Positions 1 to 64,000 of a stretch of DNA of 64,000 nt are shown piece after piece; the first letter of the stretch is position 1, and each line of letters starts with the position of its first letter. The stretch lies in contig NC_043000.1 in NCBI RefSeq assembly GCF_006345805.1, forward strand, positions 66,526,001 to 66,590,000. Reading direction: 5' to 3'. The notes beneath the pieces are model-generated. The model worked only from the letters and a program-made list of their open reading frames with translations. It searched no databases and was not told the DNA's origin. Origin of the DNA: Octopus sinensis. Its lineage: Eukaryota. Position numbers and translations under genes: made by a program.

Positions 1-2522
1 TTCTTAGGTCCAACTTTTCTCTCAAGGTATTTACAGTCTATCGAGTAAGCACACTGACATTACACATCCATCGGATCATACTGGCTTCATTTCTTGCAAG
101 CTTATGCATGTCCTCAGCAGTCATGGCCCATGTTTCACTGCCATGGAGCATGACTGTTCATACACATGCATCATACAGTCTACCTTTTACTCTGAGTGAG
201 AGACCCTTTGTCACCAGCAGAGGTAAGAGCTCTCTAAACTTTGCCCAGGCTATTCTTATTCTAGCAGCTACACTTTCAGCGCACCCTCCCCCACTACTGA
301 CTTGGTTGCCTAGGTAACAGAAGCTATTAACTACTTCTAGTTTTTCTCCCTGGAAGGTGGCAGAAGTTGTTCTCTACATATTTTCAGTGTTTATTGCTCC
401 TGAGAATCTGCCACATACAAAAACTATCTTCCCAGTTAGCCTTCCTTTGATATTGCTGCACCTCTTATGTGTCCATAGCTTACACTGGGTACATGTTATA
501 GAGTTTCTACCTACACTTTTTCTACAGATTGAGCAGGGCCATCTACCTGACGGGATTTATGGTTTTCCTGCCTTCCTACTTATTAGGACTTTGGTTTTAG
601 CTAGGTTGACTCTAAGGCTCCTCGATTCTAAACCCTCCTTCCACACCTGGAACTTCTCCTCCAGTTCTGATAGTGACTCAGCAATTAGAACAAGGTCGTC
701 AGCATAGAGGAGCTCCCAGGGGCAACCTGTCTTGAATTCCTCCGTAATTGCCTGGAGGACTATGATAAATAGGAGGGGGCTAAGTACTGAACCCTGGTGG
801 ACCCCAACCTCTACTTTGAATTCTTCTGTGTACATGTTGCCAACCCTAACCTTACTTACGGCATCCCTGTACATGGCTTGCACAGCCCTCACCAGCCATT
901 CATCTATCCCTAGTTTCCTCATTGACCACCAGATAAGGGATCTGGGGACCCTGTCAGAGGCTTTCTCTATATCAACAAAAGCCAGGTACAGAGGTCTATC
1001 TTTGGCCAGGTATTTCTCCTGCAGCTGTCTTACCAGAAATATAGCATCAGCGGAGCTTTTCCCTGGCACGAACCCAAACTGCATCTCATCTAAACTGACT
1101 CTCTCCCTAATTATTTGGGCTATGACTCTCTCCGTGAAACTTCATTACCTGATCTAACAACTTGATACCTCTGTAATTATTTGTATCTAAAACGTCACCT
1201 TTTCCTTTGTAGCAGTTGACTACAGTGCTGCTACACCAGTCATTGGGTATGACTCCTTCGTGTATCACCTGGTTAACTATACGGGTGACTAGACTATAGC
1301 CAACACTGTCAGATATTTTGAGCATCTCTGCAGTGATTCCTGATGGGCCGGGGGCTTTCCCTGTCTTCATACTCTTAATTGCTTTATCTACCAAGGTACT
1401 GTCAACTCGGACAGCAGGTCCCTCTGATGGGTCGACATTTGGCAGACTCTCTTTCTCCCATTCATTTACTTTATTTGGTAACCTTTCATAGTGGCGTCTC
1501 CAAACCTCTCTCTTTGCAGCCTCGTCTAGTGCAAGTGAACCATCATCCATGCAAACACATTTCTCTCCTACAACATCACAATTCTCTCTCACACACTGTC
1601 TTGCAAAACAAAATACCTCAAGTCTTTGGTCCTCATGGCACAGAACAATGGCAAATTTTTTCTTATCTGCTTCCTCTCTGGGTAAATAAACCTGCCTCCT
1701 AGCTTCCCTTCCGGCAGTCTCATACAATTCCCTGCTACCACCATTCTTCCAGTCCTTCCAAGCCTGTTTCTTTTCTCTAATAGCCCTGTCAACAACATTG
1801 TTCCACCACCATGTTATTTTGGGTCGAGAGGGGACTTTGCACCATCCACAGATCTGGTCAGTTGTCCCTAGCAGATTGTTCTGTAGAAACCTCCAGTTGT
1901 CTTCTACATTGTGTGAAGCTATATCCCCTGCTATTTCGTCAAAGACTTCAAGTAATACGTCTCTAAATCTCTGTCCATTGGCAGGATCTTTAAGCTTCCA
2001 GACCCTTCTCCTTCATACTGGTCGTCTTCTGGGCATCCACTTAGCCCTGATCCTGAAGTCACTAACTACCAGTCCATGTTGTGGGGTATATTCTTTGCCT
2101 GGGAAGGTTTTGGCATTTATAAGCAGTCATCTTTCCCTTTTTCTGGTAAGGATATAGTCAATTTGGCTAGTGTGTCTGCCAGAACAGTAGGTGACTAGGT
2201 GACTGGCAGGTTTTCTGAAGTTAGTATTGCAAACCATAAGATCATTTACATTGCAGAACTCCAGCAGCTTGGTTCCCTCCTCATTGCAGGAGCCCAAACC
2301 ATAGCCACCATGGAAGGCCCCGGCATGTTGTCCAACACGTCCATTGAAGTCACCATCCACAGAGAGAATTACTAACTGTAATTCATCAATGCAGTAGTCT
2401 GCAAAAGGGTGTGATAGAATTGGTCTTTCTGTTCATTGGGTAGCCCCGGCTGAGGGGCATAGGCCGAGATAATGGTTGCTAACCCATGATGAAGCACTAA
2501 TCTAATCTTAAGTATTCTGTTG
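1..2522 (-). mobile_element. RTE-clade LINE, decayed endonuclease + reverse transcriptase, continues off the left edge
   Basis: ORF 557..1084 has QFGFVPGKS, GVHQGSVLSPLLF and LYADDL (RT motifs). ORF 1107..1727 has GKAPGPSGI and NYRGIKLL. ORF 2127..2360 has GDFNG and SQIDYIL (APE endonuclease). IISAYAPQ is readable near 2460-2490. Frameshifts separate the pieces. Confidence 0.93.
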
Positions 2523-2579
2523 CATACTCTGACTACCTCAATTACCTTGGTGTAGTGGTTAAAAGCACATGCTACTAAC

Positions 2580-3978
2580 CCTAATGTCCGTTTTCCATGC
2601 TATCATGGGTTGGACGGTTCGACTGTGGTCTGGGAAGCCAAGAGGCTGCACCTGGCTCCAGTCTGATCTGGCAGTGTTGCTACAGCTGGATGCCCTTCCT
2701 AATGCCAACCATTCTGTGAGTGTAGTGGAGCTTTTTATGTGCCACCGGCACAGGGTCCAGGGGAGGCTGGCAACGGCCACGATTGGTTGATACTTTTTAC
2801 ATGCTGCCGGCACGGAAGCCAGTCAAAGCAGCACTGGCATTGGCCACATTTGGATGGTGCTTTTTATATGTCACCGGTAACTGTATCACAATTACAATTT
2901 CCATTTGGTTTTCATTTTGATGTTGAGCACAGCAGGTCGCCCTATCATCCAAGGTACTTTTGAATGGGCTGGGGCTGGTTATGTGAAACTGGTGTAGGGA
3001 TACAGCCATGAACTCACTTTATTTGCCGGGTCTTTGTAGTCACAGCATATCTCCAGAGGTTTTGGTCTTTTAGCATTACCTCTGTGAGGCCCAATGTTCA
3101 AAGGTCATGCTTCACTACCTTATCCGATGTCTTCCTGGGTCTACCTCTACCCCGGATTCCTTCAACTGTTTGGGAGTGGCACTTCTTCACACAGATCTCC
3201 TCATCCATCTGTAGTACATGACCATACCAGCACAAACATCTCTCTTGCATGCCACATCCAATGCTTCGTCCAACATTTCTCTCAGGGTGCTTACACTGTC
3301 ATGTATGCACACTGACATTACACATCCAGCAGATCATGCTAGCTTCATTTCTTTTGAGCCTACGCATGTCCTCAGCAGTCACGGCCCATGTTTCACTGCC
3401 ATGAAGCATGGCAGTTCGCACACATGCATCGTACAATCTACCTTTCACTCTGAATGAGAGGCCCTTTGTCACCAGTAGGGGTAGAACCTTTCTAAACTTT
3501 GCCCAGGCTATTCTTATTCTAGTGGTAACACTCTCAGAGCATCCACCCCCACTACTAACTTGGTCACCTAGGTAGTGGTAGCTATCAACTACTTCTAGTT
3601 TCTTCCCCTGGAGTGTGATGGTATCTGTTTTCTGAGCATCTGTGGTTTTTATTACCCCTATGCATCTGCTGTACATGAAAGCTATCTTCTCAGTTAATCT
3701 TCCTTTGATGTTGCTGTATCTCTTATGTGTCCATAGCTTACACTTGGTACATCTTATGGAGTTTCTACCTACACCTTTTCAACAGATTGAGCAGGGCCAC
3801 CTACCTGAGGGTGTGTGTGATGAGTTCACTTTCCTACTTACTAAAACTTTGGTCTTTGCTACATTGACTCTAAGGCCTTTTGATTCTAAACCTTGCTTCC
3901 ACACCCGAAATTTCTTCTCTAGTTCTGGTAGTGATTCTGCTATGAGGGCCAGGTCATGAGCATAGAGGAGCTCCCAAG
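2580..3978 (-). mobile_element. 5'-truncated RTE LINE copy with complete 3' tail
   Basis: RT C-terminus VKGRLYDACVRTAMLHGSETWAV (ORF 3299..3676), decayed WELLYAHDL near 3950-3978, and the family 3' tail (ttccatgctatcatgggttggacgg) at about 2590. Confidence 0.9.
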
Positions 3979-3980
<2 letters not shown>

Positions 3981-4019
<39 letters not shown>

Positions 4020-4775
4020 AGTGTGTGTGTATGTGTATAATATATTTGTATGTATGTGTGTGTGTGTGTGTGTGTGTCTGTGGATCTATACTTTGTTGTA
4101 TCAGGGGAGAGTCATTTTCTTTTTGTGCCTTATAATTTAATACACTCACTGGTAATTTCCACTTATTTCTTATTTCTATTTTCCTAAAATTTTCGTTGCG
4201 TCTTGCAACCTTTTCAATAGTCTTGACTCTGTCCGTTATTTACACTGCGTTCCTTTTTGTTTGTTTCTGCGCATGTGTGTGGGTCAGTGTGTGTGTATGT
4301 GCCTATGCATGCATGTATGTATGTATGTGTGTACGTATGTATGCATGTGTGTGTATGCATATATGTATGTTGTGCATCTGTATCTATGTATTCTGCATAT
4401 TCATGTGCTTGCATGTCCGTGTTTGTGTATTTTCTATGTATGTGTGTGTGTGAGCATGTATTTGTATATGTATGCACCTCTGTCTCCTTGTGTGTGAATG
4501 CCTGTGTGTGTGTGTTTTGCAACAGATGTGCATCTCTATATGTGTGAACCCGTGTCTCCATATGTGTCCTTGTGTGGAGTAAAGTGAGTGTGTATATATG
4601 GTCATGTGTTTCAGTCTCCATTTGCGTATGTGTGCTTGTCTGTTCTTATAACCTATGTACCTATCCATCTGTATGTTGATCTGTTTATTTTCATATTCAT
4701 ATGCTTACATACAAAAAAAAAATACATGTGCATACACACACACTCACACACACACACACACACACACATACATCT
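3981..4775. repeat. (AT)n, (GT)n and degenerate TG/TA-rich low-complexity tract
   Basis: Directly visible dinucleotide runs; these explain the C/V/Y- and H/T-rich spurious ORFs. Confidence 0.95.
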
Positions 4776-5017
4776 ATCTACATAAGAGTCCACTAATAAT
4801 TCTACAAGCAATAAGTAACAATAAAACAGATAGTTTGATTATAGTATGGTCTTGGGTTCAGTTCCACCATGTGACACTTTGAGCAAGTCTCTCTTAGTAC
4901 AGCCCAGGGTTGAGTAAAAACCTTGTAATTGGATTCAGGTGTTAGAAATTGAAAAGAAAACCATCATGCATGTATGTATCTGAAAATAAGACAAATTTTA
5001 AACACAAAGTGATTTAT

Positions 5018-5135
5018 TCAATCAATGATATAATTAATGTTTGATTCTACTATCTTCTGCCATCTTGTGAACAAACCCATTATTCTCTTCTCAAAGAATT
5101 ATTTTGTCTCTACTGGCAAAAAACTGTTCCATTCA
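5018..5135 (-). mobile_element. mariner transposase C-terminal remnant
   Basis: Minus strand reads QFFASRDK, then after a frameshift FEKRIMGLFTRWQKIVESNINYIID-stop, which resembles the typical mariner C-terminus. Confidence 0.7.
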
Positions 5136-5161
5136 TGCATGCATGTATGTATGTACATACG

Positions 5162-5216
<55 letters not shown>

Positions 5217-5220
5217 ATAT

Positions 5221-5713
5221 AAATTAGAAAAAAAACACCTTTTATCAATTAAATAATGAAAAATTAAATTATACCATCTAGAAAAATACATATTATAGAA
5301 AGATTAAATATAAGATAAAACATATAACGATGATTAAGTAATGTGCAAAATAATAAATAAAAGTATATATTTGGTAGAATATAAGATTATTTACGTATAT
5401 TTATTAATTTATCTAATTAATTATTTTATTATTATTGTTGTTATCTTTAACCTGAAGAGTGGCTATATTTATATTGAAGTGATTTTACTACTACTACTAT
5501 TATTTTTACTATTATCATTTCTTAAATATAGCCACGAACATGTGTCATTATTCTATCAAATATATACGTTTCATTTATTATTTTGCACATTACTTAATCA
5601 TCGTTATATGTTTTATCATATATTTAATCTTTCTATAATATATAATTTTCTAGATGGTATAATTTAATTTTTTATTATTGAATTGATAAAAGGAGGTTTT
5701 TTTTTTCTAATTT
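5221..5713. repeat. Long inverted repeat (arms about 137 bp: 5221-5357 and 5573-5713), flanked by (TA)n
   Basis: The arms are near-perfect reverse complements, e.g. aaattataccatctagaaaa / ttttctagatggtataattt. Confidence 0.93.
5447..5551 (+). ncRNA. Decayed minimal type I hammerhead-ribozyme-like motif
   Basis: CTGAAGA 5452-5458; perfect 13-bp stem II (5459-5471 with 5523-5535); GAAC-ATGT-GTC (one A missing from GAAAC); short stem I. Confidence 0.5.
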
Positions 5714-6008
5714 ATATATATATATATTATATTTTGTGAAATTTGATTTAGTATTTCTAAATTGAATTTTTTCCTGTAAGTTTGGAATAATATTCCCTCA
5801 TATTATCATATATATGTGTGTGTGTGTATGTGTGTGTGCATACATTGGTTTTATAGCAAATCCACTCAAATCTTAATATGATCATCACTTACACTCATGT
5901 GTGCACCCTCACACAAAAACAGACAGCGAGATAGACAGAGCAGGAGTAACTGAATATACAAATCAAATTTAATCCAACTTAATTGCCTGGTTTATTGAAA
6001 GCTTTTTA

Positions 6009-6056
6009 TCAGTAGTCATTCCTTGTTGTCACTAATGAAACAAACATTCTTAAGAA
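6009..6056 (-). CDS. Candidate terminal exon of the minus-strand gene (FLRMFVSLVTTRNDY-stop)
   Basis: Acceptor ctattgcag at 6057, phase 0 as required after exon 9755-9884, TGA at 6009-6011 and AATAAA at 5991-5996 on the minus strand. Short, so it could be chance. Confidence 0.3.
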   Translation of the reverse strand, partial: FLRMFVSLVTTRNDY

Positions 6057-6103
6057 CTGCAATAGTTAAACTCATCTAAGTATGAAATGGAAACTCTATA
6101 ATC

Positions 6104-6819
6104 TTAACCATTTAGCATTCAGATTATCCTTTCAAATGTAATGCTTATACAGTCACACTCTTTTGCATTGATCATGCATCATATTGTAGCCTCAAAATTT
6201 TAAAATAACCGTGTAAAGTACGTCTGAGAAGCAGAATCTGGTTGGTTTGAAAATAAAACACGTGGAATATTTTGGTTGCAAAAGAGTTAAAGTATGTTTG
6301 GTTACTGACAAAAATGTTCTCTTCATATAATGTATTGAGGGCGATCCATTTCTTCAACCCTTTAGTGTTCAGGTTATTTTATCAAATGTAATACTTATTG
6401 ATTCACATTGTTTTGAATTGATCAGGCATTATCTCATTTCCTTGGGATTACGATGATGTGGTTGTTTAATGTAAAATAACATTGTAGGGTTGGTGTGAGA
6501 GCCTGGATCTGGTCAGTTTGAACATAAAACAAATGGAAAATTTTGGCTGGATATGGCTGGTTTAAATGCTAAAGGGTTATGCAGTTGTGGAGAGGTTTAA
6601 CCCTTTAGCACTTAAACTGTCCATATCCAGCCCAAATATTCTGCCTGTTTATGCTGAAACAGGCCAGATCTGGCCTCTTAGACCCACCCTGCTATGTCAT
6701 TTTAAAAATAAACACATTAATGGAATCTCAAAGCTGCAAGATAATGCATGATTAATTCAAAACAATGCGAATAAATAAGAATTACATTTGATAAAGTAAT
6801 CTCAATGCTAACGAGTTAA
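6104..6819. mobile_element. Cluster of three piggyBac-type MITEs (about 6108-6357, 6358-6576, 6601-6815)
   Basis: Termini TTAA-CCCTTTAGCA...TGCTAAAGGG-TTAA or close variants; TTAA on both sides of the third copy (6597-6600 and 6816-6819). Confidence 0.75.
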
Positions 6820-7829
6820 GGGAAGTTGTTGATGTTGAAATTCCAATGAAGGAGCCTTGGACCTAGATCAGAAACCAGTTCTTTCTCTATTGGCGAGAAA
6901 TCTTGAAATAAACTGAATAATGACATACATATAAACATATATGATTTGTGACTTTGTGTCTGTTTCTGTCCCCCACTCCGCTTGATAATTGGTGTAGCTG
7001 TGTTTATGTTCATGTAACGTAGCGGTTTGGTAAAAGAGGCCTATAAAAAAAGTACCAGGCATAAGAAAAGAAAGAGCTGGTGTCGATTTGTTTGATTAAA
7101 ATTCTTCAAGATGGTGCTCCTGTGTGGCCGCAGTCTGATGACTGGAAAATATAAAAGAACTACTAAATTCCTTACTATAACTTAAGGCTAAGGGAAGTAA
7201 CTGTACTATGACATTGAAACCTCTCACGGTCGCTAGAAATAGCAACCCAAATGCTTTTAAATTAGATCCCAATACTGTATGTTCAAGAATCAAATGAAGG
7301 ACAGGTTTTCAATCCTGGAATCATCCTGATTCCAAAAAGGTATATGTCTATGTAGAGTAAAATGTCCCAGACACATTTCGCTTTTATTAATATAGATGAA
7401 CAGACTAAAGACAAAGTCAACTTGAGTGATATAGGACTCGTTTATGTAAAGGGACATAACTATGGGGTTTTTTTAAACCCCATAATGAAAATGATATAAT
7501 GAAACTATTTGAGCTGAAGCAGACATCCAAAATATGTAATTGTAAATACTTACTGTACTTCTTTTTTTTTATAAGATTTACTTATTTCACGGATCTTATT
7601 CGTTATAAGCTTAATAGTTGGTTCATCATACCAGAATTGACTATAATACTAGAAACCAAAAGAAAAAATTGATTCAGGAATATTCAGCAGTTTAGATATA
7701 AATCAAATAAATAGCAAGTATGTGTTTTTCACGAAATGTAAAAAATATTGGTTATTTATAAATATTTACTTTATGCAAATATGTATGCATAATTTCTTCT
7801 ATTTCCTATATTTACTTAAAAATATTTAA

Positions 7830-8225
7830 GGCACAGAAATGGCTGTGTTAAGAAGTTTACTCCCCAACCACTTGGCTTCAGGTGCTGTTCTACTGCATGG
7901 CACATTGGGCAAGTGTTTTCTACTATAACCTCAGGCCAACCAAAGCCTTGTGAGCGATTTTGGTAAACAGAAACTGATAGAAGCTTCTTATATATATATA
8001 TATGTGTGTGTGTGACTCTCTCTCTCTCTCCCCCTTGCCTTAACATTGTGTGACAGCTGTAAACAAGTGTCACTGTCATGCATGTAGTGTTGTTTGCTTT
8101 CATTTTCCTTGCAAACATGGGGAAAATTACCTTACTTGGAAATTGGTGAGGGCAGGCAATAGGAAGGGCATCCAGCTGCAGAAAAATTGTCTGACCCATG
8201 CAAGCATGCAAAAGTGGATGTTAAA
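7830..8225 (+). mobile_element. Diverged tRNA-derived SINE (family A head) joined to an RTE-like tail
   Basis: Matches the head of 43524-43937 (ggctgtgt..aag...caaagccttgtgag) and ends in gga(a)gggcatccagctg...gatg. Confidence 0.7.
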
Positions 8226-8769
8226 ATGATAACAATGATGGTGGTTATTCTGAAGCAACTTCTTTTCTGTCAAAATTCTCTCATTATTCATGACAAAAAA
8301 AAATATTACACTAAAAAATTACATCCATATTTGGCAGAAATGTAAAATGCATAACAATCATTCCATCATAATATGTGTGAATGATGTTCTACATGAAACT
8401 GATTCTGCATTTTCTACATCTATGAAATAAACATCTATTTTCAATCAAATACATCAAATATCAAACACAACTCTTTTTCCATTCATAGCACACATACAAC
8501 AAGCAGAATATTTTAATAATAATATTTACAAGTTTAATAGACTAAAGAAAATAGTCTAATATTGGGGTATATAAGCCCTTGTTGGAAAAAAAATGGGTTA
8601 TTTATAAGATTTAAGCTTTAAAATATTATTATTATTTACAGAATTGTCACTCGTCATCACTTCTACATTTAATACAGAAGTGCATAGATTATTTTAATTA
8701 AAAGTTTCCTCCCACCTCATAGCTGTCTGTTGCATGTGCTGATACAGTCATGTACTCTGTCTCCCACTA

Positions 8770-8965
8770 GATCATCCTACTAGGGCTTTCCTCTCATACG
8801 ATGCAGTAGCTACAGGTTGGAAGAGGCCTTGTGGCAGGTGCTGCACCAAATGGCTGGACGTGATTGGGAAAAATCTCCAGAGGCTCAATGTCACCTTGGA
8901 GGATGCAGAGGGACTGGCACAGGACTGCCAGTGGTGAAGAGCATTAGTGAACCTGTCGATTCTAC
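8770..8965 (+). mobile_element. LINE ORF2 C-terminal remnant
   Basis: Translates GWKRPCGRCCTKWLDVIGKNLQRLNVTLEDAEGLAQDCQW, resembling the RPxGRPxxxWxD...AQDRxxWR end of RTE/CR1-type ORF2. Confidence 0.7.
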
Positions 8966-9194
8966 ACATGATGATGCCTGTGGGACCACTAACCTGGGAT
9001 AACTCCAGCCCCATAAAGCAAGAGCATGAAGCAAGCAAGCATAAATTTCCTTAGACTGTTTACAGACTATTATACTTAGCTTCAGCTCTCTGAATTAATA
9101 TAACATACTGTTACATAAAAAAAACAGTGATAACTGTAGGTTTTCTGAAAATGATTTTTGTTCAACTTGGGTTTAAAATCTTCACAAAATGTAG

Positions 9195-9560
9195 CTTATA
9201 ATCTGCTATTGCTTGCTTGTTTCAGTCATCCTAATGCAGTCATGCCAGGGTATCACCTTGAAGTGTTTAACTGAACAATTTGACACTAGTACTTATTTTT
9301 TTAAGCCTGATACTTATTCTATCTTTCTCTTTTGCTGAACCTCTAAGTTACAGAGATGTAAACAAACCAACACTATCAAGTGGTAATAGGGAATAAATTC
9401 AAACATGAACACACACACCTAAGATGAGCTTCTTTCAGTTTCCATCTACCAAATCCACTCACAAGTCTTTGGTTGGCCCAGGTGTCATGCAGTGGGACTG
9501 AACCCAGATCAATGTGGTTAGGAAGCAAACTTCTTACCACACAGCCATATCTATGCCTAT
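9195..9560 (-). mobile_element. tRNA-derived SINE family A, diverged
   Basis: Reverse complement of the 43524-43937 copy. Confidence 0.8.
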
Positions 9561-9754
9561 ATTTATATATTCATACTAGATTATGTCATATTTTGTGAGG
9601 TAAAAATGTATTAATATTTTTATGATTGATTTGGGTTATATAAAAGGGTTTTGTCAGCAATCTCTGTTGTTGATCATCAACAAATGCTGTCTGTCACACT
9701 GAAATACTATTAACTTTGAATACATTTGATCTAATTGCAAAGAAATAAACTTAC

Positions 9755-9884
9755 CCAGTTTTCAGGAAATTCATCAGTATTTTCATATGAAAATTCTATA
9801 GGTTCTTTCCCAATTTTCTCCAATTCCTCGTCTGGTGGATCATCACTGCTGTCACTCTCAGTTGATGATAGAGAGTAAAATCTC
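9755..9884 (-). CDS. Internal coding exon of an unidentified gene (RFYSLSSTESDSSDDPPDEELEKIGKEPIEFSYENTDEFPENW)
   Basis: Acceptor ttttctaatag, donor TGG|gtaagt, only one open frame; its phase-2 start matches the phase-2 end of exon 16896-16936. Confidence 0.75.
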
Positions 9885-10174
9885 CTATTAGAAAACATTA
9901 AATCTCTGATAACAATAACAGCTGCATTACATAGAAGCATAAAATAGTATTATCAATTTCTATATATGAAATGTAATATACACTAAAAGGGAACTGACTT
10001 GATACTAAGCACCAGCAGTGCCAAAGAGAAAGAGAGGGAAAGGATATATATATAGTGTATAAATATATATATCGTATCATACAGGCAAGAAAGAAATATT
10101 TTCAAATGCAGTAAAGCCGTGACAACAGCAGAAAGAATGGGTATTTTACCCTTATATGATGTAAAATATTGTTA

Positions 10175-10248
10175 GCAGACAGCTATGGGACTTGAACCCA
10201 CACTGCCCAGATACCGGCTGAGTACTCTACCTATTAAGCTACAAAATG
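10175..10248 (-). mobile_element. tRNA-like SINE head (not a functional tRNA)
   Basis: A-box tagcttaataggtagag, anticodon-like arm ctcag/ctggg and T-arm gtggg-ttcaagt-cccat are present, but the acceptor stem does not pair. Confidence 0.6.
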
Positions 10249-10327
10249 TTACTATTTTGTCTGTATGATACAATACACATTCAATGCTTTCGAAAACAGG
10301 AAAAAAAAGTTTGTTTACATATGTTGT

Positions 10328-10365
<38 letters not shown>

Positions 10366-10569
10366 ATATTGAATCGTTAATCCTTACACATTTTTTGTCT
10401 CTTTCAGCGTTTTTTTTCTTCTTAATCCTTTCTGTTGAAGAGCATAGGCTTGAAACAAGAAAGACTTTTCTATTCTTCCTGAGCATTAAACTAATACACC
10501 TGCTTGTTGTTCCCTCACCTGTCTTTGTCTTTCATTTTCTGTAAATTTGAATACTATATATATATATGT

Positions 10570-10880
10570 GGAGGCACAATGGCCCAGTGGTTAGGGCAGC
10601 AAACTTGCAGTCATAGGATCGTGGTTTTGATTCCCAGACCTGGCATTGTGAGTGTTTATTGAGCGAAAACATTTAGAGCTCCACGAGGCTCCGGCAGGGG
10701 ATGGTGGCGATCCCTGCTGTACTCTTTCGCCACAACTTTCTCAAACTCTTTCTTCTGTTGGCCTGCTTGCTTAGCCAGCAGGGTGGCATCATTTGAAGGC
10801 TAAAGCAATGCGAAGTGCATTGTGACCAGCGATGTGTAGCAACATCTGATAGCCTGGTTGGTCACAGTGATCACGGTAAT
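10570..10880 (+). mobile_element. tRNA-derived SINE family B
   Basis: GGAGGCACAATGGCCCAGTGGTTAGGGC head with a B-box-like segment; reverse-complement copy at 49003-49311. Confidence 0.88.
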
Positions 10881-11068
10881 ATATATATATACTTAATCAT
10901 ATTCAAAGGGAAATGGAAATTAATTAAAATTTTCATTTCCAGTGGCCTAACGTGTAAAAATTTAGTCCAAAGGACTGTGGCTGTGCTGTAGATTTTGAAA
11001 AAATTAGGATGTATAAACAAGAGGCACATAGTTTGTTCACCTTGTGTTTATATATTTAACCCAAGGTG

Positions 11069-11149
11069 TTCCTGCTGAGGACGATTTCACCTAGTGAATA
11101 TATGTGATTTACTTGCTAAACTAAAATCAGAAACCAATTGGTCCAGGAA
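11069..11149 (+). ncRNA. Type I hammerhead ribozyme, near-canonical, with a palindromic minimal stem III
   Basis: Stem I TTCCTG (11069-74)/CAGGAA (11144-49); core CTGAGGA 11075-81; stem II CGATTT/AAATCA; GAAA 11130-33; stem III ACC-AATT-GGT; GUC cleavage triplet ending at C11143. Confidence 0.75.
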
Positions 11150-11354
11150 ACTAGATGGTAAAATGTTTTTATTTTTTCATTTCGTTCTTGTCAAATTTTA
11201 TCCCTAATTTTTGGTTATGGAACCTAGCTGTTCTTTCTAGCGTGTTGAATCCCATGAGTGGATTCCTCATGTGTTTAAATGTACACTGTATTATATATAT
11301 ATATAATAATTTCTTAAGTAATGAGAAGGTGGATTTCGTATTAATCTTTATTTT

Positions 11355-11459
11355 ATAAAATGGTCATTTTGACCCATCCTGCTACTGTCCCTTATGGGTG
11401 AGACTCCCTTCAACATGTGTTGCATCAATTTTGCAGTTTGGGTCTCATCAGGTACATCC
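11355..11459 (-). ncRNA. Decayed hammerhead-like motif on the opposite strand
   Basis: Minus strand: CTGATGA, stem II GACCC...GGGTC, AAAA in place of GAAA, stem III ATG/CAT, AUU triplet, weak stem I. Confidence 0.45.
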
Positions 11460-11612
11460 ATACATGAAGTTGTGTCTTGCTAAAGATCCTGAGTTTTGGC
11501 TGTCATGTTGTTATATGCCTGTCTAGTTAGTGAATGAAATATTGCTACAGTTTTCAATTACTATTATCTATCTTCAATAAGGGTTGCAAATAGTTGTAAA
11601 TGTAGATAAATG

Positions 11613-14100
11613 ACACTGGTCAACAAAAAATTTGTCCCAAGAAAAAGAATACCTGTATCTTATATGTTTTTGAATGCAGAATTCAAAAATAATGTCAAAT
11701 TATCTGTATCACCTACAGTTTCTCTGTTCCCCGATATCCCTTTCAGTTGAGCTGTTGAAATGTGAAGCTAATGGTTTAAGAAATACTCCTTATTTAAATG
11801 CTTATGAATAGAATTAACCTAATGAAATCATAAATCTAGCTATCTGAGTCAACGAGTCACCAAAGCTTGGCAACACTGAGTCAATGAGTCACCAATACTT
11901 TGTCAGTGTTGTGCTTGAAGTGTAGGTGTGCAATTGTGTATTAAGTTCACATATTCCATTCACCTTCATAATGCCAAGAAACTGTATAAACATTGCAGAC
12001 AACTTTTGCTATATTTACGGTGACTTAACATTCAAGTCACAAAGGTGGTGTTTCACGACATTAATTAAAAAGTGCTATGAGCATTATTTTGACTGCAAAG
12101 TGGGTAATCAGGATAAAAGCTAAGCTCCTCATGTGTGTTGGGTAACCTGTGTCAGGCTTCTCACTGCATGGGCCAAAGGTTCATGCTATATGCCTTTTGC
12201 CATCCCTATGATTTGGAGAGAGCTCAATGATCAGATTGCTACCTCTGATGAATATACGAGGTATAACATCAAAATTCGAGCATACTGTAAAACATCCTAA
12301 TTTACAATCTGCCATGAGACCAGTACTTCACAGTCAACACTTAACTGTACCTGACCCCCACCCAAAAAAAAATGACACTGAGTGACAATGAGTCAAATGA
12401 TGAAGTGTGAAGGAAGAAACAGAAGACATGGACTTTAAGCCAAACAGTTCTTCAAGTGAACCACATTTGTTGAGTCAGGGAGATCTGAATGATCTTGTAC
12501 ATGATTTAAACTTATCGAAAAAGCAAGCTGAACTTCTTTGTTCCAGGTTAAAGGGCTGGAATCTTCTCCAGGAGACCAAAGTTAGTTTTTATCATGCTAT
12601 GCATTGTGATTTTTCAAAATTTTCTCACTTGAGGATGGTATGGTGTTTTGTAATAATGTATATCCTGTTATGGAGGAACTTAACCACAAATATAACACAA
12701 ATGAGTGGCGTTTGTTTATTGACTCCTCAAAAGTAAGCTGGAAAGCAGTTTTACTCCACAATGGAAATAAGTTTCCTTCTGTTCCTCTGGACCACGCAGC
12801 TAACATGAAAGAAACATATGAGAGCATGAAGCTTCTGTTGCAAACAATTAAGTATGAGGAACATAAATGGAATATTTGTTGGTGACCTAAAGGTTGTGAA
12901 ACTTTTACTTGGAATGCAGATGGGTTACACCAAGTTTTGTTGCTTTCTCTGTGAGTGGGACAGTTGGGATGAGAAAAATTATGAAAAGAATGTATGGCCA
13001 AAATGATCATTTGATCCTCTAACAAAAGAATGTCATCAATCCTCCCCCTGTTGATTCTGAGAAAATTTATCTGCTTCCTTTGAATATTAAGCTAGGGTCA
13101 ATGAAGAATTTTGTCAAAAGTATGGATAGAACTGGCAAGGGATTCACGTATTTTAAAACTAAATTTCCAAGAGTAAGTGACACAAAAATTAAGGAAGGTA
13201 TTTTTGTTGGGCCACAGATTAGAGAGCCGATGGGAGACCAAAAGTTTGAAGAGCTCAATGATGATGAAAAAGCTGTGTAGCTGTCATTTAACCTTTTTGT
13301 TACCATATTTCTGTTGAGATGCTCTGCGTTTCTTTCAATTATTTTAAATATGACAGAGAATTTAGTAAAATAACTTAGTTATCATTCAGCTAGTGTCAGG
13401 AACATAAACTGTGACTAAGATTTGGTGGAGGATTTTAATTCAAAACTTATGAAAACAAGACATTTGTACTACAGAGTCAGAGCTGGATTCAGCTGGGTTG
13501 GTAATGAAAGGGTTAAGAAAGTTTGCAGAGAGGTTTTGGGGAATCACAGAGCTGTGAACTATTCTGACATTGTGAAAGAGCCACTCACATCATAAAAAAG
13601 CTTGGGATGCAATATGAACCTAAAGATCCACTTCTTGAACTCTCACTTGGACTTTTTTCCTACAAATCTTGGGGCTGTCAGTGATGAGTACAGCAAAACA
13701 TTCTGAAGATGAAAATCTGGTACCAAGGAAAGTGGAGCTCTTCTATGTTGGCTGATTGTTGTTGGTCACTAAAAAGGGATGTTCCAGAAGCTAAATAGTT
13801 GAAAATCATACGCCTCTACATTTTAAAGGTAAGTTTTCTTGTAATATCAGCCCGATTTTTGAATTTGTGAAATACAATTGTTTAACAATTTACATATGCT
13901 ATCACAGAAAAACATGACTTACAGAAAAGATCTGAAAACACACTTAAATTCTGCAGATAAAATGCTATTTAGTTCATCTACTTTTGTTTGTGGGACACAC
14001 ATTTTCATTAATACTGTACACTAATTATAATTGTCATTCTTATTTCTGCATTAATATAGTACATTTATTGTATAATTTAATTACTCTGTCACATAAAAAC
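11613..14100 (+). mobile_element. Chapaev (CMC superfamily, Chapaev3-like) DNA transposon, decayed
   Basis: N-terminal Cys/His domain MPRNCINIADNFCYIYG..KVGNQDKS*APHVC..MPFAIPMIWRE; core EWRLFIDSSKVSWKAVLLHNGNKFPS, GYTKFCCFLCEWDS, IKLGSMKNFVK, KIKEGIFVGPQIR; CAC start at 11613. Family name from recalled motifs; right end uncertain. Confidence 0.78.
13292..13512. mobile_element. piggyBac-type MITE inserted in the Chapaev transposase
   Basis: TTAA at 13288-91 and 13513-16; TIR cctttttgttacca / tggtaatgaaaggg; removal restores SFKKVCREVLGNHRAVNY. Confidence 0.85.
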
Positions 14101-15279
14101 CATGCCTGATAGAAAAATTCTAAAAATAGATTCGAAATCTGCATTATAACTACTATAAACTTCACTTTCTTACATTTTTATATATACATATTTTTTTTGA
14201 ATATTGGAATTTACGTTTAAAAAAATTCGAAGTGAAATTTGTGAGAATTCAATTTTATATAATTGTAATCTCCAATTATTAAAAACTGTAAATCTCCGCC
14301 CCCTAAAAAGAAAAAAAAATACGGGAAAAGTTTCAGGATGAAAAAGTTAGGGAAAGTAAGGAAGCCTCAAAATTTGAACTTTTGAGGTTTTTGGAAGAAT
14401 CAAATTTTTTTTTTGTCAGAATCACAACCTGTAATGATTAAAACATATATATCCAAAGAAATTATTTGTTTAGGAAGTTCTATTCTATAAGATTACCGAT
14501 TTTCAACACTGATGCTTTTGGTGTTTCAGTATTTTATATCCATGTAACTTTCTGGGCATTTTATCATTTTAATTAATGATAGTTGGTGTGATTGTGTGAA
14601 TACCTATGAATTCTTAAAGATTCTTTATTTTTCCTAAGCATCGACATGTTCTACAGGTGTTAAACAATTTCAGAGAGAGGAATTGCATGGCTTAGTGACT
14701 AGGATATTTGATTCCTAGTGGTGCATTGTGTCATCCAGCATGACACATTATTTCTTGTTGCTCCAGTCCACCCAGCTGACAAAAATGAATTGTACCTGTA
14801 ATTCAAAAGGCCAGCCATATCACATTCTGTGTCATGCTGAATTTCCCTGAGACCTACATTAAGGGTATGCATGTCTGTGGAGCGCTCAGCCACTTGCATG
14901 TTAATTTCATGAACAGGCTGTTCAGTTGATCGGCTCATCTGGAATATTTGACATTGCAACCAACAGAGAACCAGGATACAATTTCAATCAGTTGTAGGTA
15001 CTGGAAGAGTTCCCCACCCTTGCTATATAATGTATCTTGGATGTGAAAGAAACTGTAAAAGACTAGGAAACAAGCCAAAGAGGAATTCTCAATGAACAGT
15101 AGGGAAACTTTCAAATCTCAGCAGTAGGGACCAAGTCCACAAGTATCCGTGAAAACACATTCAAAGTTGATTGTTAACCTATGATTTTGTTTCCTTTCAC
15201 CCAGTGGTTTGGTCCCTGTTCAGCTCTGATAAGAGGAATACAAGCTGCGATCACCTTGTTCATTTTTTTTTTTTTATCA

Positions 15280-15648
15280 AAATCGAAATGGATCAACATC
15301 AATGGAAATTGTAGCTGTGATACCAGTGCCAGTGGCACGTAAGAGAACCATCCGAATGTGGCCGTTGCCAGCGCTGCCCCGACTGGCCTCTGTGCAGTGG
15401 CACGTAAAAAGCACCATCCGATCGTGGCCGTTTGCCAGCCTTGCCTTGCACCTGTGCCGGTGGCATATAAAAAGCACCCACTACACTCACGGAGTGGTTG
15501 GCGTTAGGAAGGGCATCCAGCCATAGAAACACTGCCAGATCAGACTGGGCCTGGTGCAGCCTTCTGGCTTCCCAGACCCCAGTTGAACCATCCAACCCAT
15601 GCTAGCATGGAAAGCGGACGTTAAACGATGATGATGATGATGATGATG
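15280..15648 (+). mobile_element. RTE 3' tail fragment ending in (GAT)n
   Basis: Ends ggacgttaaacgatgatgatg...; internal gtaaaaagcacc units; matches the tails of ORF-bearing copies. Confidence 0.9.
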
Positions 15649-15890
15649 TGTCTAGAAGTATCTAGAAAAATCGTTCCTAAACTCGGAAATAGTTTTGAAA
15701 ATTATTGTACAACCTGGCATTCTTACATGTGTGCATCCCGAATTTGTTACCTCATAACTTCCAGAAAAATGGATGTTTTTAAATAAAACTTTCTACAAAT
15801 ACGCTTCAGATGGTGTAGATTTCAATTATATCAGAATATGTTGTGAAAAAATGTTTTCAAGGGTGGGATGAAAAATAACACGAGATGCAT

Positions 15891-16287
15891 TTCTTTCTTT
15901 CTTTTACTTGTTTCAGTCATTTGACTGTGGCCATGCTGGAGCACCGCCTTTATTCGAGCAAATTGACCCCAGGACTTATTCTTTGTAAGCCTAGTACTTA
16001 TTCTATCAGTCTCTTTTACAGAACCGCTAAGTTACGGGGACGTAAACACACCAGCATCAGTTGTCAAGCAACGTTGGGGGGACAATAACAGACACACAAA
16101 AATACACACGCACACACACATATACAACGGGCTTCTTTTAGCTTCCGTCTACCAAATCCACTCACAAGGCTTTGGTCGGCCCGAGGCTATAGTAGAAGAC
16201 ACTTGCCCAAGGTGCCAAGCAGTGGGACTGAACCCGGAACCATGTGGATCATAAGCAAGCTACTTACCACACAGCCACTCCTATGCC
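15891..16287 (-). mobile_element. tRNA-derived SINE family A, full length
   Basis: Reverse complement of 43524-43937, with an internal (CA)n tract. Confidence 0.92.
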
Positions 16288-16895
16288 TTTACTCACAACT
16301 TTCAGAAAATGGGTAATTTTTTTCTGAAATATTCTATGAATACCTTCTAGAGTGTGTAGATTATGATTATATTGAAATTTAATATGGAAAAAAAAAAAAA
16401 ATGGCAGACTCATACACATATATAATGACATATGTCACATCAATCTACAAAATAAAACTTGGAATTTTGAAAAAAATTGTAATGTGTGTAAGTATGTATG
16501 TGAGCGTGCTGACTATTTTTCTTCTCACATTAAATTCCGATATAACTGTAATTTACACTCTCTGAGAGAAGTATTGGTAGAAAATTTCATTAAAAAATAG
16601 CCATTTTTCTCAAAGTTATGAGGAAACAAAGCCAACTTGTGAGAATTTCCTGAAACTCATCTTCCTACCCACAGAAATATTTTTTCACAACAAATTCCAG
16701 ATCTAGTCAGTTTGGCTGCCAGCATCAATTCTGTTCAAATTGATTTCATATTCAGTGTAATGATATACTTTTATAGGCTAATGAATGACGTGAAAATCAT
16801 TTTTGCTATAAATCAATAAATAAAGAGTTATTAGCAATTAAAGTTTGAAAATGTTGGTAATTTTAACCAATTGTAAGCCACAGACACATTCATAC

Positions 16896-16936
16896 CTGTT
16901 TCCATAGTAACAAGTGGAACATGAGAACTCTTTTGT
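16896..16936 (-). CDS. 41-nt internal exon of the unidentified gene (TKEFSCSTCYYGN + 2 nt)
   Basis: Strong acceptor gtgctttctcgcag, donor CAG|gtatga; phase 0 to 2 joins exons 18720-18788 and 9755-9884 in frame. Confidence 0.75.
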
Positions 16937-17084
16937 CTGCGAGAAAGCACGAGTTGACATATATATTGAAACTACTTGTTTTACCTATCTGTTGACAGTT
17001 GAGCATGTGAATTTTAGAACTGGTCAATAAAATATTTGTTTTTTAATAATATTGAATTTGTAACATATTGTTCATTACATTTGG

Positions 17085-17371
17085 GATCTAAGTTGGTTTG
17101 GCTGCCAGCATTTCAAAAATTAAAGTTTACAGAAAATTTTAAAATTTGGCACAATAATATACTTTTTCAAGCTGAATTGTTGGAGTTATCTCACTTTTTC
17201 CAGAAAAATGTTTTCAAAAAGTTATAGAGGTTTAAAGTTTCACCCAGTCAAGAAACAGGATTTGGAAGCTGTCATTTTGTGCATGACCACACATTTTTAA
17301 AATTGTGCCAAATTTAAAAATTTTCGGTAAACTTTAATATTTGAAATGCTGGCAACCAAACAAACTAGATC
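17085..17371. repeat. Inverted repeat, arms about 70 bp (17085-17154 and 17303-17371)
   Basis: gccagcatttcaaaaattaaagtttac...tttggcacaa versus ttgtgccaaa...gtaaactttaatatttgaaatgctggc. Confidence 0.85.
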
Positions 17372-17480
17372 TCAAATTCCAATATAATCAGAATTTACAC
17401 CACCTGAAGCGTATTTGCAGAAAATCTCATTTAAAAATATCCATTTTTCTGAAAGTTATAAGGGAACAAAATATGGTAAA

Positions 17481-17742
17481 TTTTTTGAGCAACACTCACA
17501 CAATTTTCACTAAAAAAAAAAAATCGGATTTTTTGCATGGAATCAAGTACCTTGACCTCCTAATATGCTGCAAATCCTTTATTTTGGTTCAGAAAAGGAT
17601 GAGGGGGAGGGGGATCCCCCCTTATTTCTGAACAAAAATAAGGGATTTACAGTATATTAGGGGGTCATGGTACTTTATTCCACGCAAAAAAATCTGAGTT
17701 TTTTTTTTCTTAGTGAAAATCGTGCGGGTGTTACTCAAAAAA
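17481..17742. repeat. Palindromic MITE-like hairpin, arms about 120 bp
   Basis: ttttttgagcaacac...ggttcagaaa versus tttctgaac...gtgttactcaaaaaa, with a short G-rich centre. Confidence 0.88.
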
Positions 17743-18028
17743 TATACTCAAAGTATGAGGGGGAGGCACACATCTGTAAGAGCGCTGCAGAACCTATACC
17801 TATATCTTACCTGCCACCCAATAGTAACCCATTAATTACTGGGTGAGTAAGATTATTAAAGGTTATTAAATGGTTCCTTAATCACCCAGTGATTAGGAAT
17901 TATTGAGGGCACGTTGCCTAGTGGTTGGGTGATGTCTTCAGGACAGCAGATCGTGGTTTTGATTCCCCCCAAAACGCTTTATTTCATGTACCTTGGTTTC
18001 TTTGGAACCCACTTGCAAGACACTTATC

Positions 18029-18430
18029 GGATATTTTCGGTTTGAACGGCAGTTTTTGCTAGCGGTGTCATATGAAATTGTCACCCATAATTATGACCCT
18101 AGTATCGATCTATTGCATTTCATTCTGTTTTAGGGTTAGGGGTGGGGGGAAGGGTATCTTTTTTTTCTTCAGAAATGTAAATAAACCCAATCTGTTTCTT
18201 AAACGAGGGACATATTCATACGGCACAGAATGTTTTTCACCTCAATAGACGTCATTGATTGGTTGAAATTGAAGAAAAAACAACAAATATCTTACAAACT
18301 ATAGAATTTTCTCAATAAAGCCAAGAGAAAAAGATGTTTTATAAACACATTCTACCAGCATACGAAGTTTAAAAGTGTTTAGTTACGTGGAAAATATTTT
18401 TAAAAACTGCCGGTCAAACCGAAAAGATCC
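18029..18430. mobile_element. MITE with GG termini and an 8-bp TSD (Merlin-like)
   Basis: TIR GGATATTTTCGGTTTGAACGGCAGTTTT / AAAACTGCCGGTCAAACCGAAAAGATCC; flanks CACTTATC and TACTTATC (7/8). Confidence 0.8.
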
Positions 18431-18719
18431 TACTTATCTACAATATGTTTTCTTTTTAAAAATCAAAAAGGTGTGATTTGAAAGAAGTTTGGTTGCTATT
18501 CTTAGCACTTCGAGCGGCTATGTAGAAGCTTCCTTCGTTTACTCGGTGGTAAAGACGTTCTAAATATTGGTTAGTTTGACTGTAATTTAACCAGCTTGTC
18601 ATGGTGAATGTACAAAATTATAGGCAGATCGCCAAATTATATAATACACTAATCTAATTATATACAAAATCTAATTGTAGACAATATTTTATTAAATAAA
18701 GCAACGGAATACAATTTAC

Positions 18720-18788
18720 TTCCTGGTTCACTCTCTCTCGCATTATGAATTGTAAGTTCTGAAGTTTCAGTTTAATAAATTCAGTAGC
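18720..18788 (-). CDS. 69-nt exon of the unidentified gene (ATEFIKLKLQNLQFIMRERVNQE)
   Basis: Acceptor ttcatttag, donor GAA|gtaaat, only one open frame, phase 0/0. Confidence 0.68.
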
Positions 18789-19055
18789 CTAAATGAACTT
18801 ATCTTCGAATCTAAGCTTATATTAAGGAATAGCTATAAATGTTAATTACTAACAGAGTAAGAAATTTTCTTTTTTGGTCGGCTTCACTTATCAACGGCTA
18901 TGCTTTTTATCGACCTCGAAAGAACGAAAGTCACAAAAAAGAATGTCTGTAATATAAATTCTTTCTTAAAAGAGCTACAATCGAATATGCATCATATATT
19001 ACAAAATATATATTGGGTACTACAATAGACAAGTACCTATATATTGTATACTTAC

Positions 19056-19111
19056 TTAGTCGGGTTCTTATAAAATTCGTCCATCGGGTTGACCATATCG
19101 AGCTCGTCCAT
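19056..19111 (-). CDS. Candidate first exon (MDELDMVNPMDEFYKNPT + AA)
   Basis: ATG at 19111 and consensus donor gtaagt at 19055, but it ends in phase 2, which conflicts with the phase-0 exon at 18788. Confidence 0.4.
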
Positions 19112-19347
19112 GATTGAAGAAAGTAGGGAACTTAAACAATATCTAAGTTTACAAATATCTTATTGACCTAAGGACACATAACTCTTATTGTTTGTGTCGT
19201 AGCACAACAAAAATGCATGCGTTGGTAATTTTATAAATCTTGAGCTGATTGCATAAATGTTGAAAGTGAAATAACTTCGTTAATAATCTTAAATGACAAA
19301 ATATTTTAAAGGATGAAAAATAAATTATGTTAATGTTGACATTATCA

Positions 19348-19857
19348 GGCGTAGGAGTCACTGTGTGGTAAGTAGCTTGCTTACCAACCACATGGTTCCG
19401 GGTTCAGTCCCTATGCGTGGCACCTTGGGTAAGTGTCTCCTACTATAGCCTTGTGAGTGGATTTGGTAGACGGAAATTGAAAGGTGCCTGTCGTATATAT
19501 CTTATATTAAACTTTTAATACTTTTTGATAGTTATATAATTAAAAAATTAATAATTAACTAAATAAAATAAAATAAAACAATAATAATAAATATATATAT
19601 ATATACATATATATTTAAAATTTATAAGTTTAAATTATTTAAATAATTTTTTAAATTTTAACTTTAATTTAAATATTTTAATTTGGAATTTTATATTTTT
19701 TATATTTTATACTTTTTTTAAAATTAATTTTATTTCTATGTATTTTGGCTTATGATTTTCACTGTTTGATTTGCCTAATAGTGGTTTTATCTCTAATTTA
19801 ATATAATATAATATTATATTATATATATATATATATATAATATATATATATATATAT

Positions 19858-19905
<48 letters not shown>

Positions 19906-20122
19906 GTATATGTTTGTGTGTCTGTGTTGTCATCCCAACATCGCTTGACAACCGATATTGGTGTGTTTACGTCCCCGTAACTTAGCGGTTCGGAAAAAGA
20001 GACCGACAGAATAAGTACTAGGCTTACAAAGAATAAGTCCTGGGGTCGATTTGCTCGAGTAAAGGCGGTGCTCCAGCATGGCCACAGTCAAATGACTGAA
20101 ACAGGTAAAAGAGTAAACGAGA
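19348..20122 (+). mobile_element. SINE family A with an expanded internal AT-rich tract (about 19495-19910)
   Basis: Head ggcgtaggagtcactgtgtggtaagtagc and tail ctccagcatggccacagtcaaatgactgaaac match 43524-43937. Confidence 0.9.
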
Positions 20123-20250
20123 GTTATGACCCGGAAACGAAATCGAAAAATAAAAAAAAAAATAGTGCAACGGGTGTAAACAAAAGATGTAGAAAACGAA
20201 TATGAAAACACAAGTGTGCGGAAAGCAACGGGGTGGGGTGTTTAAGGAAA

Positions 20251-20763
20251 TCTATATATATAAAACTGTAGTTGTGTGAGTGTCTGTCCCCTTCGATTTA
20301 GATTCCTAACTACTCCCACATTTTGCGGTGCAGTTTAACCAAATTCGGGTATCTTATAGTCGTGATTCATATCGAGCCCGTCTGAGTATTAGCGCGCGTC
20401 TACGATGAGTCTACGATTTTAAAAATAATTTAACATCATTTTTTATTCCATTTTAATGCGTAATTTTTCGTGTGTCGATGGTGGCGGAGTTGGCGTCCAT
20501 GGTCACACCTGCACCTGTTTGCTTCTCCCCCTTCTTCCCTCCCTCGTGAAGCTGTGGGGAAGGGAGTGTAAGGAAATCAACGTCGTAAAGCGTTGTCAAG
20601 GAGACCAGCGTTCTTTTAGAACAATGACTTCATGGCTTGAAGACACCAAAACAGAAATGGCTAAGAAAGCCCGAATTGGCATCTATAAGGGAAGTAACTC
20701 TCTAAAAATGCTTATATAGTTATTTCCCTTACAAACCCGAGCAACGCCGGGCGATACTGCTAG
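20251..20763 (+). mobile_element. Non-autonomous Helitron
   Basis: Inserted between A20250 and T20764; 5' TC; 3' hairpin CCCGAGCAACGCCGGG followed by CTAG; no TSD. Confidence 0.88.
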
Positions 20764-21732
20764 TGTTATATATCTTTCAAACGGCATACATTACGATTAT
20801 AACGAAAATTGTGGGTAAAATCTTTTCCGAAGGAGTGGAGAGAGGACTTCGGAAAATTCACAAGATCCGATTTTTTCCCTCGTAACTTTAAGGAAAATGG
20901 ATATCTTTTAATGAAATTGAATATAAATACTTTTCAAACGACATGCATTATGGATAACTAATGTGCTATACGCCCCTTATTTTTGTTCGGAAAAGGTGGT
21001 GGTGGTGGTGGGGGAAGGGCAATAAATGCGTTTTTTGAAGGTGAGATGCGAAACTGCATTAGCCAGTTTTCTGTACCCATATTTTAAGATAACATTTTGC
21101 AGAAATACGTTTTCTAGAGTGTGGATTACATTAGACTGACAATTCGAACAAGTTTGAAAAGAATAATAAGTGAAAATGCTGAAATTATAAAAAATAGTGG
21201 TAACGAAGTCTGGACAGGAGAGAGAAAGAATGATACAAAATCCTTACAAAAACCACGTTAGTGTTTGTGTGTGTGAAACAAGTAAAATTATAATATTAAA
21301 ACAAAATATCTTTTACATACCTCTTAAAAATCACTGGATATATTAATCCCAGATTGCAGATTGTGGCATATTAGGTCACGGTAATTCATTTATAGAAAAA
21401 AGAAAAAAACATTTTCCAATAATTCCGGTTTCTCCCACCCCTTTTTTCCGAACAAAAATAAGGAGTTTGCGGCACATTAGGCATCCGTTATGCATGCCAT
21501 TTGAAAGGTATATATATACAATTTCATTAAAAGATAGGAAAGACTTCCGCCCGCCACCCCCATTTTCTCCCAAATTTGTTTATTTTTCTAATTTTTTTTT
21601 TTAGCCAAAAACCCCCGTTTTCGGAACGGAGGTTCCGAAAACTTGCCAAAAATCGGCATTGTTAAAATTTTGCCCTCTTTCCGCCCCGCAAAGTCTTTAA
21701 TTTTGACTTGTTTCCCCAACACTAATTCTAAC

Positions 21733-21790
21733 ACCAACCCTAACCCTAAAACCCTAACCCCAACCCTAACCCTAAAACCCTAACCGTAAC
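21733..21790. repeat. Interstitial telomere-like (CCCTAA/CCCTAAAA)n tract
   Basis: aaccctaaccctaaaaccctaaccccaaccctaaccctaaaaccctaacc. Confidence 0.9.
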
Positions 21791-23784
21791 TACAGAAATG
21801 TTTTGAAATTTTTGTCCGAATCATAATGTCCGTATTTCCCCATATATTAAAAAAAAAAAAGAAATCTTTAAAAAACTTTTACAAAAATTTTTGGAAATTT
21901 TTTTCAGAATCATTATCTCCGTATTTTTCCGCACATTTTGAAAAAAAACAAAATTTTAGAAAAAAGTAAAAAAAAGAAAATGAAGGAAAGTGGGGGTGGT
22001 AATTTAAAAATGCGATTTTTGCCAGCAGATTCGTATTCCCCGTAACCAAAACAAAAAAAAGGTGGGGGTTGAGTCGAAAAAAATTAAAAAAGAAGGGTGT
22101 GTTTTTTTTGGTGGGGAGGGGGGCCGAAATCTTGCCAAAATGGGGAAAGACTTCCGTCCCAAAAATATTCATTTTCCTTAAAGTTACGAGGGAAAAAAAT
22201 CGGATCTTGTGAATTTTCCGAAGTCCCTTCCCCACCCCTTCGGAAAAGATTTTACCTACAAATTTCGTTATAATCTTAATGTATGATGTTTGAAAGGTAT
22301 TTATATAAAATTTCATTTCAAGAAAACCCCATTTTCCTAAATGTTATGAGGGAAAAACTCGGATCTTGTGAATTTTCCGAAGTCCTCTCCCCGCCCTTGC
22401 TTTCCGCGCAATTTTGTTTTCATATTCGTTTTCTTCATATTTTTTTTACACCCGTTGCATTACTTTTGTTTCGATATCGTTTCCAGGTAATAACGTCAAT
22501 CTCAACCATAAATTAAGATTAATTAAAAATTAAAATAAATCAAAAATGCTAAGATTAAGTTTGTATGACATTTCAAAACTGGGCGTGGTCTTCTGATAAA
22601 TAATACCAGCACTCCATAACATGTTAACGATATTTTTTACCTCCCAACTTAGGGTTAATGTTTCAGTCTTTGCAACACTTATTCTCATTCCTGTCTTGCA
22701 GCACTCAACAGCAAACCCATTTAGGTCACGCTAGGGAATCCGGCCGGAAAGTATAATGAAGGCTGCTTGTGATAGGACCTGTGGAGGAGGTGACTAAGGA
22801 CTCAACCCTCACGACCCTTCAATGAGTAGTGGGTGGAAAAGATGGACAGAAGGGGAGAATGCAGATTTCCTCATAACGCCCCATAATATATATTTTTGAA
22901 CACTTTTTCCATCTTTTTTCCGCGCAATATTCTTGCTATATTCACATACTTTACGTCGCAAGTGTTACTGTCAGAACACGAAGAACCAGGAACAGATACT
23001 CCAAGACATTTGTTTCTCGGCCAGCAATCCAATGACCGAAAGAGAGAGCTAAATTGCTTGTGTTTTTATGTTTTCTAATTAAAGTAGGTCAACTGAGAAC
23101 AATAGGATTTCTCTAGAATTATCCACCTTGACCCTTGGATACCATGAAAAGGTCCAAGAGGCCAACATAGTCTCATTTATCTCTTGGTGCAGAGAGAAAA
23201 CAAAAGACCGGAAATTTGTTTGACAATTAATGAAAATGTGGATTCGGTTTCGAATCCTCTTAGCTAGACTGTAGCATGCTGCTATATATCCATTGTCTCA
23301 GTTGATCACGCTTGGGAAACCAGCCGAACAGTCCAATGATGATTGATTTTGATAGGAACCTATAGATGTGGCGTCTGAAGACTCTATTCCCAAGACCCTC
23401 TCAGGAATAGCGGGCAGAGAAGATAGATGGATAGACAGATTCAAAAATTCTGCTTTGTCACATCATGTCACGCTAGCTCGTCCTAAGAATTGTTTTAATA
23501 GTTTACATGTTTCTTGAATATCCAATCTCTTATACAATTATTTCACATGTAGGAATTCAGTTAGTGAAACAACTGAATGATTATTAATGAGATTGACGGA
23601 GAATCCCACATCATACTTCGGTATTGATTATCTGATACTAAAATTTGAAAGATAAATGTCTTTTTGCAAGATTTCATAGTTATCGTTGCAAAGGCTAAAA
23701 GACGACGTATGAAGATCTGGTTAAATAGATTCACAAAATCGGCCCCCTTTAATTTCGCTCAGATTGTTTTCAATTTTGGTGTAT

Positions 23785-24464
23785 CGATGCAACTCTTTTG
23801 AGCTACAGATTTAAAAAATAATTTTTTGTAACTAAATACTTTCAAACTTCGGACACTGGTAGAATGTGTCATATAAAACATGTTTTACTCTTAGCATTTT
23901 GATAAAAACTTATATTTACGAAGTTATTTCTCCTTAAAGTTCTAGTATTTCGGTAATTTCAACCAATCAATGACGTGCATTCAGCTGAATAAAATTACTG
24001 CTGTTGTTTGTCAACAAGAACTTCCGGCGGGGTATATTTCGTTTGTCACTGTTATTTATGACAACCCTAAAACCCTAACCTTAACACACTAACCCTAAAA
24101 CCTTAACCCTAACCCTGAAACCCTAATCCTAACCCTAAAACCCTAACCCTAAAACCTTAAAACCAGTACAAACGCACGAACGATGTCATAAATAACAGTG
24201 ACAAACGAAAAATACACCACCGATAGTTGTTGTTGACAAACAACGGCAGTAATTTTATTCAGCTGGATACACGTCATTGATTGGTTGAAATTACCGAAAT
24301 ACGAAAACTTTAAGGTGAAATAACTTCGTAAATATAAGTTTTTCTCAAAAATGCTACGAGTAAAAGATGTTTTATATGATACATTCTACCAGTGTCCGAA
24401 GTTTGAAAGTGTTTAGTTACAAAAAATTATTTTTTTAAATCTATAGGTCAAAAGGTAAAGATCC
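23785..24464. mobile_element. Fold-back element with about 280-bp inverted arms around a telomere-like core (24063-24163)
   Basis: Arms are reverse complements along their length; the right end AAAGATCC and internal blocks are shared with the 18029-18430 MITE. Confidence 0.88.
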
Positions 24465-24469
24465 CCGCA

Positions 24470-24638
24470 TTTAGTCGAACAAATCGACCCTAGGACTTAT
24501 TCTTTGTAAGCCTAGAACTTGTTCTGTGTCGGACTCTTTTGCCGAACCGTTAAGTTATGGGGACATAAACACACCAGCATCGGTTATCAAGCAACGATGT
24601 GGGGAACAAATAGAGACGTACATACATACATACATACA

Positions 24639-24687
<49 letters not shown>

Positions 24688-24690
24688 TGA
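24470..24690 (-). mobile_element. SINE family A 3' part plus (TACA)n/(TA)n
   Basis: ggacttattctttgtaagcctag matches the family tail. Confidence 0.8.
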
Positions 24691-25319
24691 TAAAAATGGT
24701 AAGACAACAAAAGAATGAAAGGTACCTCGATATTATGTAAATAGAGGAATTTATCTGTAAATTTAATATGTGACAATTATTCGGTAGCTGCGTGCATACG
24801 GGTATATAGACGTGGTTTAACCTTTTTCTATATTGTTACCCTTAGCCCTGTGTTTTCTTGTGTTTGTGCGTATATAGATATGTGTATGAAACTTTTGGTG
24901 CGCGTGTGGATGTGTGGGTTTGTATATATATATACATACAAATATATATCTTTGGCGAATGGTGCGGGTGATGTTGTGTACGTTTCAAGTGAAGGTGGAT
25001 GAGTGTAAACTTTTAGGCGCATGCACATGGGTGTGCGGGGGCGCATGTGTGGGTATGAACATGCGCGCTTACGCGAATACTATGAACTTTTTACCCCCTT
25101 ACTTTTACTCCCTCCCCTCACTTAGCGGACATTCAAATAGCTCTTTTGTCTTAATAACGGTCAATCACACAGTAATTTCCCTTTGTAATGATGATGATGA
25201 TAATAATAATAATCATAATAATAATAATAACGTGTCTCTAATACGATATTCGGCTGCTTTCCAGAACTGGGCTAAGGAAGAACTAGAACACATTGACTGT
25301 TAAACCAGTAAGACAATAG

Positions 25320-26420
25320 TCATGCGTAGGTTGTTATATCTTAGAGATAATGTTGATAGATTATCCTTACCACAGAAGGAGGGAGAGGGTTGATATCAAT
25401 AGAAGACTGTGTAGAGATAGTAGAACGTAATACAGAAGAGTATGTGAGAAGAAACGCAGAAACACTGATTTCAGCTGCCAGAAGAGAGAAGAAAGAAGCT
25501 GCGGAGACTGCAAGGAAAGAAGCAAACAGGAGAGAGAAAAAAAAGAAGAAATCTGGGGAAAAGAAGTGCACGGTCTGCAACGCAGACAAACACAGGATGT
25601 CGCAGCAGATGAGTCTTGGTTATGGCTTAAGACTGGAGAACATTAGAAAGAAACGGAAGAACTTATAATGGCTCTCAATAGGTATCTTACCACACAACTA
25701 TGCTTGCACCATGCTTCCAGAAAAATGGTTGCTTTCTTAATAACATTTTCTTCAAATAACTTTCAGACGGTGCAGATTACGGTAAAGCTGTGTAAAGCGC
25801 TAAGTGTAGAGAATGTAACGAGAAAGAGGAATTCGTTATGCACATAAGTTCCTGTAGTCTTTTGGCACATAAGGAGTATAGTCGCGATTATGTGGCCAAG
25901 GTATTCCACCGGAACATATTACAGCAAAAGGGATTTGAAGTTGGCAGAAAATGGCACCAACATCAACTAGAAAGTATAGTAGAGAACGACCAGTTTAAGG
26001 TCTTTTGGGACTTTACTGTACAGGCTAACCACGAACATCAAGCAAGGCGAACTGGCATTATATTTCTGGAGAAGAGTAAAAAAGAGTGCATCATCATAGT
26101 TGTGGCTATATCTACAGATATGAATGTAGCTGTCAAAGAACAGGACAAAATAGGAAAATGCTTGGATTTGGTTACGGTAATGCGCAGACTGTGGAGGATT
26201 TCTACAAAAGTAATCCCACAAGTAATATGTGTCCTAGGTACCGTCACCAACAGACCTCATAGTTTCCTTATTGAGATTGGTGTAACTAGGCGAGTTGCAT
26301 TAATACAGGAATCTACTATGTTGGGAACAACAAGGATTGTAAGCAAGGTCCCCGATATCTAAGGAAACTGGTTGTGATTCGGTATCAAGGACATTAGTAC
26401 TGAATGTAACATTCGTGCAT
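25320..26420 (+). mobile_element. R4/Dong-type (restriction-like endonuclease) non-LTR retrotransposon, 3' portion
   Basis: DRLSLPQK-GGRGLISIEDCVE; ORF 25838..26362 has HISSCSLLAHKEY..VFWDFTV..ARRTGII..KEQDKIGKCLDL..VIPQVICVLGTV, i.e. a degenerate CCHC plus RLE domain. Confidence 0.8.
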
Positions 26421-26519
26421 AATGTTGAATGATTATAATTCTTTCTCTATTGACCACAAAGGCCACCACAAAACAAAAGGACGCTACAACACAACAGACT
26501 CATTAGCATGTGTAAATAG

Positions 26520-28520
26520 TAAAAAACACTAACGATTAACAATAAAATATCAAACAATAAAATTCCTCCAAACGTCTCAGGAAATCCGGTTGTCCCGCCT
26601 CAGTCAGGGCGTACACAGCGATTAGTCTAAAAGCGCCACATTCGCTGCTGTTCACGTTCAGGACGACCAACTTACCTTCTGAGTCCCGGAAGATCGACCG
26701 TACCATGAGGCTTATGAACAATTCTGGAACGAGTATGAGAGACGCAAAGATCTCAAATTCGACAAAATGGGTGCCAAAGTGTGTGTGTCGGAAATCCTGG
26801 TCTCACTGAGGGCTATCACATCCGAATCAAGCGACGTGACATAATTGCGCTGTCATCCCTGCTTCCAGGGTGACCCCAGGTCACCTGTAACTAAGCTACC
26901 CCCTCTTAATATCGCTATTTTGATCAGAAAGAAAGGAAGAAGAAAGGAGATCACTTATCTTAAAGGTTTTTCACACTCAGATGTGTGAAAATTCGTTTGT
27001 TGTATGGGGTTCCTTTGGGAAACCTTGCAGTAGCCTATTCGATGACGTGACGGTTGAGTTCCCAATGTCATGTGGAAACTCTTTCTCATTTCTCTGTAAC
27101 AATTAATTAGTAGCCCAGCCAATATCAGATTCTCTGGGAGATCGATTGTGTTGTTTTTTAACTCTTTCTGTCTCTATGTCTCCTCTTTTTGCTATGTAAA
27201 AGAATTGTATTTTTTTTTCCTTTCTTACAAACACAAAGTTGAGTGTAACTTGTTGTGGGTGTGTTTGTCTTCTGGTTTTCTTCTTGTGTGTTGTTCTGCT
27301 TGTGTATCATCTTTTCTTGCTGTTAGTAGAGCTGGTGGTGATTGTAACGTATTAGTTGTAGTTTTGGTGTTGTTTGGGTGTCAGTGTTGACTTTCTTTTT
27401 ATACTATTTTGCCCCTCTTCTTCGTTATGCGGAAGAGTCCACCTCGAACAGGGTAGGGCATGTTTTCTCCTATGATCACATCTGTGATTTTGCACGTTGG
27501 CAAGTGGGTGTTAAACAGGTGCAGCGGAAGAGAGAGTGGGGTTGAAATGTCCCCTGGATGGTGATTATTCCTTGATTATCAATATTATCCTTAACATAAA
27601 GGCGGCGGGCTGGCAGAAGCGTTTGCACGCCCGGAAAAATGCTTAGTGACATTTCGTCCGTCTTTACGTTCTGAGTTCAAGTCCTTCGAGGTCGACCTTA
27701 CCGTTCATTCTTTCGGGGTCAATAAAATCAGCACCAGCTGAACACTAGAGTCGATGTGATCAACTCCCCTGAAATTGCTGGTCTTGCGCCAAAATTTGAA
27801 CCGAATGTTATCCGCCACATTAATTGCTATTACGAAAGGAGTTAACGTTGATGTTGGTGCGATTGTGGGTATTGTCAATTTTTCTGTTGTTGTTGATGCT
27901 ATTGATGATGATGGTATAAATTTTATTATATTTCCTTCCTTTTTTCTTTGCTGCTACAATTGGTACTGCTTCTGTTGTTGTGTTGGTAGTAGTGGGGCCT
28001 TCTTTTTACCCTGTCTTCTTGTGATTGTGGGGATAGAAAGGCGCAGCTCCCTCCCAGTTTTCAGAGAGATCACATCTGGAATCTTTTCCAGATTCTCCGG
28101 TTTTATATGGAGGAGTATCTCCAGATTGCTCCCAGAAAAGATCTCTTCCTGCGTCCCTCTAAGGTTACATATGATACCAGCCACCTCTGGTCATACCTTG
28201 GTGGGATATCTTTGAATGTTTCTTCGGTCCGTCCTTCGCTGGGATACAGAATAATGACATCGTTCCCTCAGGGGATAACGGAGGATTGCAGAGCGAGGGC
28301 CGCGTTCTTGAATGATAATTCTATATCCCCGGCCCCTACTGCTTGGTTCTGGACATGTACTAAACGTCCTCCCATATTTTTCAAGGACCTTTTTCACCTG
28401 AGCATTAGTTGCATTCTGCAGGCGCAAATGTTCTTTTTAAAATATCATTTAAGGCAGAGGCTTGACTCTTGTGGCTCAAGGACAAAATTTGTGAATTCAA
28501 TGAAATACAACACAGCTAAG
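26520..28520 (-). mobile_element. L1/Tx1-type LINE 5' part: ORF1 remnant and APE endonuclease start
   Basis: DVIALSETR near 26800; RDSEGKLVVLNV..FRLIAVYA (ORF 26536..26721); ORF1-like ATNAQVKKVLEKYG and GRELRLSIPT with frameshifts. Confidence 0.65.
27595..27770 (+). mobile_element. tRNA-derived SINE family C
   Basis: ggcggcgggctggcagaa...gttctgagttcaa...gtcgacc; related copies at 52375-52530 and 54220-54385. Confidence 0.8.
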
Positions 28521-28559
28521 CCAATAGAATCTCTTCTGAGTAGATTGTATAGAAATTCA

Positions 28560-29110
28560 CCTGAAAAAGTGGTACCGAAGGAGTACAAGGAATACAGAAA
28601 ATACCAAGACGTTGTACAGAGGATAGACTGGGAGATGTGAAGGAGGTACGGGTAAGAGTGGACCAACAAGTGGTACGAATACCAACTCTTGCCAGTCGCA
28701 GTCAATGATCACATGAAACTCATGTGGGATATGACAATCTACAGTTAAGAAACTAAAAATCTTCGACCAGATATCATTCTTCTCCGGAAAGAAACCAAAT
28801 AACGCATCTTTATTGACTGAGAGGTACCAGCAGATCAAAAGAATGTGAAGACAGTGCACGAGAGAGCCGCAAGGTATCAAGACCTGGTATTTAAAGTTGA
28901 GCATATTCATAGAGCCACAAAAAGTCAAGATGTTATCCTTCGTGATTTCGGAATCACTTAAAAAGAACACAAAAACCAAATATAAGAAGTTGGAACTATC
29001 AAACATCATTGGCAGTACGCAGCTATACTTAGAACAGCGCATATATTGAGGAAAGTGTCGCATCTCGATGCCGTAGGAAGGAACTGAGACATGACTTAGA
29101 TAGCATAGAA
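28560..29110 (+). mobile_element. Second RLE-type LINE 3' remnant
   Basis: KLMWDMTI..LRPDIILLRKETK*RIFID and a terminal ILRKV. Confidence 0.6.
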
Positions 29111-29459
29111 CATCAAAACTGGAGAGATTACTCTGCTGATTCCTAAGCATCGAAAGTGCTCCTTCGTTTTTTTCCCTCCTACTTTCAGATTTGAATTTAA
29201 GAGAGCTCTTCACACCTGCTCTGTCGTCCGGCATGCTAGAAATAGCAGTCTCATTTCCCACAGGACATCCTGCCGTCTTAAAAATAAAAATCCAGAAGAA
29301 AGAACACATCAAATAGCGTAGTCCAGGGTATAGTGTGTCTTGATAAAAGACGTGATGGTCATGATTGGGTTTGCTTATTCAGGAACTGGGTAAAACTAGT
29401 TCAGTGCCTTCACCCCATCTTTTGTTTCTTCATAACTTTCTGAGAGTGCAGACTGTGAT

Positions 29460-30040
29460 TATGTTGGGGGAAGGGGATTAGTCAATTACGTCGACTCCAG
29501 TGCTCAACTGGTACTTGTTTTATCGACGCCAAAAGGTTGCAAGGCAAAGTTGACCTCGGCAAAATTTGAACTCAGAACGGAAAGATGGACGAAATGCATT
29601 TTGTCTGATGTAATAACAACATCAATGATATTAATAACCCTTTCTTATTTTGGCACAAGGCCAGCAGTTGTGAGGGTGGGGAAAGTCGATTACATCGATC
29701 CCAGTGCTCAACTGGTACTTATTTTATCGACTCAGAAAGGGATGAAAGATAAAGTCGACCTCGGCGGAACAACAGCAGTAGCAGCAACAACAATAACAAT
29801 TATGAAAGTTTGGTGGCAGGAGTCTAGATGATTACGTCGACCAGTACTTATTTTATCGATCTTGAAAGAATGAAAGGCAGAACAACAATAATAATGGTTT
29901 CAAATTTTGGCACAAGGCCAGTAATTTCCGGGAAGTGGGTAAGTCGATTACAGTGACACCAGTAATCAACTAGTACTTATTTTATCGACCCCGATAGGAT
30001 GAAAGGCAAAGTCGACCTTGGCAGAATAATAATAATAATT
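29460..30040 (-). repeat. Head-to-tail chain of four SINE-C-derived modules separated by (AAT/AAC)n
   Basis: Recurring gtcgattac..cagtgctcaactggtacttattttatcgac..gaaaggcaaagtcgacct at about 29480, 29685, 29830 and 29945. Confidence 0.8.
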
Positions 30041-30199
30041 TACATCTATTTGTTTTTGGTGCTCGTATATTGTTACTGTGTTCAGAAATTAGCGCTGTAA
30101 TTCATAAATAATGCATTTTACATTTCATCAGTCAACGGACGACTAACTCAATGCTAGTTGGTTAAATGTGCCTTATCTGTACACAACTAATCAATACAG

Positions 30200-30326
30200 A
30201 AGCGATCGACAAAAGAGCTATGGTCCTGAACTTCCGCTAGCCTACCTTCTAAACTTCAACTTCCCGTGTTACAAAAAAAAAAAATATTTTGAATATTCGT
30301 TTATCATTGTCATCGGTCCTTTATAA
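30200..30326 (+). promoter_or_regulatory. Possible promoter / non-coding first exon of taxilin
   Basis: Non-repetitive-looking segment with an ETS-like CTTCCG at about 30231 and a donor TAA|gtgagt at 30327. Inference only. Confidence 0.25.
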
Positions 30327-32092
30327 GTGAGTAGATTTTCTCATTAACTATCTTCATATTTGGTAAATGTTTCTTATACTGAATTCTTAAAATAATATTT
30401 ATTTATACTTGTGCGAGGAAAATCATTAACTTCACTAATTCTCAAGCTGTAACTCTCTTAAGGCCTCCTGCGTATGTAAGGGAAAGTAATTGGCCAAACC
30501 TACGAAGTGAGCGTGTATGTTAGAAGTAGGGAGGTGGTGGGGGAACATTTGTACAAGGGGCTACTTGAACATGTAGGGCCACATCTATCCCGAGAAAAAT
30601 GATGTATCTTTAATTTTAGATATTCCTAAGTGTGCTTTATAATGAATTGATGGAGTTTCGAAGACTTCGTCAACGAAGTGTTTCAGCAATTTGAATGCAG
30701 GCGAAATTTCCGTTGCTGGCGGTTTGAAAGGTTCCCCTTCTCGGTTCCTACGCGATCGTTCGACTTGTTAGAAATAGCCCGCTAAATCACATCCTACCAT
30801 CTTAAAAAAAGAAAAGTGAGAATAAGTTGATGTTAAGATGCATTTGATCATAGACTGTTCACACAAGTTGGAGCTAAGCAACATTAATTAGCTAAAACGT
30901 TAATTTCACCTTGGGTAACTATTACAGACCAATTCTTCATTTTATATACTGTTTCAAAGTTAGTTTTAATCGAAGTTCTGTAATTTCAATAAAGTTTAAT
31001 AAAATATTAAAACAGTTTCCTAGATTTAAGATTAGACGCATTTGTGATGTATTATGAACTTGCACGTGGAAATACCACCAGCAATGTTGCTTGTTATTAC
31101 CACAATTTAAGGATCTTGTGTTGTAATAAGCGAAAAAGTCGTGAAGTTGCGTATATTTCATATAAGCAACTGATGAACCCCCCCCCCCCAATACTTGGAA
31201 TTTTAAGTTGTTTTGATTAGCTAATCCACTGCAGAGTTATAAATCTACTCAAACTTTAGCTTTCACCCCCATTAAGCATTGTTTTTTTCTTTCTATAACG
31301 CACTACTCTACTTATTCCCCCTCCCCCACGGGATGCATACTTCATGCAGTTCGCAAGTATGTGTTGCTAAGTTCACCTACACTTGGCAGTTAGCTGCGAG
31401 CTTTGTGAAAGAAAGTTTCTTAGCTGCAACTCATGTTTTTAACCAAACTTCAAGGCTGTGTTTGCTGTCAATCTGTAAGTTGCGGATTTACTGGCACCCT
31501 ACTTTATATCAAGCGTTAAAACATATTCTTTTAAATTCTAATTGGGAAGTTTTTATTTCACTTTTATTTTAGATTATGTATTTTCTCTTTACTTACAAAT
31601 TATATATATATATATTTTGTATTAATTAATATTTCTTTATACCGAAATTATAATATACATAAAATATTAGACGCATAATTTTTAGTATTGAGTACTTTTT
31701 CACCTGTTAATGTATTCGTTGCTTAAGATACCAGCTAATTATATACTATTTCAAATGCTCAAGGTGAAGTTTACTTATTAAGATTTCGATTAGAAACAAC
31801 TAAATACAAAACTCATTCAGATTTTCAAAAAATCATTTAGAAACAATATTGGTACTAAACTATTTAGAAGTTGCGTAACTTGTATACATTAGTTGTGTCA
31901 TTGCTTTAGAGGGGACCAAATATTACGCTTCTCTGCTTTTCGCCATGTGTTCTTGGTGTATGTTACCGTTGGATTGCCTCCCTTGATCTAGTCTTGCCTA
32001 ATAGGGAATTCGTCTTTCTGCCGACAGCTCTTGCTTTATTTTTAGCACTTCTTTCTACATTACTTACCCTTTCGGGTATGATCAACTGTACG

Positions 32093-32129
<37 letters not shown>

Positions 32130-35100
32130 TCATTTTAAGTTTATTTAAAATTAGTTCTTTACGCTATTCTTGTACTTTGCTGTTATTTTGTCAGTATTAT
32201 ATAAAAAAAATAAGCGCATATTTTGATGTTTACATTTTTTCTCGCTTGTTTAAAACTTGATTATATATGACATCTAGACTATCTTTTTTTTTTTTTTACG
32301 AAATATATATTCGCAATTTGTACCTCAGTTTGATTACCCTGTATTCTAAGATCGCTTGTGGCTTGTTTAGAGTAACCGCCTCTTTTACTTCGATTTTTAT
32401 TCCAATTAATGGTGCAGCCATTCGACACCTCTGACCTCTGGTTTGGTACTTAAACTTTGAAAGAAATTCTTAATTTTTCTGCTTATTCAGTTTACAACTG
32501 TTTTGATAATCCAATTTAGATGATATCGTTAAAGCCATTAGATTGTAATGTGTATTCGTTTTTGTTAGCCGAAGAGTGTTGCCACACCTCTCCTGAGGTC
32601 CCTTCCTTACTTATTTGCTCCATATTTGAACAATTTGAAATCCTATTCCCTTACTGCTGTTGACATTTTACACTATCTCACTTTGACATATATCGGGTAA
32701 AAGTGGATATTTTAAATCTTGTTCCACCTGTTTGAAAGTAAATATCTAACTTGCTTATAGTCTCAAATATTTAACAGTTTAAACAATTAAGTAAATTAAA
32801 TTATTTTTGTAAAATCCTCAACAGCTCATAAATTCTGGACTACAAATGTTGTAAGTTTATATCTTCTTTGTAAGTCAACACTAACAATCTATACTGAAAT
32901 GAAATCATCTTTCAATACAGGGTATTTTAATCCTGATGCCACCATTGTTTATAATCTCGACCTCTGTTTTCTCTGAAAATTAACACTTCATTTAGTTTCA
33001 CGTTGCTACTTTCTTTTTAGTTTATTTAGTTCTCTAGAATTGGTATTTCGACAAGTTAATCGTTAGTATATTGGACGTGTGTGTTATTCCTTAATTGTTT
33101 AATTTTGTTCAGTGATTGAACTTTTCGATAGTTTCACTATGGTAACCTAAGATAACGCAGTTATTCTAAGACAATATTCAGAGAAGGGTGCTTTTTGTTG
33201 AATGCTTCCACTAACCAATTCCAATTATTATCCGTAATACCCAGTTACCAAATATGTTATTTAGCACCATGTTAATCCTGATCAAATGACTATTTGCCTT
33301 TTCAATCTATCAAGGAGTGCATTGTCCATTGTATCCTTTTATCAAGTCAGTAAGGTGTAATTTTAAAGTCATTTTGGTTTCTATTTGTAGCAGGCTGAGC
33401 CACTGCAAATTCCCTCGTTGGCTCACATCTATGAAATATACTTAAAATAGGTAGTCAGCTGTTTGCACTTGAGACAAGAGAAATTAAAATACTAAAAACA
33501 GGCAAACGCGACTTCTTAAACTTTCTGCACATTAAATCGAGGGTGTCAAACTGGTTTGGCCTATGTGGGCCAGACTGAAGCATAAATTAGATCTCACGGG
33601 CTGAATAAGGGCAATTCTTAAAATCCTTATTCGTAATGTAGTCCAAAGTAAATGGATCAAAGGATAATATTTGGTATAACAACATTATTAACGATAAGAA
33701 AAGGAAAGAATATGGTATATTAGCAAACACTAGAGATCTGTGGGAAAATCTCATCCACATGGTGTACAAATAAGCGCATTAAGAGTCCTGAGAGTGGAGT
33801 GGGAATATTGATAAAAATTGTCTGATGACTGCATACAGTTCTCTAGAAGACAAATACTTAATAAAAATCTAGCACTGTTCTGTTGCAATCCTTTCAATAT
33901 CATCAACAAAATCCATCCAGGAGCAACACATACGTAAATTTAAAAAAAAAAAAAGAAGTTTGGTGTGTGTGTGTATAGACAAAGTGAAAGGGAAATAGGG
34001 TACAGCTTTTATATAAATTCGTAAGTTTTTCTCCATTGCTTGAGATAAAGATTCCCTAAGGTGACCAATCGGATGGGCTCTTGTCTCTGAACGCATGCTA
34101 GTGATACATATATTTAACAGACTGTTTTAAAATTAAAAAAAGATAATTATAACATTTTTTTATACCCTTGAACTGGGAGCTACACTAAACATTTTTGCAG
34201 GCCTATATTAAATTTTGAAATTCTGGTTCTATAAAACTAGCTGTTGAAACTATTTGGAAATAATTCTTCTAGCTTGCCATTATTACCTTGGGTTACATCA
34301 CAAATGAAGAATAAGGAACCAATAACCATTTCTATATGGTTGTTCAACCTGCTAGAAAAAGCAGCAAAAGCTACCTTAACCCTCAAGCATTCAGATTTTT
34401 TTGTCAAATGTGATGCTTATTTATTCACATTGTTTTGAATTAATCACACATTAGTTCGAAGCTTCAAAATTTCAGTGGTGTGTTTGTATGTTTTTAGAGT
34501 GACATTATAGGGTAGATGTGAGAGGTTGGATTTGGTCAGTTTTAACATAAAATCGGTATAATATTTGGCTGGATTGAATGCTGAAGGGTTAAACCACATG
34601 CTGATGTTCATCTTGAAGAAAAGAAGGATATCTTGTATATTTTAGACTTATATACATTATATCTGAAAATAGAGAAATATGGTCACTGTTAGAATATCTT
34701 TGACTGTACATTTACTGGATCAGGACTAACCTGAGACTTAATAGAATCATGAATATCTCACCAACCAATAAAAAGGCCCAATAAGTCCAGCTTCATAAAG
34801 AAACAGGAATAATATTTATTGATTTTTAACTTATGCCAAATTACTCTCATATACTACAGTGTATTCTTTAAAACATAATACCTAATTGCTCTATCTCATT
34901 CTACAGAAAATAAACTAAATTAATTATCTTTTTTAATGAGCCCCAGAGTGGCAGAAGCCATAATGTCAATGCTCACTTGTTAGTCCACATAACATAACTG
35001 GTTCTGAGAGAGAGAGAGAGAGAGAGAGGAAATGGTCCTAAGATTTGACTGGTATTTCATTTACCAGGCCCGACAAAATGAAAGACAAAGTCTGCTGTGT

Positions 35101-36493
35101 TGGAATTTGAACTCAAACATAAGAGTTAAAGAACTAGGACAAGTATTACAAGGCCTGCTATTGGACACTGCAATGAGAATGCCAGCTTGCTGTCTTACTA
35201 ACTTAATGAATTTTTGAGATGCCTAATAAACCTGTATTTCCAATACCAAAAATTCTTGAGGTTAAAATTAAAATAAGGAGAAAATTAAATGTCAGCACCA
35301 TGGTAATCTTTTAAACGCAAGAATCAGGACAGCCTCTCAAATGCTGTTGCCTTAAAATGTAACTAAGACACTTTAAAAGTGGTTGGTATTAGGAAGGGCA
35401 TCTAGCTATAGAACCAATGCCAAATGATATGTATATGGCTCATGCAGGATGACAATAACTGCAAACAGGAACTACTTTGGACTGATGACTCCTCTGACTA
35501 CAAGTCAGATTGGAAGCATCTATGTAAGAATTAGCTACCATAAATCAGATAATGTAGAATTATAAAATATTACATACACAATCATGAGCACAACCGTAAC
35601 AGATTTTATCCTAAGATATATAATAAATCAAGCAACTAAAATTTGTCAAGAATGGGCTGGTTTTTTTGTTAGAAAAATATCCAGAGGATCAGTGGAGTTT
35701 ATTTCTCATTGTCTTAATCATCTTAGACAAATGGAGTTAAGTACAAGTTCTAGCAACATGGTTGATGAAAGTGTTACTTTTTTTCTTTTGTGTTAAATGG
35801 ATTAATGAATAAAGCTGAGCTTATATTTTTTATTTTGAGGGGTGAAAGCAGCTAACATATTCTTTCTAATCTTAAAACATTTATGTGATCTATGAAATAT
35901 TTTCATGTGTCTGAAATGAAAATATATTTTAGGTTGAATGACATCAGGAAGCTCAAATTTTTTTTATGTATCCAAACCTTCTATTTGTCTTGATGTTTGC
36001 TTACATGTTTCTTATACTTCACTGCTAAGAACCAAACATTGTTTACTGTCTTCTCTATGTTTAACTTGATTTCTTCTTGTAAAAGCTTAGTCTGTTTTCT
36101 CAGTTGACTGCATGTTTCAGATAGTTATTTCTGCTGTTGTTTGTTGTTGGCCAAGTTAAACAAGATTTAAGTTGGTATTTTTAGGACCGTATTAAATTAA
36201 TTTGATTTAGATTAATAATTCTCTTTTGGAATGGTTAATGTGAAAGCAGATAAAGAAAGCTATAAATAATAGCATGTAAATATTGGGTTAAGAAACACTT
36301 TAGATAACATCAAAGGATGCTTGTGCGATATGAACCTAGATCTCCTGTAAACATGTCATTGAACCAAAACAATTCTTTCAATTTCTTTATTCATTTTAGA
36401 AAACTGTATTCTTTCCAGCAAGAATTGTTGTTGACATATTGAGTTAACTCAATAAGGACTGCCTACCACACAGAATTGAGTCCCTAAAATCAA

Positions 36494-37403
36494 GGTGCCA
36501 TGTAAAAAGGACTGCTGTTGGTGCCACATAAAAAGCACTGATATTGGTGCCACATAAAAATCACTGGTATTGGTGCCACATAAAAATCACTGGTATTGGT
36601 ACCACATAAAAAGTACTGGTATTGGTGCCACATAAAAAGCGCTGGTATTGGTGTCACATAAAAAGCACTGGTGTTGGTGCCACATAAAAAGCACTGGTGT
36701 TGGTACCACATAAAAATCACTGGTATTGGTGCCACATAAAAATCACTGGTATTGGTGCCACATAAAAATCACTGGTATTGGTACCACATAAAAAGTACTG
36801 GTATTGGTGTCACATAAAAATCACTGGTATTGGTGCCACATAAAAATCACTGGTATTGGTGCCACATAAAAATCACTGGTATTGGTACCACATAAAAAGT
36901 ACTGGTATTGGTGTCACATAAAAAGCACTGGTATTGGTACCACATAAAAAGTACTGGTATTGGTGTCACATAAAAAGCACTGGTATTGGTGTCACATAAA
37001 AAGCACTGGTGTTGGTGCCACATAAAAAGCACTGGTGTTGGTGCCACATAAAAAGCACTGGTATTGGTACCACATAAAAAGCACTGGTGTTGGTGCCACA
37101 TAAAAAGCACTGGTATTGGTACCACATAAAAAGCACTGGTGTTGGTGCCACATAAAAAGCACTGGTGTTGGTACCACATAAAAAGCACTGGTGTTGGTGC
37201 CGCATAAAAAGTACTGGTATTGGTGCCACATAAAAAGCACTGGTGTTGGTACCACATAAAAAGCACTGGTATTGGTACCACATAAAAAGCACTGGTATTG
37301 GTACCACATAAAAAGCACTGGTGTTGGTGCCACATAAAAAGCACTGGTGTTGGTGCCGCATAAAAAGCACTAGTGTTGGTCCCACATAAAAAGCGCTGGT
37401 ATT
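36494..37403 (+). repeat. 26-bp minisatellite, 35 copies (consensus GGTGCCACATAAAAAGCACTGGTATT)
   Basis: 910 bp / 26 = 35; the ORF track shows the expected 26-aa periodicity. Confidence 0.96.
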
Positions 37404-38490
37404 CATCATTGTTTAACGTCCGTTTTCCATGCTAGCATGGGTTGGACGGTTCAACTGGGGCCTGGGAAGCCAGAAGGCTGCACCAGGCCCAGTTTAATCT
37501 GGCAGTGTTTCTTCAGCTGGATGCCCTTCCTAACGCCAACCACTCAGTGAGTGTAGTGGGTGCTTTTTACGTGCCACCTGCACAGGTGCCAGACGAGGCT
37601 GGCAAACGGCCACGATCGGATGGTGCTTTTTACGTGTCACCAGCACGGGGGCCAGACGAGGCTGGCAACGGCCACAATTGGATGGTGCTGGCAACGGCCA
37701 CGTTCGAATGGTTCTCTTACATGCCACCGGCACTGGTATCACAGCTACAATTTCCATTGATGTTGATTGATTTTGATTTTCACTTGCCTCAACAGGTCTT
37801 CACAAGTAGGGTTTGTGTCACAAGAAGGAAAGGTATGCATAAGTGGGCTGGCTACGTCCCAGGTAGAGGCCACGGGTTATGGTCTCACTTGTCCTGCCGG
37901 GTCTTCCCAGGCCACGGTTTATGGTCTCACTTGTCCTGCCGGGTCTTCCCACGCACAGCATACTTCCAAAGGTCTCGGTCTCTGGTCATTTCCTCGGTGA
38001 GACCTAAAGTTCAAAGGTCGTGCTTCACCACCTCGTCCCAGGTTTTCCTGGGTCTACCTCTTCGACAGGTTCCCTCACCTGCTAGGGTGTGGCACTTTTT
38101 CACACAATTATCTTCATCCTTTCTCGCTACATGACCATACCAGCGCAAACGTTTCTCTTGCACACCACAACTGATGCTTCTTAGGTCCAACTTTTCTCTC
38201 AAGGTACTTACACTCTGTCAAGTATGAACACTGACATTACACATCCATCGGAGCATACTGGCTTCATTTCTTGCGAGCTTACGCATATCCTCAGCAGTCA
38301 CGGCCCAAGTTTCACTGCCATGTAGCATGGCTGTTTGTACACATGCGTCATACAGTTTGCCTTTTACTCTGAGCGAGAGGCCTTTTGTCACCAGCAGAGG
38401 TAAGAGCTCTCTGAACTTTGCCCAGGCTATTCTTACTCTAGTAGTTACACTTTCAGTACACCCACCCCTGCTACTGACTTGGTCACCTAG
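37404..38490 (-). mobile_element. 5'-truncated RTE LINE inserted at the right end of the minisatellite
   Basis: Tail catcattgtttaacgtccg at 37404; RT C-terminus in ORFs 38011..38202 and 38218..38559. Confidence 0.92.
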
Positions 38491-39194
38491 TGATGGCACT
38501 GGTGATGGTGCCACATAAAGGCATTGGTGATGGTGCCACGTAAAAAGTACCCTGCACACTATGTAGAGTGGTTGGCTTTAGGAAGGGCATTCAATTGTAT
38601 AATTCAAACTAAAGAAGCTGGTGTGGACCCTGGTCTTGCCTGTTCCTGTCAGGATGTCCAAACCATGCCCATATGGTAAACAGATGTTAAATGTTGTTGA
38701 TGAGGATGATAACGAAATAGTGGGTTAAAAAATACTTTTGGATAGGAAAAGTTGAAGGTTAAGTTAGTGTGTGTGTGCACACATGTGATGTTTGTAAATG
38801 AGTGTCATCATCATTCAAGTAGTGTCCTCCTTTGATTCCAGTCTTCCATGAAAACATGTCTGGTCATGGGTAATTATAATTTTACTTGAAATAGGTGAAG
38901 GTTGGTGACAGGAAGCGTATCTAACCATAGAAAATCCACCTCAAAGATTTCCATCTGACTCTCATACAAGCATGGAAAAGTGAATATTGAAACAGTAATG
39001 ATTGTTTATTGAAACCAATTGTCTATTAATGTAATTAATGTTTTCATTTTAATTTTGAATTACTTTTGAATATATTAACTTGATTTTTCTAAGCTCAGAT
39101 TATGCTAAGAACAGTTTGTTTATTTAGGTATAGGTAGTACATTTATCTTTTTCATTTTTTGAAGATTAGTATCTTTGTTTTTTAATTGGTTCAG

Positions 39195-39585
39195 TCATTG
39201 GACTGGACTGGAATACTGCATTGAGTTTAAAAAAAAAATTTTTTTTTAGTTGGCACATAAATGGAGCCTAGCACTTATCTTTTAAGTTTTGTACTTATTC
39301 TATCAATCTCTTATTGCTGAACTGCTAAGTTATGGGGATGTAAACAAACCAACACCAGTTGTTGAGTGGTGATGAAACAAACAGAAACAAAGACACACTC
39401 ATGCACACACATACGCACATAGAGACAATGAGCTTCCACATGGTTTCTGTCTACCACATTCACTCACAAGGCATTAGTTGGCCCAAGGCTATAGTAGAAG
39501 ATACTTATCCAAGGTGTCATGCAGTGGGACTGAGCCCAAAACCATGTGGATGCAAAACAAACTTCTTAATGTCACAGCCATGCCT
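39195..39585 (-). mobile_element. SINE family A, diverged
   Basis: Reverse-complement similarity to 43524-43937. Confidence 0.78.
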
Positions 39586-39702
39586 GATGTTAATGCTTAA
39601 AAATATCAAAATAACATTTTTTGAAAAATTCTATATTTTTTTGTAAACTGTTATATCTGTTTAATGTCTCTGAATATTTTCTCTTTCTTTCTTTTTGATT
39701 AG

Positions 39703-41908
39703 GTGCCAGACAAAGAAACAGATGAGTCTTGCAGTGATAAAAAATCAGAAGATATTATATGCTCTTTGCCACGTAAATCTGAAGACTGGACTGTTATAGC
39801 AAATAATCTAGCTTTAGAAAGAGATTATGAAAGTAGAGTAGCTGCAGTTACTTGTCAACAGAGCACACGTGTAAAGCAACCTTCAAGTAAAGTATCTAAA
39901 GATCAAACTCAAGAAAAGCAAGTTTTTGTAAAAACACTTTCCAAGAATCAAGATAAACTGCAAAAATTATTAGAACCAGATGAACATGAAACTAGAGTAA
40001 CTGCACTCTATTGTCAACAGAGCACATATGTAAAGCAACCATTAAGTAGCGTACCTGAAGACGAAACTCAAGAAGAGGAGACTTTTGTAGAAACACTTTC
40101 TAAGGATCAAGATAAACTGCAAAAATTATTAGGACGAGATGAACACAAAGCTAGAGTAACTTCACTACATTGTCAACAGAGCACATATGTAAAGCAACCA
40201 TTGAGTAGCGTTCCTGAAGACGAAACTCAAGAAGAAGAGACTTTGGTAGAAACACTTCCTAAGGATCAAGATGAATTTCAAAAATTATTAGAACTAGATG
40301 AACAAGAAACTAGAGTAACTGCAATCTCTTATCAACAGAGCACATGTATAAAGCAACCTTTAAGTAGTGTACCTGAAGACAAAACTCATGAAGATCAGAC
40401 TTTTGTAGAAACACTTTCTAAGGATCCAGATACACTGCAAAACTTATCAGAACAAGAGGAACACGGAACTAGAATAACTGCACTCTCTTATCAACAAAGT
40501 GTACCTGAAAACGAAATTCGAGAAGACCAGACTTTTGTAGAAACACTTTCTAAGGATCTAGATACACTGCAAAACTTATCAGAACAAGAGGAACACGAAA
40601 CTAGAATAACTGAACTCTCTTATCAACAAAGTGTACCTGAAAACGAATTTCAAGAAGATCAGACTTTTGTAGAAACACTTTCTAAGGATCAAGATACACT
40701 GCAAAAATTATCAGAACCAGATAATCAATTGAAAACTATTGATAGTTCTGCTGAAAATCATCTAGAAGAATTTATAGAAGATGCAAGACTGGTAGAGTCA
40801 GCACAATCTGAGCAGAAGATTAAATCTGAAGAATTCTCTGAAGAAGTTTGTGTAAACAACTTTGACACTGTGGAAGAAAACGAAATAAAGAAAGGTCAGC
40901 CAAGTGTTGAAGAAGATTCTATAAAGATTGTTGAGAAAGAGCAACAAGGTGAAACATCAGAGTTTTCCACTGAAAGTGTAATATTGAAAGAGAAACATTT
41001 GAGCGTTGAGTTTTCTTCTGAACTCAGTGGGAAAACTGTCTTGCCATTATTAAATGAAGATTTGTCTGTGACTGATGCTACTTCGAACTCATTTTCTGAA
41101 TGTAACTTGCCCCAACTATTACCATTGAATCAAGAGATAAGTTCAGAAACAACCAATTCTTTGTCAAAAATGTCTTCTAAATTGTCAGACAATCAAATAA
41201 AATGTAATGAAAATAAGCAAGATATGGATAATACTCCAGCATTTTTAAACCTTGATAACTTATGTGATAATTCTGATAAAGCCAAAGTTGATTCAACACA
41301 TGAATCCAAAACAGAGACAAATGGCGCAACTTTACATTTACCTTGTGATGACATTGAAAAGCCTATCAGTTCTTTAAATGAATGCATCAGTTTACTCACT
41401 AACTTAGATAGTACATTGGCCAATAAACGAGAAGAAAGTCCTGCCAGTGATGAACTGATTGACACTTTAGTTTATGAACCTGATGAGGAGGAGGAGGAGG
41501 AGGAGGAAGAAAATGTAGAAACCACAACCAGTTCCTTAGAAGAAGCAAAAAGTACAGTAGATTCACCAACTGTTGAAATTAAGAAGGAATCTGAAGAAAT
41601 TTTGAATGAAGTTAAATTAAATAACACTGAACTGAAACCAGCTCCAGACGTTCTACCTGACAGTATTTCATCTGTGCCAGAAACAATAAAAAATACTGAT
41701 TCTTCCTCTAAAGATGATGAAAAGACAGGAAATAGTAGTAGTACTGTTAAGAAGAAAAATAAGAAGAATAAAAGCACTGAAGATCATTCAACAGGAAATC
41801 AAAGTGTCAATCATCAAAACACTGTTGCAGTGAAATCTGAAAAGCCAACTGAAAATATATCAAAACCACATAGCACAAAGAACAAAAAGAAAGAGGATAA
41901 AACTGCTG
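39703..41908 (+). CDS. TXLN: Giant 2206-bp acidic N-terminal exon, probably of taxilin, with tandem 53/44-aa repeats and a poly-Glu run
   Basis: Polypyrimidine acceptor ...ctttttgattag|GTG, open for 735 codons, donor G|gtatgt at 41909; phase 1 matches the acceptor at 51634. The link to taxilin is inferred from phase and orientation. Confidence 0.75.
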
Positions 41909-42597
41909 GTATGTATATTTATGTATGTATTATGGCATACACCTTTATTGGTTTCAGTTATTGAATTTCAGAGCATTGCCTTGAAAAATTTAATCAATTA
42001 AATTGACCTCAGCACTTATTTTCACTTAAAGTTTGCTGCCAACTTTGTCTATTTTTATTTTGCTGGACCACAAAGTTACTTGGGTGTAAACCAACAAATA
42101 TCTTTGTGAGTGCTGCCACGTAAAGACAAGGTGTGAAGACACTCACACACACACTTGTACATGCACACACACTCAGTAGTTTCTACACAGTTCCCTTCCA
42201 CCAAATTCATTCACATGGCATTGGTTAGTCCAGGACTTTTGTAGAAGAAACTTGCTCAAGGTCCTGTGCTGTGGGACTGAATCCAAACCACGTAGTTTTG
42301 AAGCAGGTTTTTTAACCATGAGCCAATATCAAATAATAAAATGGATCTTGGTCAGCATATTCAGTTGTTTGATCAGTTGGACTACCAAGTGCATTGAAGC
42401 AGCCTATAAGTGGATGAGTATTCCACAGCCATGTGTATCTTTGCCATAAATTCTTGGGCAGAATCAGCAGGAAACAGTGTGACAAGGTTGGACCTTTTGA
42501 GTTAGAGGTTCACTTCTTTTTATGGGTTTTGACATAAGTTCAGTTCACCCAGTTTCACTCTTAAAACTTGTATGACACTTAGCCAAAGTGATATACA

Positions 42598-42909
42598 GAA
42601 AGTGTAATATTGAAATTTGAGTATTGAATTTTCTTCTGAATTGAGTGAGAAAACTGTCTTGCCATTATTAAATGAAGATCTGTCTGTGACTGATGCTACT
42701 TTGCACTCATTTTCTGAACATGACTGTTTCCAGCTGTTACCATTGAATCAAGAGATAAATTTAGAAACAGACGTGTCTTCTAAATTGTCCGACAATCAAA
42801 TCAAATAAAATGCAGTGAAAATAAGCAAGATATAGCATTTTTAAACCTTGATAACTTATGTGATAATTCTAATATATTAAAGTTCATTCAACATATGAAT
42901 CTGAAACAG
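42598..42909 (+). pseudogene. Decayed intronic duplicate of part of the giant exon (source about 40973-41313)
   Basis: ORF 42617..42808 SSELSEKTVLPLLNEDLSVTDAT matches exon SSELSGKTVLPLLNEDLSVTDAT; deletions and a stop are present. Confidence 0.92.
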
Positions 42910-43523
42910 TCAAATAATGCAAGCTTCTTAAAAATTCAGCCATACTGCATCAAGTGTATTTTTACATCACTTTAGTTATTTAACCTCAGTTCAGCCATGA
43001 CCCAGTAGACCTATATTCAATGGTCTAATCGTGATTGTGATTATCCTTGTCTCTCTAGGATTACAGTTTCAAAATGTTTTCTCACTTTTTGAAATGTTAC
43101 AGCATGATTTGAAGGATATCTGACAGATCAAAAGCTCATGTAGAAGCACCTTTGTTAGCTTGAATAACATATTTATATCATAGAGGTAAATTGTACTTAC
43201 AGATTGAGTATTGAACAACTGATTCATGGGTTAGGATTAAAATCACTGCAAGCATGTTGCTGCATTTTTGAGCGTGTGCATGTATGTGCATACACACACA
43301 CACACCCTTGTCTGTCCATGGAACCATGGAAAAGTAGACATTAAAGCAATGATAATATATATGGATATGTGTATATGTATAGTTTCAGCAGATATATCAT
43401 CATTTAATGTCTGTTTTCCACAGTTTGAGAGAATTTGATGATTTCAAAGACTGCATTGTGCTCCAATGCTTTGGCATGGTTTCAATGGCTGGATTCCTTT
43501 CCTTTTCCCAACTACTTTACTTA

Positions 43524-43937
43524 GGCGTAGGAGTGGCTGTGTGGTAAGTAGCTTGCTGACGAACCACATTGTTCCGGGTTCAGTCCCACTGCGTGGCACC
43601 TTGGGCAAGTGGCTTCTACTATAGCCTTGGGCTGACCAAAACCTTATGAGTGGATTTGGTAGATGGAAACTGAAAGAAGCCCGTTGTATATATGTATATA
43701 TATATGTATGTATGTGTGTATATGTTTGTGTGTCTATTTGTCCCCCCCAACATCGCTTGACAACTGATGCTGGTGTGTTTATGTCCCCGTAACTTAGCGG
43801 TTCGGCAAAAGAGACCGATAGAATGAGTACTAGGCTTACAAAGAATAAGTCCTGGGGTTGATTTGCTCGACTAAAGGCGTTGCTCCAGCATGGCCACAGT
43901 CAAATGACTGAAACAAGTAAAAGAGTAAAAGAGAGTA
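43524..43937 (+). mobile_element. tRNA-derived SINE family A, full-length reference copy
   Basis: tRNA-like head, internal (TA/TG)n, tail ...gactgaaacaagtaaaagagtaaaagag. Confidence 0.93.
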
Positions 43938-44039
43938 AATTTAGTGCTTTTTCATGGCACAAACACAAATGATGTCATCATGCAATTTGCAAGAGTAAGG
44001 GCCTAAAGGGAGCCTGAAGGTGAATAGAAGAGAGAGTGT

Positions 44040-44720
44040 GATGATTGTTGGGTGGGGTGATGAGAGAAGGTAAAGTATGATGAGAGGAATAGGTTGGTAG
44101 TTGTGAGAGGGTAATAATGGAGAGAGTAACAGTAGGCACTATTGGGGGAGTGAGTATGGAATGGACAGGAGGTAGGGAAAGGATTAGTCAGGGTTTAGTG
44201 AGAGAAGAATGGTCAGGGTGGTAAGGTGGGTTGTGCTGGGGATTCCAAGGCTTCTATCCAAGTTTGGATGGAAGGTGTGAGAGAAAGAAAACATTAAAGA
44301 GAGAAATAGATGGTGGGTGGCAAGGATCTGGGGAGAGTCAATGTAGATGAGAGAGAGAGAGAGAGACGAATGGGTATTGAGGAGGCTGAGAAGATGTGGG
44401 AGTAGTGAAGGAGAAAGAGAGGCTGGAAAGTATGTTGGAGATTGTTGGGGGAAAATCTCAGTATGAATACGGGTAGTTGAAAGTGGGCAGTGGCTGTGGA
44501 GAAGAGGATGGTGAAAAAATGAGATAGGGAGGAGAGGTAGGTGAATGTAATGGGAGAAAGAAAGGTTGGATGTAGAGAGCGGGCAGCCTAACTGTGGGTG
44601 GAAGGGAGCAGAGTGGATGTAGTGACTAAGAAGAGGTTGGAGTAGGAGCAAAAGACAGAAGCAGTGAAAGTATCTATGATTAGGAGGCTGAAGAGAAAGG
44701 GCAGGGAAAGAGCTGTGTGT
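44040..44720 (+). repeat. Purine-rich (G/A) low-complexity tract
   Basis: Strong strand asymmetry with (GA)n runs. Confidence 0.8.
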
Positions 44721-44779
44721 GAATGCAGCAAGTGCATCCCATGTGAACACTCTCCTTGTTTGCTTTCTTCCTGCCATGC

Positions 44780-46760
44780 TTGCTCAAGAGAGCAGGTTTT
44801 CACTAGTTATTGCAGTCACCTGTCATCTCTTTTGTGAGGTTCAGCATTTTGGGATCAGTTTTCTGTACTTCATCTGTTTTTCTAGGTCTTCCTTTTCCAT
44901 GGGCACCATCCACTTTGTGCCCTCAGTATTGTTTTATGCGGCTGTTGTCAGCCATATGCATCATATGCCCATAACCAATGCAACCATCTCTCTTGCAAAT
45001 TTCATCTGATTCCTCTTAAACACTACTATTCTCTCAGTTCATTTGCATTGCATTGCTCCTGCATGCTGATGATACACATCTTGCAAAGTATTTCTTTCTA
45101 TTGTTTGCAAATTCTCAACATTCAGGGCCTAGGTCTCACTATCGGGCATTGAGGTCTGATTCCTCCTTAACATACTTGTGTACCTGACACATACAAAATC
45201 TGCCTTTGCTGGTAACCTACCTGTGGCCCCACTATACCTCTTATGTATCTATTTTTTATGCTGGGTACACTGTATGGAGTTTCTATCTACTCTTTTTCTG
45301 TATCCCAAGCATTTCCCTAACAGCATCTGCATCTTGGCTTCTTTTCTACTAAGTATAATTTCAGTTATGGCTAAGTTTACTTTAAGCTCCTGGTCACAGA
45401 AGTTCCCACAGACTTAAATTCCTCTGTTATGACTTGGAGGACTATAATAAAAACTAGGACTGAGTCCTAATGAGCTCCTACTTGCTAAATTCATCGCTGT
45501 ATTCATTGTTAACTCTCATCTTACTGACTACTCCTTTCTACATAGTTTGTGGTGCCCCTATTAGCCATGCATCTTCCCTTAACATCCTTAGACCCCCTAA
45601 ATAATAGTGAGGGATTCTGCTGAAGGCTTTCTCCAGGTTTACAAATTCTAAGTTTAGAGGCAGACTTCTAGCCAAGTATTTCTTTTGTAGTCATCTCACT
45701 AGTAAGTTTGCATGATTAGTATCTCTCCCTATTATAGACAAAGCTAAACTACATCTCATCTAGGGTAATCCTGCTCTGAATCATCTTTGCAATTACTTTC
45801 TATAACTTTCATGACCTGGCCTGACAGTTTGATACTGCTGCAGTTTCCTCTCTCAAGTGCATCCCCTTTGCTTTTGTTGCAGTTTACAATAATGTTACAA
45901 GTTATTGTATATGATGCCTTCTTGCATTACTTGATTGATTATTTGAATGACTAAACCATGTCTTATTTTGCCAGATATTTTAAGCATCTCAGTAACTATT
46001 TCTGATGAGTCAGTTGCTTTCCCTACCTTCATATCTGTTTTTGCTCTATCTACCATGCAGCTGTCAACTTGAATGGCTAGCCACTCAGTGGAGTCTACTT
46101 GGGGTAGTCTCCTTCTCTCTCATTCATTCTCCACATTCAACAGCTTTTCGCAGTAGTACTTCCATGCCTCTTTCTTTTCAATGTCAGTGACAGTAAGTGT
46201 GCCTTGTGTTGTTATTCTGAACAATCTGTACTTTTGATCCTCATGCCACAGAACCAATACAAACTTTTCTTTCTACCTCTTCCCTTAAGTATATCTGATG
46301 TTTAGCTTTTCTTCTAGCTATAAATATATTTTCCCTTGCTATCTTCTTTCTTCCAGTCTGCTCGGCATTTACAACTATTTGTCTATCTCATTTTCTGATG
46401 AGAATGAAGGCTGTCTATCTTTTGCGTTTGCCAGATTGTTAGATAATCACATAGCTGGCTGGTTTCTTGAAGTTAGTGTTGCAATTGTTTAGGTTATTTG
46501 CATCACAGAACTCCAGGAGCTTTGATCCCTTCTCATTTTTTATACCATACTCATAGCATCCATGTACATGTTGGAAGCTATCCTGGTGTTATCCAACATG
46601 TCTTTTGAGGTCACTAACTGCAATAATGAGATTGCTCTCATCCCATTACTAATATTATACCTACTCCATTGACTCCATTGCTGTTACTAGCCTAAACCAA
46701 TCCATATTGTTTATTCTTGCCTTTGAGGAGTTTGGCCGATGTCTCCCATCTCTTGTTCAC
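44780..46760 (-). mobile_element. Older, heavily decayed RTE LINE (EN to RT C-terminus)
   Basis: Minus strand gives VDGAHGKGRPRKT near 44890 and NEKGSKLLEFCDANNL..CNTNFKKPAS near 46500. Confidence 0.8.
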
Positions 46761-47559
46761 ATTATACACCAATCTGTTTTCACTCCAGTATCTCCACAGC
46801 AGTGTTGCACAGTTTCTTATTTATCTGTCATTGCAACAGGGATGTATCAAAGAATAAATATTTGTGAAGCAAAAATCGTAAGGATCACTTTCTTCAATCA
46901 CTTGGTTGAAATCCATACAATAACAAAAACTGGCAAGTTTTGAAGCTAGCAAATTTTGTAGTAATTTGCCACTGCACTGCTTTTTGTACATTTGTCCTAA
47001 CTTCTTTAATTGAACATTTAATAACATGTCCAAATGGCTTTACAAATATTTATTCCTTAATTTAGTATTGCTTTGTGGAGGGAACTTGTGGAAAGGGTAG
47101 ATTCAGGAAGATGTGGGACAAAGTGGTGAGAAAGGATCTTCAGATGCTAGGCCACGCTGCGCAGGGAATGGGAATTGTGGCAATTTGTTGTACTTGAGAA
47201 GATGCATCAAGCTAAGTAAAATCACAGTCATCTACACATATAGGTGTCCTTTCCAGGTGCTGGTGCCATATAAAGTGCACTCGTGCTGTGTAAATGCATT
47301 TGTGTTGGTGGCATGTAAACTGTACCCAGCACATTCTGTAAAGTGGTGTAGAAACCATGCCAAAACAGACATTTGGAGTTTGGATAGCTCCCCAATTGGC
47401 CAATTCCTGTCAAACTATCCAGCACATGCCAGTGTAGAAAACAGACATTAAATGATGATGATGTAATGGCAGCTAAATTTGTGCATCACTGTTGTCTGTA
47501 GACATAAAAACAGAAAAAAGTTAACACTAGAAACTATAGCAGTAGCAGGAGAGTTATGG

Positions 47560-48750
47560 AGATTCACTGTTGGACAATAAGTTGTAGATATTGGAAGAGT
47601 TCTTGGTTTTCAACCAACAACTGTATGAACAATTTGTAATAATTCATGTGCTCAAAGTGTTACACCATAAGCTGCTACAAAATTAACTAGGAATAGAAGC
47701 CACATAATTGAAAATCTGGATAAGATTTTAAACATATTGATAGGAGACATGCATCAGCATAATTCTCCATGTTTCCTACATGCCATACAAAGCTTTGATG
47801 ACCTAAAGACAACATAAAGTTCAAGTTGTGCAAGTGAAAACTTTATGGCAAGGCATAGTTGGTTTGAGCATTTTGTGAATCACTTGAAATTGTATCATAT
47901 ATGATAACAGGAGAGTCTGCAAGATTCTCCTGTTATCTGTATGGAAAAGCTGCAGTTGCTTCTCTAGCTTTACTGAAAAATATTATTGTGAAGGAGGATA
48001 CACCCAATAGTAAATTTTCAATGTAGGTGAGTCAGGCTTGTTTTGGAAATGATTGCCAAAATGAATTTACATTTCTAAAGCAGAAAAATCTGTATCAGGT
48101 TTCAAGGCTGCCAAAGATTGTATGATTCTTCTGTTTGGTAGTAATACTTTAGAAGATCTAAAACTGAAGCCATACTTTAGAAGATCTAAAACTGAAGCCA
48201 CTGGTTGCTTGTTATTCTGAGGTAGCTGTAGCTATGAAAGGATACTTTAAATAAACATGATGTTTGATGGTGATCAGAGAAATATGAGACTGCCAAACAG
48301 CATTCTTATATTGATTTTGTCCACTTGTCAAAGGATATTGTCAAAGTAAAGACCTTAAAAATGTAGCCTTGCTTCTTGTGGATAATGCCTCAGGTCACCC
48401 GTGTAACTTAGTTCAGTGTTTCTTAACCATTTTTTACCTATGGACCCCCTTGATTTCTATTGTATTTGGATGTACCCTCATAGCCATTTGACGTTTTAAA
48501 AGATCCTATTATATTTTTATAATTAAATATTATTAGAAATTGCATAAAAAATTAAATTATTTGTGTATTGTTGAATACTAATCAATTTATTGCACATAAC
48601 TTTTAACAACAAAATCGTATGTGGGTCTTCAAGGGTCATATTGAGAACCACTGACTTAGATGAATGCAATGGTAAATTAAGGAATAACTATTTGTGAAGC
48701 CATTTGGACATGTTACTAAATGTTTAATTATAAGAAGTTAGGACAAATAT
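47560..48750 (+). mobile_element. Tigger/pogo transposase remnant
   Basis: FMARHSWFEHF, IFNVGESGLFWK..YISKAEKSVSGFKAAKD and ALLLVDNASGHP. Confidence 0.8.
48414..48653. mobile_element. hAT-type MITE inside the Tigger remnant
   Basis: TIR CAGTGTTTCTTAA / TTGAGAACCACTG; 8-bp flanks ACTTAGTT and ACTTAGAT. Confidence 0.85.
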
Positions 48751-49002
48751 AAAATACTAGAGAGAGGCAAATATACATAAAGCAGTGCAGGAGTGAATTA
48801 CTACAAAATTTGCCAGATTCGCCAGTTTTTGTTATTGTATAGATTTTAACCGAGTGGTTGTAGAAAATGATCCGTTGATGCTGGGGAAAAATGGAGAAGT
48901 CTTTTACTTTTTGAGCCTATGCTCTTTGACAGAAAGGATTAAGAAGTAAAAATGGAGAGAGAAAAAATGTGTAGAGTTCACTGGTCCAACAATATATATA
49001 TA

Positions 49003-49310
49003 TCATTGTGATCACCGTGACTGACCAGGCTATCAAATGTTGTTACATATCGCTGGTCACAATGCACTTCGCATTGTTTTAGCCTTCAAATGACGCCACC
49101 CCGCTGACTAAGCGAGCAGGCCAACAGAAGAAAGAGTGAGAGAAAGTTATGGCGAAAGAGTACAGAAGAGATTGCCACCACCCCTGCCGAAACCTCGTGG
49201 AACTTTAGGTGTTTTTGCTCAACAAACACTCACAACGCCCGGTCTGGGAATCGAAACCACGATTCTACAACCACGAGTCCACTGCCCTAACCACTGGGCC
49301 ATTGTGCCTC

Positions 49311-49311
<1 letters not shown>
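49003..49311 (-). mobile_element. SINE family B
   Basis: Reverse complement of 10570-10880. Confidence 0.88.
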
Positions 49312-49346
<35 letters not shown>

Positions 49347-49623
49347 AATGAAAATTTTTGTATGCTTTTGATGTTCTCATTTGTAAAATGAATAAATAAT
49401 CCAACATTATAATATCCGTAATTTGATGAACAAACCAAATTTGTTTCTCCATTTTCTTATTTGTATTATAAATTTATGGTAAAAATATTTCTTTACCTTC
49501 ACCCGTTTAATACAAAAAACATTTATGTATTAAGAATTTGGGTACTTTACCAACAGTATATTGGATAAAGGATATCCCATAGTGGGTTACACCCATAACA
49601 CTTATCTTACTTTGTACTATATA

Positions 49624-49665
<42 letters not shown>

Positions 49666-49745
49666 GAGAAAATCTTAAAAAATTTTGTAAGTGGCCAGCA
49701 TATAAAAATAGATCTATTAAGGTGAAATCATATATAAATTATAAA

Positions 49746-49937
49746 TAAGGGCATAGAAGAAATCTAGCCTATATGCTGAAACGGGACACTAAATTTTCCA
49801 ACCACTTTAAATCATTAGAAAATTTGACACGTATTGAAATCGATTTCAACACTTGTCATTTTGTGATGATTTAAAGTGGTTGGACAATTTAGCGTCTCTT
49901 TTCAGCATATAGGCTTGATTTTTTTTTTATGCCCTTA
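49746..49937. repeat. 192-bp palindrome with no spacer
   Basis: Centre TTGAAATCGATTTCAA 49834-49849; arms taagggcata.../...tatgccctta. Confidence 0.93.
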
Positions 49938-50064
49938 ATTATATATATATGATGGACTCTCCTGTTGCTAGACAATGTATAAGGGTTTTGCAACTTCTTG
50001 CTGCACAATCACACAGATGATTTGCTTATAGTGACCAAATGTGTGTGTGTGTATGTATGTATAT

Positions 50065-51350
50065 CATCATCATCATCATCGTTTAACGGCCGTTCTCCAT
50101 GCTAGCATGGGTTGGACGGTTCGACCGGGGATCTGGGAAGCCAGAAGGCTGCACCAGGCTCCAGTCTTATCTGGCAATGTTTCTACAGCTGGATGCCCTT
50201 CCTAACACCAACCACTCCGTGAGTGTAGTGGGTGCTTTTTACGTGCCACCTGCACAGGTGCCAGGCGAGGCTGGCAACGGCCACGGTCGGATTGGTGTAT
50301 TTTACGTGCCACCGGCACGGAAGCCAGTCGAGGCGGAGCTGGCATCGGCCATGAGTCGGATAGTGCTTTTTACGTACCACCAGACCAGGGATCCTGGCTG
50401 GTTCAATTCGATTTCGATCTCGATTTCCCCAACATGTCTTTGCAAGAAAAGGGGGTTGGCATGGGTGCCTGTCATCGGATGAGGTTCTATATCGACTTCG
50501 CTTGCCTCTACAGGTCTTTGTGTCCAAGGGAGGAAAGGCATGCATAAGTGGGCTGGGCTCACTTGTCCTGCCTGGTCTTCTCACGCACAGCATATTTCCA
50601 AAGGTCTCGGTCGCTGGTCATTTCCTCAGTGGGGCCTAAAGTTCGAAGGTCGTGCTTCACCACCTCATCCCAGGTTTTCCTGGGTCTACCTCTTCCACGG
50701 GTTCCCTCAACTGCTAGGGATTGGCACTTTCTCACACACCTATCTTCATCCATTCTCGCCACATGACCATACCAGCGCAATCGTCTCTCTTGCACACCAC
50801 AACTGATGCTTCTTAGGTACATTTCTCTCAAGGTACTAACGCTCTGTCGAGTATGTACACTGACGTTACACATCCATCGGAGCATACTGGCTTCATTCCT
50901 CACGAGCTTACGCATGTCCTCAGCAGTCACGGCCCATGTTTCACTGCCATGTAGCATGGCTGTTCGTACACATGCATCATACAGTCTGCCTTTTACTCTG
51001 AGCGAGAGGCCTTTAGTCACCAGCAGAGGTAAGAGCTCCCTAAACTTTGCCCAGGCTATTCTTATTCTAGCAGTTACACTTTCAGCGCACCCACCCCCAC
51101 TACTGACTTGGTCACCTAGATAACGGAAGCTATCAACTACTTCTAGTTTTTTTCCCCTGGAAAGTGACGGAAGTTGTTTTCTGCAAATTTTCGGAGGTTA
51201 ATGCTCCCGAGCATCTGCCACATACAAAAACTATCTTCCCAGTTAGCCTACCTTTGACATTGCTGCACCTCTTATGTGTCCATAGCTTACACTGGGTACA
51301 TCTTATAGAGTTTCTACCTACACCTTTTCTACAGATCGAGCAGGGCCAGA
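50065..51350 (-). mobile_element. 5'-truncated RTE LINE with an intact 3' tail
   Basis: ORF 50559..51020 (RLRWYGHVARM..GRGRPRKTWDEVV); (CAT)n tail at 50065-50085. Confidence 0.94.
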
Positions 51351-51633
51351 TAGATAGATATGTGCATACATATATTTTTTTATAATTTTCATGGCTAGAT
51401 CTTCATTTTTCGTTCTGTTGCCAATATTGTTACTACTTGTTGAATATTTAGTAGAACTTTTTTTATTAACTAATTTGTATGGTATCTCTTGTAATTCAGT
51501 ACACCCGCCAACTTAACTGATCCAATTAACATTTCTTAATGTATTCAACTAGACTTGAATAGTCAAGAATCATGTTCTTCTCTTATGCTATATTTGTGTT
51601 TATATATTTTATTGCAAAAAATTTTCTTTTAAG

Positions 51634-51773
51634 ATCATGTCTTGAAGTCCTTAAGCAATATACCAACAGCTGAAGGAAAATTATCAGCACTTTCTAAGAA
51701 GTACACTGCCATGAATGAAGAAAATCGAACCCTAACTACTAATCAGAGAGTGATAGAAAGAAAACTCTTGGTG
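51634..51773 (+). CDS. TXLN: Taxilin exon (DHVLKSLSNIPTAEGKLSALSKKYTAMNEENRTLTTNQRVIERKLLV)
   Basis: ttttaag|AT acceptor, GTG|gtaggt donor; resembles the start of the taxilin coiled coil (TPEEKLAALCKKYAELLEEHR in vertebrates). Confidence 0.88.
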
Positions 51774-52593
51774 GTAGGTTTCTACATGATTTCTATTTCA
51801 TTGTCATTTTATTTCTATTTTTTCATGTTTGCTTTAGTTTGGACAGAAGTCTTCGTCATCATAGCATATTGCCATCTGCTGTGGTTCATCATCATTTCTT
51901 AGCATTTTGAGATCAGATTTCACATCTTCCTTCGCATTTTTCTTCTGCAGGTTTCTTTCCTTGGATCACCTGACACTTCTTTAACTAACCGTTAACCTTC
52001 ATACACATCACTTGCCAATATTGGCACATTCTTCTTTCTTGCACACAACAGTTGATTCCATTTACTCCCAGTTTTTCTCTCAACTCATTTCAATCATGTA
52101 CACCAACATTACATGTCAAACAGAGCATGCTCATCTTGTTTCTTTCCAGCCTTTGCTCATCCTCCACTTTTAATTCTCAAGTTTTATTACCATTCAATAT
52201 CACACTTATTACAAGCTTTATGTAATCAGCCATTCACTTGGAGAAAAAAATCCTTTTATCATTATCAGAAATATTTCCTGATCTTTTTCCATTACTTTGG
52301 TTACTATACCTTGCAACACTTACCTTCACTGTTTATTAGATAACCTAGCTAACAGAAGCAGTTAACTATTTCCAGGCAGCGAGTTAGCAGAGTTGTTAGC
52401 ATGCTGGGCAAAAAGCTTAGTGGTATTTCATCTGTACTTACATTCTGAGTTAAAATTCTGTTGAGGCCAACTTTGCCCTTCAGCCTTTTGGGGGTTGATA
52501 AATTAAGAATCAGTTGAGCACAATGTCAAGCCGAGCAGACTAAAGCATACATACATTTACACATGCACATACATACGTATAAACAGCTATATA

Positions 52594-53770
52594 CAGGGGT
52601 TGGACAAAATAATGGAAACACCTTAACATTTCAAACAAATTTACTTTAATATGGTGTAGGACTGCCTTTGGCAGTAATTACAGCTTGAATTCTATGAGGT
52701 ATTGACTTGTACAAAGTCTGAATAGTTTCCAAAGGAATTTTCCATTCTTCGGCTGAAACAGTCTCCAGTTCTTGTAGTGATGATGGTGGAGGATATCGAC
52801 TCCTTACTCGTTTTTCTAAAATGTACCATAAATGTTCAATAATATTGAGATCTGGGGACTGTGGTGGCCAGATAAGATGTTCAACTTCACTAGAATGTTC
52901 CTCATACCATTCAGTAACAACTTTAGCTGTGTGAATTGGTGCATTATCATCCTGACAGATTGTGTTTCCTTCTGGAAAAAGTTCTGCAACCATAGGATGA
53001 ATTTGATTAGATAAAATGCTTAAATAGTCTTGACTATTAATTCTGCCATGAACAGAAACCATTGGGCTGGCAGATTTCCAAGATATAGCCACCCAGATCA
53101 TCACAGTTCCTCCTCCATGTTTAACAGTTGGAAGAAGGCAGTCTGGGTCATGGCTGTCTCCACACATATATTTGACTGGTGGTCAGAAATAAGGTAAAGG
53201 ATAACTCGTCCAAGAAAATAACATTCTTCTACTGCTCTAGGGACCAATTCTGTAAATGCTTTACAATGTTTGTTTTTGAAAGTAGTGGTTTTCTGATTGC
53301 AGCCCTCCTATGAAATCCGGCTCTGCAGTAATTTTGGGAGCTGTACTTTTGTAATCCTTTCTAACAATTCAAGCAAGAATCTGATAGTCCCTATTTGAAA
53401 GTTTTGGTTTTCTTCAGGAGTTTTGTTTTGACGAGGAGGTTTTTCCTTCTTTCTCAAAAGTTGTGGTTACTTTCGAGACAGTACTTCTTGATACACCAAA
53501 CATTTTGGCTGTTTTTGTTACACTAGCACCTGCCATACAAGCACCAAAAATTTGACCTCTTTGAAAGTCCAGAGATCTGTCATTTTAATGAATTTTAATT
53601 ACCTTTTTCTGATGATATCTGAAAAGAAACAGCAATTTTAGCAAAACATATTAAGCAACACTAATAATAAATAAAAAAAAGCATAAAAATAAACCAGCTT
53701 TTGATGGTTTTAAAGATATTTCAAAATTATGATGCTAGGTGTTTCCATTATTTTGGATGTCCAACCACTG
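52594..53770 (-). mobile_element. Tc1-like transposon, DD36E spacing, frameshifted
   Basis: TA flanks at 52592-93 and 53771-72; TIR CAGGGGTTGGACAAAATAATGGAAACACC; VIFLDE motif plus ORF 52646..53167 with QDDNAPIH...SPDLNIIE. Confidence 0.93.
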
Positions 53771-54077
53771 TATGTATGAAGGATTTCATTTTAGTTCCAT
53801 CTAAATCCACTTACTTGGCTTTGGTTAGCCTGAGGCTATAGTAGAAGACATATACCCAAGGTGCCATGCAGTGGGATTGAACTCAAAACCAAGTGGTTGG
53901 GAAGTAAACTTCTTAACCACTCAACCATATCTATGCCTGTTAATCATGAAAAATCAAATGAAAAGGAAAAGCAACAACAACTCAATTATTGATTTTATTT
54001 CAGTAGAATATTTCATAAAGTTTATTTGTAATTCATGAAATTGTAAATAAATATAATTATTTTTATTGTTATTTTAG

Positions 54078-54188
54078 TTATCCAGACAAAAGGATCAGCT
54101 TCAACTTGAGAACAACAAATCTTTGATGGCTAAAAGTCGATTAGAAAGTTTATGTCGTGAGCTTCAAAAACACAATCGAATCATTAAG
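54078..54188 (+). CDS. TXLN: Taxilin exon (LSRQKDQLQLENNKSLMAKSRLESLCRELQKHNRIIK)
   Basis: AG/GT boundaries, 111 nt; conserved KLESLCRELQ-type motif. Confidence 0.95.
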
Positions 54189-55281
54189 GTATTTATCATC
54201 ATTATTATTATTATTATTATTAAAGTGGTTAGCTGGCAGAATTGTTAGCATGCTGAGCGAAATGCTTTGTGGCATTTCGTCCATCTTTACATTCTGAGTT
54301 CAAATTCCACCAAGGTCGACTTTGCCTTTCATCCTTTCAGGGTTGATAAATTAAGTACCAGTCAAGTACTGGGGTTGGTGTGAATGTTAGCATGCTGTTG
54401 TGGCATTTTGTTCTGATTATCATCCTAATTTGTTTCTGAAACATATACTTCACAAAAATCATTCTAAAGCTGAATAGATTTGTATTTATAAGTTATTTTC
54501 AAAATTTTATTGATAAATATTTTGAATGTGAGGGCATGTGGCCTAGTAGTTAGGGTGTTACTCCTATGATAGTAAGATTGTGGGTTTCAGTTCCCAGACC
54601 AGGCAGTGCATTGTATAGACTAATGCACTTCATATCATGTTGTTCCAGTCCACTCAGCTGCAAATGAGTTCAATTATAGTGAGGAAGTTAAACCTTTAAC
54701 GGACGTGCATCCCATTCAGTCAGGTGTGTTGTAATCTTAGAGACTTATATGCCATAGAACTAGGTTAAGCTCCAGCTTCACGAGTCCTAGGACTTGTGGC
54801 ATACCTAGATAACTGATGTTTCCTGTTAACATAATCTTCTGAATTTGAAAGGTGTATCTTTTATTCCTGTGGTAATTCCAGGGACTGTTCTTGTGTTCAT
54901 ATTCTTTATTAGTTCTGTATTTAGATCATCTGTTTTTGTTTAAAAAGAAAAAATTGATCTCAATCTCTTTTACTGAAATGTTTGTCATCATTTCCTTTCA
55001 TTATGATATAATGGGCCACTTGTGTCTTCTTATTTGTGTGTACTTGCATATCCTTAGGATCACATCACTTTCTTTCTGCAACTGTTGTAAGTTTTTACTG
55101 TTTTTTGGCAGTTGGGGTCTTCATTTTGTTACATTTTCTACTGAAAGCAGGTAGTCTTCTTATCATGTCTCCCGATGTTTTCTGAGGTGGTCAGTATAGT
55201 GTATCCACTAATAATGTGACTGATATCGTATTAAACTAACTATGTATGCTGTGTTAAAGTTTGATATGATATTTTAGTATA

Positions 55282-55553
55282 TTGTGTCTGGGGAGAGTCA
55301 TTCTGTTTTAGTGCCTTATTAATCAGCTCACTGACCAGTTCAATTTCCATTTATTTATTTACTTTTTTTTTGTAAAATTTTCATTGTTTCTTGAAACCTC
55401 TTCAGTAGTTGACTCTCTGAGAGTCAACAACTATTGAAGAGTTTGCAAGAAGCCATGAAAATTTTCAATAAAAAAAAAAAGTAAATGAGTAAAAACTGAA
55501 CCAGTGAGTGTGTTATTAAGGTATTAAAACAGAATGACTCTCCCCAGACACAA
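55282..55553. repeat. 272-bp palindrome of a dispersed repeat
   Basis: Centre GTTGACTCTCTGAGAGTCAAC; a single-arm copy lies at about 4105-4230. Confidence 0.9.
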
Positions 55554-56919
55554 CAAAATATGCTTCAACACACGAATTCACATAAAGAATCTTGCAAACC
55601 AAATACAAAAACGAAATTTTAGTATATATTTTTGATATATTCTGGCTGTTACTGGGCAGAAAAGATCAAGCTTTCTGTTTCCTTTTCTGTTGAGAGCCTT
55701 GGAAATGGGTGTACCTCAGTTACATAGATTTTCCTTTGACAGGTTTTAATTTCCATGTATTCATTCATTGTTTTGCTTTTCTTTTTCCTTTACTTCTTTG
55801 GTTATGGTTGTACTTTCAGTTTTGACATATAACTACTTAAAATAGTGAGTTTTTTTATTTGTAATGTTGAGTGACCAAGCACTCTTCTCCTATGAGAAAA
55901 TATATAGATCTCCTATAGAACAGATAATTTTCAGAAGGGGCTTGTATAGCTGTAGAAATCAGTTAGTATGTACACCACCTTAGAAGACTGCTGGCAGAAA
56001 AAAAAAAGAACCTACATTTTCTCAAGTTCATTTGAAAACAAGTCTGTCATAAGGATTACAGGGTTTACAAAATCTAGCAAATCTAGATGAACATTTCTTT
56101 CAAATTTTGTTAAAGAATTGTTTTTCCCTGTGCCAGCCATTCTGGTACATGTGTAAGACATGTTGATGTTTATCAAGAACTTTTGAATATGTTCATTCTG
56201 TTGCATTTCCCAATTTCTTTTCCCCTCCTTAGCTTCTATATCAATAGCTGTTCAATTCTCTATTAGAACATGGTTTTTTGTTCTTTGTTGTAGGGGACTC
56301 TATAATTTCAATTCTCTGTAAATATTCACTTTATCTTTTTGGAAACTTTATTTGAGTTGATTAATTCTTGTATGTTGGTGGTTCTCAGTCTTTTTGACAT
56401 TGTAGTGCACTGGAAATTAAATATAAAATTATTGGTACACTTTGTTTTTTTTCTTTCTCTGACTAGGATACACAAGCACTTTTACACACACATATACATA
56501 TGATGGATTTTTAGTTTCCTCTTACTAAATTTGCTTATTAGGCTTTGGTCAGCCCAAGACTACAGTAGAAGACACTAGTTTAGGGTACTGCACATTATAT
56601 GGAAAGTTAAAAGAACAAATGTTTTAAAGTGGGAAATAAAAAAAAAAAATTAAAAACCTTGTTTTATTTATCATATATATATATGTATAACAAAATTGTG
56701 AATCTCATTTTCCAAGCTATTCAAGCATTAGTATAGATTTTCTAATGCTTTAAATTGTATTTCGAAAAACCTGCATCATACATAGATACTACTTGCAGTA
56801 CACTGTTTGAGAATCCCTGCTCTACAGTTTAGGTTTTCTGTATTGAATTAATGTTATTTTACTGAATTTCTGTTTGTCAATAATTTTAAGGATAGCATTA
56901 GATAATATTTCTGAAATAT

Positions 56920-57575
56920 GACCTTTGAACGTTGGGCCTCATGGAGGTGATGATGAGTGACCGAGACCTTTGCAGATATGCTGTGCTCAAGAAAACCTGG
57001 CAAGCCAAGTAACTGGCCTATGCCAGTGCGGCATAACTGGCCCATTTAAAAGTACCTTTCAATCATTGGATAATAAACTGTGCTTGCAAAGACCTGTTGA
57101 GTCAAGTGAAGTCATTGTCGTGGCCGATGCCAGTACTGCTTGACTGGCACCTGTGCCGGTGGCATGTAAAAAAGCACCATTCGAGTGTGGTTGATGCCAG
57201 TGCTGCCTGACTGGTTCTGTGCCGGTGGCATGTAAAAAGCACCATTTGAGCATGGTTGACACCAGTGCCACCTGACTGGCTCCCGTGCCAGTGACACTGG
57301 CAACGACCATGATCGAATGGTACTTTTTACATAAAAAGCACCATTCAAGCATGGTCAATACCAGTATCGCCTGACTAGCCCTTGTGCTGGTGGCATGTAA
57401 AAAGCATCTACTACACTCTCGGAGTGGTTGGCTTTAGGAAGGGTATCCAGCTGTAGAAATCTTGCCAGATCAGATTGGTGCCTGGTACAGCCTTCTGGCT
57501 TGCCAGTCCTCAATCAAACTGTCCAACCCATGCTAGCATGGAAGGTGGACGTTAAATGACGATAATGATGATGAT
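56920..57575 (+). mobile_element. RTE 3' end with several internal gtaaaaagcacc units and a (GAT)-type tail
   Basis: Matches the tails of the other copies; ends ggacgttaaatgacgataatgatgatg. Confidence 0.88.
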
Positions 57576-58696
57576 ATTATTTTCTCTTTTGTTTATTTCA
57601 CATGGAATATTTTGCTTTGAGCCTGGTTCTTTTTGTTGCATTCTCTCTTAATATATTAAATGTTGATAGCTACAACTTTGTTATTATACATTTTGTAATG
57701 CTCATTAATTAGTTTGTACCTGTTATAACTATATCTTTATAATTATTTCTATTATGTGATTATTTTGCCTGATAGTCTCTTACATTTCTTACTATATGAT
57801 ATGATCCCATATTAGTTTGCCATCTGTCTTCAATTTGTGTCAGTTTTATAGTTGATAGCTTGCATTAGACATTTACTTTCATTAGGCATTTTACCTTGTT
57901 GTTACTTGGCAGTGCTAGTGATAGATTTTTTTAATCATAAATTTTCTTTAGCATTTCTCTTTTAATACTTTCCTGTTCAGCTAAGAGTATTTGATACTTT
58001 TAGTATCAAACAAAATATCTTTGATATTTATTTATTTTCATGTTATCTTCTAAGTGTCTTACCAAAAAGAATTTAGCTTTGTTTTTTAATGTCTGAATTT
58101 GCTAAAATAAATATTTTTCAGGTACTGAATTCAATTCAATCAATTATAACCTTTCTTTTCAAAATTTGGAGAGTTATGTTAAAAGTAGAAGAGATTATTA
58201 TGAACATTAAAATGATGCATAGCAGAATCAGTAGAGCACTATTCAAAATGCTTGGTAGTATTTATTTATATATTCCAGTCACACTGGGATAGACTTAGCC
58301 TTTCATCTTTCTAGGATTGATAAAATAAGTATCTGTGTTGTGTGTGTGTGTGTGTGAGGTAATCTAATCACAGTTTGTGACTTTGTGCTTTTATTAAAAA
58401 TAATTTATTATTGTGTTATTATTTAGGTAGTGGAGGACAGAATCAGTAGAATGCTGGATGAGATACCTTACAACTGTGATCCTATATATTCTGCATCCAA
58501 ATACTACCAGAGTGAACTTTGCTGTTCATTCTTTCTTGGTTGAAAAGTACTTGTTAAGATTTGCAATCAGTTTGACTGTCCTCTTCTTCATTTGTGACCT
58601 GTTTTTGTTAGAAATCACCATTATTATTTTTTTCATTAAAATAATACTCTTTATATTGAATGTAATAATAAAATTGTACAATTCATATCATTAAAG

Positions 58697-58762
58697 GAAG
58701 AAAGTTTAGCTCGTGCTAAAGAAGAAGATGAGAAACGGAAAGAAATATCTTCGAAATTTCAG
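58697..58762 (+). CDS. TXLN: Taxilin exon (EESLARAKEEDEKRKEISSKFQ)
   Basis: AG/GT boundaries, 66 nt; matches the EE..RAREEEEKRKE...FQ motif. Confidence 0.95.
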
Positions 58763-59939
58763 GTAATGCAATTTCAATTTGGTGTTATGTCTTACTTAAT
58801 TTAGAGAGTAGCAGGGTTGATACAAAGTATACCTGTTTATATTTTTATCACACAGTTTTGTCATGAAGAAAGGGTTGTCATTATGTATAAACTATTACAT
58901 ACAAAATGAGAGTTTCAGTCAGCACCCATTCTCTTTGTCCACTTTTCTCACTGAAACGTTAACATTTTCTAAGTTGATATTGAAAATCTATTTGAATTGT
59001 AAGTCTTAAGTAAGAATAGATAACTTAAATGCTTTTATGAGTTTTTAATTTTTAAAGAACTTTTCTTAATTTCTGTTTACAATTTCAATATGCACAGACA
59101 TGGTCGTAGGTAACTAGCTGTTCTCACAACCACGTGGTTCTGAGTTTGATTCCTTATAGTATTTTGATCCAGCTTGGTTATCTACCCTCACTCCTGGTTG
59201 ACTGCTGCCTTTCATTGATACAAGGTTGATACAAAGTAAATACCAAAAGTACTTTATTCAACAGTTATTTATTAAAAAATCTTTGAAGGTGGTTTGCCAG
59301 CATAGTCATAGTCCAAAGACTGAAACCAGCAATGACTATTTTGTTGAAAGAACACTTAAAATTTTCATATGTATTTTGGGCAAGTTTGGTTTAAATTAAG
59401 ATAAAATTCAGTGTCTCAATTCATGGCTAATTTAGGTAATTTGTTGTGACTTTTCTGTCTTTGATTTTGAGATTTATGAGCTTATTTCCATGGACCTTAC
59501 TCTCTTATAATTTGTTTCCAGGACATATGTCATTAATGATTAACATTAAAAAAAATGTAATAAAAGCATTCTGCTGGATTCTTTACTTTAGCTAGTTTAA
59601 TACTGCACTGTTTTTGTTTTCAGTCCCAATGTAATTAGTTTTGTAACTCATCAGGGTAATTAAAATAAATATCAGTAGGATTTGTAAAAGTCATTTTAAT
59701 TGCCCTAAAAACTTGCATTGTGTCTAGAAAACAAAATGGTAGTAATAATTCAGTAACCAAAACAGTCAATTATATAATGATTTGGGACGTTAATTATTAA
59801 AATGAAATTCAGATATGTTGTTTTAACTAGATTTAAAGTTTTAGCTTTTTAGTTAAAAAGAGGTTTACTGGTAAACAGTTTTACATCAGAATGATTTGAT
59901 TTACTATAATGAAACAATATTTTATTCATCTGATTGCAG

Positions 59940-60068
59940 ACAACCATTAATGATATTCAAGCTCAGATGGTAGACAACCACAATCGTAATATGAAACTGA
60001 GGGAAGAGAATACAGAATTGGCAACAAAGCTAAAGAACTTTCTTGAGCAATATGAACAAAGAGAAAAG
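59940..60068 (+). CDS. TXLN: Taxilin exon (TTINDIQAQMVDNHNRNMKLREENTELATKLKNFLEQYEQREK)
   Basis: ttgcag| acceptor, AAG|gtaaat donor, 129 nt. Confidence 0.95.
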
Positions 60069-60994
60069 GTAAATTGGTAATCAGCTTTCCTATCAATATT
60101 GTTATATCTATTGTTGTTTATGCCTAGGTTTACTGTGATCAAGGAGACTTACAACAAAAGGTATTCCTGCCTTGATTATCCTGTTCCTTTTACTTTTGTG
60201 CACAAAGAAAAGGACGATATTCTCCAATATCTCCTTTTCTAAGATGTTGGGGTGTGATTTGAGGGAATTTGACTTATCTGAAAGGTTGTTTCTGAAGTCT
60301 TTTATATTCTATGATTTATTGTATACACAGCACCAGTAGATAAGACATTTTTTTTTATGCTTCTAATATTTTGTCTTTGACTTGTTCATTAGTTACTTGT
60401 TGCTTTTCATAACTATTTCTGCAATTTCACTTGTAGTTGACTTTATGTAAATAAAGGAATGAAAAGAAAAAAAAAATCTCTAGCTGAAATAATCTCAATA
60501 TTTATTAATATAATGTAGCAAAGTTTCAGGATCATAGATATCATAACAATGTGCTTTTATAATAATCTATGCCCAGAAGAAATGGATCAACCTATGCTTT
60601 TATATTACCATTTCTGTTTGACTGATAAGATATGCTGCAGCAAATAGACATTAAGATTGCAGCCAGCTGAGGATTGCTCATGTAACATGCACCAAAATAA
60701 CAGCTGACAGCCAGCTGATAGAGGATTGCTCATATGCTTTGATCACATGGAAGTTTTTTTGTGTGAGGCATCAGTGATCAGCATATATTTGTTTACAATA
60801 CTGATATTCATAATAACTGAGTAGGGATGAGACTGGCCTATATAATACATTGTCATTATCAATCTCAGAGAGAGGTTGAATAGATAAGTGACATGTGGTT
60901 TCTCATGCCTATTTTTTGAGTAAAATATAATGGCTATGATACAGTACCGCCCTGCATTTCCATAAGCCCTCATTGCAGAATGAGCTGCCTTTTG

Positions 60995-61233
60995 CAATGG
61001 TTCTCAAATTGATAAAAAGCAGGCCTTCCCCCACCTCAAAACCAAGACATTTTTTGACTCCATTCTCTGTATTAATGCAAAGACAAAAGAATTTGCATCC
61101 ATATGGTTTTGCCTCTCTTTATCATGTGGTGTTGGATAAGTTTCAAAAGTTGAAAGTACAAATACACATAATTTCAACAAAAGTTAGATTACACAGAAAT
61201 CATCACTTCCCTCTGCCCCTTTGAGAAACACTG
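60995..61233. mobile_element. hAT-like MITE, old
   Basis: CAATGGTTCTCAA / TTGAGAAACACTG termini; no recognisable TSD. Confidence 0.5.
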
Positions 61234-62585
61234 GTTTATCCCCCTTGTGCTCAAGGAAATTTTTATGATACTAATAAAAAGTTGTTATGTTTCAATTGTA
61301 TCAAAATTAATGTTCATTTTTCATCAGTGGTGTTGATGGTGCCATTTCAATAATTTTATTTGCTTCAGAATGTACTTTTTAATTTGGTAATACGAAATGT
61401 AGTTGAAAAAATAGTGAAATAAAAATGTGCAGGGAAAATATGAGAATATACAACAGACATAGAATTAAATAAAAATTTACTTCCCATAAATATTGGGATA
61501 AAAACTAACCATATGTTATATTTAAAAACAATCTATGCATTGGTTCTGCTTTTCTGAGATCTAATAAAGTGAAAACATGTCCAGAGTTGTCAAAGAAGTT
61601 ATTAGATATTACTCGGCTGCTGCAAGTCTCTATTTACTTTTGAGGCAGTTGGAATTTTAGGAGTTTCCTCCCTTATCATTTTTATAATAGTTTTCATTAG
61701 CACAAATTACTTTTCTCCTCTTTATGGTTACAATTTCAGTTGACTAAACATTATATACAGCTCACCACATTAAGAATGTTAGCCTACATTTAATTATATT
61801 TTGCTTGGAGAAGCATATTAAAGAAAAAATCTATTTCTGCCATATTTCTATCTAATTTTTGAGTAGCTCCTAAATACTCAGTGATATTTATTGAGTGTAG
61901 TGTTGATCACTATTTGTTTACATGAATTCCTTCCTCTGTATTTTCATTTCACTGCTGTTGTCATCAGATATAGTAACATTTTGAGAGAGATAAACTTCAA
62001 AATTTGTCTCCAGAATGTTAGTATAACATTTGCAGTATTTCGTTTTCAAAAATGAGCTGCTTAAAATATCCATTCACATTAGCTTTTTATGACCGAAATA
62101 GTGTGCCAAAAGTCACTAATAACAATTACAAAAGGTTTTATTTTCATTCACCATGGAGAATGGATGTTAAATGATGATAATGATGCATTTGGAAGTGGGT
62201 TTAATTGAGCATGTTGCAACTAAGACCAGTAATTGGAGATGAATTTAGTTATAGTAAAATTGATTTAAAATGTTAGCAATATAAAATGTAGATAGAGGTA
62301 AATACATAAGGATATAGAATATGTCATGATATGCATTCCAACAAGAGTTGATAGGAATCTTTTAAGAGAATGGAGGAGACTCCCAGTGTCAAAAATAAAC
62401 AAAAAGAGGGATGACTTTTAATGATATATATTTGTATTCTGTGGATTTGGAGAAAATACTTGTGGTTTTGTAATTAATTTTTGAAATAGAATCATGGGAT
62501 ATTTTAACATATATTGGGAAAGTAAGAATTATCCCCCTTGTGTTAATTTTATACTTAGTAGTTGTTTTTGTTACTTTGTATTCAG

Positions 62586-62705
62586 TATTTCGAGAAAGTG
62601 GCTAAACATCGAGAATTGGAACAGCAGCTAGTAGATACGAAACTGAAGCAAGCAGCAATGCAGTTGGTTGAAGAAAGAGAAAAAAGTAAAAAAGAAAAGG
62701 AATTG
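62586..62705 (+). CDS. TXLN: Taxilin exon (YFEKVAKHRELEQQLVDTKLKQAAMQLVEEREKSKKEKEL); gene continues beyond the window
   Basis: ttcag| acceptor, TTG|gtgagt donor, 120 nt; matches the KHK.LQQQLVDAKLQQA motif. Confidence 0.95.
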
Positions 62706-62839
62706 GTGAGTAAATTTCTTTTCAGATTCCTATTTATAGTTTCAGTGTAAAGATTATTTCTTTAGATTGAAATTAAAAATGTACTTTTTGATCTCCTAAA
62801 GTTAGTCATATGTTCAAGTAATTAAGAACACACATCATT

Positions 62840-63420
62840 ATACTATGTAGATTGTGGCCTTGCTGGGCGCCATCATGAAGGGTTTAATCAAACAAATCGA
62901 CCTCAGTACATTTTTGTTATGCCTGATACTTATACGATCGATCTCTTTTCACCAAATTGCTAAATTATGGGGATGCAAACCGACCAACACCAATTATCAG
63001 GCAGTGGTAAAGAACAAACACATGCACATACACACACATATGACAAGCTTCTTTCAGTTTCCCTCTACCAAATCTACTCATAAGGCTTTGGTCAGTCTGG
63101 GCCTAATAGCAGAAGAGACTTGCCTGAAGTGCCATGCAGTGGGAGACTGAACCTGAAACCATGTGGCTGGGAAGCAAACTTTTTACCACACAACCATGAT
63201 TGCACTTCATCATCATCATCATCATTTAGTGTCCTTTGTCTATGCTGGCATGGGTTAGATGGTTTGACCAGGACTGGTAAGCTAAGGGGCTGCACCAAAC
63301 TCCGGTCTCATTTGGCATGGTTTCTATGGCTGGAAGCCCTTCTTAATGCCAACCACTCTGAGAATGTAATGAATGCCTTTACATGTCACTGGCATGGGTG
63401 CCAGTTGTGTGACACCAGTA
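62840..63420 (-). mobile_element. SINE family A (about 62840-63200) followed by an RTE tail fragment (about 63205-63420)
   Basis: Similarity to the copies listed above. Confidence 0.8.
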
Positions 63421-64000
63421 TCTGCCATGACTATGATTTCAAAAAATAAAAATCATAAATCTACTTAATCAAGGGTCACCTGGGCCTAAACAACAATAAA
63501 CAATCCAAATATTAAGGATCTCTTTACACACCACAACCATAATTACATGCTGATAAACATAGTTGCACTAATTCTGTGGGTTTGAGTCACCCAACTCCAT
63601 TAACTGCTCACCTATCCATCCAAATACATCCACACTGATGCTGCATACATTTATTCTCCCATACAAACATCCCCCCACCTCTCTCTCTTCTCTTGGTAGT
63701 GGTGGTTGTTGTGTTAGTTTGAAGTCACCCCTATCGAAGATGATCCATGATCAAAGACATTCCAGCTATGACAGTCAGGTCCTCATTCAGATGCAATGCA
63801 TCTTGGACTACATTAAAGAAGATGGTAAGGTGTGATCTGAATGAGATTTGGATGCTATTTCTACAGGTTTAAGCAGCTGTGTAGCAGGCCCTTAGTTGAG
63901 TTACTCTATTTTCGGTCAATGCCAATGCTATATGTCTTCATTGATTATTTTGTCTCCATGAACATCCTCATATTTTAGTATTTGATTAGAAAGTATCTGA

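Follow-up and report, generated by a model that had tools for sequence, protein, structure and literature searches.

The minus strand of a 64,000-nt stretch of Octopus sinensis chromosome CM016862.1 (66526001-66590000; the window, whose own numbering is used below) very probably carries, from about 29.3 kb to past its left edge, the orthologue of EEF1AKMT1 (N6AMT2; yeast Efm5). This assignment is drawn from sequence comparison, in which we observed homology, a shared exon structure, conserved synteny and two false exons that are not conserved. The gene is an ordinary one of a known family that apparently has no protein model in O. sinensis, where it may lack an annotation or be listed as a non-coding gene or a pseudogene. 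EEF1AKMT1 is a seven-beta-strand, SAM-dependent methyltransferase that trimethylates Lys79 of eEF1A in yeast and human, an activity known for these two enzymes only (PMC10238732, which reviews the function of the family). A sequence-only reading of the same DNA had proposed a minus-strand gene of small exons (69, 41 and 130 nt), oriented divergently from taxilin and belonging to an unrecognisable, perhaps lineage-restricted family. Its strand, small exons and orientation are borne out, as the exons map in order and the two genes stand head-to-head in both octopuses examined; its view of the family is not, since the gene is annotated in O. bimaculoides as an EEF1AKMT1/N6AMT2 (PF10237) member.

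The gene model in the window

Comparison was made with the three N6amt2-like isoforms of O. bimaculoides (P0003-P0005; isoforms X1-X3 are XP_014771717/18/20, and P0003 is XP_014771718.1) and with the genomic locus of that species, labelled L002. tblastn of the three isoforms against the window gave minus-strand matches at 29263-29216, 19093-19055, 9886-9755 and 7648-7556, in collinear order, from which the exons in Table 1 were defined.

Table 1. Features of the EEF1AKMT1 locus in the window (a slash marks an exon boundary)
Feature	Position	Strand	Description
Intergenic region, exon A (minus) to taxilin start codon (plus)	29264-31432	.	~2.2 kb
Exon A, alternative 5' exon	~29263-29216	minus	From tblastn and alignment; in O. 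bimaculoides its counterpart opens isoform X1
Exon B, start-codon exon	19111-19056	minus	ATG 19111-19109; donor TAA/gtaagt, phase 2
Intron B-C	19055-9885	minus	9171 nt
Exon 1 of the sequence-only reading, intronic	18788-18720	minus	69 nt; tttag/GCT...GAA/gtaaat; in-frame stop in O. bimaculoides
Exon 2 ('CxxC') of the sequence-only reading, intronic	16936-16896	minus	41 nt; tcgcag/ACA...CAG/gtatga; donor GC in O. bimaculoides
Exon C, exon 3 of the sequence-only reading	9884-9755	minus	130 nt; taatag/GAG...TGG/gtaagt; phase 2 in, 0 out
Exon D	7648-7554	minus	95 nt; phase 0 in, 2 out; PF10237 starts here
O. bimaculoides counterparts of the exons left of the window	L002 21929-22220, 23480-23626		

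Exon B encodes MDELDMVNPMDEFYKNPT plus AA, with a 5' UTR portion that may reach ~19130. It aligns with the O. bimaculoides exon at L002 10528-10589, and its tblastn match to P0003-P0005 reads VNPMDEFYKNPTK against VNPLDEFYTNPIK. Exon C encodes (K)RFYSLSSTESDSSDDPPDEELEKIGKEPIEFSYENTDEFPENW and was matched at 84% identity (E = 1e-20); its sites score 5.0 (acceptor) and 8.9 (donor) with position weight matrices, and both are identical in O. bimaculoides. Its signal is far beyond chance. By a codon-usage score trained on taxilin, no minus-strand locus looks more coding-like than exon C, which ranks second overall once taxilin is set aside; the score flagged it correctly, but because it is biased towards acidic sequence it was not relied on. 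Exon D encodes YYSQFWYDEPTIKLITNKIREISKSYKKKEV plus CA (68% identity, E = 7e-9), has an acceptor of 11.5 and a donor, ACA/gtaagt, of 6.4, and falls 5 codons (15 nt) short of its O. bimaculoides counterpart, the frame being preserved. The splice sites of exons B, C and D fit the consensus, and the joined exons give an open frame that aligns end-to-end with the O. bimaculoides isoform P0004, with identity in 70 of 100 alignment columns and at 75% across the 93 residues encoded in the window.

Exon A matches residues 1-16 of P0005 (87.5% identity, E = 7e-5) and has a donor, CAG/gtgtga, scoring 8.8, with a closed frame after splicing. Because its first codon is CTG in O. sinensis and it carries a 5-nt deletion, this exon is probably non-coding there, a 5' UTR with a short uORF.

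Intron B-C contains the two false exons of the sequence-only reading, SINE-like repeats, a tRNA-like element and a TE-like plus-strand ORF, and is collinear with L002 10590-16604 at 81-95% identity. A search of the window for exons E and F found neither; homology to O. bimaculoides ends at 7453, and intron D-E is enlarged by TE insertions that include a LINE reverse transcriptase at 557-1084. What the window covers is the non-catalytic N-terminal part of EEF1AKMT1 alone, made up of a 5' exon by the taxilin promoter, the start-codon exon, an acidic Ser/Asp/Glu-rich linker exon and the SQFWY exon. The exons for the SAM-binding and substrate-binding core would lie left of chromosome position 66526001.

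Identification as EEF1AKMT1

With the spliced 80-aa peptide of the sequence-only reading as query, an exhaustive phmmer search against 1.84e9 representatives returned a single match, XP_014771718.1 of O. bimaculoides, named "EEF1A lysine methyltransferase 1" / N6amt2-like (E = 3.1e-15; 81% identity across query residues 33-80). Human EEF1AKMT1/N6AMT2 is Q8WVE0, and the Pfam family is PF10237 (N6-adenineMlase). P0003 matches this family with 122.8 bits (residues 69-242, profile positions 1-164). For the B+C+D peptide the score is 19.5 bits (E = 8.6e-4), with residues 60-87 aligned to profile positions 1-28; this is below the gathering cut-off of 23.2 bits because the window encodes just 28 of the 166 profile positions. 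The 80-aa peptide itself matches no Pfam family, and the sequence-only reading could not name the protein because nearly all of exon C precedes the Pfam domain. Orthology is indicated by both sequence and gene order, which are shared with an annotated family member. The motif expected at the start of the domain, SQFWY, is present within YYSQFWYDEPT, encoded at 7648-7616, and this block is invariant in an alignment with P0003 and with P0006, an EEF1AKMT1-like protein of a hemichordate. A sequence search of the PDB with P0003 gave no match.

Protein searches of the collection, O. sinensis proteome included, found no O. sinensis member of the EEF1AKMT1 family, although the word-index tool used is fallible. 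A positive control with a taxilin exon showed that the proteomes of both octopuses were present in the collection. The word-index search with the 80-aa peptide found nothing, and this is a proven false negative, because phmmer recovered P0003, which shares exact stretches of 12 and 15 residues with that query. The taxilin control returned only entries from annotated proteomes (ncbi, uniref, nr, eukprot) and none from transcriptome or Logan assemblies, and therefore the protein searches carry no information on expression. We infer that O. sinensis EEF1AKMT1 is expressed and enzymatically active.

Constraint on the octopus gene

Across exons B-D, dN/dS between O. sinensis and O. bimaculoides was ~0.94 (30.3 nonsynonymous against 6.7 synonymous differences), a very imprecise estimate from just 93 codons. 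Purifying selection was undetectable in these N-terminal exons between the two octopus species. Motif Post II, whose exon lies beyond the window, is the Asp-Pro-Pro-Tyr/Phe found where strand beta4 ends (PMC10238732). In O. bimaculoides the orthologue reads DTPH in place of the expected DPP[YF], which is DPPF in P0006; the Asp is retained and the PP-F is lost. Because of this DTPH, the dN/dS near 1 and the absence of an O. sinensis protein model from our searches, octopus EEF1AKMT1 could be under relaxed or altered constraint, and may be a catalytically altered enzyme, a pseudo-enzyme or a gene being lost in octopods. We regard this as unlikely and as a minor lead; if true, eEF1A Lys79 methylation would be dispensable or changed in octopods.

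Some of the same observations would fit a decaying relic in O. sinensis, a pseudogene with recognisable exons that no longer makes a working enzyme. The searched collection yielded no O. sinensis protein, O. sinensis has lost the ATG of exon A and the acceptor that exon B has in O. bimaculoides, the D-E intron is expanded by TEs with homology breaking off at 7453, and the non-canonical Post II is already present in the sister species. However, exons B, C and D are each open with intact consensus splice sites, the only indels in exons B-D relative to O. bimaculoides (6 and 15 nt) are multiples of three and keep the frame, and the SQFWYDEP, IEFSYENTDEFPENW and SSTESDSSDDPP blocks are unchanged between the species. 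The dN/dS value counts for little at 93 codons, and the missing annotation is weak evidence because the search tool demonstrably missed P0003. A pseudogene is quite improbable, and the EEF1AKMT1 orthologue described above is the reading that we prefer.

The 69-nt and 41-nt segments are not exons

The sequence-only reading had joined segments of 69, 41 and 130 nt into a novel, lineage-restricted small protein with a helix-like segment, a CxxC and an acidic tail. The segments are located, flanked and phased (0-0, 0-2, 2-0) as it described, with the translation that it quoted. Its 130-nt exon is real coding sequence, with the frame and the incoming phase 2 correct and the exon conserved in O. bimaculoides, whereas the 69-nt and 41-nt segments are neither exons nor conserved as such. 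The junctions between the three are likewise displaced by 19056/9884, where the true upstream exon is spliced; in O. bimaculoides, exon C follows directly on exon B in every one of the three annotated isoforms.

The 69-nt segment has an in-frame CGA->TGA change in O. bimaculoides, where all three substitutions are nonsynonymous or nonsense. Spliced after exon B it brings in stop codons, and it is missing from each of the three isoforms. Its sites are weak (acceptor -0.9, donor 3.6 bits), with ~950 equally good candidates per strand. The 41-nt segment scores well at both sites (8.3 and 8.5), but its donor is GC rather than GT in O. bimaculoides, both of its substitutions are nonsynonymous (S->L, S->C), splicing it after exon B throws exon C out of frame, and its coding score is the median of open windows. 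Thus all five substitutions in the small segments alter an amino acid or create a stop; the segments are highly identical to O. bimaculoides, but so is the flanking intron. The phmmer alignment to P0003 takes in 5 residues of the 41-nt segment and none of the 69-nt segment.

Open, AG/GT-flanked and phase-compatible segments were also expected by chance. In order-3 Markov sequences of window length, with the candidates' own splice-site scores as thresholds, each strand contained ~10 open exon candidates classed as 'strong', with ~7 two-exon chains of compatible phase and ~320 weak-strong-strong three-exon chains. The proposed chain, taken whole, does not exceed chance expectation, and the two small segments would be fortuitous open stretches inside the 9.2-kb first coding intron. 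A novel protein built from them is therefore very improbable, and the helix-like segment and CxxC are artefacts of non-exonic sequence. A small CxxC or zinc-knuckle protein was also rejected: there is one CxxC with no further ligands, in a non-exonic segment, and no Pfam match. The pattern 'CxxC ... SSTESDSSDD' resembles SREK1IP1/ZCCHC10-type zinc-knuckle proteins, a likeness that we set aside since the segment with the CxxC is not exonic. Repeats found within the window overlap none of the three segments, and an Rfam search of the window gave nothing beyond a tRNA-like SINE head.

A reading of exon C as a fortuitous ORF between genes, as its 72 codons, the 36% GC of the window, the 99 window ORFs of 70 aa or more and the empty word-index search might suggest, is refuted to near certainty by significant homology and by conserved splicing into an annotated methyltransferase of the sister species.

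The taxilin neighbour

Taxilin begins at 31433 on the plus strand. The same head-to-head order is found in O. bimaculoides, with the taxilin ATG at L002 1157 (minus) and exon A at L002 3187, and the whole EEF1AKMT1 locus of that species is collinear with the window at 81-95% nucleotide identity. The intergenic stretch, with about 87-90% identity between the two octopuses, is a putative bidirectional promoter region common to both genes.

Taken as annotation, these results place an apparently missing EEF1AKMT1 model beside taxilin in O. sinensis and give its first three coding exons. The biology is ordinary, that of a conserved housekeeping methyltransferase acting on a translation factor. For method there is a caution: where a genome is rich in A+T and in introns, tiny exons of compatible phase form chains by chance in hundreds per 64 kb, and therefore homology or junction reads are needed before such a chain is believed.

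Comparison with known EEF1AKMT1 genes

The O. sinensis gene shares with that of O. bimaculoides the exon order, the phases, the exon C splice sites and the head-to-head taxilin neighbour. It differs in a larger B-C intron (9.2 kb against 6.0 kb) and a larger D-E intron (> 7.5 kb against 2.9 kb), in an exon D donor shifted by 4 nt, and in that the X1-type N-terminal extension of O. bimaculoides is not conserved. Beyond octopods, the N-terminus resembles EEF1AKMT1/N6AMT2 in its ...EFY..., ...ENW and SQFWY(D/S)(E/Q) motifs, which open the domain, and SQFWYDE is common to the octopus and hemichordate proteins. In contrast, the acidic Ser/Asp/Glu-rich segment that lies between EFY and ENW in octopus is without a counterpart in the hemichordate protein, which carries an unrelated insert at this place.

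A known methyltransferase gene on the minus strand

The minus-strand locus, EEF1AKMT1, is an ordinary member of a known gene family. The sequence-only reading had chained three segments of 69, 41 and 130 nt into an 80-aa peptide and had considered the gene unclassifiable. With this peptide as query, phmmer was run exhaustively against 1.84 billion representatives and returned exactly one protein (P0003, XP_014771718.1; E = 3.1e-15, 81% identity, query 33-80 against residues 22-71), which is named 'EEF1A lysine methyltransferase 1' or 'protein-lysine N-methyltransferase N6amt2-like isoform X2' in O. bimaculoides and shares a cluster with isoforms X1 (P0005) and X3 (P0004). P0003 matches Pfam PF10237 (N6-adenineMlase) with 122.8 bits over residues 69-242, which places the gene in a known family. 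The peptide and P0003 have exact 12- and 15-residue stretches in common. A word-index protein search with the same peptide gave no match; since phmmer recovered P0003, this was a false negative, and word-index negatives with short queries are not to be taken as absence. That the protein could not be named is explained by the 80-aa peptide matching no Pfam family and by the 93-aa peptide encoded in the window reaching only profile positions 1-28 of PF10237 (19.5 bits, E = 8.6e-4).

By tblastn, the N-terminal portions of the three isoforms map collinearly to the minus strand, to 29263-29216, 19093-19055, 9886-9755 and 7648-7556 (exons A to D; see table). The 130-nt segment, called with the correct strand and frame, is exon C, and because its first G finishes the Lys codon begun in exon B, the protein reads ...NPTK-RFYSLSS..., as P0003 reads ...NPIK-RFYTLSS. 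Exon D is 95 nt long and its O. bimaculoides counterpart 110 nt, a difference that preserves the phase. Exon A has CTG in place of the isoform-X1 ATG and, relative to O. bimaculoides, a 5-nt deletion that closes the frame; it is therefore probably a 5' UTR exon in O. sinensis. Judged from this alignment, the X1-type N-terminal extension is not conserved in O. sinensis, and 5' UTR splicing may differ between the two species. The stretch 19140-19112 (minus) has 'caatc' and lacks the 'caag' acceptor of O. bimaculoides exon B. No counterpart of P0003 residues 109-253, the methyltransferase core, was found by tblastn in the window, and homology with the O. bimaculoides locus ends at 7453; the last two exons must thus lie to the left of the window.

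Features on and around the EEF1AKMT1 gene
Feature	Position	Strand	Remarks
Exon A	~29263-29216	-	counterpart of isoform X1 first exon
Exon B	19111 (ATG)-19056	-	encodes MDELDMVNPMDEFYKNPT plus AA; donor TAA/gtaagt
69-nt segment	18788-18720	-	flanks tttag/GCT...GAA/gtaaat
41-nt segment	16936-16896	-	flanks tcgcag/ACA...CAG/gtatga
Exon C (130-nt segment)	9884-9755	-	flanks taatag/GAG...TGG/gtaagt
Exon D	7648-7554	-	encodes YYSQFWYDEPTIKLITNKIREISKSYKKKEV; acceptor 11.5 bits (strong), donor ACA/gtaagt
LINE reverse-transcriptase fragment	557-1084	-	PF00078, 84 bits; EEF1AKMT1 intron D-E
tRNA match	10185-10241	-	Rfam, 33.1 bits, gathering score 29; EEF1AKMT1 intron B-C
Coding-like ORF	12404-12885	+	…EPHLLSQGDLNDLVHDLNLSKKQAELLCSRLKGWNLL…; within EEF1AKMT1 intron
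Tc1/mariner-type DDE_3 transposase fragment	52646-53167	-	PF13358, 58 bits; taxilin intron

Two small segments are not exons

All three segments lie at the positions and in the phases originally described, and none overlaps a repeat detectable within the window. Joining the real exon to the 69- and 41-nt segments was nevertheless mistaken, as both are chance segments. The O. bimaculoides EEF1AKMT1/taxilin locus (L002) aligns collinearly with the window across exons and introns alike (81-95% identity), so that nucleotide conservation alone is uninformative. In the 69-nt segment, an in-frame CGA is TGA in O. bimaculoides and the remaining two substitutions are both nonsynonymous; in the 41-nt segment, O. 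bimaculoides has a GC donor instead of GT, and each of the two substitutions alters the amino acid. Conservation of the exons in related species, which the sequence-only reading had proposed as a check, therefore holds in O. bimaculoides for exon C (acceptor and donor identical) and fails for the other two (stop, GC donor). Neither small segment is used in any of the three annotated O. bimaculoides isoforms. Splicing to the true start exon B brings in stop codons with the 69-nt segment, and with the 41-nt segment it shifts exon C out of frame.

Splice sites were scored with a generic metazoan weight matrix, which gave -2 to 12.7 bits on 13 real taxilin splice sites in the window (7 donors, 6 acceptors). 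The sites had been called good, and this is borne out for the 41-nt (8.3, 8.5) and 130-nt (5.0, 8.9) segments but not for the 69-nt segment (-0.9, 3.6). When the candidates' own site scores serve as cut-offs, 30 open exon candidates on the real minus strand count as 'strong' and 965 as 'weak'. A 64-kb strand of order-3 Markov sequence yields ~10 of the strong class, 7 pairs of strong candidates in compatible phase and ~320 weak-strong-strong chains, and a three-exon chain is thus uninformative in itself. By a taxilin-trained codon-usage score, which favours acidic sequence and was therefore used as a lead only, the 41-nt segment equals the median of open windows, the 69-nt segment falls in the top 2-12% and the 130-nt segment in the top 0.3%, ranking first on the minus strand and second window-wide outside taxilin.

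A head-to-head taxilin neighbour

As a control, the large taxilin exon was used as query and matched an O. sinensis protein (P0001; taxilin, PF09728) together with the corresponding protein of O. bimaculoides; NCBI names the former, at 31433-64000 (plus), 'girdin isoform X1'. The genomic locus of P0001 is 100% identical to window 21433-64000, where the taxilin gene range starts at 31433 on the plus strand, with no further gene calls in 21433-31432. This match identifies the window as CM016862.1:66526001-66590000 in assembly GCA_006345805.1. In L002, taxilin lies on the minus strand (ATG at 1157) and EEF1AKMT1 on the plus strand (exon A at 3187, main CDS 10001-23626), the two head to head, with a 5'-nucleotidase gene downstream. 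The gene had been described as divergent from taxilin, and indeed 2.2 kb separate exon A (29263) from the taxilin ATG (31433) on the opposite strand. From this arrangement, a promoter region shared by the two genes is a reasonable inference.

The large 2.2-kb taxilin exon encodes imperfect ~45-aa repeats rich in acidic residues and Gln. In the intron after it, ~350 nt of the exon (40969-41314) recur with 78% identity at 42595-42909 (plus), and this copy has kept an open frame (EFSSELSEKTVLPLLNEDLSVTDATLHSFSEHDCFQLLPLNQE). The first taxilin intron carries a 26-nt tandem repeat (36494-37403; 35 copies, 92% matches), which accounts for long spurious minus-strand ORFs there. Within the EEF1AKMT1 introns, the tRNA match adjoins a repeat (10330-10489) with >30 copies in the window and is probably the head of a tRNA-derived SINE. 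The putative plus-strand ORF has no Pfam match and may be akin to the transposon-associated ORFs common in animal genomes.

Function and constraint of octopus EEF1AKMT1

eEF1A-KMT1 (N6AMT2; yeast Efm5) belongs to the seven-beta-strand, AdoMet-dependent methyltransferases and was originally named for its 'Post II' motif, DPPY. It adds three methyl groups to Lys79 of eEF1A, a modification whose functional significance is not known (PMC10238732). The window encodes the enzyme's N-terminal extension and the first strand-helix of the domain, with the catalytic residues encoded beyond it; by homology, the octopus protein would act as a methyltransferase.

No O. sinensis protein of the family was returned with the window peptide or P0003 as query, and the gene thus seems to have no protein model in this species, although the word-index false negative with the 80-aa peptide makes this weak evidence. 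Over exons B-D of the two octopus species, the Nei-Gojobori method counts 6.7 synonymous and 30.3 nonsynonymous differences (dN/dS ~0.94, from 93 codons only). Across the same exons, frame and splice sites are kept, both indels have lengths divisible by three (6 and 15 nt), and the species share three identical sequence blocks. The Post II site, in exon E of O. bimaculoides (L002 21930-22220), reads ADTPHF in P0003 against ADPPFL in a hemichordate EEF1AKMT1-like protein (P0006). Together, the apparent lack of an O. sinensis protein, the dN/dS and ADTPHF leave a modest, rather unlikely possibility that in octopus this gene has been altered, is relaxed or is decaying. As a member of the EEF1AKMT1 family, the O. 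bimaculoides protein differs in having lost the canonical Post II DPP[YF], with the Asp kept.
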